DNA of 64,000 bases, from the NCBI GenBank assembly GCA_051313645.2, contig JBNRSN020000001.1, positions 145,886,001-145,950,000 of the forward strand. The letters run 5' to 3'. Shown here piece after piece: positions 1 to 64,000 of this stretch (positions are counted from its first letter, which is position 1; each line of letters starts with the position of its first letter). The notes under the pieces are model-generated. The model made no database searches, was not told the DNA's origin, and worked only from the letters and a program-made list of their open reading frames with translations. The DNA is from Centroscyllium fabricii (Eukaryota). A program made the translations under genes and the position numbers.

Positions 1-177
1 GAGCACATTGAAGACCACAGGCCTCCATACCCAGTAATACAGGGAGCAAGCAGCCAGTGCATCAGGTGCCCACCATTGCTCTAGAGGTCTAACAATTTGA
101 ATACATTATGAGCATCAATTTCATATGGTGACTATCTTCATTTGACGGACTAGTTATATCATCAATAAATAGTTTTT

Positions 178-932
178 GGCCCAGAAATTGCCATCTGCGC
201 ATATCGGGTTTAAGCTCTGGTGCGAGCGCACCAGAGCTTAAACCCGCAGGAAGCAGCCGGAGCGCACGCTTCAGGTTTTCCTGTGCCGCCCAGCGGGGGG
301 GTCGCTGCTTCCTGCGAGGTCCAGCGCAGGAAGCAGCGAACTACGGGATCACCCAGTCTTTCCGATGTTTTTTTAAAGTTTTTCTACGGACCAAGAGCAG
401 AAAATTCAATGCTGGAAAATAGGAGTCGTAAACACCCATTTTTTATCTGGTAAGTGTGTATTTTATTGATTTTAATTGTAGTTTTTTCAGGTTTTTAATT
501 GTTGATAACTTTAAAGACAGGTAAGTATTTTTTTAGACCTGTTGGAAGTGGAAAAATTGTTCTGCAAATTTTTATTTTTTCCTTAAAATAGGTTATTTGT
601 GTTAGTTGGGGTAATGTTTAAAAAATGTGGTGTTTGTAAAATTTTATTTTTGTGTTTAGATGTCTTTTGGGAATCTCTCCATTCAAAACTCGCAAAGATT
701 TCTCCGTGGAAGTTTTGAACGGAGAATTGCTTCCACTGATTGGCTCCCTGCCAATCACGTGGTCTCAAAAGCCACCTCGCACTAATTACGCCCTATGAAA
801 CTCGCATGGAGCTCTGACAGGCTGGGCTAACGGGAATTTCTCAGTGCAAAACAGCAAAACTGAATATGGGCAATTAAAGTGCGTTAAGCAGGTACTGCAC
901 CCGCACGAAGGCTCCACTGCAATTTCTGGGCC
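178..932. mobile_element. Non-autonomous TIR element (MITE, probably Harbinger-type)
   Basis: Perfect 14-bp terminal inverted repeat ggcccagaaattgc (178-191) / gcaatttctgggcc (919-932); no coding capacity. Confidence 0.75.
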
Positions 933-958
933 GTTATTCAGTAAAAATGTGAGGAAAT

Positions 959-1278
959 TGATATGTCTCTGCGTCTCCGCTCTTACGTATTCTTAATTCC
1001 AATCCTCGAGGTGTATGTGAGACAAATGAGAGGCACGTCCAGAGAGCTTAGTAAACACTGCTTTATTATCTATCATTCCAGGGAAGCACAGGGATACGTT
1101 CGAGTACATTGCCTTATATCCCCAGTGCCCTAACGCTGCACTACTATATCCTTCCACTACACATACAAGTCCCAGTCCAGCTGCTATGCCATTGGCTCAC
1201 AGGCTGATACAGCGGCATTGCCATTGGCTCACAGTCTGTCCATCACAGCCCACTCACAGTCCACTCACATACACCACA
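959..1278 (-). mobile_element. Solo LTR (320 bp)
   Basis: TG...CA ends, 5-bp TSD gaaat (954-958/1279-1283), minus-strand TATA (ccttatatccc on +) and AATAAA (ctttatt on +). Confidence 0.8.
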
Positions 1279-1593
1279 GAAATTGGTCATTTATTGTTAT
1301 CCTGTAACTATCTAACTGAAGGTATGTGACAGTGGCCTAAGACGATTCTCCCTTCCCATGGGGAAGTGCCAGAGCTCGGCTCAGGGCTTGCAGATAATGG
1401 CATGGCTGAGATATGGCGTTCACCATGTGTGAGATCCTGGATGAGAATCTGCTTGCTACCCTTCTGTAACAGAGTGCTTTGGGCTTTTTCATATATGTGA
1501 ACTAAAATACATTTTCTTTCAGGCCTCATGACCTCGTATTAAGAAAATACTGATTAAGGCAATTCTAAATGCAAAATATCACATTTATTCCAG

Positions 1594-1811
1594 ACTGGAA
1601 TCAAACAAGCTATGGTTTACCAACTCCAAATGAAAGACAAGAATCGAGTATGATATTACCCATTGTCCTTCAGTACCTATGCCCTGTTTACATTTCTGTA
1701 TTGGGAATTGGTGCCATTGCAGCAGCAGTTATGTCATCTGCAGATTCATCACTTTTATCAGCAAGTTCAATGTTTGCACGCAATATCTACAAGATCATTA
1801 TTAGGAAAAAG
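1594..1811 (+). CDS. SLC5A7: High-affinity choline transporter 1-like (SLC5A7-like), penultimate coding exon
   Basis: Translates DWNQTSYG...[46 protein letters not shown], typical of SLC5A7; acceptor ttccag at 1593, donor AAG|gtgagc at 1812; may be a paralog rather than the ortholog. Confidence 0.9.
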
Positions 1812-3118
1812 GTGAGCATCTGTTTGAACTGTTAAAAAATGAATAGGCAATAGAGCCATCTTAGTGTGGAGCAGCGCCCACAGGGAGTGTCAGTTGGCAC
1901 ACTGTGGGCCGGCAACATCATAACGAGCAGAAAATGTGACACTATGGACACACAATTTCCCTGAGTACTGCTCTGCACCAGGAACACTCTACTGCGGAAT
2001 CAACTATGTTAGGAAAAGTGAAATGTAAAATTTCCTCTTCTCATATGTGTGATGATACATGATTTATAGTATTAAAAAAGTAAAATCATATCAACATCAG
2101 TAGCAAAAGTAGCAGGAAGGCTTTGGGCACTTGGGATGGTGACTACCACGTTCTGGCTTTGCTTTTACCACTTCAGGTATATAGTTATGAGAAGTTTGCA
2201 GTTGTGTCTTGTGTCGACAACTTTTGGAAACCATCTGTTTTTTAACGATGGCCTAGAAATTGGATATGGCCACATAATAGACAGTGTCATGGCCCAACGA
2301 TGTTAAGCTGTACCAGGTTAAATGGTCTAGGTAGAATGCAAAATTCATGCTCAATCCTCATTAACATGATTATAGTACTGACCTCAGCGCTAAAACTGCT
2401 GCTCATTGCCTTACTGCTCAATAGGCGGGCCAATATCAGGTCCAGTCTAATTCCCAGTCATGTGTGGCACAGGCGTTATTCAGTACTTAAATGGAAGGTG
2501 CATTGATGCAACAACATCTCTTTTTCCGGTACATTGATGACTGTATTGGTGCCGTTTCCTGCTCTCGCCCTGTACTGGAAGATTTCATTCACTTTGCTTC
2601 CAACTTCCACCCCTCCCTCACCTTCACATGGTCGATCTCCGACTCTTCCCTTCCCTTCCTCGACTTCTCTTTCTCCATCTCTAGGGATAGGTTATTGACC
2701 AACATTCACTACAAGCCCACTGACTCCCACAGCTACCTGGACTACACTTCCTCCCACCCCACCTCCTGTAAGGACTCTATTCCATTCTCCCAGTTTCTCC
2801 GTCTTCGCCACATCTGTTCTGACGATGCCACCTCCCACACCAGTGCTTCCGACATGTCTTCCTTTTTCCTCAACCGAGGATTGCCCTCTACTGCGGTTGA
2901 CACTGCCCTCGACCTTGTCCGTTCTATCTCCCGCACTTCTGCCCTCACCCCTGCCACTCCCTCCCGGAACCACGAGAGAGTTCCCCTTGTCCTCACCTAT
3001 CACACCACCAGCCTCCACATTCAGCGGATCATCCTCCGCCATTTCCGCCACCTGCAACGTGATGCCACAACCAAATGCATCTTCCCATCACCTCCTTTTT
3101 CTGCATTCCGTAGGGACC

Positions 3119-3523
3119 ATAACGGTGGCACGGTGGCATAGTGGTTAGCACTGTTGCCTTACAGCACTAGAGTCCCGGGTTCAAATCCAGCCTCGGGTAC
3201 TATCTGTGTGGAGTTTGCACATTCTCCCCATGTCTGCGTGGGTTTCCTCCGGGTGCTCCGGTTTCCTCCCACAGTCCAAAGATGTGCGGGTTAGGTTGAT
3301 TGGCCATGATAAATTTCCCTTAGTGTTAGGGGGATTGAATATGTGGGGTTACGGGGATAGGGTGTGATATGTGTCGGTGCAGGCTCGATAGGGATATGGG
3401 GAGAAGGTAGGGATAGGGTACTGGGTTTGGATGATCAGCCATGATCTCATTGAATGGCGGAGCAGGCTCGAAGGGCCGAATGGCCTACTCCTGCTCCTAT
3501 CTTCTATGTTTCTATGTTTCTAT
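3119..3523 (+). mobile_element. tRNA-derived V-SINE (HE1-like) inserted in the Penelope
   Basis: A box tggcatagtgg, B box ggttcaaatcc, V-domain (gtgtggagtttgcacattctcccc...cagtccaaagatgtgc), CR1-like 3' tail with (tctatgtt)n; flanking gacc duplication. Confidence 0.9.
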
Positions 3524-4286
3524 GACCGCTTCCTCCGCGACACCCTAGTCCACTCCTCTACCACCCCCAGCATCCCTTCCCCTTCGCCCGGCACCTTCCC
3601 GTGCAAGCGCAGGAGATGTAACACATGCCCTTATACCTCCCCCCTTCCCACTGTCCAGGGCCCCAAACACCCCTTCCAGGTGAAACAGCGATTTACATGT
3701 ACTTCCTGTAATTTAGCATACTGTATTCGCTGCTCACGATGTGGTCTCCTGTACATCGGGGAGACCAAACGTAGATTGGGTGACCGCTTTGCGGAACACC
3801 ACCATTCAGTCCGTAAGGGGGACACCGAGCTCCCGGTGGCCTGTCACTTTACCTCGCCATTCCACTCCCATTCAGACCTCACTGTCTGTGGCCTGCTGCA
3901 TTGTTCCATGGAAGCCCAGCGTAAACTCGAGGAACAGCAACTCATCTTTCGCTTAGGCACTCTACAGCCCTCTGGACTAAACATAGAGTTCAACAGTTTT
4001 AGATCATAACCTCGGCCCCTACTTTACTTTTTTACAGATATATATTTTCTCTCTCTTTTCAATCCACACTTTCGTCTGGGCTTTTTTCTTTACTCTGCTG
4101 AAGCTGTCCACACCTATTATGAGCCATCCTGTGTTCCTTCAATTTCTCCACATATCTCTTATCTGCCCCGCCTTCTAGCCTGTTGCTGATCTTTCCTTTG
4201 TTCTTTCAGCCCCCCCACTCCCCCCGCCCCCGCCCTTTCCCCAGCCCCCACAAGCTTTAAAATCCATCTCCCCTCCTGGCTTCTCT

Positions 4287-4324
4287 AGTTTTGAAAAAAG
4301 GTCATCGACCTGAAACGTTAACTC
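4287..4324 (+). ncRNA. Degenerate minimal hammerhead ribozyme motif at the Penelope 3' end
   Basis: agtt-TTGAAAA-aggtc(atc)gacct-GAAAC-gtt-aact; stem II and GAAA intact, CUGANGA core mutated. Confidence 0.55.
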
Positions 4325-4440
4325 TGCTCCTCTCTCCACCGATGCTACCTGGCCTGCTGAGTTTCTCCAGCGTTTTCTGTTGTTACCTCATTGTCAATCC
4401 CGTTCCAAATTCACCTGGAAGTGGACGGCAGTGGTAGCAG

Positions 4441-6470
4441 ATGGCTGAGCCTCAGCACAGGGAGACAGCCTGCAGATTCTCAGATGAGGCTCTTGAGGCA
4501 CTGGTGGTGGCCGTGGAAAGGAGGTGGGCTGTCATCTTCCCACAGACTGACTGGAAGCTCACACCACATACACCTTGAAGGCTCTGGCAGGAGATAGCCA
4601 CCTATGTGACGACCAACACTGTAGTCCCCAGGTCGGCGTTCCAGTGCTACAAGAAGTTTAATGACCTCACACGGCAGGTCAAGGTGAGTGAAGGCTTCAG
4701 CAAATGCCATATCCCACCATGTACACCACAAGCCTCGTACACTGATCAATGCACCACACCCCCATCACTCACCTACAAACAATATCTACCTACCATCACT
4801 CAGACCTCACAATCATAGCTTCACTTAACCCTTACAACCTTACCACTGCTGCAACACTTACATCCACATCTCATAACTTGCACACACTGACAGCTATTCA
4901 ACTATGGTAGGCACATCACCCAAACACATTGCACCACACTCACTCACACACTTCCCTTTCTCTTGCAGGCCAAGGTCACGCATAACAGGAGGGAGCAGCG
5001 GCATACAGGTGGAGGGCAAGTTGCCATCCAGGACCGCAGCCAAATGGAGGAACAAGTGATGGAGATCATTGGGCGGCAGATCATGGAGGCCATGGCAACC
5101 GGCGATGTTGAACTTCCTGGTGACAACAGCGGTATGCTCATTCCTAATCCTTCTTCGCACATCCCATTTCCCCCTCATCCCACAATCTTTTCTCACTTTC
5201 AAGCTGCTGCTGTATGTGTGGATATCCTGCTTCCCCCCACCCCCCAGTCCCCTCACCATAACCCAACTCTTGTGCCTTTCTGCTTTCAGCTAATCAAGAC
5301 CAAGCACCAGAGCAGCCTGTCCCCGAGGTGATGGAGGAGAGCGAGGGGGGAGAAGAAGAAGATGGCACAGTGTCATCTCTCACTCACAAGACACCAGCTC
5401 AGAAACTGGCACTGAGTGAACTTTAGAGGCTAGTGTAGAAGCAGGATCTGCACAGGGTGAAGCACCGGGCACGAGTGGGCTGCAGCAAGGCCAAGGGGAA
5501 AGGGTAACTCGGGAGCCAGCTCCTTGGAAGGGGAGTTTGCGCACGAGTTATGCTGCACAGGGCTCAGATGAGGAGCTCAATGGGGCGGCCTTCAGAAGAA
5601 GGGTGCTGGGCATGCACACCAAATTGCTAGGTGCAATGGCAAACCTGCCAGAAAGCCTCTTGGCAATGTCAAGGAGCATGGAGGAGTCCGCCTCCAACAT
5701 TGGCCGGGGCTTTGCGCAGAGATTGGAGCCCATGATTTCCAGGCTAGAAATGATGGAAAACTCCCGAAGAGACCGTGTTGACCCAGACATGATGCTGCAT
5801 GTGATGGGCGATGTCATGGTTGCCATTGCAGCACAGGCAGAAGCGACCTAACGTCTTAGTGCTGCAATGGACGTGTAGACTGCTCTCTTGCAGCCTCAGC
5901 TTGATGCCAGCCAAGCTCAGACCACTCTTATGCAGTCTCAGCTTGATGCCAGCCAAGCTCAGACCACTCTTATGCAGTCTCAGCTTGCTGCCACACAAGC
6001 TTAGACTGCTCCCATCATGGCTGGGTTTACCACTGTCAACCGGGACTTGCAGGGTGTCGCAGCAGGCCAGCAATCTGTGCTCTGACTGATTGCTAGGAAT
6101 GCTAAGGCGCCACCCCGGGCGAGTGGCAGCGGGTCAGTGGAGCAGAACCCTGCTGTCCTCTCTCAGGATGACAGCATTCCTGTTCCCACCACTGCCACTC
6201 CGCCATTTCCCTTGCCGCTGTCAGCTAGCCAGCCCAGACTGCTACCACCCATGCCGAGGTGGTACAGTCTACAGCCGGGCCTTCCACCGCCACAGCTGCT
6301 TGAGGTCATCCTGCAAGGCCACCTGAAATCTCCCCTACTGAAAGTCAGCAGCCTTCCACCAGCCATGCTGCAGCCACTGGGGAAGCACTTCATAGAACCA
6401 CTGGATCAGGAAAGGGCACGAAGGGATTGCACAAAAGTGATTCGTTCATACTGTTACTGTAAATCTGTGT
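4441..6470 (+). pseudogene. Harbinger Myb/SANT-like DNA-binding protein gene, decayed, 3 exons
   Basis: Exon 4441-4683 (RFSDEALEALV...WQEIA...QCYKKFNDL|gtgagt), exon 4969-5131 (AKVTHNRREQRHTGGG), third exon from 5290; in-frame stops and frameshifts; includes a 42-bp tandem repeat at about 5885-6005. Confidence 0.8.
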
Positions 6471-6599
6471 AAATTGATTTTTGATAAATTTATTAATTTT
6501 GTTTGGAATCTTTTGTAGTGGCTCTCATTTCAGCTTTGTGTCCAGGAGAACGCTGTGATATTTCGTGACAGAGGGATGGTATGATGGGGCTGTGGTAAG

Positions 6600-7640
6600 C
6601 AATGGAGATCTGGGGTTTCATTCATTGGAATCAGATTCTGATGAGGCATTCTTGGACAGCCTGCCCAGAAGGGGAATTGGCCACCTGCCTCCTCCTTCCC
6701 TCCTCATCATCTTCCTCTTCCTCCTCCTCCTCTCGCTCGTCCACTTCCTGAGGCGGTCCCGCAATCTCTGGTGGGAAGGACTGCACCCTCATGATGGCCA
6801 AGTTGTGACGCATGCAGCTGACCACCATGAAATGGTACACCCGCTCAGCCAAGTACTGGAAGGCTCCTCCCAAGTGGTCAAGGCAGCGGAGCCGTTGCTT
6901 CAGTAGCCCGATGGTCTGCTCGATGATGTTCCTGGAGGCACAAGTTGTGGGGTTGTGGAGGGGAATCATCAGCCAGTTGCAGAGCAGATAACTCTTATCT
7001 CCAAGCAGCCACCCTCAAGTTTCATGTTGTGGCTGGAAGATTGCAGGCACACCGAACTGACACAGGATGAAGGCATCATGGCTACTGCCAGGACAGCTGG
7101 CATTGACCATCAGGAAGCACTGCGCGTGGTCGCACACCAACTGCACATTAAGTGAATGGTAGCCTTTGCGGTTACAGAAGATCTTAGGATTGTTATGCGG
7201 CGCCTGCAAAGGCGCGTGAGTGCAGTCAATGGTGCCCTGCACCATGGGGAAGCCTGCTATCCTGGCACAGCCACATGCACGCTCATCCTGCCTCTCTCTG
7301 CTCAGAGAGAAGAAAACCTAGTCCCTTCTCCTGGTGTGGAGAGCCTTAGTGGCCTCCTGGATGCAGTCTTGACAGTGAACTAGGAGATGTAAGCTATATC
7401 TCCTGCTGCAGACTGGATCCACTGGCAAAGAAATTGAGGGCCATGGTGACCTTGACTGCCACTGGAAGAGCCATGGTCTCCCTGCTCTGAGGCTGTCGGT
7501 CTGGTTCCAGGAGGTGGCAGAGTTTTGTGACCACCTCCTTGGTGAAGCGAAGCCTCCGAATAAACTGCTCCTTGCTTAACTGGAGATAAGAGAAGTGCTC
7601 TCAGATTACCCTAGGTGGGTAAGGCCTGCTGTTGAGAGCC
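6600..7640 (-). pseudogene. Harbinger DDE transposase (HARBI1-like), decayed
   Basis: Motifs VQGTIDCTH, NRKGYHSLNVQLVCD, PGSSHDAFIL, RNIIEQTIGLLKQRLRCLD spread over several frames. Confidence 0.9.
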
Positions 7641-8267
7641 CTCCTCCTCTTCCTCTCTCTGCGCGTATCTTCTCTTCTTCACTGCCTCCGTTCCCTCTCC
7701 CAAAGATACTCGAGCACAAGGGGGACTGCCAGTAGAGCCCCCATGACTGTGAGCAAATGTTGTGAGCAGAAGCCTTTTAAGAAAAATGAAGGCGTTCTCC
7801 ACTTGCAGCAACACTCCCTGTTATCTTCAAACCTTGAAAGAAGTTAATTAAGCTGCTGGAGTTGCAGAAAGTTGCACAGAGCCACTCAAACTGCAGAAAT
7901 ATGTCAGCTGCAAGATATTGCTGACGATCCCTTTAAATAACACTGCTGGAGCCTCCTTCCTGCTTCTCAGCACTTGCTCAGCTGGTCACACTTAAGGCAT
8001 GCCTGTAAGTGGAGAGGTAGAGTTGAAACTCGCAGATCGGGTAGCAAGTGAGCGTTGCACGGTCACTGACGTCATGATCTGCACCATCTACATAATATTG
8101 GTGAGCGCCGACGTTAGCAGCACTGTCGGCCATCCGAAAATGGCAGCCGCTATGGGACCTGCCGGCAGCAGGCGGAAAAGCAGCAGCTGCCAATTTTTCC
8201 CCAAATCTGGCGGTAACAGGTGGTGCTAAACTCCCAAATTTTTAGCCCTATATTTTTTAACTGTGAA

Positions 8268-8932
8268 GGATTTTGGCCTCAATTTGCCTTGATCCATCAG
8301 GCGGGCTTTTCGGTGGCCAGGGAGGCAAAATAGCAAAAACTGGGTTGGGGGGGGGTGGGGTCGGCTCCCGCTGGATTCCACACACATTGCGATTTTCCCT
8401 CTGCCATGTCTGGTCGGCCTGCTTCAGTTCCGCCCGTGACCGGCGGGAATGGTCTTTAGGCACCTTAATCACTGTAAATTGGCATCTATAATGAGTTGCC
8501 CTCCTCTGCCACCTGGATCCACACAGCCTGCTGGGGAGATTTCTTCCTCCCTGAAGGAGGGAAGAGCACCTCTTTATGACCTCTTGCTCTCTCAAATGAA
8601 GCTTGCACGGCCACATCATCAAACCTGGAAGCAGACCTAGGTCCCTCGATGTTCATTCTGCCTCCAGGTCCCTCTGGCATGAAAGGGCAAAAGGTTGGCA
8701 GTCCGCAACAGAAGCAAGGCTTGCTGTGGACCTGAAATGCATCAGCAACAATGACATCATATTGTGCGACTTTCTGACTGGAAATAATCACTTGCCAAGG
8801 ATTCCCACATGCTGGAAAATTGGCCAATTGAGCCAAAATTGCGTGGGGCTCCCAGACCCTTTAGGATTTGTGTGGGAAACCTGACCTGCCGGAAACCCGC
8901 CAATTCCCTACACCTGAGGGAAGATCAAGGTC
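8268..8932. mobile_element. Non-autonomous Harbinger derivative with Myb/SANT relic
   Basis: Minus-strand relic ASRFDDVAVQ...KEVLFP...VWIQVAEE resembles the Myb exon at 4441; boundaries approximate. Confidence 0.5.
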
Positions 8933-9444
8933 TTTGTCTCAAAAAGGCTGCAAGTGTACTCTAAAGGAACAGCATCTTCATGAAAACAGTTTGGCAAACC
9001 TTGTCTTGTTTAAGAGTCATACATCATTTTCGTCATAATAATATCGTGCCTTAATAAAATATGTACACCTACATTACACCTTTGCCTCTTTCCCACCCCT
9101 GCCCCATGCCCAGTGCCTCTCTCCCCAAGCCAGGAAAGTGTTCACTGGACAAGAGACAGACAGCAACCCTTCACTGGCTGCTTGTGCGCAACAATGCAGC
9201 CTAGCATTCCGAACACATCATGAGAAATGTGTTTGGAGTGCCAGGAAATTAAGCAAATGGGAGGAACTCCCTTTATCTGGCAAGCTTAGCTCACTTCTGC
9301 ACAGATACACAATAATGCCTGTGCAGCACCAGCAGTGTTGGACAGCACAAGTAAAACATGCAATGAGAAAAGGCCCTATCATGGAACTTACAACACCTAG
9401 TTAGTCTCCTGAGGCACAGTTCTTCATGCAGCTCAATGGTTTTT

Positions 9445-11954
9445 GCTCATGGACTCGGTCCTACGGGCCCTGAAGTTCCTGTTTGTCTACCTGGACAACA
9501 TCCTGGTAGCCAGTTCCTCCAAGCAGGAGCACCTCGAACACCTCAGGGCCCTGTTCACGCGCCTCAACGAACACGGCCTCATCCTCAGCCTCGCCAAGTG
9601 CCAGTTCGGTCTCGACCAGTTCGACTTCCTCGGCCACCACATAACCCAGGCCGGGGCCATTCCCCTGCCCACCAAGGTGCAGGCCGTCCAGCAATTCCCT
9701 GGCCCACCACCGTCAAGGGCCTCCAAGAGTTCCTCGGGGTGGTGAACATTTACAACCGCTTTATCCCCAAAGCGGCATCCCTCGTGGCCCCCCTCGACCA
9801 GGCCCTCCACGGTAAGAGCGGCAAAATGGCGGTCGAATGGACGGCGCAAACCTCCTCCGCCTTCAACTCCACCAAGTCCGCACTCGCTAACGCCACTCTG
9901 CTCGCACATCCGCGGCCCAACGCCAAGGTGGCGCTCACCACAGACGCCTCTGACTACGCGGTCGGTGCCGTGTATGAGCAGTGGGTCGACGGCGCCTGGC
10001 AGGCCCTCGCCTTCTTCAGCCGCCAACTGCGCCCCCCAGAGGTGAAATACAGCACCTTCGACCGCGAGCTCCTCGCCCTGTACCTGGCGGTCCGCCATTT
10101 TCGTTTTTTGCTGGAGGGCCACCCCTTCACCGCGTTTGTCGACCACAAACCTCTGACATTCGCGATGGCAAAGGCAGCCAAACCCTGGTCTGCCAGCCAG
10201 CAGCGCCAGCTCGCGGCCGTGTCTGAATTCACCACCGACATCCAACACATCTCCGGCCGAGACAACGTGGTAGTCGACTGCCTCTCCCGCACAACCATCA
10301 ACGCCACTCACCTGGCAGTCGACTACACCCAACTCGCAGCGGACCAGATCACAGACCCGGACCTGCTCTCCGCGCCCACCACCCTACCCAGCCTGCGCTT
10401 GGCCACCATCACCTGTGGCCCCACCGCCACTAACGTCACGTGCGATGTTACCCTGCTGCAACCCCGGCCCGTCGTCCCAGCATCCTGGCACAGGCGCGTA
10501 TTCGACACGCTCCACAACCTCTCCCACCCCGGCACCCGTGCATCCATCAAATTGGTAGCCAGCCGCTTCGTCTGGCGTGGCCTTAGCAAAGATGTGCGTA
10601 CTTGGGCCAACTCCTGCACGGCTTGCCAACGGGCAAAGGTGCACCAGCACACAAAAGCACCCCTCGGACAGATCGACGTCTCCGCACGAAGATTCGACCA
10701 CATCCATGTGGATATCGTGGGACCCCTGCCACCTTCACAGGGCCACACCCACTTGCTCACTATCGTGGACCGTACCACTCGCTGGCCCGAGGCAATACCA
10801 CTGGCCTCCACCACCACAGCGGACATCGCCAGTGCCTTCACCGCCACGTGGGTCGCCCGATTCGGCATGCCCGCCGACATCACGTCCGACAGAGGGCCCC
10901 AGTTCACCACAGCACTGTGGACTGCCGTCGCTAACAGCCTCGGGGTGACCTTGCACCGCACCACGGCGTACCACCCACAAGCCAACGGAGTGTGCGAACG
11001 CTTCCACAGATCCATGAAAGCTTCTCTACGTGCCGGCCTCACGGACAACTCCTGCACTAACTGCCTCCCATGGGTTTTACTCGGCCTCCGATCCGCGGTC
11101 AAAGAAGACCTCCACACATCGGCAGCGGAGCTCGTCTATGGCCAACCACTGCGCATACCCGGTGTGTTCCTGGCCGCCACCATGACGCCCTGGTCAGCCG
11201 ACCAGCAATGTCTCGATCGCTTCGGCGCAACCGTTCACCCCCGGTACCCGTGTCCCGTCACGGCGAAACAACCTTGCATGTCCCACTTAGCCTACACCAG
11301 ACGCGGTTCGTCTTTGTCCGCCACGACGCACACCGCGGACCTCTGCAGCTTCCATACGACAGGCCCTACAAGGTGCTTCAGGCGGGGGACAGGTTTTTCC
11401 AACTACAGGTGGGCAACAGAACCGAAACTGTGTCAATCGACAGACTCAAGCCAGCGCACACTGAGCCCAGCGAAACCACACTAGTTGCCCACCCACCGCC
11501 GCTAGGTCGACCTGCCGGCCAGCCAGCTAGCCCGGCCACGACTCGTCAACCAACACCAGCCAAGAGCCGCTCCGGCCGACCCATCAGACCGCCGCAACGA
11601 CTCGTCCATTCTTCCTAAACGGATTCTGGGGGGAACTCTGTGGCGGATCACCACGCACCGACCGGCGAATCCGCCGGACTCACGGACTCTTTAAGCACCG
11701 GCCTGAGGCGCGCTGCTCCCTTGAGGCCGGTGCCGACGCGCTGACGTCATCGCGCACATGCGTGTGACGTCAAGACATCCCCTCGCATGCGCCCGACACG
11801 CCGACGTCATCATGCACATGCGTGATGACGTCACCCGGGCTATATATTCAAGCGCAAGGGCGCGAAACGCTCTCTCTGCAATGTAACTGAATAAAGTAAG
11901 TTGTATGCTGCCACCCAGTCTCAGAAGTTCTTTCGCCCACCAGCGAACACAACA
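9445..11954 (+). mobile_element. 5'-truncated Ty3/Gypsy element (RT C-terminus, RNase H, integrase, 3' LTR)
   Basis: TDASDYAVGAV, YSTFDRELLA, HHCC zinc finger, HVDIVGPLP, TSDRGPQF, GPY-like motif; polypurine tract then LTR 11639-11954 (TG...CA, TATA, AATAAA); no gag or 5' LTR; frameshifted. Confidence 0.9.
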
Positions 11955-11957
11955 ATA

Positions 11958-12150
11958 TCACCATTCCTTCATCATCGCTGGGTCAAAATCCTGGAACTCC
12001 CTCCCTAAGAGCATTGTGCGAGTACCATCACCACACGGACTGCAGCAGTTCAAGAAGGCAACTCACCGCCACCTTCTCAAGGACAATTAGGGATGGCCAA
12101 TAAATGCTGGCCTTGCCAGCGATGCATATATTCCATGAATGAGTAAAACA
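11958..12150 (+). mobile_element. LINE 3'-end fragment (CR1/L2-like)
   Basis: SF...GSKSWNSLP...LQQFKK..H.HL C-terminal motif and 3' tail; a second, more decayed copy lies at about 13826-13985. Confidence 0.6.
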
Positions 12151-12704
12151 AAATTCCAGTATCAAGCCCAACTATATTGAGTACCTTATAGATCTAGCTG
12201 TCCTTAGATTCCAGTCTTTACATTATTTTTGTAACAAGATTGTATTCATACCTAGAAATTTCAGTACACAATAAATTGTGTTCCTTTTTACTTCACTGCC
12301 TATATGTTGGGCTTAAAATTTCCTTCCAGTTGCTTCTTCAATGAGCAAAGATTGTGTGATGAGGTGCAGCACTGTAAGCAGTTGCTTCGATAACTGAATA
12401 CTTTGTATCACAGATAAGATGAATTTAACTTTGAAAAGAAAATATAAGCATGAACCTCATTATGATAAATATTGTGTAAGTAAGAGTTCGTTTTCAATTT
12501 TTTAAATTAGACAGATGAACATCCGGAAAGTTCCATGTCAGAATATTTCATTAGGTCTTTTTTCTGTAATTTCAATGTTTTATCCAGATTTTCAAAAATC
12601 ATGTTGATAAATCAGCATCACATATTATTGCACGACAATGTAGGCAAATCAATAGGACAGTAGACATCAGTTAAAGTGTATCCTATTACGAACAATGTGC
12701 ATCC

Positions 12705-12884
12705 AACATCACTAAAACAGATTACCTCACATTGCTGTTTGTGGGACCTTGCTGTCCACAAATTGGCTGCCATGTTACCTATATTACAACAGTGACTACA
12801 CTTCAAAAGTACTTCATTGGCTGTAAAGCACTTTGGGATGTACTGAGGTCATGAAAGGCGCTATAGAAATGTAAGTCTTTCTTT
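12705..12884 (+). mobile_element. Deu-domain SINE fragment (SacSINE1/AmnSINE-like)
   Basis: cattgctgtttgtgggaccttgctgt...aaattggctgc...cagtgactacacttcaaaagtacttcattggctgtaaagcactttggga...gaaaggcgctatagaaatg, recognised from memory of the family. Confidence 0.7.
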
Positions 12885-12938
12885 AATGGAAACCTGCACA
12901 GATCGTGTGCTCAATAGGACAGGGGAAATCCATTTAAT

Positions 12939-13774
12939 GGGGGGAATTTTTCCAGAAGGGTGGGAACCTGGCGGGGATTGGTCTGGGCGGCTTCTGGTCC
13001 CGCCCGCCCAACAAGCTGGGAAGCCCACGCAATTTTACGTTAATGAGGTTGTTAAATCCCCGTCGGCAGGAGCGGGAGGTAATTAGGTGAATCGAGTCGG
13101 GCTGGAGCGGAGCTGCGAGCACTTTGATTGACAGTTCCAGCACTGGTTGTTGTCAGTTCCCATGGCAACACTCCACTGTGACATCACAGTGGAGTTTAGC
13201 CAATGGGAAAGGCCAAGTGCTGGTGACTGACAGGTGGGCGGGCGGGCTCAGAATCCCTCACAGCCGGTGCAAGCTGTGAGGTCATTGTGAGAACTGAGAT
13301 TGCTCAGTTTCTGTTCTCAGCTGATACTGAAGGCAGAACGGAGTTACTATCTCCTCTAAGGTGCTGGAGGCATGCCAAGCATTTGGCAGCATGTCCTTCA
13401 CATCCTAAAGGAGAAAGTAATAAATTCAGGAAGTCACACAACACCAGGTTATAGTCCAGAAGTTATAACCAGTGCTGTGCTCCTGCTGGGTTTCACCCAG
13501 CGGGGATTAAGGTGGCTGGGTTAGGGCAGAAAACATGGCAAAATGGCTGAGGGCCCTTAAAATGGCATTAAAGATGCCAATTAAGGGCCCTTAACGAGGT
13601 GACAACCCATCCCCGCTGGCCGGCCGGCGGGAAGGTTTCGGGGCGGGGAATCTGGATGGGGGAAAATGAGAAAGCAGCGGGGATCCGGCGGGGAGGGGCG
13701 GGACACACGGTTCCGCTATTTTGCCGGCCGGGCCGCCCAAAACCCCGCCTCACGGGGACATGAAAATACCCCCC
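12939..13774. mobile_element. MITE with 3-bp TSD (Harbinger-type)
   Basis: TIR ggggggaatttt / aaaatacccccc; TSD aat on both sides. Confidence 0.75.
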
Positions 13775-14574
13775 AATGTAGGAACAGTCCATGGTGATTA
13801 AACAATTTGCTCTATGTTATCGAACAAATTCCCTTCCCTACCTAATGTCACTGTGGGTGTACAATCACTACAAGGACTGCAGCGGTTCGAGAAGGCCCAC
13901 TGCCACCTTCTCACAGGCAGTTAGGGATGGGCAATAAATGCAGCTTTTCCTGTGTCGCCCACATTCTGAGAGCAAATGTAAAAAAAATTACGTATTATAA
14001 AATGTTCCCATTAAATAGCATCCAGTGTGTTATGTGACTGATCTAATTCCATCATCTGTATTTGAGTTCCACATCCATGTTTTTTAATTTATTCCCAGCT
14101 ATGGTTCTGGTCACTTCATTACGCAAAGTTCCTCAACTGAGAAAGCAGATAGCCACCATTACAATACTGTGACTGGCAACTGATAAATGCAGGGGTGATG
14201 GCCAATGTGTTCACCCCTAATTTATTTTTTGGGTGCACGACCCCTTTACGGGGCCGCATGGCCCATTCACAATTTAACATTGAAAAAACCGGTCCCAGGC
14301 TGCGTGAGACTGCAGAGGGCTGCGTGGCCGCGCAGCTTAGAGGGAACACTGATGGCCCCTCTGATTTACCTTTTCTGCAGGGCAACATTGTGATCAGTGC
14401 TTGTCCACCATATAATGGCTAAGGTTGGGAGTAATCAAATGGGAATGGACAGCCATGAACCATGCACTAGCATACTGGAGTACCAATGTGCTGCATCACC
14501 CATTATTTTAAGTTTAATGAATAAAGCAAAATGTTGTTATATTTTGCTAATCAACATATTTATTTTATCTGCAG

Positions 14575-15105
14575 GCTGCTGAGAAAGAAGTGATATGGGT
14601 TATGCGGACTTCAGTCATTCTGTTTGGAGCTGCAGCTACAACATTGGCACTTCTAACAAACTCAATTTACGGCCTGTGGTTCCTGAGTTCAGAATTAGTG
14701 TATGCCATACTGTTTCCACAGTTTGTCTGTGTCCTCTTCATCCCAAACACAAATGCATACGGATCTGCTGCAGGATATGTTATTGGATTAACCTTGAGAC
14801 TATTAGCTGGCGAACCTTTCCTTCAAATCCCGCCTATAATTCAATATCCAGGCATTTCCTTTGCGAATGGCACCTATGAGCAACTCTTTCCATTTAAAAC
14901 TTTCACAATGGTGCTGTCCTTACTTTCTACTGTGATGTTCTCATATCTGGCCTCGTTTGTATTTAATAGAAAGCTTCTACCTGTAAGATTTGATGTTTTC
15001 AAAATTACTGATAAAACTCAGGAGTTGCCTGCAACACCAGAGGAACAAATTACTTTAAATGATTGTAACAATCATAAACTGGAGCCTGACAAGAGCCACA
15101 TGTAA
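14575..15105 (+). CDS. SLC5A7: SLC5A7-like terminal coding exon
   Basis: Acceptor tttatctgcag|GCT in phase 0 with the previous donor; AAEKEVIWVMR...YGLWFLSSELVYAILFPQ...TNAYGS...QLFPFKT; stop TAA ending at 15105. Confidence 0.92.
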   Translation, partial: AAEKEVIWVMRTSVILFGAAATTLALLTNSIYGLWFLSSELVYAILFPQFVCVLFIPNTNAYGSAAGYVIGLTLRLLAGEPFLQIPPIIQYPGISFANGTYEQLFPFKTFTMVLSLLSTVMFSYLASFVFNRKLLPVRFDVFKITDKTQELPATPEEQITLNDCNNHKLEPDKSHM

Positions 15106-15442
15106 CAATTACTACTTTAACATTTATTAGCTCCACAGATACTGGTTTCCAACAAAGGTGTTGGGGATGTATTCCCTGCTTCTCCCTCTCCGCCGCCGTA
15201 ATGTCATTGGAAGTGTGATGAAAACTCCCGTTTACGTGTAAACGGGGTTTCAGATGCTCTTCCGCCAAAGTTATGGCGAAATGGGAGAAACCAGAGGAAA
15301 TGGGTGAAGCCAGAGGAAATTCACCCCCATCGTTTACTAAATATGCATAGTAATCATGACCTTTTTATGTCGAGAAGTGATGCTTTTTATCATAATTGCA
15401 GAGTGACTGAGAGGTTCTTGTCTCCAAGAACCTTTAGCCGCC

Positions 15443-15448
15443 AATAAA
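15443..15448 (+). promoter_or_regulatory. Candidate polyadenylation signal of the SLC5A7-like gene
   Basis: First AATAAA seen after the stop codon. Confidence 0.35.
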
Positions 15449-18023
15449 CACTGGCTCCTCTATTTTCTAGAAATTTGGATGGCGATCCATAATTCTGGAT
15501 CTTCCTCATTACGCAGGGCCAGAAAAAAAACGGGCAGGAAATTCATTCTAATATGTAATTTAGAAGGGGTTAACATTGGTTTCTCTGGCGCACTATTTCA
15601 CAACATTCGTGAATTAAGCTGAGTGAGGTTTACACCCATAAAACCTCAGCATCCAGAGTTGCTTGAGAATCAACTATAGTCATACGAGAATAATTCTGAC
15701 TTCAATAGAATTAAAAAACGGGAGATGGAGAATGAATTCACTATCACCCGTTTTATATTATCGCATAAAGTCAAAATTACACAATGTTCATTTAAAAAGC
15801 CGAGTAAGAAGATTCATCGGACAGTCCTAGAACATAGAAAATGTCCTGAGGCCATTTCTCAACTTTTTTTGTGCTTTTGCTGTTGCCACTTGTATTTGTT
15901 TGCCTTCCCCCACGCCCCCAGCCAATGGGTTTCTCAATAGGAATCTCCCTATTTGAACTTTTTACAGGAAGAAAAGAACCAACGAATGGACATCAGACAG
16001 AGCAGACATCACCAGGCATGCTCTGTGCTCACCCACCAGTACCTGCACACATGCATCTACAGATAGAGGTGCATTTCCTTCGCTTTTGATATGTGAAGGC
16101 CTGACTATTGTAATTCTGAATGTGAACTCCCCAGTCACAGTGTTTCATTCTTCCAGTGGTACTGCAGGAAAGAGGGAATGCTCAATAAGCAGTATCGCCT
16201 GATTGGCTGCACTTCCCAAGTAGCTGTCTGCCCTGACCTGGCAACCATTGAACTAGAGCCTCATACAGCCCTCATGAAAAGTCTGGAGCCTATGAGAATA
16301 CAAGGCCAAATCTTGAATTGTATCTAGGATATCTAATCCAGCTCCAAGATTCATGTGAAGGTGGATGGGAGACTCACTGGGGAGAAGTTTATCCTTGTTG
16401 CATCTGTTTTCCAGGTGGAAAATGGGAGGCTAAAAGGACCAATTTCACAGGGCTATGTCCCACACCCCAATATTGTCCTCAGACGATATTCAGGTATCCC
16501 AGGCAGTCCTCTTAAACATCATTAGTCCTCTTGAATATGTCAATAAGGAGCCTAACGCCTGTTTAAGCACCTTATCCAGACCTGCTCCACTCAGTTTTTA
16601 CAATGTTTACTGTGGTCTAATCAGCGCCACAAACAAATAGGTATGTTTTTTTCTAATTTTATCTTCACGTGGACCCAGGAGAAACAGGAGTGCTCCTCGT
16701 GGCTCCACCGCACTCCTGAGTCTGCTGTTGGTGCGTGCTAGCCTCGTACCATTCTCCTTCCATCTACCCCCTACGACCTACCTTAGGGCCACTGCTGGCA
16801 AGACAACCAGTCCAAATGGAAATATTCAAGCTGGCTCTGGAGGGGTGACAGATGTCAGGGACCAATTTCGGGAGATCCTTGGTCCGATCTCTTCAGATGT
16901 GCATTGCGGTTGCACCACCTGTTTCGTGCCCATAGTCTGGTGCTAGCCAATTTCCACCCATTGAATTTGTTCCTTGCAAGAAGACTGAGGCAAAGTTGTG
17001 CACTCTTACCCATCCTACTTGTGTCTTCATCAATGATGTGTTGGGTGACATTATACTTATACTTGGAGAGTTTTTTCAAGGCATTTCTGAAAATATTGCG
17101 CTCACCTGGTAAACTAGCTTACTCTACTCACCATCTTGAACCATGGGGTTACCAGTGTTGGGTGCCCCACAATGCAATATTGTGGCCTTGCATGACCTTT
17201 GGAAGATAGAGGGGCATCAGTTCCAATTGTTATTTCATATCGGTACCTGGAAGTCCTAATGAATGCCAGCCTCAGCCTGGACACAGTCCTTCATTTGAGT
17301 GCCTACAGATTTCAGTGCCGAAACCTGTGACATGAAAGCTTTAAGATCATCCAAGAGCTAAATTGGATGAAGAGACATCAGCCTAGTTGTTTGAGAAAGT
17401 CTGGACCAAGTCTCGGACTGGCTAGAGGCAGGAAGGGGCTGCTCCATCACAACAGCCTGCTTGCTAATTAAGTTTAAGGGATCAGTAGCTCGGGCAATCG
17501 CATCCTAGTATAACTGGTTTAGGTGGATAACCAAAGCTCTGGGAGCTTAGTTGTAAAGCGCAGGCATTGTACAGCTGGCAGTGTGCTGCACGTGTACTGC
17601 AGACATTGGACTGCAGGCTGGGGTTGAGGTTAGGTGGAGACTGTGGTGATATTGAACAACTTCTGGGGGAAGGTTGAATGGTGAACACTGTACATGTCAC
17701 TTCCTGTGCCCAGGTAGTATAAATACTGGAGCTGCTCAGTATGGGGGAATGCTTCATCTGGAAGTATGGTAAAACCCACCCTTGTAAATAGTGACAATAT
17801 AGTGGATTAAAACTTTACTTTAGAGTTATTGATGTATAAGACTCGTTTATTACATCAATTTAATCCACTAAAGACATCACGCTCAAAATCCTTAAAACCT
17901 TTGGACAACTCGGAACTGAGGTTCCAGGGAACTACCCATCATGGAAAGCATTCTTAGACCTAAAAGTCTTGATCTGGACCCAAACGCAACAGCAGCTGCC
18001 AAGGTATGGAAGCATTGGTACCA

Positions 18024-18850
18024 CATTGCTAAGGGGATTGAGTATAAAAGCAGGGAGGTCTTGCTGCAGTTGTACAGGGTATTGGTGAGACCACACCTGG
18101 AATACTGCGTGCAGTTCTGGTGTCCCTATTTAAGAAAGGACATACTTGCTCTCGAGGCAGTGCAGAGAAGATTCACTAGGTTAATTCCGGGGATGAGGGG
18201 GCTAACATATGACGAGAGGCTGAGTGGATTGGGCCTCTACTCATTGAAGTTCAGAAGAATGAGAGGCGATCTTATTGAAATATATAAGATTGTGAGAGGG
18301 CTTGATCGGGTGGATGTGGTGAGGATGTTCCCAATGGTGGGTGAGATTAGGACTAGGGGGCATAATCTTAAAATAAGGGGCTCCCATTTCAAAACTGAGA
18401 TGAGGGGGAACTTCTTTACTCAGAGGGTGGTGCGGCTGTGGAATTTGCTGCCCCAGAGAGCTGTAGAAGCTACTACGTTGAATAAATTTAAAACTGAGAT
18501 AGACAGTTTCCTGGAATTAAAGGGAATTAGGGGTTATGGTGAACGGGCTGGTAAGTGGACGTGAGGCTAGGTTCAGATCGGCCATGTGATCTCCTGGACC
18601 AGTTTTCGATCGCCTAGATGGGTCGGAGAGGAATTTTCCTGATTTTTTTTTTCTCCAAAATTGGCTACTGTTTTTTTTTAATCTGGTTTTTCACCTCTCC
18701 CAGGTGATCACATTGGTCTGGGTGGGGTGGAGAGTAAAAATAAAATTGAGGTTAGGATCAGATCAGCCATGATCTTGTTGAATGGCGGAGCAGGCTCGAG
18801 GGGCCGATTGGCCTACTCCTGCTCCTATTTCTTATGTTCTTATGTTCTTA
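18024..18850 (+). mobile_element. 5'-truncated CR1 LINE inserted in gag of A
   Basis: LVRPHLEYCVQFW...LEAVQRRFTRLIPG...FFTQRVVRLWNLLP; (ttatgttc)n tail; gag frame resumes after it. Confidence 0.92.
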
Positions 18851-21505
18851 TACCTTTGAGAACTTTCTTGAAGAATGTAATACGGATGTTACGACTAAAC
18901 TGAGGATACTTGTGAACTATGTGTCCCCAAATGTGTATGAATATGTTGATAAATGGGAAAGCTATGATACTGTAATCCAAGCACTTAAAGAACTATATAC
19001 TAAGACCCCAAATGAGGTCTATGCTAGACATCTACTGTCCATGGCCCGACAAAGGCCAGGGGAATCAATTAACAAATTCCTTCAAGAGCTTCGCAGGATC
19101 AGTGTAGATTGTAACTTTAAGGCAGCCTTGGCTGAGGAGTACTGCAAAGAAAAGATTTGAGATGCTTTCATCTGCGGGATTGCCTCTCCATTTATACGCC
19201 AGCGTCTACTAGAGAAGAAAACGCTTGAGCTACAAAGGGCTTTTGAGCTGGCTTGTTCTCTGGACTTGGCAAAAAGAAATGCAGACCTCTATCAGCTGCC
19301 CAGATCTCAAACTGCTGCTGCAACTGCAATCAAACCATTCAAGGGGCCTCAAGTGGACCCTATCATGGAAGAATCTAGTCCTGATGAGTTCAGTGATGAG
19401 GAGGAGGATGACCCCACTTTAGCAGCCTCTTGGCAATCTAGGAAGAAATGTTTCTTTTGTGGAGATTTTTTCACCCTAGGAAATTCTGCCCTGCTCACAA
19501 TGCGATCTGCAGTCATTGCAATAAAAAGGGACACTTTGCAAAAGCTTGCCAATCAAGAGCCTCTACAAGGGCCTATCAAGCTAAAGCCTACCGAACTGCC
19601 CCAATTAGGGCCTATCAAGATGCTCCAGCTAGGACCTATCGAGCTCCCTCCCGAAGAAGCACACTTAGAGTTACAGCCACTCTCTGTGCAACCACACCAA
19701 TTACAGCTGCTTGCTCTCAAAGCTTGTTTCATGCAGCTACAAAAGTTTCAATTAATGGGCATACCTTAGATGCCTTAATTGACTCAGGAAGTACTGATAG
19801 TTTCATTAAAGAACAGATTGTTGAGAAATTGAAACTACATATCTTCCCATTGGACCAGGCAATTGCAATGGCTCAGTCATCACTTAATACCAGAATCTCT
19901 GGCTTTTGTATTATTGACATGACACTTAATGGCCACATGTATCCCTCCACCCGACTCTCGGTGCTCAAGGACTTATGTAGTGATCTCATCCTAGGGCTGG
20001 ATTTTCAAAAACAGCATAAAAAACTCATCATTGAGTTCAGCGGATCCAAACCTGGACTTACTATTTCTAATATACCGTCTATTACCATCTAAATTACCGT
20101 TTTGTGCACTATCAGCAGCTTCACTTGATGAACCCTCATTATTCGCCAGTATTCCTCCTCAATGCAAACCAATAATAACCAAATCTCGAAGCTTCAGTCA
20201 GGAAGATCAATCTTTTATTGAGACGGAAATCTCTCGACTTTTAGCAGAGGATATCATCGAACTATGTTCATCGCCCTGGCGGGCTCAAATCGTCATCATT
20301 AAGAACCCTCTAAAACCCCACAAAAAACAACTATGCATTGATTATTCTCAAACCATCAATCAATATACTGACCTGGACGCCTACCCATTGCCACGCATTG
20401 ATGACATGGTTAATAAACTGGCCGAATACAAAGTGTTCTCAACTTATGATTTAAAGAGTGCCTATCATCAGGTACCCTTAAAGGTCTCAGATAAGAAGTA
20501 CATGGCCTTTGAGGCTAATGGACGGCTGTACCAATTTCATCGCCTCCCATTCGGGGTCACTAATGGAGTGGCTGTCTTCCAATGAGCAATGGATGTCCTG
20601 GTTAAGCAGGAAAACTTAAGGGGCACTTTTCCCTATCTTGATAACATTACTATTGCAGGCCATGACCAGCAGGAACATGACGCCAACCTCCGAAAATTTC
20701 AGGTGCCCTCCATCACCGTAACTTAACTTTAAATGAATCCAAATCTGTGGAATCGTAACCGACCATCAACATTCTTGGCTACTGCATAGGCAATGGTATC
20801 ATTAAACCAGATCCGGAAAGACTTCGCCCGCTCCAGGAGCTCCTTCCACCTAACAATCCGGCTTCTTTACATCGGGCCCTCAGTCTGTTTGCATACTACG
20901 CTAAATGGATTCCGAATTTTTCAGATAAAATTCAATCCTTGCTGAATGCTAGAACATTTCCATGGGGAACAGTGGCTGTTGCAGCCTTTAACCTTCTCAA
21001 GAAACAGTTGGAGAAAGCAGCTCTTCACTCCATCAACGAGAACCTCCCTTTCGTAGTCGAATGTGATGCCTCGGAGGTGACGACCTCAGCTACTCTAAAT
21101 CAGGAAGGTCGCCCTGTAGCATTTATGTCCAGAACCTTACAAGGTGCCGAGATACATTATCCTCCGGTTGAGAAGGAAGCCACAGCCATTATAGAGGCGG
21201 TACGGAAGTGGAACTATTTCCTAGCTTGTCGGCACTTTACATTAATCACGGACCAGCGATCAGTCGTCTTCATGCTCGATAATCAAAAATGAACTAAAAT
21301 TAAGAACAATAAAATACAGCTTTGGAGAATGGAATTGGCCTCTTTTGGTTACACCATTCACTATCGACCTGGCAAGGAGAATGTGGCACCAGATACCCTC
21401 ACATGAGCATTCTGCTCCGCTATGTCATCCTCTACTCTCATAAATATCCATGATGGATTGTGCCATCCTGGCGTGACTCGCATGCTACATTTCGTGTGAT
21501 CACGG

Positions 21506-24500
21506 TGATGTGCTAATCAATTATGCCAGTCTTTGGTGAATCGTAATCAAAGGCTTTTATTCGCTAAGAACAAGACCTGGTCCGCGATGAGTCCCGCCCG
21601 GAATGAGAGTCAGGTGGGTGGAGCATCCTCCTTTATACTCATACCCGGAGGCGGGGTCAGCTGCTCCAGGTCCTTACAGAAAGGAACAACTTTATTAGCA
21701 CAAACTATATACAATAATAACACAGTGTGAACTACACTAAATGGTTCACCACATTCACCCCTTCCTTAAAAAACAAGTCCCGCGGGGCGAACATCAGCAC
21801 TGCGTTATCAGTCTTTGAGGAGGTCGAACAGTCCGAGAAGACCTGCGAAGCAATGGTGATTCACATGAAAAAGCGGGAGTAGTCGCAATCGGAAAAGATG
21901 CTGACGGAGCTCCCGAAGTGAACAGGGACTCCACCGGTGCAAGAGGAGGTTCATACGCAGGAAGATCTGGTGGAGGTGTAGCAGCCGCCAGAGGTTGAGC
22001 AACGTGGTGAACTCCATCGTGCATTGTAGGTGGCAAGGGCCCCGATGTAATGTGTGCTGGTGAATGAAAAGTAGGCCCCTGTTGTTGAAGTGCGACCTGG
22101 GAGGGCAAGGGCTCCGCCAACAACTCCCCGTGAACGTCTCCAGCGGGCGCGTAGTCTCTAATCGAGACGGTATCCTCACGCCCGTCTGGGTACTCCACGT
22201 AAGCATACTGAGGGTTGGCATGCAGCAGGCGCACACGTTCAACAAGAGGGTCTGTCTTGTGCCCCCAGACATGTCTACGAAGCAGGACCGGCCCCGGGTT
22301 GGTAAGCCACGTCGGCAGCGACGTCCCCGAAGTCGATTTCCTGTGGAAAGAGAAGAGTCCCTCGTGAGGAGTGCAACCGGTAGCTGTACACAAAAGGGAA
22401 CGAGTAGCGTGGAGCGCATCCTGGAGGACCTCCTGCCAGTGGGAGGTTGGAAGGCCTTTGGATCGACGGGCCAGAGAAATGGCCTTCCAGATGGTCCCAT
22501 TAAACCGCTCTACCTGGCCATTCCCCCGGGGGTTGTAACTGGTCGTTCTGCTCGAGACAACCCCCCTCGCGAGCAGAAAGTGACGCAGTTCGTCGCTCAT
22601 AAAAGAGGACCCCCGGTCGCTGTGTACGAAGCCGGGGAGGCTGAAAATGGCGAATAGCGTGATAAAATGCTTTATCACTGTTGCACTCGTCATATCTGTG
22701 CATGGGAATGCAAAAGGGAAACGGGAGAACTCGTCGACCACAGTGAGGATGTACGAGTAACGATTGGTAAAGGGGAGGGGACCTTTAAAGTCCACACTCA
22801 GGCGCTCGAATGGGCGGGTGGCCTTGATGAGGTGCGCCCTGTCAGGCCTGTAAAACTGGGGCTTGCACTCAGCACAGACAGGGCACTCCTGCGTCATCGC
22901 CTTGATCTCCGCAATGGAATAAGGGAGATTGCGTGATTTGACGAAGTGAGCGAGGCTGGTGACCCCCGGGTGGCAGAGATTAGCGTGGAGGGTCTTCAGA
23001 CTAACCGACTGGGCACTGGCACACGATCCTCGGGACAGGGCGTCCGGGGGATCATTAAGCTTCCCTGGCCGGTACAGAATGTCGTACTCAAAGGCGGAGA
23101 GTTCGATCCGCCAACTGAGGATCTTGTCATTCTTGATCTTACCCTTCTGTTTATGGTGGAAAATAAACGCTACTGACCGCTGGTCAGTAAGAAGGGTAAA
23201 ACGCTTACCGGCCAAATAGTGGCGCCAGTGGCGCACTGCTTCCACAATTGCTTGGGCCTCTTTTTCCACTGAAGAGTGGCGGACTTCAGGGCCCTGTAGG
23301 GTACAGGAGAAGAAAGCAACGGGCCTGCCTGCCTGGTTGAGGGTGGCGGCCAGGGCGAAGTCTGAGGCGTCGCTTTCGACCTGGAAGGGGAGAGACTCAT
23401 CAATAGCGTGCATGGTTGCCTTGATGATGTCCTGCTTAATATGTGAAAATGCAATTTGGGCCTCTAATGGGAGCGGGAAGGAGGTAGCTCTGAGGAGAGG
23501 CCGGGCCTTATCAGCATAATGGGGAACCCATTGTGCATAATACGAGAAAAACCCCAGGCATCTCCTCAAAGATTTGGGGGAGTGCGGCAGAGGCAGCTCT
23601 TGAAGGGGGCGCATACGTTCGGGATCAGGACTGAGGACCCCGTTCTCAATTACGTAGCCGAGGATAGCACACTTATCCTCATTGTAAGTGAGGTTCAGAT
23701 GCTGGGCCGTACGGAGAAACCTGTCCAAATTGGCATCGTGATCTTGCTGATCATGGCCGCAGATCGTGACATTGTCCAAATACGGGAATGTGGCCTGCAA
23801 ATGGTACTGGTCAACCATTCGGTCCATCTCCCGTTGGAAGACCGAAACTCCATTGGTAACCCCAAAGGGGACCCGGAGGAAGTGAAAAAGGCGCCCATTT
23901 GCCTCAAAGGCAGTGTATTTACGGTCCTCAGCTCTGATGGGGAGCTGGTGATAGGCCGACTTAAGGTCGATCGTGGAGAAGACCTTATGCTGGGCAATCT
24001 GGTTGACCATATCATTTATCCTAGGAAGCGGATAAACGTCGAGCCCAGTGTAGCGGTTAATGGTCTGACTATAGTCAATGACCATGCGCTGTTTGTTGCC
24101 TGACTTAACCACTACCACCTGGGCCCGCCACGGGCTGTTACTGGCCTCGATGATGCCCTCCCGCAACAACCGGGCAACCTCTGCCTTAATAAAGGTGCGG
24201 TCCCCCGCGCTGTATCGCCGACTCTTGGTTGCAATGGGCTTGCAGTCAGGGTCAAGGTTGGCGAACAGCGAGGAGGGGTCTATCTTCAAGGTGGACAGAC
24301 TGCAAGAGGAGTGTGGTTGTGAGGCAGGGCAGTCGCGGCTGCTGACCGTGAGAGGAGGCAGGGGACCACCGTATGCCATCGTTAAGCTCTGCAGATGGCA
24401 CTGGAAATCCAGGCCAAGCAACACAGGGGCACAGAGCTGTGGGAGGACGTACAGTGGAAAGTTGCGGTATGTCGTCCCCTTCATGGTAATGGTGACTGTA

Positions 24501-24832
24501 CAGCAGCCGATGACGTCCACAGTCTGGGACTCGGAGGCGAGGGAGATTTTTCAATGCGTGGGCCTAACCCACGCATCGTAAAATTGATGCGCTAATCAAT
24601 TATGCCAGTCTTTGGTGAATCGTAATCAAAGGCTTTTATTCGCTAAGAACAAGACCTGGTCCGCGATGAGTCCCGCCCGGAATGAGAGTCAGGTGGGTGG
24701 AGCATCCTCCTTTATACTCATACCCGGAGGCGGGGTCAGCTGCTCCAGGTCCTAACAGAAAGGAACAACTTTATTAGCACAAACTATATACAATAATAAC
24801 ACAGTGTGAACTACACTAAATGGTTCACCACA
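21506..24832 (-). mobile_element. Gypsy element B, gag-deleted, nested in the integrase of A
   Basis: TSD cacgg; 248-bp LTRs 21506-21753 and 24585-24832 differing at 2 positions; open 908-codon pol frame 21794-24520. Confidence 0.95.
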
Positions 24833-26311
24833 CACGGACTCTCCCATTTTCTACTGGAGATATAAAGAAAATGTGCTCAGAATGCCGAATTTGTGCAGAA
24901 TTGAAATCTCAGTTCTTCCGCCCCTCAGATGATGCTCTCATACACGCAACCCAACCGATGCCCTCTTCAACACGGAACACATATTTGCTCACCATGATTG
25001 ACGAATATTCATGATTTCCATTTGCCTTCGTCTGCTCCAATATGCTGGCTTCCACAGTAATCAACTGCCTTGAGCAGGTATTTTCTCTCTGTGGCATGGC
25101 GGCCTACATTCACTCGGATCGGGGTCCATCCTTTATGTCAAGTGAACTCAAGGACTACCTCTCAGTACGGGGAATTGCTACAAGCAAAACAACGCCATAC
25201 CATCCCATCGGAAATGGACAGGTAGAGAGATATAACGGTATCATCTGGAATTCCGTACGTCTTGCTTTAAGATCTCAGGGCCTACCAAACCAGCAATGGG
25301 AAGCAGTGCTTCCAGATGCATTGCACTCTATACGGTCCCTTCTTTCTACAGCCACAAATACTACACCTCATGAACGGTTCATTAGATTCCAGCATCGCTC
25401 ATCTTATGGGACATCTCTTCCGCCATGGCTAACTACTCCTGGACCCATACTGCTCCGAAGATACGTTCGGACGTCTAAAAATGACCCTTTTGTGGATGAG
25501 GTCGAACTAACCGATGTCAACCCTACCTATGCCTACATACGATATCCTGATGGTCGAGAGTCATTACGGGACCTGGCTCCCTGCCCACCAGAACCTAGAG
25601 GGACACTGAGTGATAATACCCTACCAGGGGCCTCTAGGGACCCACCGGGTACCCCTCTCCAGGACCCTGATCTGACACCAACTAGCTTTGTGCCGGTAGA
25701 ATCCCACACTCGAAGTTGCGACGCGCCTAGTACCTCTTTCCAGGACGCTGACCAGACACTGACCGACTCGAAGCCCATGGGGGCTCGTACACGGAGTCAT
25801 GATCCTCCCAGTACCACATGCCAAAATACCAATCAGCCGCAGACCAGCTCTGTACCTCCCGCTGACCAGAGACAAACCAACTCTGCACCTATTGGAACTC
25901 GTACGCGGAGCTATGATCTCTCCGACCCATCACAGGGTAATCCAAGCCACACAAATTCCGACCAGTGGATAACAGCAGGTAAATGGTCCAGAGACCCAGA
26001 CATTGTACGTAGGGACGGGCTGTCAATCTTACGACGAGAACCCAAACGGGTGCGACTCTTCCTTGTTCAGTTACTCCGGAATAAAAAGAAGACCCCAGCC
26101 TTCTAATCTTGTAGGAGGGAAGAATGTGGTGATATTGAACAACTTCCGGGGTAAGGTTAAATGGTGAACTCTGTACATGTCACTTCCAGTGCCCAGATAG
26201 TATAAATACTGGAGCTGCTCATTTTGGGGGAATGCTTCATCTGGAAGTATGGTAAAACCCACCTTTGTAAACAGTGACAATATAGTGGATTAAAACTTTA
26301 CTTTAGAGTTA

Positions 26312-27099
26312 ACATAGAACATAGAACATACATAGAACATACAGCACTGTACAGGCCCTTGGACCCTCAATGTAGTGCCGTGCTTAGTCCGTCTCTGATT
26401 TTTCCTGTCCCCCCTACTCTTCCTTCCCCTCCATGTACCTATCTATCATCCTTTTAAAAGCTCCCAGACTGTCCACATCCACTATTTCAGATGGTAGCCT
26501 ATTCCACTCCCCGACCACTCTCTGTGTAAAGAACTTGCCCCTGCCATCCCTTCTGAATCTTCCTCCTTGAATCTTGTGCTCGTGCCCTCTTGTTGTCGTT
26601 CTTCCCACCCGGGGAAACAGTCTCTGCACGTTTACTCTATCGATCCCCTTCATCATCTTAAACATCTCTATTAAGTCCCCCCTCTTCCTTCTCCGCTCCA
26701 GGGAGAAGAGTCCCAGCTCCCTCAACCTCTCCTCGTACGACTTTCCCCCCATTCCCGGCAGCATCCTGGTGAATCTCCTCTGTACCCTCTCCAACGCCTC
26801 CACATCCCTCCTGTAGTACGATGCCCAGAACTGCACACAGTACTCCAAGTGTGGTCTCACCAGTGACCTGTACAGCTGTAGCATGACCTCCCGGTTCTTA
26901 AACTCTATTCCCCTGTTGATGAAGGCCAATACACCATAGGCCTTTTTTACTGCCTTATCCACCTGGGTGGCAGCCTTCAATGATCTGTGTACATATACTC
27001 CCAGATCCCTTTGCTCCTCTGCTTCGCTCAGGACCCTGCCGTTGACCCTATATTCCCTATTCCTATTTGCCCTACCGAAGTGTATCACCTTGATACACC
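26312..27099 (-). mobile_element. 5'-truncated CR1 LINE inserted in the 3' LTR of A
   Basis: ORF 26414-27088 (RDLGV, VRPHLEYCVQFW, FFTQRVV); (ctatgtt)n tail; agtta duplicated at the flanks. Confidence 0.92.
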
Positions 27100-28261
27100 A
27101 GTTATTGATGTATAAAGCTTGTTTATTCCATCAGAGACCACCATTTAAACTCCCAAGGTGAGAGGAACAATTTAAGGACTTCAAGCAGCACATAGACCCT
27201 TTTCAGGTGTGCAGATTCTGGCTCGGGGAACTGAAACAGGAAAGAAACTCAAGGATAGACAGACAAAGGTGATCTGGCTGTTAGCATTTTTGCTTAAAGT
27301 TTGTAAGGAATATGAAAAGAGTGAGAATTGATGCAGAAACAGTTAAAGATGGAAGCAATGATAGTGGAGTTAGAGAATAACTTGGAGAAATGTTATGAAG
27401 AGGAGGTTTTAAACAGCTGCTGGAGAATTAAATCCAGGAACTTAAAGATAAGATTGTTGAACAACAAACAGCAGGAGTACTTGCTCAGAAACTTTACTTC
27501 AAGGAACCATCTCAAAACTGAGAATCAGATGTTTAGGGCACAAGGTGTAAGTTGTGGAAAGGAGCAGCTGGAGAAGAAACGTGAGAGGTATAAATATAAT
27601 CTAAAGGAATGCAGAACGGGAGTTGAGGGCTGAGACCAACAAGGAAAAAAGAAGTGGTAGCTTTTCTGAAAAGTGATCCTGGAAAGGGACTGGGACACTC
27701 AACTGGTTTCCCAGCGCCCCCTTCCCCGATACTTGAAATCACCCTCCTGCCCACCAATGGAGAAGAAGGAAAGGAATTGTGCAAGAGGAGGTGGAGTTAA
27801 TGTCAGCCAGTCAGAGGTTGCAAAAGGAGTTACGTAAAAATCCCTTGGTTAGATACACACAGAATAACAAAAGAATCAGGGAAAAACCCACAAAACTATT
27901 GCCCGGACCTTCACCATACCAGGCTTGGGTGAGGACGCAGACTGTAGGCCTGAGGTTTACAATCAGTACAGAATGGGGTCCAGTAGCAAACATCAGAAAT
28001 TAAAAATTGCTTTGATAGAAAAAGGCTAAAAGTAAAAGGCTACAGGATTTCTTTTGTTTTCAGTGTACTGTCTCTTTAAAAGTGTGCATGAATGTTCACT
28101 TTGTGGTGCCGCTGGCTGCGGCTGGCTTCACCCCTTTCACTGTCTGTAATGGTTAATCATTTATAAGCTCTAGTTTAATTAACATTAAGAACTTCCTGCA
28201 AAAGCTAACGTCCTCCTCAGTTATATTCAGTAAATTTACAGTTATTTGGAAAGCATTGGGG

Positions 28262-28860
28262 TTCATTTCTGAGGGATAGAAGTTTTGTTAAACCTGGATA
28301 GAAGCTTGGTTAGACCACACCTGGAGTACTGTCAACAGTCCTGGGCTCCATATTATAAAAAGGATATAGAGGCACTGGAGAAGGTGCAAAATAGGTTCAC
28401 AAGGATGATACCAGATCTGAGAGGATATACTTATCAGGAAAGGATGACCAGGCTAGGACTCTTCTCTAGAAAAGAGAAGACAGAAGGGTGACCTGATAGA
28501 GGTCTTTCAGATTCTGAGAGGGTCTAATAGGGTAGACGTAGAGAAAAGGTTTCCACTTGTGGGGGAGTCCAAAACTAGAGGTCATAAATATAAGATAGTC
28601 ATTAATAAATCCAATAGGGAATTCAGTCAAACTTTCTTTACCCAAAGAGTGGTAATAATGTAGAATGCGCTACCATAAGGAGTAGTTGAGGCAAGTAGCA
28701 GAGATGCATTTAAAGGGAAGCTAGAAAAGCACATGAGGGAGAAAGGAATAGAAGGATATGCTGATAGGGTTAGATGAAGCAAGGTGGGGGGAGGTTCGTG
28801 TGGAGCATAAACGCCAGCATAGATCAGTTAGGCCGAATGGCTTGTTTCTGTGCTATAGAC
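28262..28860 (+). mobile_element. Decayed CR1 LINE 3' fragment
   Basis: SLVRPHLEYC...IEALEKVQNRFTRMIP with frameshifts. Confidence 0.85.
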
Positions 28861-28866
28861 TCCATG

Positions 28867-29747
28867 GGCTGAATCTGAACCGAACCCACCTTGAACCCGC
28901 CGACTTACAGTTTTAACGGAGGCGGAGCGAGGGGCGGGCAACAAATCCACCCGCAGGAAGTGCATTGGTCATTTAAATATTATAATGAGGCTGCCTGCCT
29001 TCATTTTAGCAATCATTCTATTTTTAACCACAGTTGTCCAGGTTTTACAGACCTCGAGAAACCCGGTAGCTTAAAGGAGGCGAGAAGGTCAGAATCCATA
29101 AGGTAAGTGCCTTTAGAGGACTGCTTGTGGGCCAGGAGGAGCAGGAGTGCTTCCCCTAGGCCCAGCAAGCTACCCAATAAACGCCCCCTCCGCCGGTGAG
29201 CTGTCCTCTCCCTCCCACCCATCATCTGCCCCCCCACCGACCTCCACTGGACCGGCTCCCCACAATCAGAACTCCCCAGACCACCATTGAACCCGCCCCA
29301 CTCAACTGGGATCCACACCCCAGACCACCATCGGACACCCCCTCCACAATCGGGACTGTACCCCAGACCACCATCAGTACCCCCTCCCACAATCGGGATC
29401 CCCCAGACCACCATCAGTATCCCCTCCCACAATCGAGACCCCCCCCCCAGACCACCATCAGTACCCCCTCCCACAATCAGGACCCCTCAGACCACATTCA
29501 GATCACTGCCATGATCTGGAACCCCCCACGTTCTCTCTCACTCCCCCAAAACACTTACCTACTCTCCTAGGCTTGTGAAGTAGGCTTCCTGCCCAAGAGC
29601 CCTTCAGTCTGTCAATCAGGCTGCCTGTGGGTGGGAACCCCACTTAAAGGGGCACTACAGTTAAATTCTGCAGGACATTCAGGAAACCTCTAGTTCCGGG
29701 TTTCCCAACCCCAACACAGAACTCGGCTCCAGGCTAAAATCCAGGCC
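28867..29747. mobile_element. Non-autonomous TIR element containing a C-rich minisatellite
   Basis: Ends gggctgaatct / aaaatccaggcc; about 38-bp units (cccctcccacaatcggga..ccccagaccaccatcagta) at about 29255-29500; internal similarity to the adjacent element. Confidence 0.5.
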
Positions 29748-29750
29748 TAT

Positions 29751-30431
29751 GGCTCCGATCTTGACTGGGGTGGGTTTGGTAAGCTGGGGAGTAGAGTTTT
29801 GGTCACAAAACCCAGAAGTCTGATTTTCTCCGCGTGCTGTGGAGTTTTGAATCCACAGTGTGTGTATTTGCTTTTACAGCAGGTCTCCACCTGGAAGTCA
29901 GTCTAATTAACAGGCTTGGCTTCCAGTCTGCTGGGGAGCACTCTGGAGCAGGCTGCAGCTGCAGAAAAGGACCTAACAGCTGCTAGTGGGAGCATGGGGA
30001 AAGGATCCGCTCCCCGATCGGGCAGTCTTTTTATAGGGGGAGTCTGATGTGGAGGGAGGTCCGATCCAAGGGAACAAGAGAAGCTTGGGGGGCCGGGGTG
30101 GGGTGGGGTGGAGGGAAAGGACCCCTGCTTCTCCTGGCCCACAAGCAGTGCTGCAAAGGCACTTACCTTCTCCCCGAAGCAGTCAAGCAGTCCTCGCCTC
30201 CCTTTATCTGCCGGGTTCCTCGCAGCCTGGGAAATCTGGCCAGCTAGGGTTAAACCTGTAAAAAAGATTAAATCTGAGGCAGCCAGCCTCATTAAATTAT
30301 TTAAATGGCCAACCTGACTCCTGGGAGCGTATTGGCTAGCTGCCCCTTGTCCCGCCTCCAGTAAACCCGGAACTGGGTGGGTTGGGGTTTGAGATTTTTA
30401 AATCTCACCCAACCCCCAACCCACCTGTTTT
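29751..30431. mobile_element. Related non-autonomous TIR element in opposite orientation
   Basis: Shares gaggcagccagcctcatta and ctcctggcccacaagcag blocks, in reverse complement, with 28867-29747. Confidence 0.5.
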
Positions 30432-32008
30432 TGGGGGTTAAAATTCAACCTGATGTAACTATGAAACTCAAGGCATACCAAAAAAAGAACAAGAGGAAGA
30501 TGACTTGTAACCTATTGAGTATTTGTAAGCATGTGCTGTACTAACTTTATATGTATATCTGTTATTTTGAGATACGAGTTTCTCTGTGTTTGGGACTGAA
30601 CTGAATTAGAGTAATTGAAGCTAACTACCCTGAGTTTACAGACGGGGGTGGTCTTGACTTTGTGCGATGGTGTGGGGCTTGTTGCCAACAGGGTCACGAT
30701 CTACCCCCCCGAGAGTCTGATCAAATTATTAAATTATGACTACTGGTCTTCTATTGTGGCCACTTTTGAAGACTGGTTATGGAAATTATGTGATCAGTCT
30801 CTAGTTCATGACATGGGATTGTTACATAGCAATTAGTATCTCTGTCTTCATCGCCAATAACAGGGAATGAATAACTTAAGGTGGATAAGGAATTAACGCT
30901 GTGTGTAATTAAGGTAACTGGAGCTGTTATGTTAAGTATCGGAGAACGTGAACACAGTTTATAACTAAGAAAGCCTAGTTAAATATAAGGCATTAATGAG
31001 GTCCAATTTAAGACGGAACCCTTAAATATTGGGAGATTAAGGTAGACCTGCTTTGTCTCATTTGCTTTGATCTATTTTTAAAGACAGTTAATTCCAACAT
31101 GATGTATTGGATTGAGTTTGGTAATAAACAGCACCCTCTGAAGGCCCTGTCATACCTAGACGTTTTAGCCAGCGTATGCAAATTTGGCTAAAACGCTGGT
31201 TTACGTCGGATACGTTATGGGTACGTTTTGTATACGTTAAGAGCACGCTGGCATACGCTGGACATACGTTGTATACGTCGTTGTTCTTCGAATAAGTCGA
31301 GATTTTTTGAGCATGCACAAAAAATCGTGACGTATCTAGCGTATGATTCAAACGTTCCGCATACGCTGGCCATACGTTGTAGGCACGTTAGGCGATCGTT
31401 GACACACGTTACTTGTAAGTTAGTCATACGTCAAAATACGTCGAGATAATGTTTAGCGTACCTGGAACTTATGTCTAACCTATGAGTAACGTGCTTTGAA
31501 CTTATGTGTAACGTATCTCCAACGTATTTGACGTCTTCCGGACGACCACAGAACTTACTGAACGTGTTTCTAACTTACAGCTCCTGATGAACATCTTAAA
31601 AAGCCTTTTCTCCCCACTCACTCTCTCTCTCTCTCCCCACTATCTCTCTCTCCCTCGCTCTCTCTCCCGGTCTCTCCCCACTCCCTCTCCCTCTCTCTCT
31701 CTCCATTATATTATTATACCTTTTCCAAAGTGTATGAATTTATTATTGTTAATTATTGTTTATGATTTAAATATTAAAACAATAACATCAACAAACATCA
31801 ATAGTTTGCTCAACTTTTATTAAATAATTTAACATGATAACAATGGTCTAAAAACGTATAGACAAAATGGCACAAACATGGCAAAAACAATCTCAACTTC
31901 TCTGAAACATCAAACCTATATACAAAATTGCACAAACATGGCAAAAACAATCGAAAAATCAAAACTATATACAAAATTGCACAAACATGTCAAAAACAAT
32001 GTCACCTT

Positions 32009-32740
32009 TCAGTCCTCTGATGGTGGAAGTGTGTTCAGCTCCTTAGACGGGCTGCTTGTAGCATTAGGACCGCTGGAAAAGCTGAATCCTGAGATATTAA
32101 ACACCTCAGTACTGTCAAAGGTGCTTTGGCTCTTGTTCAGTACCTGGCCAGCCGAGCCTATAGCAGCAGATGAAGAGGCGAGGCTTGGCTGCTGCATCAT
32201 CAGAGGAGGAGGAGGATGCTGGAACACAAGCTGAGGGGGAGGAGGCATCATCTGCTGATAATGTGGCATCATCTGGTGGTACGGTCCACAGACTGATGCA
32301 GCCGGTGCCGTGTGTCTCCACCTGTCGGTATGTTGCTGGAACATCGGTGACGCCGTGGGGGTGTAGGTAGCTGGTGCTGAGGGTGATCGCACGTAAATGG
32401 GGGTTTCTTCCTCAGTGTCCTCCACCAGCAGCTCAGTGAAGATGGTGTTGATGCGCAACCTTGCCTCCTGGAATTTGCGGATGGGCATGCTGACCAGGGT
32501 GTCACGCACGTAGTTGGCGAAGGCTGAGGTGGTTGTGATGGGCTGAGGCTGTGCCAGATTTTTGAGGAGCTCCCCAGTCTCGTGCAGCCTCTTCTGGAGT
32601 GACTGCAGCTGGTCATCGTCCTGGCCACGCTTCCCCCTGGGGACAGGGGAGGGTGTGCTGTCGTCAAGCAACATCATCTCTGCACAGGCAGCCTCGCCAG
32701 CCTCGAGGTCCCCGCTGTGTGCTGCAATGGTTTCCTTTAC
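32009..32740 (-). CDS. MADF-domain protein, exon 2 (BESS-like motif, Q/P-rich tail)
   Basis: Acceptor ttgcag|GTA, phase 0; open to the stop at 32009; AFANYVRDTLVSMPIRKFQEARLRINTIFTEL; spliced product 421 aa. Confidence 0.75.
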   Translation of the reverse strand, partial: VKETIAAHSGDLEAGEAACAEMMLLDDSTPSPVPRGKRGQDDDQLQSLQKRLHETGELLKNLAQPQPITTTSAFANYVRDTLVSMPIRKFQEARLRINTIFTELLVEDTEEETPIYVRSPSAPATYTPTASPMFQQHTDRWRHTAPAASVCGPYHQMMPHYQQMMPPPPQLVFQHPPPPLMMQQPSLASSSAAIGSAGQVLNKSQSTFDSTEVFNISGFSFSSGPNATSSPSKELNTLPPSED

Positions 32741-32839
32741 CTGCAATTATGACAATTGATTAGTAAAATACAATGCAAAAATACGAGGCAAAGTACAGTA
32801 AAACTAATATAGATAAATATTATTATGGATATTAATATG

Positions 32840-33892
32840 TGTAAGGGAATGGTAATGGATCTGGTGAGCGGGGCCCAAATGCAGAAACACTGAGAAACCG
32901 TCTTGATACAAAAACCCCTTTAATCTAACAAAACATGTTTGAATAAGACATACAATTCTAGACACAAGTCTTTGACTAAAGACAGGCACATACTTTAACG
33001 TTATTATTAAAACCCTAGAGGCAGAATATTAACAAGTCCTCCTCCGAACCGGACAGGCTTTCTACTGGGCGTGGAACCCTTTAAACCGACCACAACCCCA
33101 GAGAGGTACAAGCCTTAGTGAAATCTGTTATCATGACCACTTCCATCAGAGAGGAACAAGTTCCACGCAGCCAAGTAGTAGAGTAGCTAACATACAACAG
33201 GGCCTAATAACAACAGAATATGAACAGTCCAATTATGAAGGTAGAATGCAATAATGTCCAGCTCCTCTGTTCCACCACTGAGACTTAACCCCATGGTAAC
33301 AGGCAGGAAAGAGAATTCCTGATCTTCCTAACAGATGTCCAAACCTCGGTTCGGGTGAATTAAGCCAATGTCCAAGGAGTAGAAATGGGTCCGACCTACT
33401 TCTTCTGCTCCACCACGGAGACTTAACCCCATGGCATCAGGCAGTAGCGCACCAGGTCTACTGGCAGGGGAACTCCCTTACCCAACAGATGAGTGTCCAT
33501 GTCTGAGTCCCAGATAGCAGGGTACTATGTCAAGACAGAGTGATGTGGGCTCGGTCCCATAGTCCCTCTTAAGGCGGCTCAGAGAAGCAGAGCAAATCCC
33601 TTCTGCTTCTTTTCCATCCAGTGAAGTGTGATATCATAGAAAGTCCTGCAATGATCCCGCAACCTGTCTGGTCAAACCATGGGCTAATAAACCCAAACCA
33701 GCCTAATCAGATGATTGATGTTGACCAATCAGGGTGCAGGCATATACAAACAGAAAACACCTGGTTGTGAACAACCCAATTGATACACTTAACCCACACA
33801 TAGAACAACACTTAGAACCAAAATGGGAACATTAAAGGGATATGCCCAAATAAAACATGGATGCCTTAAAGGGGGCATGCCAAACTGTGACA
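32840..33892. mobile_element. Probable solo LTR (1053 bp) in the MADF gene intron
   Basis: TGTAA...TGACA ends, flanking 6-bp duplication aatatg (32834-32839/33893-33898). Confidence 0.7.
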
Positions 33893-33911
33893 AATATGTG
33901 TTTATACTTAC

Positions 33912-34445
33912 ACTGTGGACGGGCTCAGGACGATGGCGGACCACAGTCTTGAGGAAGCCGAACTTTGCCTTCACCCACTGCTCCCTCTCTGTCAGTTCCG
34001 GGGCGCCATCACCGCTCTTCTTCTTGTGGAGACGGGTGTGGGTGTCTCGCAGGGACTTGAACCACCCTTGAAGGTGCTCGACACTCTTCCCCATGGCCTT
34101 TGCCTGATCCTCCCAGAGCTTTGCCTTCTTGTCCACCCTCCGGTAGTCAGTTTTTTTAATGTCCCAGAGAATGGCGTTCTCAAAAAGAAAATCGCACATC
34201 AGCTGCTCCTCTTCAACATCAAGACAAAACTGTGTCTTCTTGGCCCTCTTCTTCACAAGGGTTGTTTGAGAGGAGGTGGAGGCCACGGACGCAGCCACCG
34301 ACGATGCCCGAGAGGCGTTGGAACCAGCATCCTCTCCGTCAGAGGGTGAGCGTGATGGGAAGGGTGTGGGTGATGGATCCACCATGCGTCCGCGCCCACG
34401 GCCAGGAGACTTCCTGGCAGCATTCTTGGAACTTTTCCTAGGCAT
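33912..34445 (-). CDS. MADF-domain protein, exon 1
   Basis: ATG at 34445; EEEQLMCDFLFENAILWDIKKTDYRRVDKKAKLWEDQAKAMG...WFKSLRDTHTR is a MADF signature; donor AGT|gtaagt, phase 0. Confidence 0.85.
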
Positions 34446-35968
34446 GTTGTAGAGATTTGGCAAGAACAGACTTCTCAAAGCAGATTTTCATGTAGAACTG
34501 GAATCAGTTTGGGTGGGTGGAGCTGCACTTAAATGTCTAGTGGTATGATTTGAATCGTCCAATGACAGCCTTTGAATAGGCTACACCACCTGATCGTCGG
34601 CGATAGGCTGCCGCGCGCTATGCATACGTTAGACTATCGTTGGGCATAAGTTGTGAACGCCGACAACACGCTAAGCATTCGTTGGTATAAGTTGTTCTAA
34701 AGATAGCGATACGTTCTGTGTACGTTACTAATACGTTATGCATACGTTATGCATACGTCCAATACGTTATGAATACGCTATTATATGCCCAAAACTGAAA
34801 AAAAGGTCGAAAGTTCAGCGTTTTAGCCAAATTTGCATACGCTGGCTAAAACGTCAAGGTGTGACAGGGCCTTGACATTTTGTGACTGACTGTTGTCCAA
34901 AGTCTAATAAAGTGCTGGAGCATTTTCTGCTATTTCTACTGCATCAACTGGAGACATCTTATGATTGGACCATATTGGCTGAACCACAGGTCAAAACTAC
35001 TTTAATGCTTGCACCAAAGAATTAATAAATCAAGGGGTATTGAGCGCCTCTCAACTACAAAAGGGAGATAAATGATTCAACAAAAAATAAGTTTTAATCT
35101 GAAATATTTGTAGGTATATCCTTATGTGTACATGGGATAAGGCCAGGAAACACAACTTTTAAATTTAAATATGGTGAATGTACTAAAATTCTGCCTGCCC
35201 CGATAGGATTGTGGTTCACAGCAAGTAATATGAAAGTTAACAATAGTGATGTTAACAATCGATTAATGCTTTCTCCTTGTTTTAACAGATTTGCATTCCC
35301 TAAGGATGTAAGTTCTTTATTGTTCTAAAGTGTACCTGTGATCTGTCACTTAAGGTAGCAATGGTAAAGATTGTGAAAACTTTGGTGGCTTTGTGAATAA
35401 TGTTTGAATAAAATTAAAGAGAAGTCTGAACCCTTTAGGCTGAAATTTATTTGATAGAATTCATATGCATTTGATTGGGAAAATCATATCTATGCGCCAT
35501 GATTTTTGTGCAAGTTTAATTTTAAGTGAAATTGATTGTAGCAAGTTTTATGAATCCAAAGGATTTGTTACACCACCATTAATTTTGCAAAGAGTCAAAA
35601 AATGTCAAACAGAGTTTTGGAGAATTACAAAGTTACAGTGACAGAGTGATGTCTGGTTTAAAATCAATTTGAACTCTGTCAAACACTGTTTCTTTAAATC
35701 AGTGTACAAGTCCAAAGCTGCTGTGGTGGTGGCTGACTACGTCCCAAGGTTTTATTTCAACGTTTGCACAGCCAAGGAGTAATTTACCATTTATTTCTAT
35801 TCACCCAAGTTATTAACAATTTAAGATCTGATTTTTGGGTGTGCTTGAATATTTACTAATCAAAACTTTGCTAAGTTGCAATGCTGAATGTAAAGCCATC
35901 ATACTGTCCAAGAGTTTTTTTAAGAACTCAAGTTGATTGCCTCAAGTTTTGGTTTATGCTACTTGGCT

Positions 35969-36380
35969 GGGCAGCATGGTGGCATAGTGGTTAGCACTGT
36001 TGCCTCACAGCACTGGAGACCCGGGTTCAAATCCAGCCTCGGGTACTATCTGTGTGGAGTTTGCACATTCTCCCCGTGTCTGCGTGGGTTTCCTCCGGGT
36101 GCTCCGGTTTCCTCCCACAGTCCAAAGATGTGCGGGTTAGGTTGATTGTCCATGATAAATTGACCCTTAGTGTTAGGGGGATCGAAAATGTGGGATTATG
36201 GGGATAGGGTGGGATATGTGTCGGTGTAGGCTCGATAGGGATCGAGGGATATGGGGACAAGGCAGGGACAAGGTACTGGGTTTGGATGATCAGCCATGAT
36301 CTCGTTGAATGGCGGAGCAGGCTCGAAGGGCCAAATGGCCTACTCCTGCTCCTATCTTCTATGTTTCTATGTTTCTATGT
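35969..36380 (+). mobile_element. V-SINE (HE1-like)
   Basis: Near-identical to 3119-3523, with A/B boxes and (tctatgtt)n tail. Confidence 0.9.
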
Positions 36381-38721
36381 TATTTACTTGTTTTGGCAAA
36401 CATTAGAAGATCATCAAATGTCACAGCATGGTGACAAGGTGAAGTAAAGTTTAGCTCAAAAGCCTAGTTTGAACCCATTCAGTGTATTTTATCAGCTTCT
36501 GACACAAATTGCTCGAAGGAGAAGAACTGATTGAAATAGATGTGATATTGAAAGGGGTCTAAAAAGGATGTATTCATATTGTTGTGTTTTGAGTTTGCTT
36601 TAATTAAGTTTGTCCCGGTACCTGGGTGTTACCTGAAGGGAGGAGCCTGGGGGTCCTGTTTGACTTTAGTTTCACTTTCGATTTGGGACTCTGCTTTGCA
36701 GACCATGTGCTGTAATGTCCACCAACTTACTCAGTAAATAGTTAAAAGTACAGTCCGTTCCTCTACTCATTACTGTTCGGTCAAGATGCAATACTGGCGA
36801 CGAGGCGGCTATTGTACTCTCTAAAAGGACGGAGATAGACATGCGAATCTACAGCCGTGATATTGGAAACGGCGATGAGCGAGCCACTCAGCTAGCAACA
36901 TCAATAGCATTTTGATAGTTGGCTAGCTGTGACATAGACGGTGGACAGAGTATTGTGCGGGCCAGGCAACTACCGTGAGTGTAGCTAACGTAACTCTGGC
37001 CGGAGGAGAAAAAGAACATTAAAAAAAAGAGAAAAGTAAAAAAGTCCGTGGATCTTAAAGGTACAGTGCACATTAAAACTATGACTACCTTGGGACGTAT
37101 TGAAGAGTTATCTGGGGATGAGGACAGTTCATGGGAGGAATATGCAGAAAGACTGGGGTCTTTCTTGGAGGTCAATGATATTGACAAAGAAGAGAAGAAG
37201 CACTCAGTGTTGCAAAGTGTATGCGGAGCTGTTACTTACTCCGTCCTGCGTTCATTGGTGGCTCCTCGTAAACCTAGTGAGGTGGATTATGCTGATTTGA
37301 TTGAGGAGCTGCAGAAACATTTTAACCCAAAACCCTCAGAGATTGTGCAGCGTTTCCATTTTCACAATTGTAAACAACAGCCTGGACAATCTATTTCAAG
37401 TTACATTGCTGAGTTGAGGAAACGCTCATTACATTGTAATTTTGGTGACCATTTAGACAAGATGCTCCGTGATCGGATTGTGTGTGGAGTGCTGGACTCG
37501 GCATTGCAGAGACAGCTGTTAGCGGAGAAGGTCCTGATGTTCTGACTGGTCGAGGAGAAGGCTTTAGCAGCAGAGGCTGCATCGATGAACACATGTATGC
37601 TCCGTACAGAGGGAGCGCCATCTCAGGCCGCCGAGGAGGTGCACAAGACCAAACACACAGCTGCTGCTGCGAGAGACATAGAGGCAACTAAAGAGACAGA
37701 AATTTTTTTTTCCACTGTGGGGCTCTCCATGGTCCCACTACATGCAAATTTGTGTCAGCGGTATGTCATTTCTGTAAGAAAAGAGAACACATAGCTCGTG
37801 TCTGCATGAAGAAAGCTCAAGCTGCTACAGCAGAGCCAACACAAGCACCGCAGACACACACCCTGACACTGCAAGACAATGATGAGTACACAGTGTATAC
37901 CACGGAAGCTGCACAGCTACCCCACAGACGGTGGGGGTACACGGTAAATGTGATCATGAATGGGGCACCACTCTGCATGGAGTTGGATTCAGGCTCAGCG
38001 TATTCGTTGATAAGTGAAGAGTCTTACAATAGGCTGTGGCCAAGTGAACCCCCGGCAATGGCTCAGGTCAGTGGCGTGCTACGGCAGTGGTGCCAAGCTC
38101 AACTCCAGGTGCTGGGTATGATTCATGTGGAAATTAAGCATCAAGCAGTCATGGATACACTTCCACTTTATGTGGTGGCGGGGCAGGGCACAAGCCTGCT
38201 GGGCAGATATTGGCTTGAGCCCCTCGGTATTGAAGTGACAGGAGTACACACAGTACAGCGACAGCCCATAATGCCTATGTTGGAGAACTCTAAAGAGGTT
38301 TTTGGTGAGTTCGGAGCCTGTCGGGGACCGCCAGTTTCAATCGAAGTGGACCCAGGGATGCGGCTAAGTTCTTCAAGGCGCGACCAGTGCCTTTTGCGTT
38401 GCACAAGAAGGTGGATGAGGCCTTGGATAAGCTGGTGAACCAGGGGGTTCTCTTGCCAGTGAAGAACTCCCATTGGGCCACCCCTATTGTGCCCATTGCA
38501 AAGAATGATGGGGGCCTGCGAATCTGTGGAGATTACAGATGTACGGTTAATACAGCTGTGTTACCAGATGTGTATCCCTTACCAACAGTTACAGAGCTAT
38601 TGTCAACATTGGCTGGAGACACCCTGTTCACCAAGTTGGATCTTAAGCAAGCATACCAGCAACTGGCCTTGGATGAAGAGTCAGCCGAGCTGTTGACAAC
38701 ACCCACAGAGGACTTTTCCAC

Positions 38722-39098
38722 AGAAACACAGAAACACAGAAGATAGGAGCAGGAGTAGGCCATTCGGCCCTTCGAGCCTGCTCCGCCATTTTGATGAGAT
38801 CATGGCTGATCATCCAAACCCAGCACCCTCCTCCTACCCTCTCCCCATATCCCCCAACACCCCCAACTCCTAGAACAATGTCTCACACACATACTCATGG
38901 GAAATTTTTAGTATCTCCAATTCACCTAACCTGCATGTCTATGGGTGGTGGGAGGAAACCGGAGTACCCGGAGGAAACCCACACGAACACGGGGAGAACA
39001 TGCAAACTCCACGCAGAGAGGTCCCGGGCCAAGCAGGATTCGAACACAGGAGCTCCTTATTGCGAGGCAGCAGTGCTAACCACTGCACCACCGTGTCG
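38722..39098 (-). mobile_element. V-SINE inserted in the RT of E
   Basis: Reverse-complement A/B boxes, V-domain and CR1-like tail; tccac flanking duplication. Confidence 0.85.
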
Positions 39099-39386
39099 TC
39101 CACGAGCCACAAGGCTGCAGTTTGGGGTGTCTACGGCTGTGGCAATCTTTCAGAGGATCATGGACACCCTGTTGGCTGGGGTCCCGGGAGTTCAGCCTTA
39201 CTTGGATGACATACTGATTACAGGCAAGACACAGGAAGCCCATGATGAGCGGCTGCAGAAAGTACTACGACGGCTGGCGGAGGTAGGACTACGCCTTCAG
39301 AAGGAGAAATGTGTGTTCGCTGCCAATGGGATAGAGTTCTTGGGATTCCGAGTGGACAAAGACGGTGTGCACCCAACTATGGAGAA

Positions 39387-39770
39387 GGTGGCACAGTGGT
39401 TAGCAATGTTGTCTCACAGCACTGGAGACCCGGGTTCAAATCCAGCCTCGGGTACTATCTGTGTGGGGTTTGCACATTCTCCCCGTGTCTGCGTGGGTTT
39501 CCTCCGGGTGCTCCGGTTTCCTCCCACAGTCCAAAGATGTGCGGGATAGGTTGATTGGCCGGGATAAATTGACCCTTAGTGTTAGGGGGATTAAATATGT
39601 GGGGTTACGGGGATAGGGTGGGATATGTGTCGGTGCAGGCTCGAGAGGGATATGGGGAGAGGGCAGGGGCGGGGTACTGGGTTTGGATGATCAGCCATGA
39701 TCTCATTGAATGGCGGAGCAGGTTCGAAGGGCCTAATGGCCTACTCCTGCTTCTAGTTTCTAGTTTCTAT
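39387..39770 (+). mobile_element. V-SINE inserted in pol of E
   Basis: Same family as 35969-36380. Confidence 0.88.
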
Positions 39771-40687
39771 CACCCCCAAGAACAAGGCCAAACTGCAGGC
39801 ATTCCTCGGACTGTTAAACCTCTACAGTTGTTTTCTCAAGGACAAAGCTACAATCTTAGAGCCACTGCACAGGCTGTTAGACCAAGCAACAGTGTGGAAC
39901 TGGACCTCAGCTCATGAAACAGCCTACAGACAGGCAAAGGAACTGCTACAAGCAGATAAGGTTCTGGCACACTATGATGAAAACAAGCCATTGGTGTTGG
40001 TGTGTGATGCCTCACCATATGGGCTGGGAGCTCTGTTGGGTCACATAGAGCCAGATGGCCGGGAAGCGCCTATCAGTTTTGCCTCAAGAACACTCTCAAC
40101 AACAGAACGTAATTACGCCCAGATTGACAAGGAGGCCCTTGTTTGGGGTAAAGAAGTTCAGCCAGTGCCTGTTAGGGAGACAGTTCATCATCTACGCAGA
40201 CCACAAGCCAATCTTGGGGCTCCAGCATCACTCCAAGCCCATGCCCCAGATCATATCACCGTGTATGCTTCAGTTGTGTCTGATGTTGGGGGCCTACAGT
40301 TATGAACTTTGCTACAGGCCTGGGAAGATGCTGGCTAATTCTGATGCTCTGAGTCGCTTGCCTTTGAACCGGCTGATGGCTGAGAAGCCACCACCCGTGG
40401 AGGTGCTGCTACTGGAGGAGGTTCTGGAGGCCCCACTCCATGCCCAGCGGATTGGCAGCCTCACACAGAAAGATCCAGTCTTGTCACGGGTGCTACGCTG
40501 GCTGCTGCATGGTGGCCCTCCGAGGTCCAGGAGGCGCGTTTCAAGCCCTTTGTTCAGAGGCGCCATGAAATGTCTGCACACAAGAACTGCGTGCTCTGAG
40601 GAAGCCGTGTGGTGGTTCCTGCCGCCGCAAGAGAGGAGGTGCTGAAAATGCTACATGACTCACACCCTGGGATTGTGCACATGAAGG

Positions 40688-40950
40688 TGATGTAATAAAG
40701 ACATACCAAGCTTTTAGTGAACCTAAAGCAAGGCTTTATTCAACTTATAATACAACATAAAGACAGTAAGCTAGTTCAGTCACTAGCCTCCAAGTTTCAG
40801 AGTGTTTCTGTTCAACTGGTGCTTTAATCCCAGTATTTATAATTCCTGGTCAGGTGCCTTCAGCTGGCTGACCAGTAACTGTTCCTGGGTTGGTTGGAAG
40901 TCCAACCAATAACTCTTCCTAGATTATTTAGGAAGTCGTATTTTACGACA
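40688..40950 (-). mobile_element. Solo LTR (263 bp) in the integrase zinc finger of E
   Basis: TG...CA, TSD gaagg; removing it restores HPGIVHMKALARSYVWWP. Confidence 0.9.
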
Positions 40951-41727
40951 GAAGGCGTTGGCAAGAAGCTACGTCTGGTGGCCGGGGTTGGACCGAGACG
41001 TGGAGGAGGTAGTAAAGAGCTGTGAGACATGTCAGCTGCCTCGCCATAGCCCACCCAAGGCTCCCCTTCACCCCTGGGAGTGGACCAATTGTAAATGGTC
41101 AAGAATCCACATTGACTTTGCAGGGCCATTTCAGGGGAAGGTCTTTTTGATAGTGGTGGATTCTCATTTGAAATGGCTGGAGGTGGCTATCATAAGCTCC
41201 ATGACATCCAGTGTAGTGATCAACACATTGCGTTTGCTGTTTGCCAGACATGGGGTCCCCGACGTGCTCATTTCGGACAATGGAGCAGCCTTCACGTCAG
41301 CGGAGTTCAAGGCTTTTGCAGGCAGAAACGGAATCCGCCATGTGACCACAGCGCCCTATCACCCCTCCTCTAACGGGCAGGCAGAGAGGATGTTGCAAAC
41401 CACAAAAGAGGCACTGGTGAGAATATCGGTGGGGGACGGGCAAACCAGATTGGCCAGGTTCCTGTTATCACAGCAAACCTCACCAAACTCAGCAACGGGG
41501 AAGAGTCCTGCCGAGATATTGATGGGTCACCGGCTGGCGACTGCACTGGACCGGCTACACACGGACTACAGGGATGAGATGCACACCAAGCAAGAGGAGC
41601 TGGCTAAGGAGCACCAGGGCACCGCCAGGCAGTTCGAGCCTTCAGATGCGGTGTTTGCCCGTTGCTATGCAGGAGGAGAAAAATGGATTCCTGCCGTGGT
41701 GGAGCAGGCCACAGGTCCCCTGTCATA

Positions 41728-44700
41728 TGTGGTGTATGTACATAGTGTAATGCTTAATTACTATTGGGCACTACTTTGTGCGCGTCAGTACATTGCAGTA
41801 CTACGGTTCACCACTCATGTATATATGTAAGCGCGAGGAGCGCTACAAGTTAGTTCCAGATGTACTATGACTAGTAAACATCATTGTACCTTTACCGTTG
41901 AGTCTATCATTATTAATCCTTAATAGTGCGGACATAATAATGGTGACGAGGTCGGTCGAAGCCATAGCTGTGCAGTCGGCTACGTTGAAAAATGACTGAA
42001 GTTGTTTTTTGAACTAATCCATCGACCACCAAGGCACACCCTGCACCTCAAACCAGGGAGGGGCAGCGACTTCCAACAGCAGGAACTCGTTCGGCCTACA
42101 CTCCAACAACGGGAGTGGCGAGGCATCTTCACTCCGGCCAGCAGAAATCGCCAACAGGAGTCAGCAGAATTCAGCAACAGCAGCCAGCAGAAACCAGCAG
42201 AACTCGGCAGCAGGAGCCAACAGAATTAATCAGCAGCACTCAGCAGGAATCGGCATCAGCAGCCAACGGGAATCGACAGTAGGAGTCACCAGCAATCGGG
42301 CGCCAGATTCTACAGTGGCAGGTAGGCCACGGAGCAGGACCCAGCCGACAGAGGCAGCCATAGCGAGGTCGAAGCAAAGATCCAGGGCGTCAACACAGTC
42401 ACCAGAAGTGGTTGTCGAGGATCAGGGGTGGTCCTCCGACCTGAAGAAAACTTACAGCTACCAGGTAGAAAGCATTTGTTACTCTGACCGCGGGGGGAAG
42501 CCAGAACCAGCGGGGAAGAGGTATGCAGAGGCGGGGAGACGCCATTTTTGGGTGTGAAGACACCGGAAGAGACGCGCACGGGCGGGACCAGATGCCATCT
42601 TAGCGCGCGAAGAGAACGGAAGAGATGCGCAGGGGTGGGACCAGACGCCATCGTAGCGCAGGAATAAAATGGAAGAGACGTGCAGGGCAGGACCAGACGC
42701 CATCGAAGCGCGGGAAGAAAATGGAAGAGACACACAGGGGCGGGACAAGACGCCATCTTCCCCCAATAACATACAGTAAAGATGGGGGAACAGGAAAACA
42801 CACAACCAGAGGCAACCAGAGCCAGACAAAATAGAATTGTACCAAACGGGTTTGGGGCTTTCCAGTCTGAAGGAGAGGACTGGGAAGCATATTTAGAATG
42901 TTTTGATATATACTGCAACGTTCAGGCAGTAGCAGATGAAAACAAACCAAATGTTTTACTAAACGCAGTAGGACCCGAAACATATGGGTTACTACAAACA
43001 CTAGTAGCCCCGGATAGACCGGCGAATAAAACACTCCAAGATGTAAAGGGTATCTTAAAGGAAAATCTAAACCCTAGACCCCCGTTCATAGCAGAATATT
43101 TTAAATTTTTCAAAAGAGAACAACAAAAGGGGGAGTCACAGTCCGAGTATCTGACCGAACTTAGACATTTGGCAAAGCACTGCGAGTTTGGGGACGAACT
43201 AGTTAATTATTTAAGAGACAGATTTGTCTGTGGCATTCTGGACGAGGCCACTCAGAAGAAGTTACTGGCTAAAAAGGCGCTCACGTTAGAGCAATCTTTA
43301 GAAACAGCCACAGCCCACGAGGCCGCTGCAGCAGGGGCAGCACAGATAAGAAACAGCAGGGGCTGGCCAGAAACCCACGAAATCACGACTCGCACAAAAA
43401 AGTGCTATCGCTGTGGCAAGTCCACACACGATCAAAACAGGTGCTGGGCCAAGGACAAAGATTGGCGGCAGTGTGGCAAGAAAGGCCACATTGCGGCGGT
43501 TTGTAGGTCAGGGAAACAAACCAAGGGGTCACAAAGACAACCACATAAACAGGGCAACCCCAGGAACGTACACAAAATCACAGAAGCCGGTTCGGAGAGT
43601 GAACCAGAGGACCAGGGCAGAGAACAATGGGGGCTAGGAAGCCTAAATGTCCATAACATGGGCGCACAAGCTGACCAGGAGATTATGTGGATTCCCCTCA
43701 GGGTGGCAGGAGTAGAGATATCAATGGAGCTAGATACAGGATCGGCTCTATCGGTCATAAACGAAAATTTTTACAAAAGGACATTTAGAGGGATACCCCT
43801 AGAACAGTCCTCCGTGATACTAAAAACGTACACAGGACAGAAATTTAGGACTTTGGGGAGGTTGCCCGTCACAGTTAGATACCAAGGTAACCAGACAAAA
43901 GGTCTTTATGTATATGTCTTAAGGGATGGTGGAGCACCACTCCTGGGGAGAGAGTGTATCCGGAAGATTAATCTAGACTAGGGCACGATACACCAGGTAG
44001 GCACCGTAGACGAAATGAATGAGGACCCATTGGTCATACAAAGAGTCGAGAGAATTTTGAAGAAAAACCCAGAGGTTTTTCAACCCGGCCTGGGAAAGCT
44101 AAAATAACTTCCACGCCAAGGTTATGCTCACACAAGGGGCAACCCCCACGTTCGCGAAGGCACGTCCTGTACCCTACGCCATTAGGCCAGCAGTGGAGGC
44201 GGAACTGGAAAAACTGGAGGCAGAGGGAGTTCTGTCCAAAGTGGAATGGAGGGAATGGGCCATGCCCATCGTCCCTGTCATTAAAAAGTCACAAACAAAA
44301 GAAGGAGAAAAGACAAAAGTGCACATTTGTGGGGACTTTAAGATGACCATTAACCCGGTTTTGAAAATTGTTCAGTACCCTTTGCCCAGGATTGAGGATA
44401 TCTTTGCTTCCTTAGCAGGTGGGAAACAGTTCAGCAAGATAGACCTCTCGCCACAGGCATACCTGCAGATGGAGGTGGAGCAAGAGTCAAGGAAACTCCT
44501 AACCATCAACACCCATAAAGGACTGTACCAGTACAACCGGATGGTTTTTGGTATCGCATCAGCACCAGCAATATGGCAGAGAGCCATGGACCAGGTACTG
44601 CAGGGCATTCCAGGGGCACAGTGTTACCTGGATGACATCCTGGTGATGGGTAAAACAGACGGGGAACACTTATCCAACTTGGCAGCAGTCTTAGAAAGAC

Positions 44701-47068
44701 TTGGAGAGTATGGGTTAAGGGCCAATAAACTTAAATGCGAATTCTTTAAGAACCACATTTCGTACTGCGGCCACAAAATCGATAGTGAAGGGCTACACAA
44801 ATCACCTGACAAGATAGCAGCGGTAGTAAAGGCCCCAAGACCACAAAATGTAAACCAACTCAGGTAATTTTTAGGGCTCATCAACTATTATCACAAGTTC
44901 CTACCGAACCTATTGACGGTCTTGTACCCCTTAAACATGCTCCTGCAGGCGGGAACACCCTGGAAATGGGACAAAACCTGCGAAAATGCATTTGAGAAAA
45001 GCAAACGAATGATCACCTCAAAGGAGGTGCTAATGCATTTTGACCCCAACCTGCCCATTAAGTTGGTGTGTGACGCTTCCACTTACGGTATCGGTGCTGT
45101 CCTCTCCCACAGATGCCCAGACGGGTCTGAAAGACCTATAGCTTTTGCATCCAAATCCCTCACAGCGGCGGAGAAAAACTACGCCCAAATAGACCGGGAA
45201 GCACTCAGCTTGTTATGGGGAGTGAAAAAGATTCACCATTACCTACACAGTCAGGAATTCACACTCCTCACAGACCACCAATCATTGGTCTCCATCTTCT
45301 ACCCAGAAAAAGGGGTACCCCAGATGACAGCACAAAGGCTGCAAAGATGGGCATTGTTCTTGGGTGCACACAAATACACCATAGAACACAAGGGGACAAA
45401 AAGGCATGGTAATGCAGACGGACTGTCTCGCTTACCCTTACCAGAAACAGGAGAGGGGGGTCAACAGGATCCCCTGGAACTGTACCACACAGCAGTGGTT
45501 GAGCAACTCCCAATCACCAGCCAGCAGATCGAGAGGGAGACCAGAAATGACCCCTGCTTGGCAAAACTTTTCGCCATAGTCGTCAAGAGATGGTCTAGAG
45601 AGGACACTAAGCACTGGCCTGAGTACGCCAATAGGAAGGACCAGTTGTCGGTCTGTCGGGGCTCGCTGATGTGCGGGGGTCGGGTAGTGATTCCCATGAA
45701 ACTACGGAAACAGATTTTAGCAGACCTACACAGGGGCATCTAGGAGGGGTGAAAATGAAGTCTCTAGCGCGGGCATACGTGTGGTGGCCCAAGATTGACA
45801 AAGAGATAGAGCAGTTGGCCAGCGAATGCACAGGGTGTAAAATGATCCAAAACTCACCGCCCCAGGCTCCCTTGCACCCTTGGGAGTGGCCATCATCACC
45901 GTGGCAACATATTCATATTGACTTTGCTGGACCCTTCATGGATGCAATGTTTCTCATTGTTGTTGACGCCCATTCAAAGTGGCCAGAAGTGATTTGAATG
46001 TCCTCCACTACAACTGAGAAGACAATCTCAGTACTCTGCACCATTTTTGCATGAAATGGTATACCGGAACAGATCTGTTCCGATAATGGTCCCCAGTTTG
46101 TGTCAGAGGAGTTTAGCACGGTCCTCAAAAGAAACGGCATCCGACATTACAAGTCGGCCCCATACCACCCGGCCACCAACGGGTTAGCAGAACGGTTCGT
46201 ACAGACCTTTAAAAAGGCTATCAAAGCCATGGAGGGAGGAAAGTTGAGTCTTCAACATATAATAGACAACTTCCTCTTTGCCTATCGAAATGTCACTCAT
46301 GCAACCACTAACCAGGCCCCTTCAGTATTATTCTTCAACAGGAGATTACGGAATCGGTTCGATCTATTGCAGCCGAACATACGACGGGATGTCGAGGGAA
46401 AGATGTTCCGGAACACTGCAGATAGGAAACCCAGGGATTTTGACATGGGCCAAGAGGTACTCATGAGAGACTACCGACGAGACAAGTGGCAGGCTGGAGT
46501 TATCAGCCAACGACAAGGGCAGCGGACATACATGGTGGACACACCGGATTGTCAACTCAGGAGACATATGGACCAGATGGTGAAGGACACAGTGGCCAAC
46601 AAAGAGGCACCTCAAACAGAGGCCAATCATCCAGATGAAACAACACCTGATGAAGACCCTTCAGAGATCAAGGTAGATGGTCAGTCTACTGGGACTACTT
46701 CCTCACCCAATGGCGGGAGACGGTACCCAGCAAGAGACCGCCAGCCTCCACAGAGACTGGACTTGTGATTGTTAATATTGATCTGTGTAAATAGTTTTGC
46801 TAGTCCTCCCCTATTACTGAACAATGTACCGTAAAGGTAAATTAAGTGGGGAGGAATGTGGTGTATGTACATAGTGTAATGCTTAATTACTATTGGACAC
46901 TACTTTGTGCGCGTCAGTACATTGCAGTACTGAGGTTCACCACTCATGTATATATGTAAGCGCGAGGAGCGCTACAAGTTAGTTCCAGATTTACTATGAC
47001 TAGTAAACATTGTTGTACCTTTACCGTCGAGTCTGTCGTTATTAATCATTAATAGCGCGGACTTAATA
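41728..47068 (+). mobile_element. Gypsy element F (Mag-like), full-length, nested in E
   Basis: TSD tcata; LTRs 41728-41939 and 46857-47068; PBS tggtgacgag; gag-protease ORF 42782-43981 with two Cys/His knuckles and MELDTGS; RT YLDD, RNase H and integrase with a few stops. Confidence 0.95.
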
Positions 47069-49199
47069 TCATACAGCATCCGTACACCTGATGGCCAGCT
47101 ACACAGACGCCACATAGACCAGCTACGGGGTTGTACTCCGGTGAGAGTAACAGACGTCACAGGCTAGGCCATTGTCTGCACCACCTCTGCCAGGCAGTGA
47201 TGGCATGCTTCCTGCAACAATGACTGAAGCCACATCAACAGAAGGTGTCACGGAGTCATCAGCCACGGAGGAAGGTTTTCCTTCAGCTAGTAGTGGCACC
47301 TTGACTATGCCTGCCCAGCGGCGCTCACGTCGGGTTAGATTCCATCCCAGACGCCTGGAGGACTAAAGGGTTTTATCTGGGGGAAAGGAGTGTTGTGTTT
47401 TGAGTTTGCTTTAATTAAGTTTGTCCCAGTGCCTGGGTGTTACCTGAAGGGAGGGGCCTGGGGGGTCCTGTTTGACTTTAGTTTCCCTTTCATTTTGGGG
47501 TTCTGCTTTGCAGACCATGTGCTGTAATGTCCACCAACTTACTCAGTAAATAGTTGACGTATCGTCAATAATACAAAGACGAGTAGTTACCTTAACTATA
47601 GGCTTTTAATAACTTAAAGATGGAGCTAGTCTCCAGTTGAACATCAGGTACAGAATGACTGGGGGCAGGGCAGACCTCACCTTTCAGGCTCCCACCTGAG
47701 GGGAGGAGTTAGAGGTGTGGCTGACCTAGCCTTACAACCGTGTTCCACATCTAATACATTCAATGCACCAAGCAACTATATACATGGGTCATGTGGTGCA
47801 GTACGATTACAATCCAACTATATACACTGGTAATATGATTATCACATTCACCCCTTCTTTGAAAATGAGTCCGGCGGGGTGAATGGAACATCACAGTGCA
47901 ACAAAAAAAAATTATGTGTCCGTATCAGCAATTTTCTATCAGTCTTTCGGGTGGTCGTGTCTGTCGTGATGACTGCCGGGGTTCCGGTAGCGGCGCTGGT
48001 GCCGGTTGTGGTGAAGGGGTCGGGTCCTCCGGCAACAGTGCCTGCAGCGTGGCGTCCGGCCCTGGGTTGTTGGCCGATAGCGTCGGGGGCCCCGGTGTGT
48101 GTGCGTATGTAGGCCAGTAATCGGTGGATGTTGGTTGATATGTAGGCCAGTGTTCGGTAGATGGTGGCTGGTCGGGCTGAGGCTCGACCGGGGGTTCTGC
48201 TCTAGTGCTCCCGGCGGGCGCTAGGTCTCTGATGGAAACTGTGTCCTTGCGCCCGTCCGGGAACTGCACGTAGGCATACTGCGGGTTGGTGTGCAGCAGC
48301 TGCACCTTTTCCACCAGGGGGTCGGTCTTATGGCCGCGGACATGTTTCCTAAGTAAGACCGGCCCCGGCGTCGTGAGCCACGGTGGGAGTGCTGTCCCCG
48401 AAGTCGACTTCCTGGGGAAGGAAAATAATAGGTCATGAGCTGTAGCGTTTGTAGCCGTACACAGCAGAGAGCGGATGGAGTGGAGCGCGTCTGGGAGGAC
48501 TGCCTGCCAACGGGACACTGGAAGGCCTCTGGACTTCAGGGCCAGGTTGACCGCCTTCCAGATGATCCCGTTCTCCCTTTCTACCTGGCCGTTCCCCCGG
48601 GGGTTGTAACTGGTCGTTCTGCTTGAGGCAACCCCTTTCTGAAGCAGAAACTGACGCAGTTCGTTGCTCATGAACGACGACCCCCGGTCGCTATGGATGT
48701 AGCTGGGGAGACCAAAAATGGCGAACAGCGTGGTGAAGTGTCTTATCACCATTGCGCTCATCATGTCTGGGCAGGGGAAGCGGGAGAACTCATCCACGAC
48801 CGTGAGGAAGTACGAGTTGCGGTCCGTGGAGGGGAGGGGGCCTTTGAAGTCCACGCTCAGACGTTCAAAGGGGTGAGTGGCCTTAATGATTTGCACCGTG
48901 TCTGGCCGGTAAAATTGGGGTTTGCACTCGGCGCAGACAGGGCACTCCTTGGTCATAGCCTTGATCTCTGTGATGGAGTAGGGAAGGCTACAGGACTTAA
49001 CGAAATGAGAGAGTCTGGTGACACCTGGGTGGCAGAGGCTATCGTGGAGGGCCTTCAGCCGGTCCAGCTGGGTGCTGGCACACATTCCCCTGGACAGTGC
49101 GTCCGGGGGTTCGTTGAGCTTGCCTGGGCGGTAAAGAATGTCATACTCGTAAGTCGAGAGTTTGATCCGTCACCGCAGGATCTTATCATTCTTGATTTT

Positions 49200-51391
49200 C
49201 ATAGAATCATAGAATCATAGAATCATAGAAGATAGGAGCAGGAGTAGGCCATTCAGCCCTTCGAGCCTGCTCCGCCATTCAATGAGATCATGGCTGATCT
49301 TTAGCAAGCTAGTACCCCGTCCCCGCCTTTTCTCCATAACCTTTAATCCCTTTAGCTTGAAGAAATATATCCAATTCCCTCTTGAATATGTTTAATGAAC
49401 TGGCCTCCACCGCCCTCTGTGGCAGGGAATTCCACAGGCCCACCACTCTCTGAGTGAAGAAATTCTTCCTCATGTCTGTCCTAAATGGTTTACCCCTTAT
49501 CCTTAGACTGTGGCCCCTGGTTCTGGACTCCCCCGCCATTGGAAACATTCTCTCTGAATCTAACCTGTCCAGACCTTTCAGAATTTTATACGTCTCAATG
49601 AGATCGCCTCTCAATCTTCTAAACTCCAACGAGTACAAGCCCAGACTACACAATCTCTCCTCGTAGGTCATTCCTGCCATTCCAGGAATCAGCCTGGTGA
49701 AACGCCGCTGCACTCCTTCCATGGCAAGAACATCCTTCCTCAGGCGAGGCGACCAGAACTGTACACAATACTCGAGGTGTGGTCTCAACAGTGCCTTGTA
49801 CAGCTGCAGTAAGGTATCCTTATTCCTATACTCGAACCCTCTTGATATGAAGGCCAACATACCATTTGCCTCCCTAACCGCCTGCTGCACCTGCGTGCTC
49901 GCCTTCAGCGACTGGTGCACAAGAACACCCAGGTCTCTCTGCAACTCCCCATCTCCCAATCTATTGCCATTTAAGTAGTAATTTACCCTCCTGTTTTTGC
50001 CCCCAAAGTGGATAACCTCACATTTATCCACATTATAGTGCATCTGCCATCTATCTGCCCAGTCCCCCAACTTATCCAAATCGCCCTGTAACTTCCTGAC
50101 ACCCTCTTCAGAGCCTGCCCCCCCTCCTAGTTTGGTGTCATCCGCGAATTTGGAGATATTACATTCAATTCCCTGATCCAGATCATTAATATATATTGTA
50201 AACAGCTGAGGTCCCAGGACAGACCCCTGCGGTACTCCACTAGTCACCGGCTGCCACTCAGAAAACGAGCCGTTAATTCCAACTCTCTGTTTTCTGTCTG
50301 CCAACCAGTTCTCTATCCACATCAAAACTTTGCCCCCAATCCCATGAGCCTTAATTTTACATGCTAATCTTTTATGTGGAACCTTATCGAAGGCTTTCTG
50401 GAAGTCAAGGTACACCACATCTACTGGCTCTCCCCCATCTATTTTCCGAGTTACTTCCTCAAAGAATTCCAATAGATTAGTTAAACATGATTTACCTTTT
50501 GTAAATCCATGTTGATTCTGTCCGATCTCATCCCTAATTGTCAAATGCTCCGAGATTACATCCTTGATAATGGACTCGAGCATTTTGTCCACTACTGATG
50601 TAAGGCTTACTGGTCTATAATTCCCTGCTTTCTCTCTGCCCCCCTTTTTAAATAGTGGGGTAACATTAGCCACCCTCCAATCCGTGGGTACTGATCCAGA
50701 GTCTATCGAGTTCTGGAAAATGATCCTTAAAGCACCCTCTATTTCCAGGGCTACCTCTTTAAGTACCCTAGGATGTAGATTATCAGGCCCTGGGGATTTG
50801 TCGGCCTTCAATCGCTTCAACTTCCCCAAAACCATCTCCCTAGAAATACTGATATCTGTCAGCTCCTCCCTTGCATTAGACCCTATGTTCGCTGCTATCC
50901 CTGGGAGGTTGCTTGTGTCCTCCTTTGTGAAGACAGTACCAAAATATGAATTTAGTTGGTCTGCCATTTCTTTATTCCCCATTATATATTCCCCTGAATC
51001 GGACTGCAAGGGACTGACTTGGGATTTTACCAATCTTTTCCTCTTGATGTACCTATAAAAGCTTTTGCAGTCAGTTTTTATGTTTGCCGCAAGCTTACAT
51101 TCGTAATCTATCTTCCCCCTCCTGATTAATCCCTTTGTCTTCCTTTGCTGTATCCTGAACTGCTCCCAATCTTCCGGCCTAGTACTTTTTTTGGCCAATT
51201 GATATGCCCATTTTTTGGATTTAATGTTGTCCCTTATTTCCCTTGTTATCCACGGTTGAGTCACCTTTCTAGGTTTATTCTTATGCCAAACCGGTGTGAA
51301 CGAGTTCTGTATTTCTTCCATCCTATACTTGAATGCTTGCCATTGTCTATCCACATTCAATCCCCCCAGGAACACTGCCCAATCTATCTTG
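49200..51391 (-). mobile_element. 5'-truncated CR1 LINE with uninterrupted RT frame, inserted in the RNase H of C
   Basis: 688-aa open frame (KSPGPD, YRPVSLTS, YLDFQKAFDKV, GVPQGSVLGP, FADD); (gattctat)n tail; near-TSD cttgatttt/cttaatttt. Confidence 0.95.
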
Positions 51392-53039
51392 CTTAATTTT
51401 ACCCTTTTGTTTATTGTTAAACATAAACGCGACCGACCGTTGGTCGGTGAGCAGGGTAAAACGCTTACCGGCCAGGTAATGACGCCAGTAGCGCACTGCC
51501 TCCACGATGGCCTGGGCCTCCTTCTCCACTGCTGAGTGGCGAGTTTCGGGTCCCTGTAGGGTGCGGGAGAAAAACGCTACGGGCCTGCCTGCCTGATTCA
51601 GGGTGGCGGCAAGGGCAAAGTCCGAAGTGTCACTCTCCACCTGGAAAGGGATGGACTCATCGACGGCGTGCATGGTCGTCTTGATGATGTCTTCCTTAAT
51701 CAGGGCGAATGCCATTTGGGCTTCTACTGAGAGGGGGAAGACATCAGCCTTGAGGAGCAGTCTGGCCTTATCCGCGAACTGGGAAACCCATTGCGCGTAA
51801 TAGGAGAAAAATCCCAGACATCTCCTCAGGGCTTTGGGGTTGTGAGGTAGGGGCAGTTCCTGTAAGGGACGCATACGCTGTGTGTCGGGGCCGAGGACCC
51901 CGTTCTCCACCACGTATCCGAGGATAGCGAGCCGATCTGTACTAAAGACGCACTTGTCTTTGTTGTATGTGAGATCGAGCCGTTTCGCCGTGTGGACAAA
52001 TTTGGCACGGTTGGCATCGTGGTCCTGCTGGTCATGGCCGCAGATGGTCACGTTGTCCAGGTAGGGGAAGGTGGCCTGCAACCCGTTCTGGTCAGCCATA
52101 CGGTCCATCTCCCTTTGGAATACCGACACTCCGTTGGTCATGCCGAAGGGGACCTGGAGGAAGTGGTAGAGCCGACCGTTCGCCTCGAAGGCGGTGTACT
52201 GGCGGTCGGATTTCCGGATTGGGAGTTGGTGATACGCCGACTTAAGGTCGATTGTTGAAAAGACCGTATACTGGGCGATCTGGTTAACCATATCCGAGAT
52301 GCTGGGAAGGGGGTAGGCGTCGAGCCCGGTGTAGCGGTTAATCGTCTGGCTGTAATCGACCACCATCCGCAGTTTCTCGCCGGTCTTAACCACTACGACC
52401 TGGGCCCGCCAGTGGCTGGTGCTGGCCTCAATTATCCCCTCTTGCAGCATACGCCCGACTTCCGACCTGATAAATGCCCGGTCCCCTGCACTGTAACGCC
52501 GACTCTTTGTAGCAATAGGTTTGCAGTTGGGGTCGAGGTTGGCGAACAGCGAGGGGGGGTCGACTTTCAGGGTGGATAGGCCGCAAGTCGGGCTCCACTT
52601 TACGAAGGGATTGTCCCGGCTTCTGACGGTGAGGGGGGCCAAGGTCCCGCCGAACTCCATTGTCACGCTCTTCAGGTGGCACTGGAAATTCAGTCCCAGT
52701 AAGACTGGGGCGCACAACTGCTGGAGTATGTACAGTCTAAAATTACGGTACACGCAGTCTCTGACCATGAGCGTGACGAAGCAGTAGCCGGTGACGTCCG
52801 CCGTGTGGGACTTTGAAGCAAGGGAGATTTGGTAGCGCGTGGGCAGGGTCCGCAGTGCGTAGCGCCGCACTGTGTCGGGGTAGATGAAGCTCTCTGTGCT
52901 TCCGGTGTCGAACAGGCAGTTTGTAATGTGACCGTCCACTTTAATCCCCATCATGGAATTTGATAGGGTGTGCGGCCTAGCCTGGTCGACAATGGCTGAG
53001 GCCGAAGTGTGTGTGTGTGTGTAGGGGCCCTCCACTAGC

Positions 53040-53450
53040 TGGGGCCGTGCACAAGATGGCGGCGCCCGTGGTTCGCACGCAGCCGACCGCGGTGGACAAG
53101 ATAGCGGCGCCGGGGAGTCGCACATGGCTGGCTGCTGGAAACAAGATGGTGGCGCCGGGGAGTCGCACGCAGCCGACCGCGGTGGACAAGATGGCGGTGC
53201 CGGGGAGTCACACATGGCTGGCCACTGGGAACAAGATGGCGGCGCCGGGGAGTCGCACATGGCTGGCCGGTGGGGACGAGATGGCGGCGCCCATGGTTCG
53301 CACGCGGCAGACCTCGGTGGACGAGGTGGCGGTGCCCGTGGTTCGCACGCAGCGGACCGCGCTGGGCGAGGAGGCGGTGCCCATGGTTCGCACGCAGCGG
53401 ACCGCGCTGGGCGAGGTGGCGGCTTTGGGGGGTCACACATGGCCGGCCGC
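53040..53450 (-). repeat. 45-bp tandem repeat between gag and protease of C
   Basis: About nine units encoding (A/P)(A/M)C(E/D)xxAPPxxPxR. Confidence 0.9.
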
Positions 53451-54605
53451 GGCCGCCATTGGCATGGCGGTGTCCGTGCCGTGCGCGCGGCCGGCCTCTG
53501 CTGTACAGGGACGGGAGACAGAGGCGCCTGTGGTTTACCCCCAGGCCGCTGCTGGGTCGCTCTGCAACAGCAGTTTACCTTAGGCCATGGGATGGCGTTG
53601 GAGCTCTCGCACGCTGTTGGATCTGGAGCTGTGCGCTGGGGCCAATTTGCAGGCCCTGGCGTAGTGTCCTTTCTTGCCGCATCTCTCGCAGGTCGCGCTC
53701 TTCGCAGGGCATTTCGCTCGCGGGTGTAGTCCCTGGCCGCAGAAGTAGCATCTACGCTCCGACGGCGTCTTCGCAGCTGCCGTTGCCATCGTGGGGTTCT
53801 CAACCTGTCGTGGGGCCGCCCAGGGATCGAGGGTATCGTATGGGCCTTGGCCGCCATACGCCTCTAGGTTGCGGCGCGCTCCGTCCACTGCGTTGGAGAT
53901 GGAGATCGCCTCCTCCAGTGATAGAGTGTCCTTTTCCAATAACCGCTGGCGGGCCTGGTTGGACCTGATTCCAGCCACGTATGCGTCCCGTACGAGGAGA
54001 TTTGTCTCCTCCTGCGCCGTTCATGGCAGGCAGTCACAGGCCCGAGCGAGGGCTTGAAGCGCCAACAGATATTGTTCGTTCGACTCACCGAGCCGCTGTT
54101 GTCTGGTCGCCAGGACGTGTCTGGCATAGACCGAGTGGACCGGGCGCAAGTAGCATTCCTTCAGTTTCTTCACCGCCTCTGTGTACGTCGTGAGGACGCG
54201 GATGAAGGAGTACACCCGGCTACTGATTCTGGACGAGAGGACGTGTAGTTTGTCCCCATCGCTCGTCGCCTTTGCGGCCTCCATGTAGGCCTCGACAAGG
54301 CTGAACCAATGTTCAAAAGTGTTGGCGGCGGCTGGTTCCTGTGGATTGATATCCAATTTTTCGGGTTTCACAGCGCCGCTCTCCATTTCAAAAATTAAGT
54401 TATTAAAATTGACGTATCGTCAATAAAACAAAGGCGAGTAGTTACCTTAACTATAGGCTTTTAATAACTTAAAGATGGAGCTAGTCCCCAGTTGAACATC
54501 AGGTACAGAATAACTGGGGGCAGGGCAGACCTCACCTATAAGGCTCCCACCTGAGGGGAGGAGTTAGAGGTGTGACTGACCTGGCCTTACAACCGTGTTC
54601 CACAT

Positions 54606-57600
54606 TGACGTATTGAGTAAAAGACTCAACGAGTAGTTACCGTAACTATAGGCTTTTAATCACTTATTTAGGAGCTACCCTCCGAACGAACATCTAAGCA
54701 GGAATGAGGGAGCCTCAGTCAGTCTCCACCTATAAAGGCCTCACCTGGGGGAGGAGTTAGAGGTGTGGCTGACCTGGCTCCCGACAGTGTTACAGGGCTG
54801 TGTATCACACATACACAGCCAATTATTGGCAACAAGAATACAGTGGTATACATAACATTATGGGTTACCACATTCACCCCTTCTTGAAAATTTTAAGTCC
54901 GGGGGGGTGAATGGACCGAGCAGTTCAATATCAGCCTATCCGGTGGTCGTGCCAGCCTGGAGGACCGCCGGAGTTCCGGTGATGATCCTTCATGGTCCGT
55001 GCTGCTCGAGTCCGCTGGTGGTGACAGTTGCCCTGGTGCCATGGTTTCGGGTGGTGATGGTCTCCGCTGGTCCGAGCTATCGGAGTGGTGGTCCTGGGTT
55101 GGCCACTGCTGGGGCTCTGGAAAACTCGGAGGCCATTGTAGGTGTAGGGGGTGTTCTGGATACTGTGGCTGAGCGGCCTGCTGGCCGACCAGGGGCTCTG
55201 CGGTGCTTCCTGCGGGCACCAGGTCCCTGATAGATACGGTGTCCTCACGCCCGTCCGGGAACTGCACGAATGCGTATTGCGGGTTCGCATGCAGGAGCTG
55301 CACCTTGTCCACTAGGGGCTACGGGATCTGACGAAGTGGGCGAGTCTTGTGGCCTCGGACGTGTCTTCTAAGGAAGACCGGCCCCGGTGTCGTGAGCCAT
55401 GGAGGAAGAGCTGTCCCCGAAGTCGACTTCCTGGGAAAAGCAAAAATCAAGTCATGAGGAGTTGCGTTAGTGGCCGTACATAGGAGAGAGCGTATAGAAT
55501 GCAGCGCGTCTGGGAGGACTGCCTGCCAATGGGCCACTGGAAGGCCTCTGGACTTCAGAGCCAGGATGACCGCCTTTCAGATGATCCCATTCTCCCTTTC
55601 TACCTGGCCGTTCCCCCGGGGGTTATAACTGGTCGTTCTGCTCGTGGCAACCCCTTTCTGGAGCAGAAACTGATGCAGTTCATCGCTCATGAACGATGAC
55701 CCCCCGGTCGCTATGGATGTAGCTGGGGAGACCGAAAATGGCGAACAGCGTGGTGAAGTGTTTTATCACCGTTGCGCTCGTCATATCTGCGCAGGGGAAG
55801 GCGAAGGGGAAGCGGGAGAACTCATCTACAACCGTGAGGAAGTATGAGTTGCGGTCGGTGGTGGGGAGGGGGCCTTTGAAGTCCACGCTGAGACGTTCAA
55901 AGGGGCGGGTGGCCTTGATGAGGTGCACCGTGTCTGGCCGGAAAAATTGGAGTTTGCACTCGGCACAAACAGGGCACTCTCGGGTCATAGCCTTGATCTC
56001 CGTGATGGAGTAGGGGAGGCTACGGGATCTGACGAAGTGGGCGAGTCTGGTGACACCCGGGTGGCAGAGGCGGTCGTGGAGGTCCTTCAGCCGGTCCAGC
56101 TGGGCACTGGCGCACGTTCCCCTGGACAGTGCGTCCGGGGGTTCATTGAGTTTCCCTGGTCGGTAAAGAATGTCATACTCGTAAGTCGAGAGTTCGATCC
56201 GCCACCGCAGGATCTTATCATTCTTGATCTTACCCTTCTGTTTATTATTAAACATAAACGCCACCGACCGTTGGTCGGTGAGAAGGGTAAAACACTTACC
56301 GGCCAGGTAATGACGCCAGTAGCGCACGGCCTCCACGATGGCCTGGGCCTCCTTTTCCACTGCTGAGTGGCGAGTTTCGGGTCCCTGTAGGGTGCGGGAG
56401 AAAAACGCTACGGGCCTGCCTGCCTGATTCAGGGTGGCAGCAAGGGTGAAGTCTGAAGCGTCGCTCTCCACCTGGAAGGGAATGGATTCATCAACAGCGA
56501 GCATGGTCGCCTTGATGATGTCTTCATTTATCCGGGCGAATGCCGTTTGGGCTTCTACCGAAAGGGGGAAAACGGCAGCCTTGAGGAGTGGTCTAGCCTT
56601 GTCCGCGAACTGTGGGACCCATTGTGCGTAATAGGAGAAAAATCCTAGGCATCTCCTCAAGGCTTTAGGGTTGTGAGGTAGGGGCAGTTCTTGAAGGGGT
56701 CGCATACACTGTGGGTCGGGGCCGAGGACCCCGTTCTCAACCACGTATCCGAGGATGGCGAGCCGATCTGTATTAAAGACAAATTTGTCTTTGTTATACG
56801 TGAGGTCCAGCTTATCCGCCGTGTCGAGAAATTTGGCCAGATTGGCATCGTGGTCCTGCTGGTCGTGGCCGCAGATGGTCACGTTGTCCAGGTAGGGGAA
56901 GGTAGCCTGCAACTCGTTCTGGTCAACCATGCGGTCTATCTCCCGCTGGAACACTGACACCTCCGTTGGTCACGCCAAAGGGGACCCGGAGGAAGTGGTA
57001 GAGCCGACCGTTCGCCTCGAAGGCGGTGTAGGGGCGGTCGGCTTTCCGGATCGGGAGTTGGTGATACGCTGACTTAAGGTCGATCGTGGAGAACACCTTG
57101 TACTGGGCGATCTGATTGACCATTTCCGAGATGCGGGGAAGGGGGTAGGCGTCGAGCCCGGTGTAGCGGTTGATGGTCTGGCTGTAATCGATCACCAGCC
57201 GTTGTTTCTCGCCAGACTTTACCACTACAACCTGGGCGCGCCAGGGGCTGGTGCTGGCTTCAATTATCCCCTCCTTCAGCATCGGCCCGACCTCCGACCT
57301 GATAAACGTGCGATCCCCCACACTGTACCGCTGACTCTTGGTAGCAATAGGTTTGCACTTGGGGTCGAGGTTGGCGAACAGTGAGGGGGGGTCGATTTTC
57401 AGGGTGGAGAGGCTGCAGGCCGGGCTCCGCTTTGGGAAGGGACTGTCCCGGCTACTGACGGTGACGGGGGGCAAGGACCCGCCGAACTCCATTGTCACGC
57501 TCTTGAGGTGGCACTGGAAATCCAGACCTAGTAAGGCTGGGGCATACAACTGCTGGAGGGTGTACAATTTAAAATTACGGTACACGCACCCCTTGACTGT

Positions 57601-59445
57601 GAGCGTGACGGAGCAGTAGCCGGTGACGTCCGCGGTGTGGGACTTTGAAGCAAGGGAGACTTGGTAGTTTGTGGGCAGGATCTGCAGTCCGCAGCGCTGC
57701 ACTGTATCGGGGTGCACAAAGCTCTCCGTGCTTCCAGTGTCAAATAGGCAATTAGTAGTATGGCCGTTTATTTTGATGGGCATTATTGAGTTAGACAGGG
57801 TGTGTGGCCTGTCCTGGTCCACTCTGGGTATGGCTGAAGCAGACGTGTGCTTTTGTGTGTGTGGGCCCCCTGCTGGTTGGGGCTGTATACAAAATGGCGG
57901 CGCCCCTGGCTCGCACATGGTGGGGCCCTGGAGACAAAATGGCGGCGCCCCTGGCTCGCACATGGTGGGGCCCTGGGGACAAAATGGCGGCGCCGAGGGG
58001 TCGCACATGTTGGGCCGCTGGGGGCGAGATGGCGGCGCCCGTGGTTCGCACGCGGCTGACCGCTGTGAGCGCGCTGGCGGCGCCCGTGGTTCGCACGCAG
58101 CGGGCCGCGGTGGCTGGGTTGCCGGTGCCCATGGTTCGCACGCAGCGAGCCGCGGTGGTCGGGTTGGCGGTGCCCGTGATTCGCACGCAGCCGGCCGCAT
58201 TGGGTCTGCTGCTGGCGTTGGGGGGTCGCGCTTGGCCGGCCTTTGCCGCCTCAGGGTGGTAGATGGGGGCGCTTTCCTCCTACCCCCGGACTGTCGCTGG
58301 ATCGCGCTGCTATTGCAGCTTACCTGAGGTCTGTCACTTTCACAGGCTGCGCTGTTGTACCTGGAGTTGGGCACTGTTGGTGCTGATCTGCAAGCCTTTG
58401 CGTAATGTCCCTTCTTGGCGCACCTCTCACAGGTCGCGGTCCTTGCTGGGCATCTCGCTCTTGGGTGCAGTCCCTGGCTGCAGAAGTAGCGGCGTTTGTC
58501 TTTTGTGGCTGTCGCAGCCATCGTGGGGGTGTCGACCTGTTGTGGTGCTGCCCAGGCCTGGGTCCGTTGTGGCGCGGCCCACATGTCGTAGGCCTGCGGG
58601 TTTGTGCCGCTGTAAGCTTGTAGTTTGTTGCGTGCTCCTTCCACGGAGTTAGATATAGCAATCGCGTCTTCGAGGGACAAAGTGTCTTTTTCGAGCAGCC
58701 GCTGGCGGGCCTCCACGCACCTTAGTCCAGTTACATACGCGTCTCGGACGAGGAGGTTCGCCTCCTCTTCTGCTGTCCGGGCTTGGCAGCCACAGACCCA
58801 TACCAGGGCCTGGAGCGCTTGCTCAAATTGTTCATTAGTCTCACCCGGTAGTTGTGGTCTGGTCGCGAGCACATGTCTGGCTTAGACCGAATGGACCGGG
58901 CGCTCGTAGCATTTCCTCAGCTTTTCCACTGCCTCTGGGTAGGTTTTGGCGTCTCGGATGAGGGAGAATACTCGGCTGGAGATCCTGGACCGGAGAACCT
59001 GTAGCTTGTTCCCGTCGGTTGTAGCCTTGGCGGCGTCCATATAGGCCTCCAGGAGACCGAACCAGTGTTCGAACGTGGTGGCAGCGGCAGGGTCCTGTGG
59101 ACTGATATCCAGCTTTTCTGGCTTTACTGCACCGCTCTCCATTTTAAAACTTTAAGTGATTAAAATTGACGTATCGTCAATATCTCAGAGTAAAAGACTC
59201 AACGAGTAGTTACCGAAACTATAGGCTTTTAATCACTTACTTAGGAGCTACCCTCCGAACGAACATCTAAGCAGGAATGAGGGAGCCTCAGTCAGTCTCC
59301 ACCTATAAAGGCCTCACCTGGGGGAGGAGTTAGAGGTGTGGCTGACCTGGCTCCCGACAGTGTTACAGGGCTGTGTATCACACATACACAGCCAATTATT
59401 GGCAACAAGAATACAGTGGTATACATAACATTATGGGTTACCACA
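54606..59445 (-). mobile_element. Gypsy element D (YLDN lineage) inserted in the 5' LTR of C
   Basis: TSD cacat; LTRs 54606-54872 and 59167-59445 (2 substitutions plus a 12-bp indel); gag ATG at 59142; gag-pol nearly intact with a few lesions. Confidence 0.95.
57885..58200 (-). repeat. 45-bp tandem repeat between gag and protease of D
   Basis: About seven units encoding xxCEPxAPP. Confidence 0.88.
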
Positions 59446-59747
59446 CACATCTAATACATTCAATGCGCCAAGCAACTATATACATGGGTCATGTGGTGCA
59501 GTACGATTACAATCCAACTGTATACACTGGTAATATGATTACCACAATAGTTAAAAGTACATTCCGTCTCCTCTGCTCATTGCTGTTCGGTCAAGATGCA
59601 ATACATATATTTGACCAAACTGAGAACTTTGAATCAATGTTTTATGTGGTAATGATTGTTAGTGTATTGGATAGTAAGGTTGCTCCAGGGCTCATGACCA
59701 AGATGAAATGGTAATATCATGGAAACATGTAACTTAATTAGATGTGA

Positions 59748-61340
59748 GGGGCTGAATTTCAATCTGCAGGAACACGTGGGTTTGGGAGCCGGTGGGGGGG
59801 GTTAAAAGTGGCGAACTTGAGACTGCATTTACTGCAACACGTTAGGTTGCATGTGAGCAAACCCCTCAGGAGAGATGGGTTGTCAATTACCATAATTGTT
59901 CAATTAGACTGATATTGACATGGGGTTTCTACTTTAATTTTGGGTCCATGGGTTTTCCAGACTTCCTGGAACTCGCCAGTGAAGGCAAGGCGAGAACATA
60001 GCGGCATTTGAGGGGGGTCAATCCATCTCAGGGAACTATTGCAATACTCACAACTTCTTTCTTACCTGCTTGTGGGAAAGGGTTTGTTCACGGTACTTGT
60101 ATTGAGAGATTACTCTACACACTTTGGAGGTTTCTTCAACACTTTGGTGGTGTCATCTACACTTTGGAGTTTGGAGGTCTGTTCTGCAGTTTGGAGCTCT
60201 GACCTATCAAATCAGCATGGGTGCCGCTTCCACTGCCATAAGCTAGATGACCAACAACAACTTGTATTTATATAGCGCCTTTAATGCAGTAAAACGTCCC
60301 AAGGCACTTCTCAGGAGTGTTATAAGAAAAAAATGACACCGAGCCACATAAGGAGAAAATTAGGGCAGATGACCAAAAGCTTGGTCAAAGAGATAGGTTT
60401 TAAGGGGCATCTTAAAAGAGAAAAAAGAGATGTAGAGAGGTGGAGAGGTTTTGGAAGGGAATTCCAGAGCTTAGGGCCTCTGCAGCTGAAGGCACGGCTG
60501 CCAACGGTTGAGCGATTAAAATCAGGGATGCTCAAGAGGCCAGAATTGGAGGAGCACAGATATCTCAGGGGTGATGGGTGAACGGGATTTGGTGCGAGTT
60601 AGGCTGACTTCCCACAGGTGCAGGACGTTATCGGCTACATACATGTGGTAATTAAGGAACCACCAGATCACCCAGAAGTATTCGTCAACTGCAAGGGCTT
60701 CCGCTCCATCAATGTGCAGCTGGTGTACAACTACAAAAAAGATCTTTAGGCAAGTGGGCGCAAGATTCCCGGACAACTGCCATGACGCCTTCATCTCGCA
60801 GCAGTCCACCCTCCCTGATCTCGTCACACCTGGAAGCAGAGTTACCCACTGCCATTGCTCTCCCCTTTCCTGTCCTGCTTCGGTCATTGAAGCACTTCCT
60901 GCATTGGATCCAGAAGCATGGCACCATGCTCCTGCTGCTGACCTCCTGGGCAAACTCCAACCATGCCTTCTTTGTGTCAGCAGCAGACTTCTTCCTCCCA
61001 TCACTAGGGAGCAGTATCTCGCTCCAGGTCCTTACAGTTCCCAGGGAGGTGTCGCTGAGGCGGGGCACAGCCTTTGCCCATCTCAACTCCATTTCAATAG
61101 TGTTTTGTTTCTCCAATGCAACTCCAACTGTTTCAAACTCCATGTTTGGAGAGTCTCTTTAAATACTGCAGTTCAGATCGCATCATGCAGGACATCATCA
61201 CACCCGCCGACGCAAATAGGACAGAAAACCTAGAAGTAAAATGATAATGAGCCACTGACAGATGTGCTGCACTTCCAGGTTTCTCACGCGATATCGGGCA
61301 CCCCCGTTCCCAACACATCTGCAAATTAAAATCCAGTCCA
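59748..61340. mobile_element. Internally deleted, decayed Harbinger element
   Basis: + strand transposase relic 60605-60820 (FPQVQ...VNCKGFRSINVQLV...CHDAFI); - strand Myb relic 60860-61090 (AWLEFAQEVSSRS...QCRKCFND); imperfect TIRs. Confidence 0.7.
60255..60603 (-). mobile_element. L2-like LINE 3' fragment
   Basis: GSRAFSCRGPKLWNSLP motif followed by a 3' tail ending in (ttg)n on the minus strand. Confidence 0.75.
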
Positions 61341-61669
61341 AGGAAGCTACTGAGTGTATGAGAACATTGCACCAGCAATTGAGGTCTAAAATCAATGCCC
61401 ACGCGATCACAGGTGATAATGATAAATTTTGTGATAACCAGAACCAAAGGAGTGGAGTACACCCATGAGAAACATAAGTCAGCTGCGAACAACCCACCAA
61501 TCAAAAATCAATGCACAGTCAGGAAAGTGTAGTTAAGAATGGTTAATTAATAGCTTTCTCTTGGAAATGGTTGTGTCGTTGACAGCACCACGACATGAAA
61601 TGGTTAATATAGCTCTGGAGCTTGAAAACACATGCTGTAGAACTACTGATTTAAACTTTAAAACATCCT

Positions 61670-62910
61670 TTGGATGAAACGTTAAACCAAAGCCCCATCT
61701 GCTCTATCAGGAGGATGTAAAAGATCCCATGGCACTATGTTGAAGAAGAGCAGGAGAGTTCTTTCCAGTGTTTTGTTCAATATTTATCTCTCAACCAACA
61801 GCACTAAAACAGATTTGTCTGGTCCTTTTAACATTGCTGTTTATGGGAGCTTGCTGTGCGAAATTGGCTACTGCTTTTAACAGTGACTATGGGGTGGATT
61901 TTTACAAAGGTGGGGGAAGCTGTTGGGTTTTGGGTGGGTCAGCTTTCTGTCCCGCCTGCCTAAGGACATGGGAGGCCCGAACGATTTTGCCTCAAGTGGC
62001 CAATTAAATCCCCGTCGGTCTGCGTCGTTTTCAATACACACTTCTCAGTCAGGAAGCCTGGGCCGTCCTTTCAGATTCTGAATGACCGGGCGGCTTTTGA
62101 TTGACAGGCCTGAAGAGTTGTAGTAGCTCAGAAACCACTAAGCCTGATTGACAATTCTGAAGTGGTTGCTTTGTTTCAATGTTGACAGAGGATTGTGCTC
62201 TCACAGTCCAAAGCAAACATTGTAACCACAAAGCAAACACTTCAAGTGGTTCACTGTTTGTTTGTGGTTTCAATGGAATGTAAACAGAAACTGATCCCCT
62301 GGGTGATTGACAGCTTGCTTCACAGACAGTGCTGGCAGCACGATCTCTGTGAATGGCTGGGACACAGATGAAGGTGAGTGATCTCTACTTTTTGGGGCAC
62401 TGCATTTTCCCACCCTTGGGTGGCAGCTGCACCTCCAGCATGGTAGAGGCTAGCAAGCTGCTCTGTGGCTCCTGTGCCCATGCCTTGAAGGTGGCAGTCA
62501 CCCAGCCGATTGGGTGCCCACCACCTTTCAACGGCGGGGTTCCCACCAGGCGGGTTTTGGGTGGGAAGAGGGTGAAAATAGCTGAGGGCCCTTAAAATAG
62601 GATTATCCATCCAATTAAGGGCCCTCAATGAGCTCATTGAGCATCCCCACCGGCGGCCGGCGGGAAACATTCGGGGCGGGAAAACCCACCCGAGGAAACT
62701 GGCAAATAGGTGGGGATACGGCGGGGTGGGTTCCCGCCTGCCGGATTTCTGATTTTAGACCCCACCCCGCTGGAAACCTGCACTCAGGGACCTCCGAAAA
62801 TCCCCCCCTATATTTCTGAAGTGCTTTATTGGCTGCACAGTGCTTTGGAATGTACTGAGGTCATGAAAGGCTGAGCAAAAAATCCAAGTTCTTTCTTTCT
62901 TTCTTTCTAA
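61670..62910 (+). mobile_element. Deu-domain SINE split by a MITE
   Basis: Same family as 12705-12884; halves join across 61891-62808. Confidence 0.65.
61891..62808. mobile_element. MITE, Harbinger-type, related to 12939-13774
   Basis: TIR ggggtggatttt / aaaatccccccc, TSD tat; shares gctgagggcccttaaaat...ccaattaagggccct block with 13547-13592. Confidence 0.78.
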
Positions 62911-63514
62911 GTTCTTGCCTTGAATCAAGGCACTGACACGTGCTCCATAAACAAACCATCTTTTTACATACTAATTAATAAAATAATCAGGATAGAGTTA
63001 AGCACACTGATACCCATCAGAGGGATTGAAATTAAATTAAAGAGGAACATCGAATTTGGAATTCTAAAATTCAGAGTTGGGTTCCCTTGATTTAACACTG
63101 AAATTGCAACAATTGAGGGCTAGGGAGAAATAATAATCATTCAGAATTATCCACAAGATGGATAACAGTAAAAGGACTGCTGTGTAATCTTTTAAGCCCA
63201 AGGGATAGTTTCTTTATAATATCGTAGTATTTGGGGGAGCTTCATTTTCACTGTCGTTTCTGTACAATGCTTTGGGCCATTTACTGTGGTAGGGCATCTA
63301 ATGCATCTGCCATTAATTAGACTTAACCTTGCACGTTTAGGTTTTTAAAATTTTTGTGCGGCAAGTTACTGGAAGTGCAAGCTGATAACGTCACAGCAAG
63401 GGAAACTGGGCACCTGGAATCTGAGTGAACAGGAAAACCAATTGTACAATAAGATCGAAGGATTGTGAAATTAGTAGCGCAAGGACTGAGAAGGAACTGT
63501 AAGTTCGAATGGGT

Positions 63515-64000
63515 CTGCGTGGTCGGAGCACTGGGGCCTGTGTGGTCAGAGCACTGAGGTCGGCGTGGTCGGAGCACCTGTGTCGGCGTGATCGGAGCAC
63601 CGGGATCGGCATTATCAGAGCACCGGGGCAATCGTGGTCGGAGCACTGGGGTCGTCGTGGTCGGAGCACTGGGGTCATCGTGGTCGGAGCGCCGGGGTCG
63701 GCGTGGTTGGAGCACCGGGGTCGGCGTGGTTGGAGCACCGGTGTTGGCGTGGTCGGAGCACCAGGATCGGCGTGGTCGGAGCACCGGGCTCGATGTGGTC
63801 AGAGTACCGGCGTCATCGTGGTCGGAGCACTGGGGTCATCGTGGTCGGAGCGCCGGGGTCGGCGTGGTTGGAGCACCGGGGTCGGCGTGGTTGGAGCACC
63901 GGTGTTGGCGTGGTTGGAGCACCAGGATCGGCGTGGTCGGAGCACCGGGCTCGATGTGGTCAGAGTACCGGCGTCATCGTGGTCGGAGCACCGGGGTCAG
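63515..64000. repeat. GC-rich 23-bp minisatellite running off the window end
   Basis: Unit cgtggtcggagcaccggggtcgg, more than 20 copies. Confidence 0.95.

Follow-up and report, generated by a model that had tools for sequence, protein, structure and literature searches.

Reverse transcriptases (RTs) are regarded as having, without exception, an active site of three aspartates, and a copy whose YxDD box reads YxDN is usually taken to be dead. Engineered forms of the same change are known from yeast LTR retrotransposons. According to the accessible part of the Ty1 study, the mutant D211N retains polymerase activity, with kpol lowered 223-fold, a preference for Mn2+ and poor pyrophosphorolysis, and does not transpose, and suppressor mutations in RNase H restore 5-10% of its transposition (PMC2148107). 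The Ty3 mutant D214N is described, in the available part of its account, as active in vitro and lethal to transposition in vivo (PMC5371799). The role of the third aspartate in metal choice, pyrophosphate release, translocation and the balance with RNase H has been a question since the work on Ty1 D211N. Priming from the element's own RNA is likewise known, for Tf1/Sushi, Tcn1 and TAR, as stated in the accessible portion of PMC6317226.

The window analyzed here, a stretch of 64,000 nucleotides of Centroscyllium fabricii DNA, contains four elements (A to D) with YLDN at this site, so that the canonical D...YxDD triad is absent. To judge from the domain order and the element ends, their clade consists of Gypsy LTR retrotransposons, old and widespread in animals: the pol order is protease, RT, RNase H and integrase (Pfam on P0001, P0004, P0009 and elements C and D), the LTRs run TG...CA, and a polypurine tract and 5-bp target duplications are present. 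The best match of the RT among solved structures is Ty3 RT (PDB 4OL8, E 5.7e-25). No chromodomain was found on the integrase among the Pfam matches of P0001, P0004 and P0009, and no env frame lies between integrase and 3' LTR in L051-L054 and L056, in which about 45 nt separate the end of gag-pol from the 3' LTR.

Four elements of one lineage in the window

The sequence-only reading had reported YLDN in all four elements together with a retained upstream aspartate, and this was borne out: the motif falls on the YLDD of Ty3 RT in alignment, and DLKSAY with the first catalytic aspartate is present in all four (at 20448, 23968, 52249 and 57081). The features are collected in Table 1.

Table 1. 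Elements, RT motifs and leader-R pairings in the window
Feature	Positions	Strand	Remarks
Element A, decayed Gypsy LTR retrotransposon	17642..26311	+	5' LTR 17642-17857; 3' LTR from 26125, incomplete
R-leader pairing, A	17800..17870	+	R segment 17800-17811 with leader 17859-17870, 12 bp; helix predicted to serve self-priming
DLKSAY (RT motif A), A	20448..20465	+	first catalytic Asp present
YLDN, A	20634..20645	+	third catalytic Asp to Asn; in FPYLDNITI (20628-20654); codons GAT AAC; homologous to Ty3 YLDD
Element B, nested inside A	21506..24832	-	5-bp target duplication CCGTG
YLDN, B	23771..23782	-	FPYLDNVTI; codons GAC AAT
Element C	47554..54604	-	3' LTR from 47554; 5' LTR split by D, upstream part 59446-59546
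YLDN, C	52052..52063	-	FPYLDNVTI; codons GAC AAC
R-leader pairing, C	54395..54472	-	R segment 54459-54472 with leader 54395-54408, 14 bp; encloses two U5 hairpins
Element D, inserted into 5' LTR of C	54605..59445	-	target duplication ATGTG
YLDN, D	56883..56894	-	FPYLDNVTI; codons GAC AAC
R-leader complementarity, D	59153..59239	-	R segment 59227-59239 with leader 59153-59165, 13 bp

None of the four copies is intact. Element A is interrupted twice, by B and by a LINE fragment within gag, and its pol carries an in-frame stop and frameshifts; the pol of C is broken by a LINE fragment near 49200-51380, and that of D contains frameshifts. Element B has lost about 1.7 kb, comprising most of the leader, gag and the start of protease, and its RT lacks 7 codons that are kept by 22 of 23 readable relatives; a perfect 9-bp hairpin lies at the deletion junction (about 24556-24578). 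The claim that B and D have near-identical LTRs also held, with 2 mismatches in 248 nt for B and 2 in 258 nt for D (99.2% identity in each), and the pairs of A and C are 94.2% and 95.9-97.0% identical. Since B combines the loss of gag with such LTRs and an intact target duplication, it transposed or was copied without gag, and trans-mobilization thus occurs within the family. In both nestings host element and insert belong to the one clade, B having entered A (17642-26311) and D the 5' LTR of element C (47554-59546), which may reflect chance or a targeting bias, given a mean of one copy per 34 kb. Tandem repeats of two kinds were also observed, one of 45 nt inside gag-pol, after gag and ahead of protease (C, 52999-53523; D, 57837-58271), the other a 23-nt array at the end of the window (63442-63999). 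A fifth YLDN (FVYLDNILV, 9488-9499, forward strand) stands in an unrelated Gypsy lineage and is a product of CpG decay.

Genome-wide census and distribution across animals

The codons around the motif had been read as arguing against independent decay, an argument that stood only in part. The GAC AAC of C and D is exactly what CpG decay makes of GAC GAC, with a real case at 9488, so that the window alone cannot settle the matter; GAT AAY contexts are nevertheless common among the genomic YLDN matches, and a census of the genome rules decay out. A 32-letter pattern run over the 7.2-Gb genome returned 212,287 copies with YLDN and 288 with YLDD, YxDN thus accounting for 99.86% of 212,575, as against 3.8% decay to YLDN in an ordinary Gypsy family, that of the 9488 copy (2,834 Asp and 111 Asn of 2,945). 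The control change, A to G one base further on (YLDS), was found in 462 copies, more than the 288 with YLDD, which therefore lie at the background level of mutation. With a looser pattern the counts were 214,552 Asn and 1,725 Asp; of eight sampled Asp loci outside the first pattern, seven belonged to other Gypsy clades at 24-30% identity and one had no match, and neither pattern revealed an amplified Asp family of the clade in this genome. On a tree of the first 20 of the 288 YLDD copies and 44 YLDN copies (the first 40 listed and the four from the window), the former scatter among the latter with 17 changes: the YLDD copies are scattered point mutants.

The sequence-only reading had also named, as the outcome that would overturn it, a family or youngest intact copies carrying YLDD. 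The census gave the opposite for the family, and all eight copies selected for long open frames (1,295-1,524 codons), which like the set of 30 loci were found with an Asn-bearing query, read YLDN; their LTR pairs are 93.9-99.0% identical in seven and 83.6% in one. The amplified families of this genome have asparagine at the site by inheritance, and with an average copy of full length they would add up to about 1 Gb.

Beyond this genome, the best 120 of 1,230 homologues comprise 100 YxDN, 19 YxDD and one YLGN, the best 120 of 1,009 shorter homologues 88 Asn, 28 Asp and 4 others, and the best 80 of 509 metagenome loci 55 Asn, 21 Asp and 4 others. Named carriers of asparagine include Scyliorhinus, Hypanus, Narcine, Mobula, corals, Dicrocoelium, Spirometra, Trichinella and Plakobranchus, and named carriers of aspartate Trichonephila, Oedothorax, Ischnura, Cyamophila, Caligus and Trichuris. 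Ten homologue clusters were examined, eight of which are of the Asn type (one member reads YLEN) and two entirely Asp (9/9 and 11/11 covered members). Of 150 representatives chosen at 50% identity, 148 span the motif. The ones with at least 40% identity, taken as the in-group, divide into 59 Asn, 49 Asp and 3 others, and those below, an out-group of RTs without names, are Asp in 37 of 37. The 105 in-group rows placed on the tree fall on one side of a branch with an SH-aLRT of 100 and a stem length of 0.71, and the clade has the diagnostic residues WR[AS]Q and DY[SA]xT[IV]N. As placed by tree and homologues, the trait characterizes a single metazoan clade of Gypsy elements with sharp limits, present in corals, flatworms, nematodes, molluscs, arthropods, sharks and rays. 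Judged by the close relatives of the elements, the host would be a shark or ray.

On trees built after taking out the motif column, at least 14 changes of state were counted over 125 rows, and about 26-28 changes between Asp and Asn on 207 dereplicated rows (332 of 388 having been kept before dereplication). These reconstructions show the site toggling between the two residues only inside the clade; the out-group has Asp.

Scanning of IMG/VR found no clade members. Some clade elements (L140, L141, L142-L144) and proteins (P0013, P0052) sit in bacterial MAG assemblies, annotated as bacterial integrases, and are probably host contamination. Five metagenome contigs (L059, L060, L080, L081, L129) are short, about one element long, with terminal repeats, and may represent either collapsed repeats or one-LTR circles.

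Pairing between the leader and the R segment

No TGG primer site follows the 5' LTR, to judge by the start of the leader: the terminal CA of the LTR is followed by ATTT in 20 of 22 elements and by ATCT and GTTT in one each. From one base past this CA, the leader shows complementarity to an R segment whose last bases form a hexamer resembling a poly(A) signal, followed in most cases by [GA]CC. For A, C and D, folding gives a single helix that encloses a pair of U5 hairpins, and in copies of the B family the pairing extends to 15 bp. Among the 22 elements, 262 of 264 positions pair; at nine of the first 12 the type of pair differs in more than a single exception or several types occur, cross-pairing between elements reached at least 11/12 in only 17 of 462 trials, and a similar pairing scan was matched by 1 of 200 shuffles. 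These figures are evidence of covariation and not of frequency, because the 22 elements were chosen for having the pairing; among metagenome loci, 21 of 80 showed it, and upstream DNA is missing from many of the others.

Such complementarity likely serves self-priming. The helix may have two roles, as the source of the primer and as a cover for the 5' poly(A) signal, and is possibly a distinct self-priming route. The paired segment is probably internal to the RNA rather than its first bases, since the hexamer stands at its end and since in B it lies about 64 nt after a TATA-like box.

The pairing also occurs beside an aspartate motif, in locus L094, which has a true YLDD and pairs at 11/12; among 13 Asp-type or Asp-like loci examined, it was the only one with true YLDD and an intact leader. 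A further candidate for an Asp-type locus with the stem, L095, was dropped, its codon being AGC, one step from Asn.

Selection, mechanism and competing explanations

The proposed dN/dS check speaks for a selected enzyme. Pairwise comparison of copies gave a median between-family dN/dS of 0.082 for RT (66 pairs with dS above 0.3; 53 of 136 pairs saturated), the values for RNase H, integrase and gag being 0.061, 0.14 and 0.225. Selection on the RT between families is strongly purifying. All of the 101 Asn rows have the first two aspartates. At three acidic positions of RNase H the covered rows retain the residue with a single exception, the fourth is seen as DALSR in 7 of 8 long-frame copies, and TDQ is present in Asp and Asn forms alike.

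Structure prediction had been suggested as a means of finding compensating residues, and what it gave was fold and confidence: the model of the RT and RNase H of element C (pLDDT 84.3) has a normal RT palm, with CaMV, MMLV and Ty3 RT as top matches. In the alignments, no column obligately covaries with the asparagine. The strongest association is at position -2 of motif A, which by HIV-1 RT topology presumably lies on the strand adjoining the Asn: Lys or Arg occurs there in 25 of 78 Asp rows and in none of 129 Asn rows, and Thr in 31 and 108 of these, respectively. For each of the three rates used, 0 of 600 single-column simulations on the tree reproduced this. Over a set of 752 features, the family-wise counts were 118/2,741, 229/1,209 and 248/457 (p 0.04-0.54, depending on the rate), and tests on independent pairs were not significant, with 7-9 supported pairs and no power. 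The pattern is suggestive only of a basic residue tolerated with Asp and not with Asn.

Since both Ty1 D211N and Ty3 D214N polymerize in vitro, the third acid is one that the RTs of LTR elements can partly spare. In our judgment the present clade has very likely made it optional. Its RT likely polymerizes DNA with only two active-site aspartates, and the family amplified in this genome likely copies itself with the altered enzyme, although the same change stops the yeast elements from moving. In the mechanism proposed, the two retained aspartates would bind both metals, and the side chain of the asparagine would preserve the third residue's shape and carbonyl. Changes that the whole clade shares, and that date from its long stem branch, would have made the third acid optional, allowing both Asp and Asn forms to transpose. 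The candidates are WR[AS]Q, DYSxT[IV]N together with one inserted residue, NG[VA] in place of NAP, and Thr at +2 and Gly at +5 after the site, and the stem is their most likely place because Asp and Asn members share the diagnostic residues. Minus-strand synthesis likely begins on the element's own RNA, from the leader-paired R segment, the 3' end of the primer being freed by a predicted cut in the RNA.

A more ambitious form of this proposal remains tentative, and we consider it rather doubtful as a whole. It would have an optional third carboxylate, replaced in its role by small polar residues on neighboring strands and the loss of a nearby basic residue, self-priming from the poly(A)-signal end of R by a route that is undescribed, and a two-aspartate form fully competent and driving one of the largest LTR expansions in any vertebrate genome.

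The sequence-only reading had combined two ideas, a natural two-aspartate RT and its co-adaptation with priming. The first is strongly supported, as a fixed and selected YxDN, by the census, the controls, dN/dS and the cross-phylum homologues, activity being inferred. The second, which found no support, can be framed as an adaptation of the asparagine to the self-priming RNA structure, with a slower polymerase that would suit the release of the primer by an RNase H cut, and it is partly compatible with an optional third acid. The clade that tolerates Asn is also the one without a tRNA primer site, self-priming could have relaxed the site on the stem branch, RNase H mutations rescue Ty1 D211N, and the RNase H of the present clade has TDQ. 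Yet TDQ occurs in both states, the site has toggled repeatedly within the clade as the diagnostic residues stayed, whole young Asp families exist (the two all-Asp clusters above), and the YLDD of L094, a single locus, has the same pairing, so that an adaptation of this kind is unlikely.

That the working enzyme nevertheless contains aspartate, through A-to-I editing of the AAY codon or deamidation of the asparagine, is very unlikely. A single A-to-I event would turn AAY into GAY, intact homologues accept only Asp or Asn at the site, and deamidation would leave no trace in DNA. Asparagine followed by Val or Ile, as at this motif, is however a slow context for deamidation. Editing should moreover have left an excess of YLDD in the genome, as the full-length RNA doubles as template, and the copies with YLDD are instead scattered and fewer than the control mutants; weakly in the same direction, no T>C at 56885 appears among the differences listed for runs X5, X9 and X10 (assembled contigs only).

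Copying in trans by the YxDD enzyme of another element, the Asn RT being catalytically dead, would agree with the loss of transposition in the Ty1 and Ty3 mutants and with the mobilization of the gag-less element B, and other Gypsy families with YxDD are present in the same genome. A dead enzyme would hardly be expected to show an RT dN/dS below those of integrase and gag or to keep its other two aspartates throughout the Asn rows; with no amplified Asp family of the clade found by the two genome patterns, and Asn families persisting across phyla, we regard such copying as highly improbable. Decay at CpG or chance in dead copies, to which the GAC AAY of B, C and D and the motif at 9488 would conform, has a probability close to nil in the face of the census, the common GAT AAY contexts and an asparagine common to several phyla.

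Comparison with known systems

Two named elements considered as relatives proved unrelated: PwRn1, a CsRn1 element with tRNA-Trp in the accessible part of PMC2582038, and Helenus/Ajax, from what is available of PMC10886601. No natural YxDN lineage of RT is reported in the full-text literature searched, though Repbase, GyDB, subscription journals and supplements may record one. Among the 30 of 69 matches listed from the self-priming literature, no paper concerns the clade by its title or the start of its abstract.

Cigr-1 has LTRs of about 245 bp and 5-bp target duplications. In the available parts of the two accounts, the Cigr-1 clade of Gypsy comprises a founder from Ciona and members in molluscs and annelids, with no mention of YxDN or of priming (PMC6238403, PMC8556966); Cigr is not mentioned in PMC2774666 and PMC3013669, and PMC3670739 names Cigr2 only. 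The host range overlaps with that of the present clade, which has a mollusc homologue (P0230), the comparison being by description and not by sequence.

With Tf1/Sushi, Tcn1 and TAR the elements share a primer site complementary to their own LTR rather than to a tRNA, and they differ from Tf1/Sushi in being without a chromodomain. The primer of Tf1 is formed by the first bases of its RNA. Ty3/Gypsy, represented by Ty3 RT (PDB 4OL8), agrees with the clade in RT fold and alignment, domain order and ends, from which the clade departs in YxDN, in having no tRNA primer site and in joining gag and pol in one frame of about 1,500 codons that starts about 20 nt past the LTR. A natural asparagine in place of the second aspartate of the motif is found in the GDN motif C of the polymerases of non-segmented negative-strand RNA viruses; those are RNA polymerases in which the Asn is fixed within the group, and the enzyme here is a reverse transcriptase that toggles.

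Annotation rules that require YxDD would throw out a major lineage of more than 200,000 copies, of which activity is inferred, and the many natural Asp/Asn sister enzymes of the clade offer material for measuring the role of the third aspartate. With Ty1 D211N and Ty3 D214N the substitution and its position are the same: there, the engineered mutants are immobile, whereas here the asparagine is natural and stands in over 200,000 copies.
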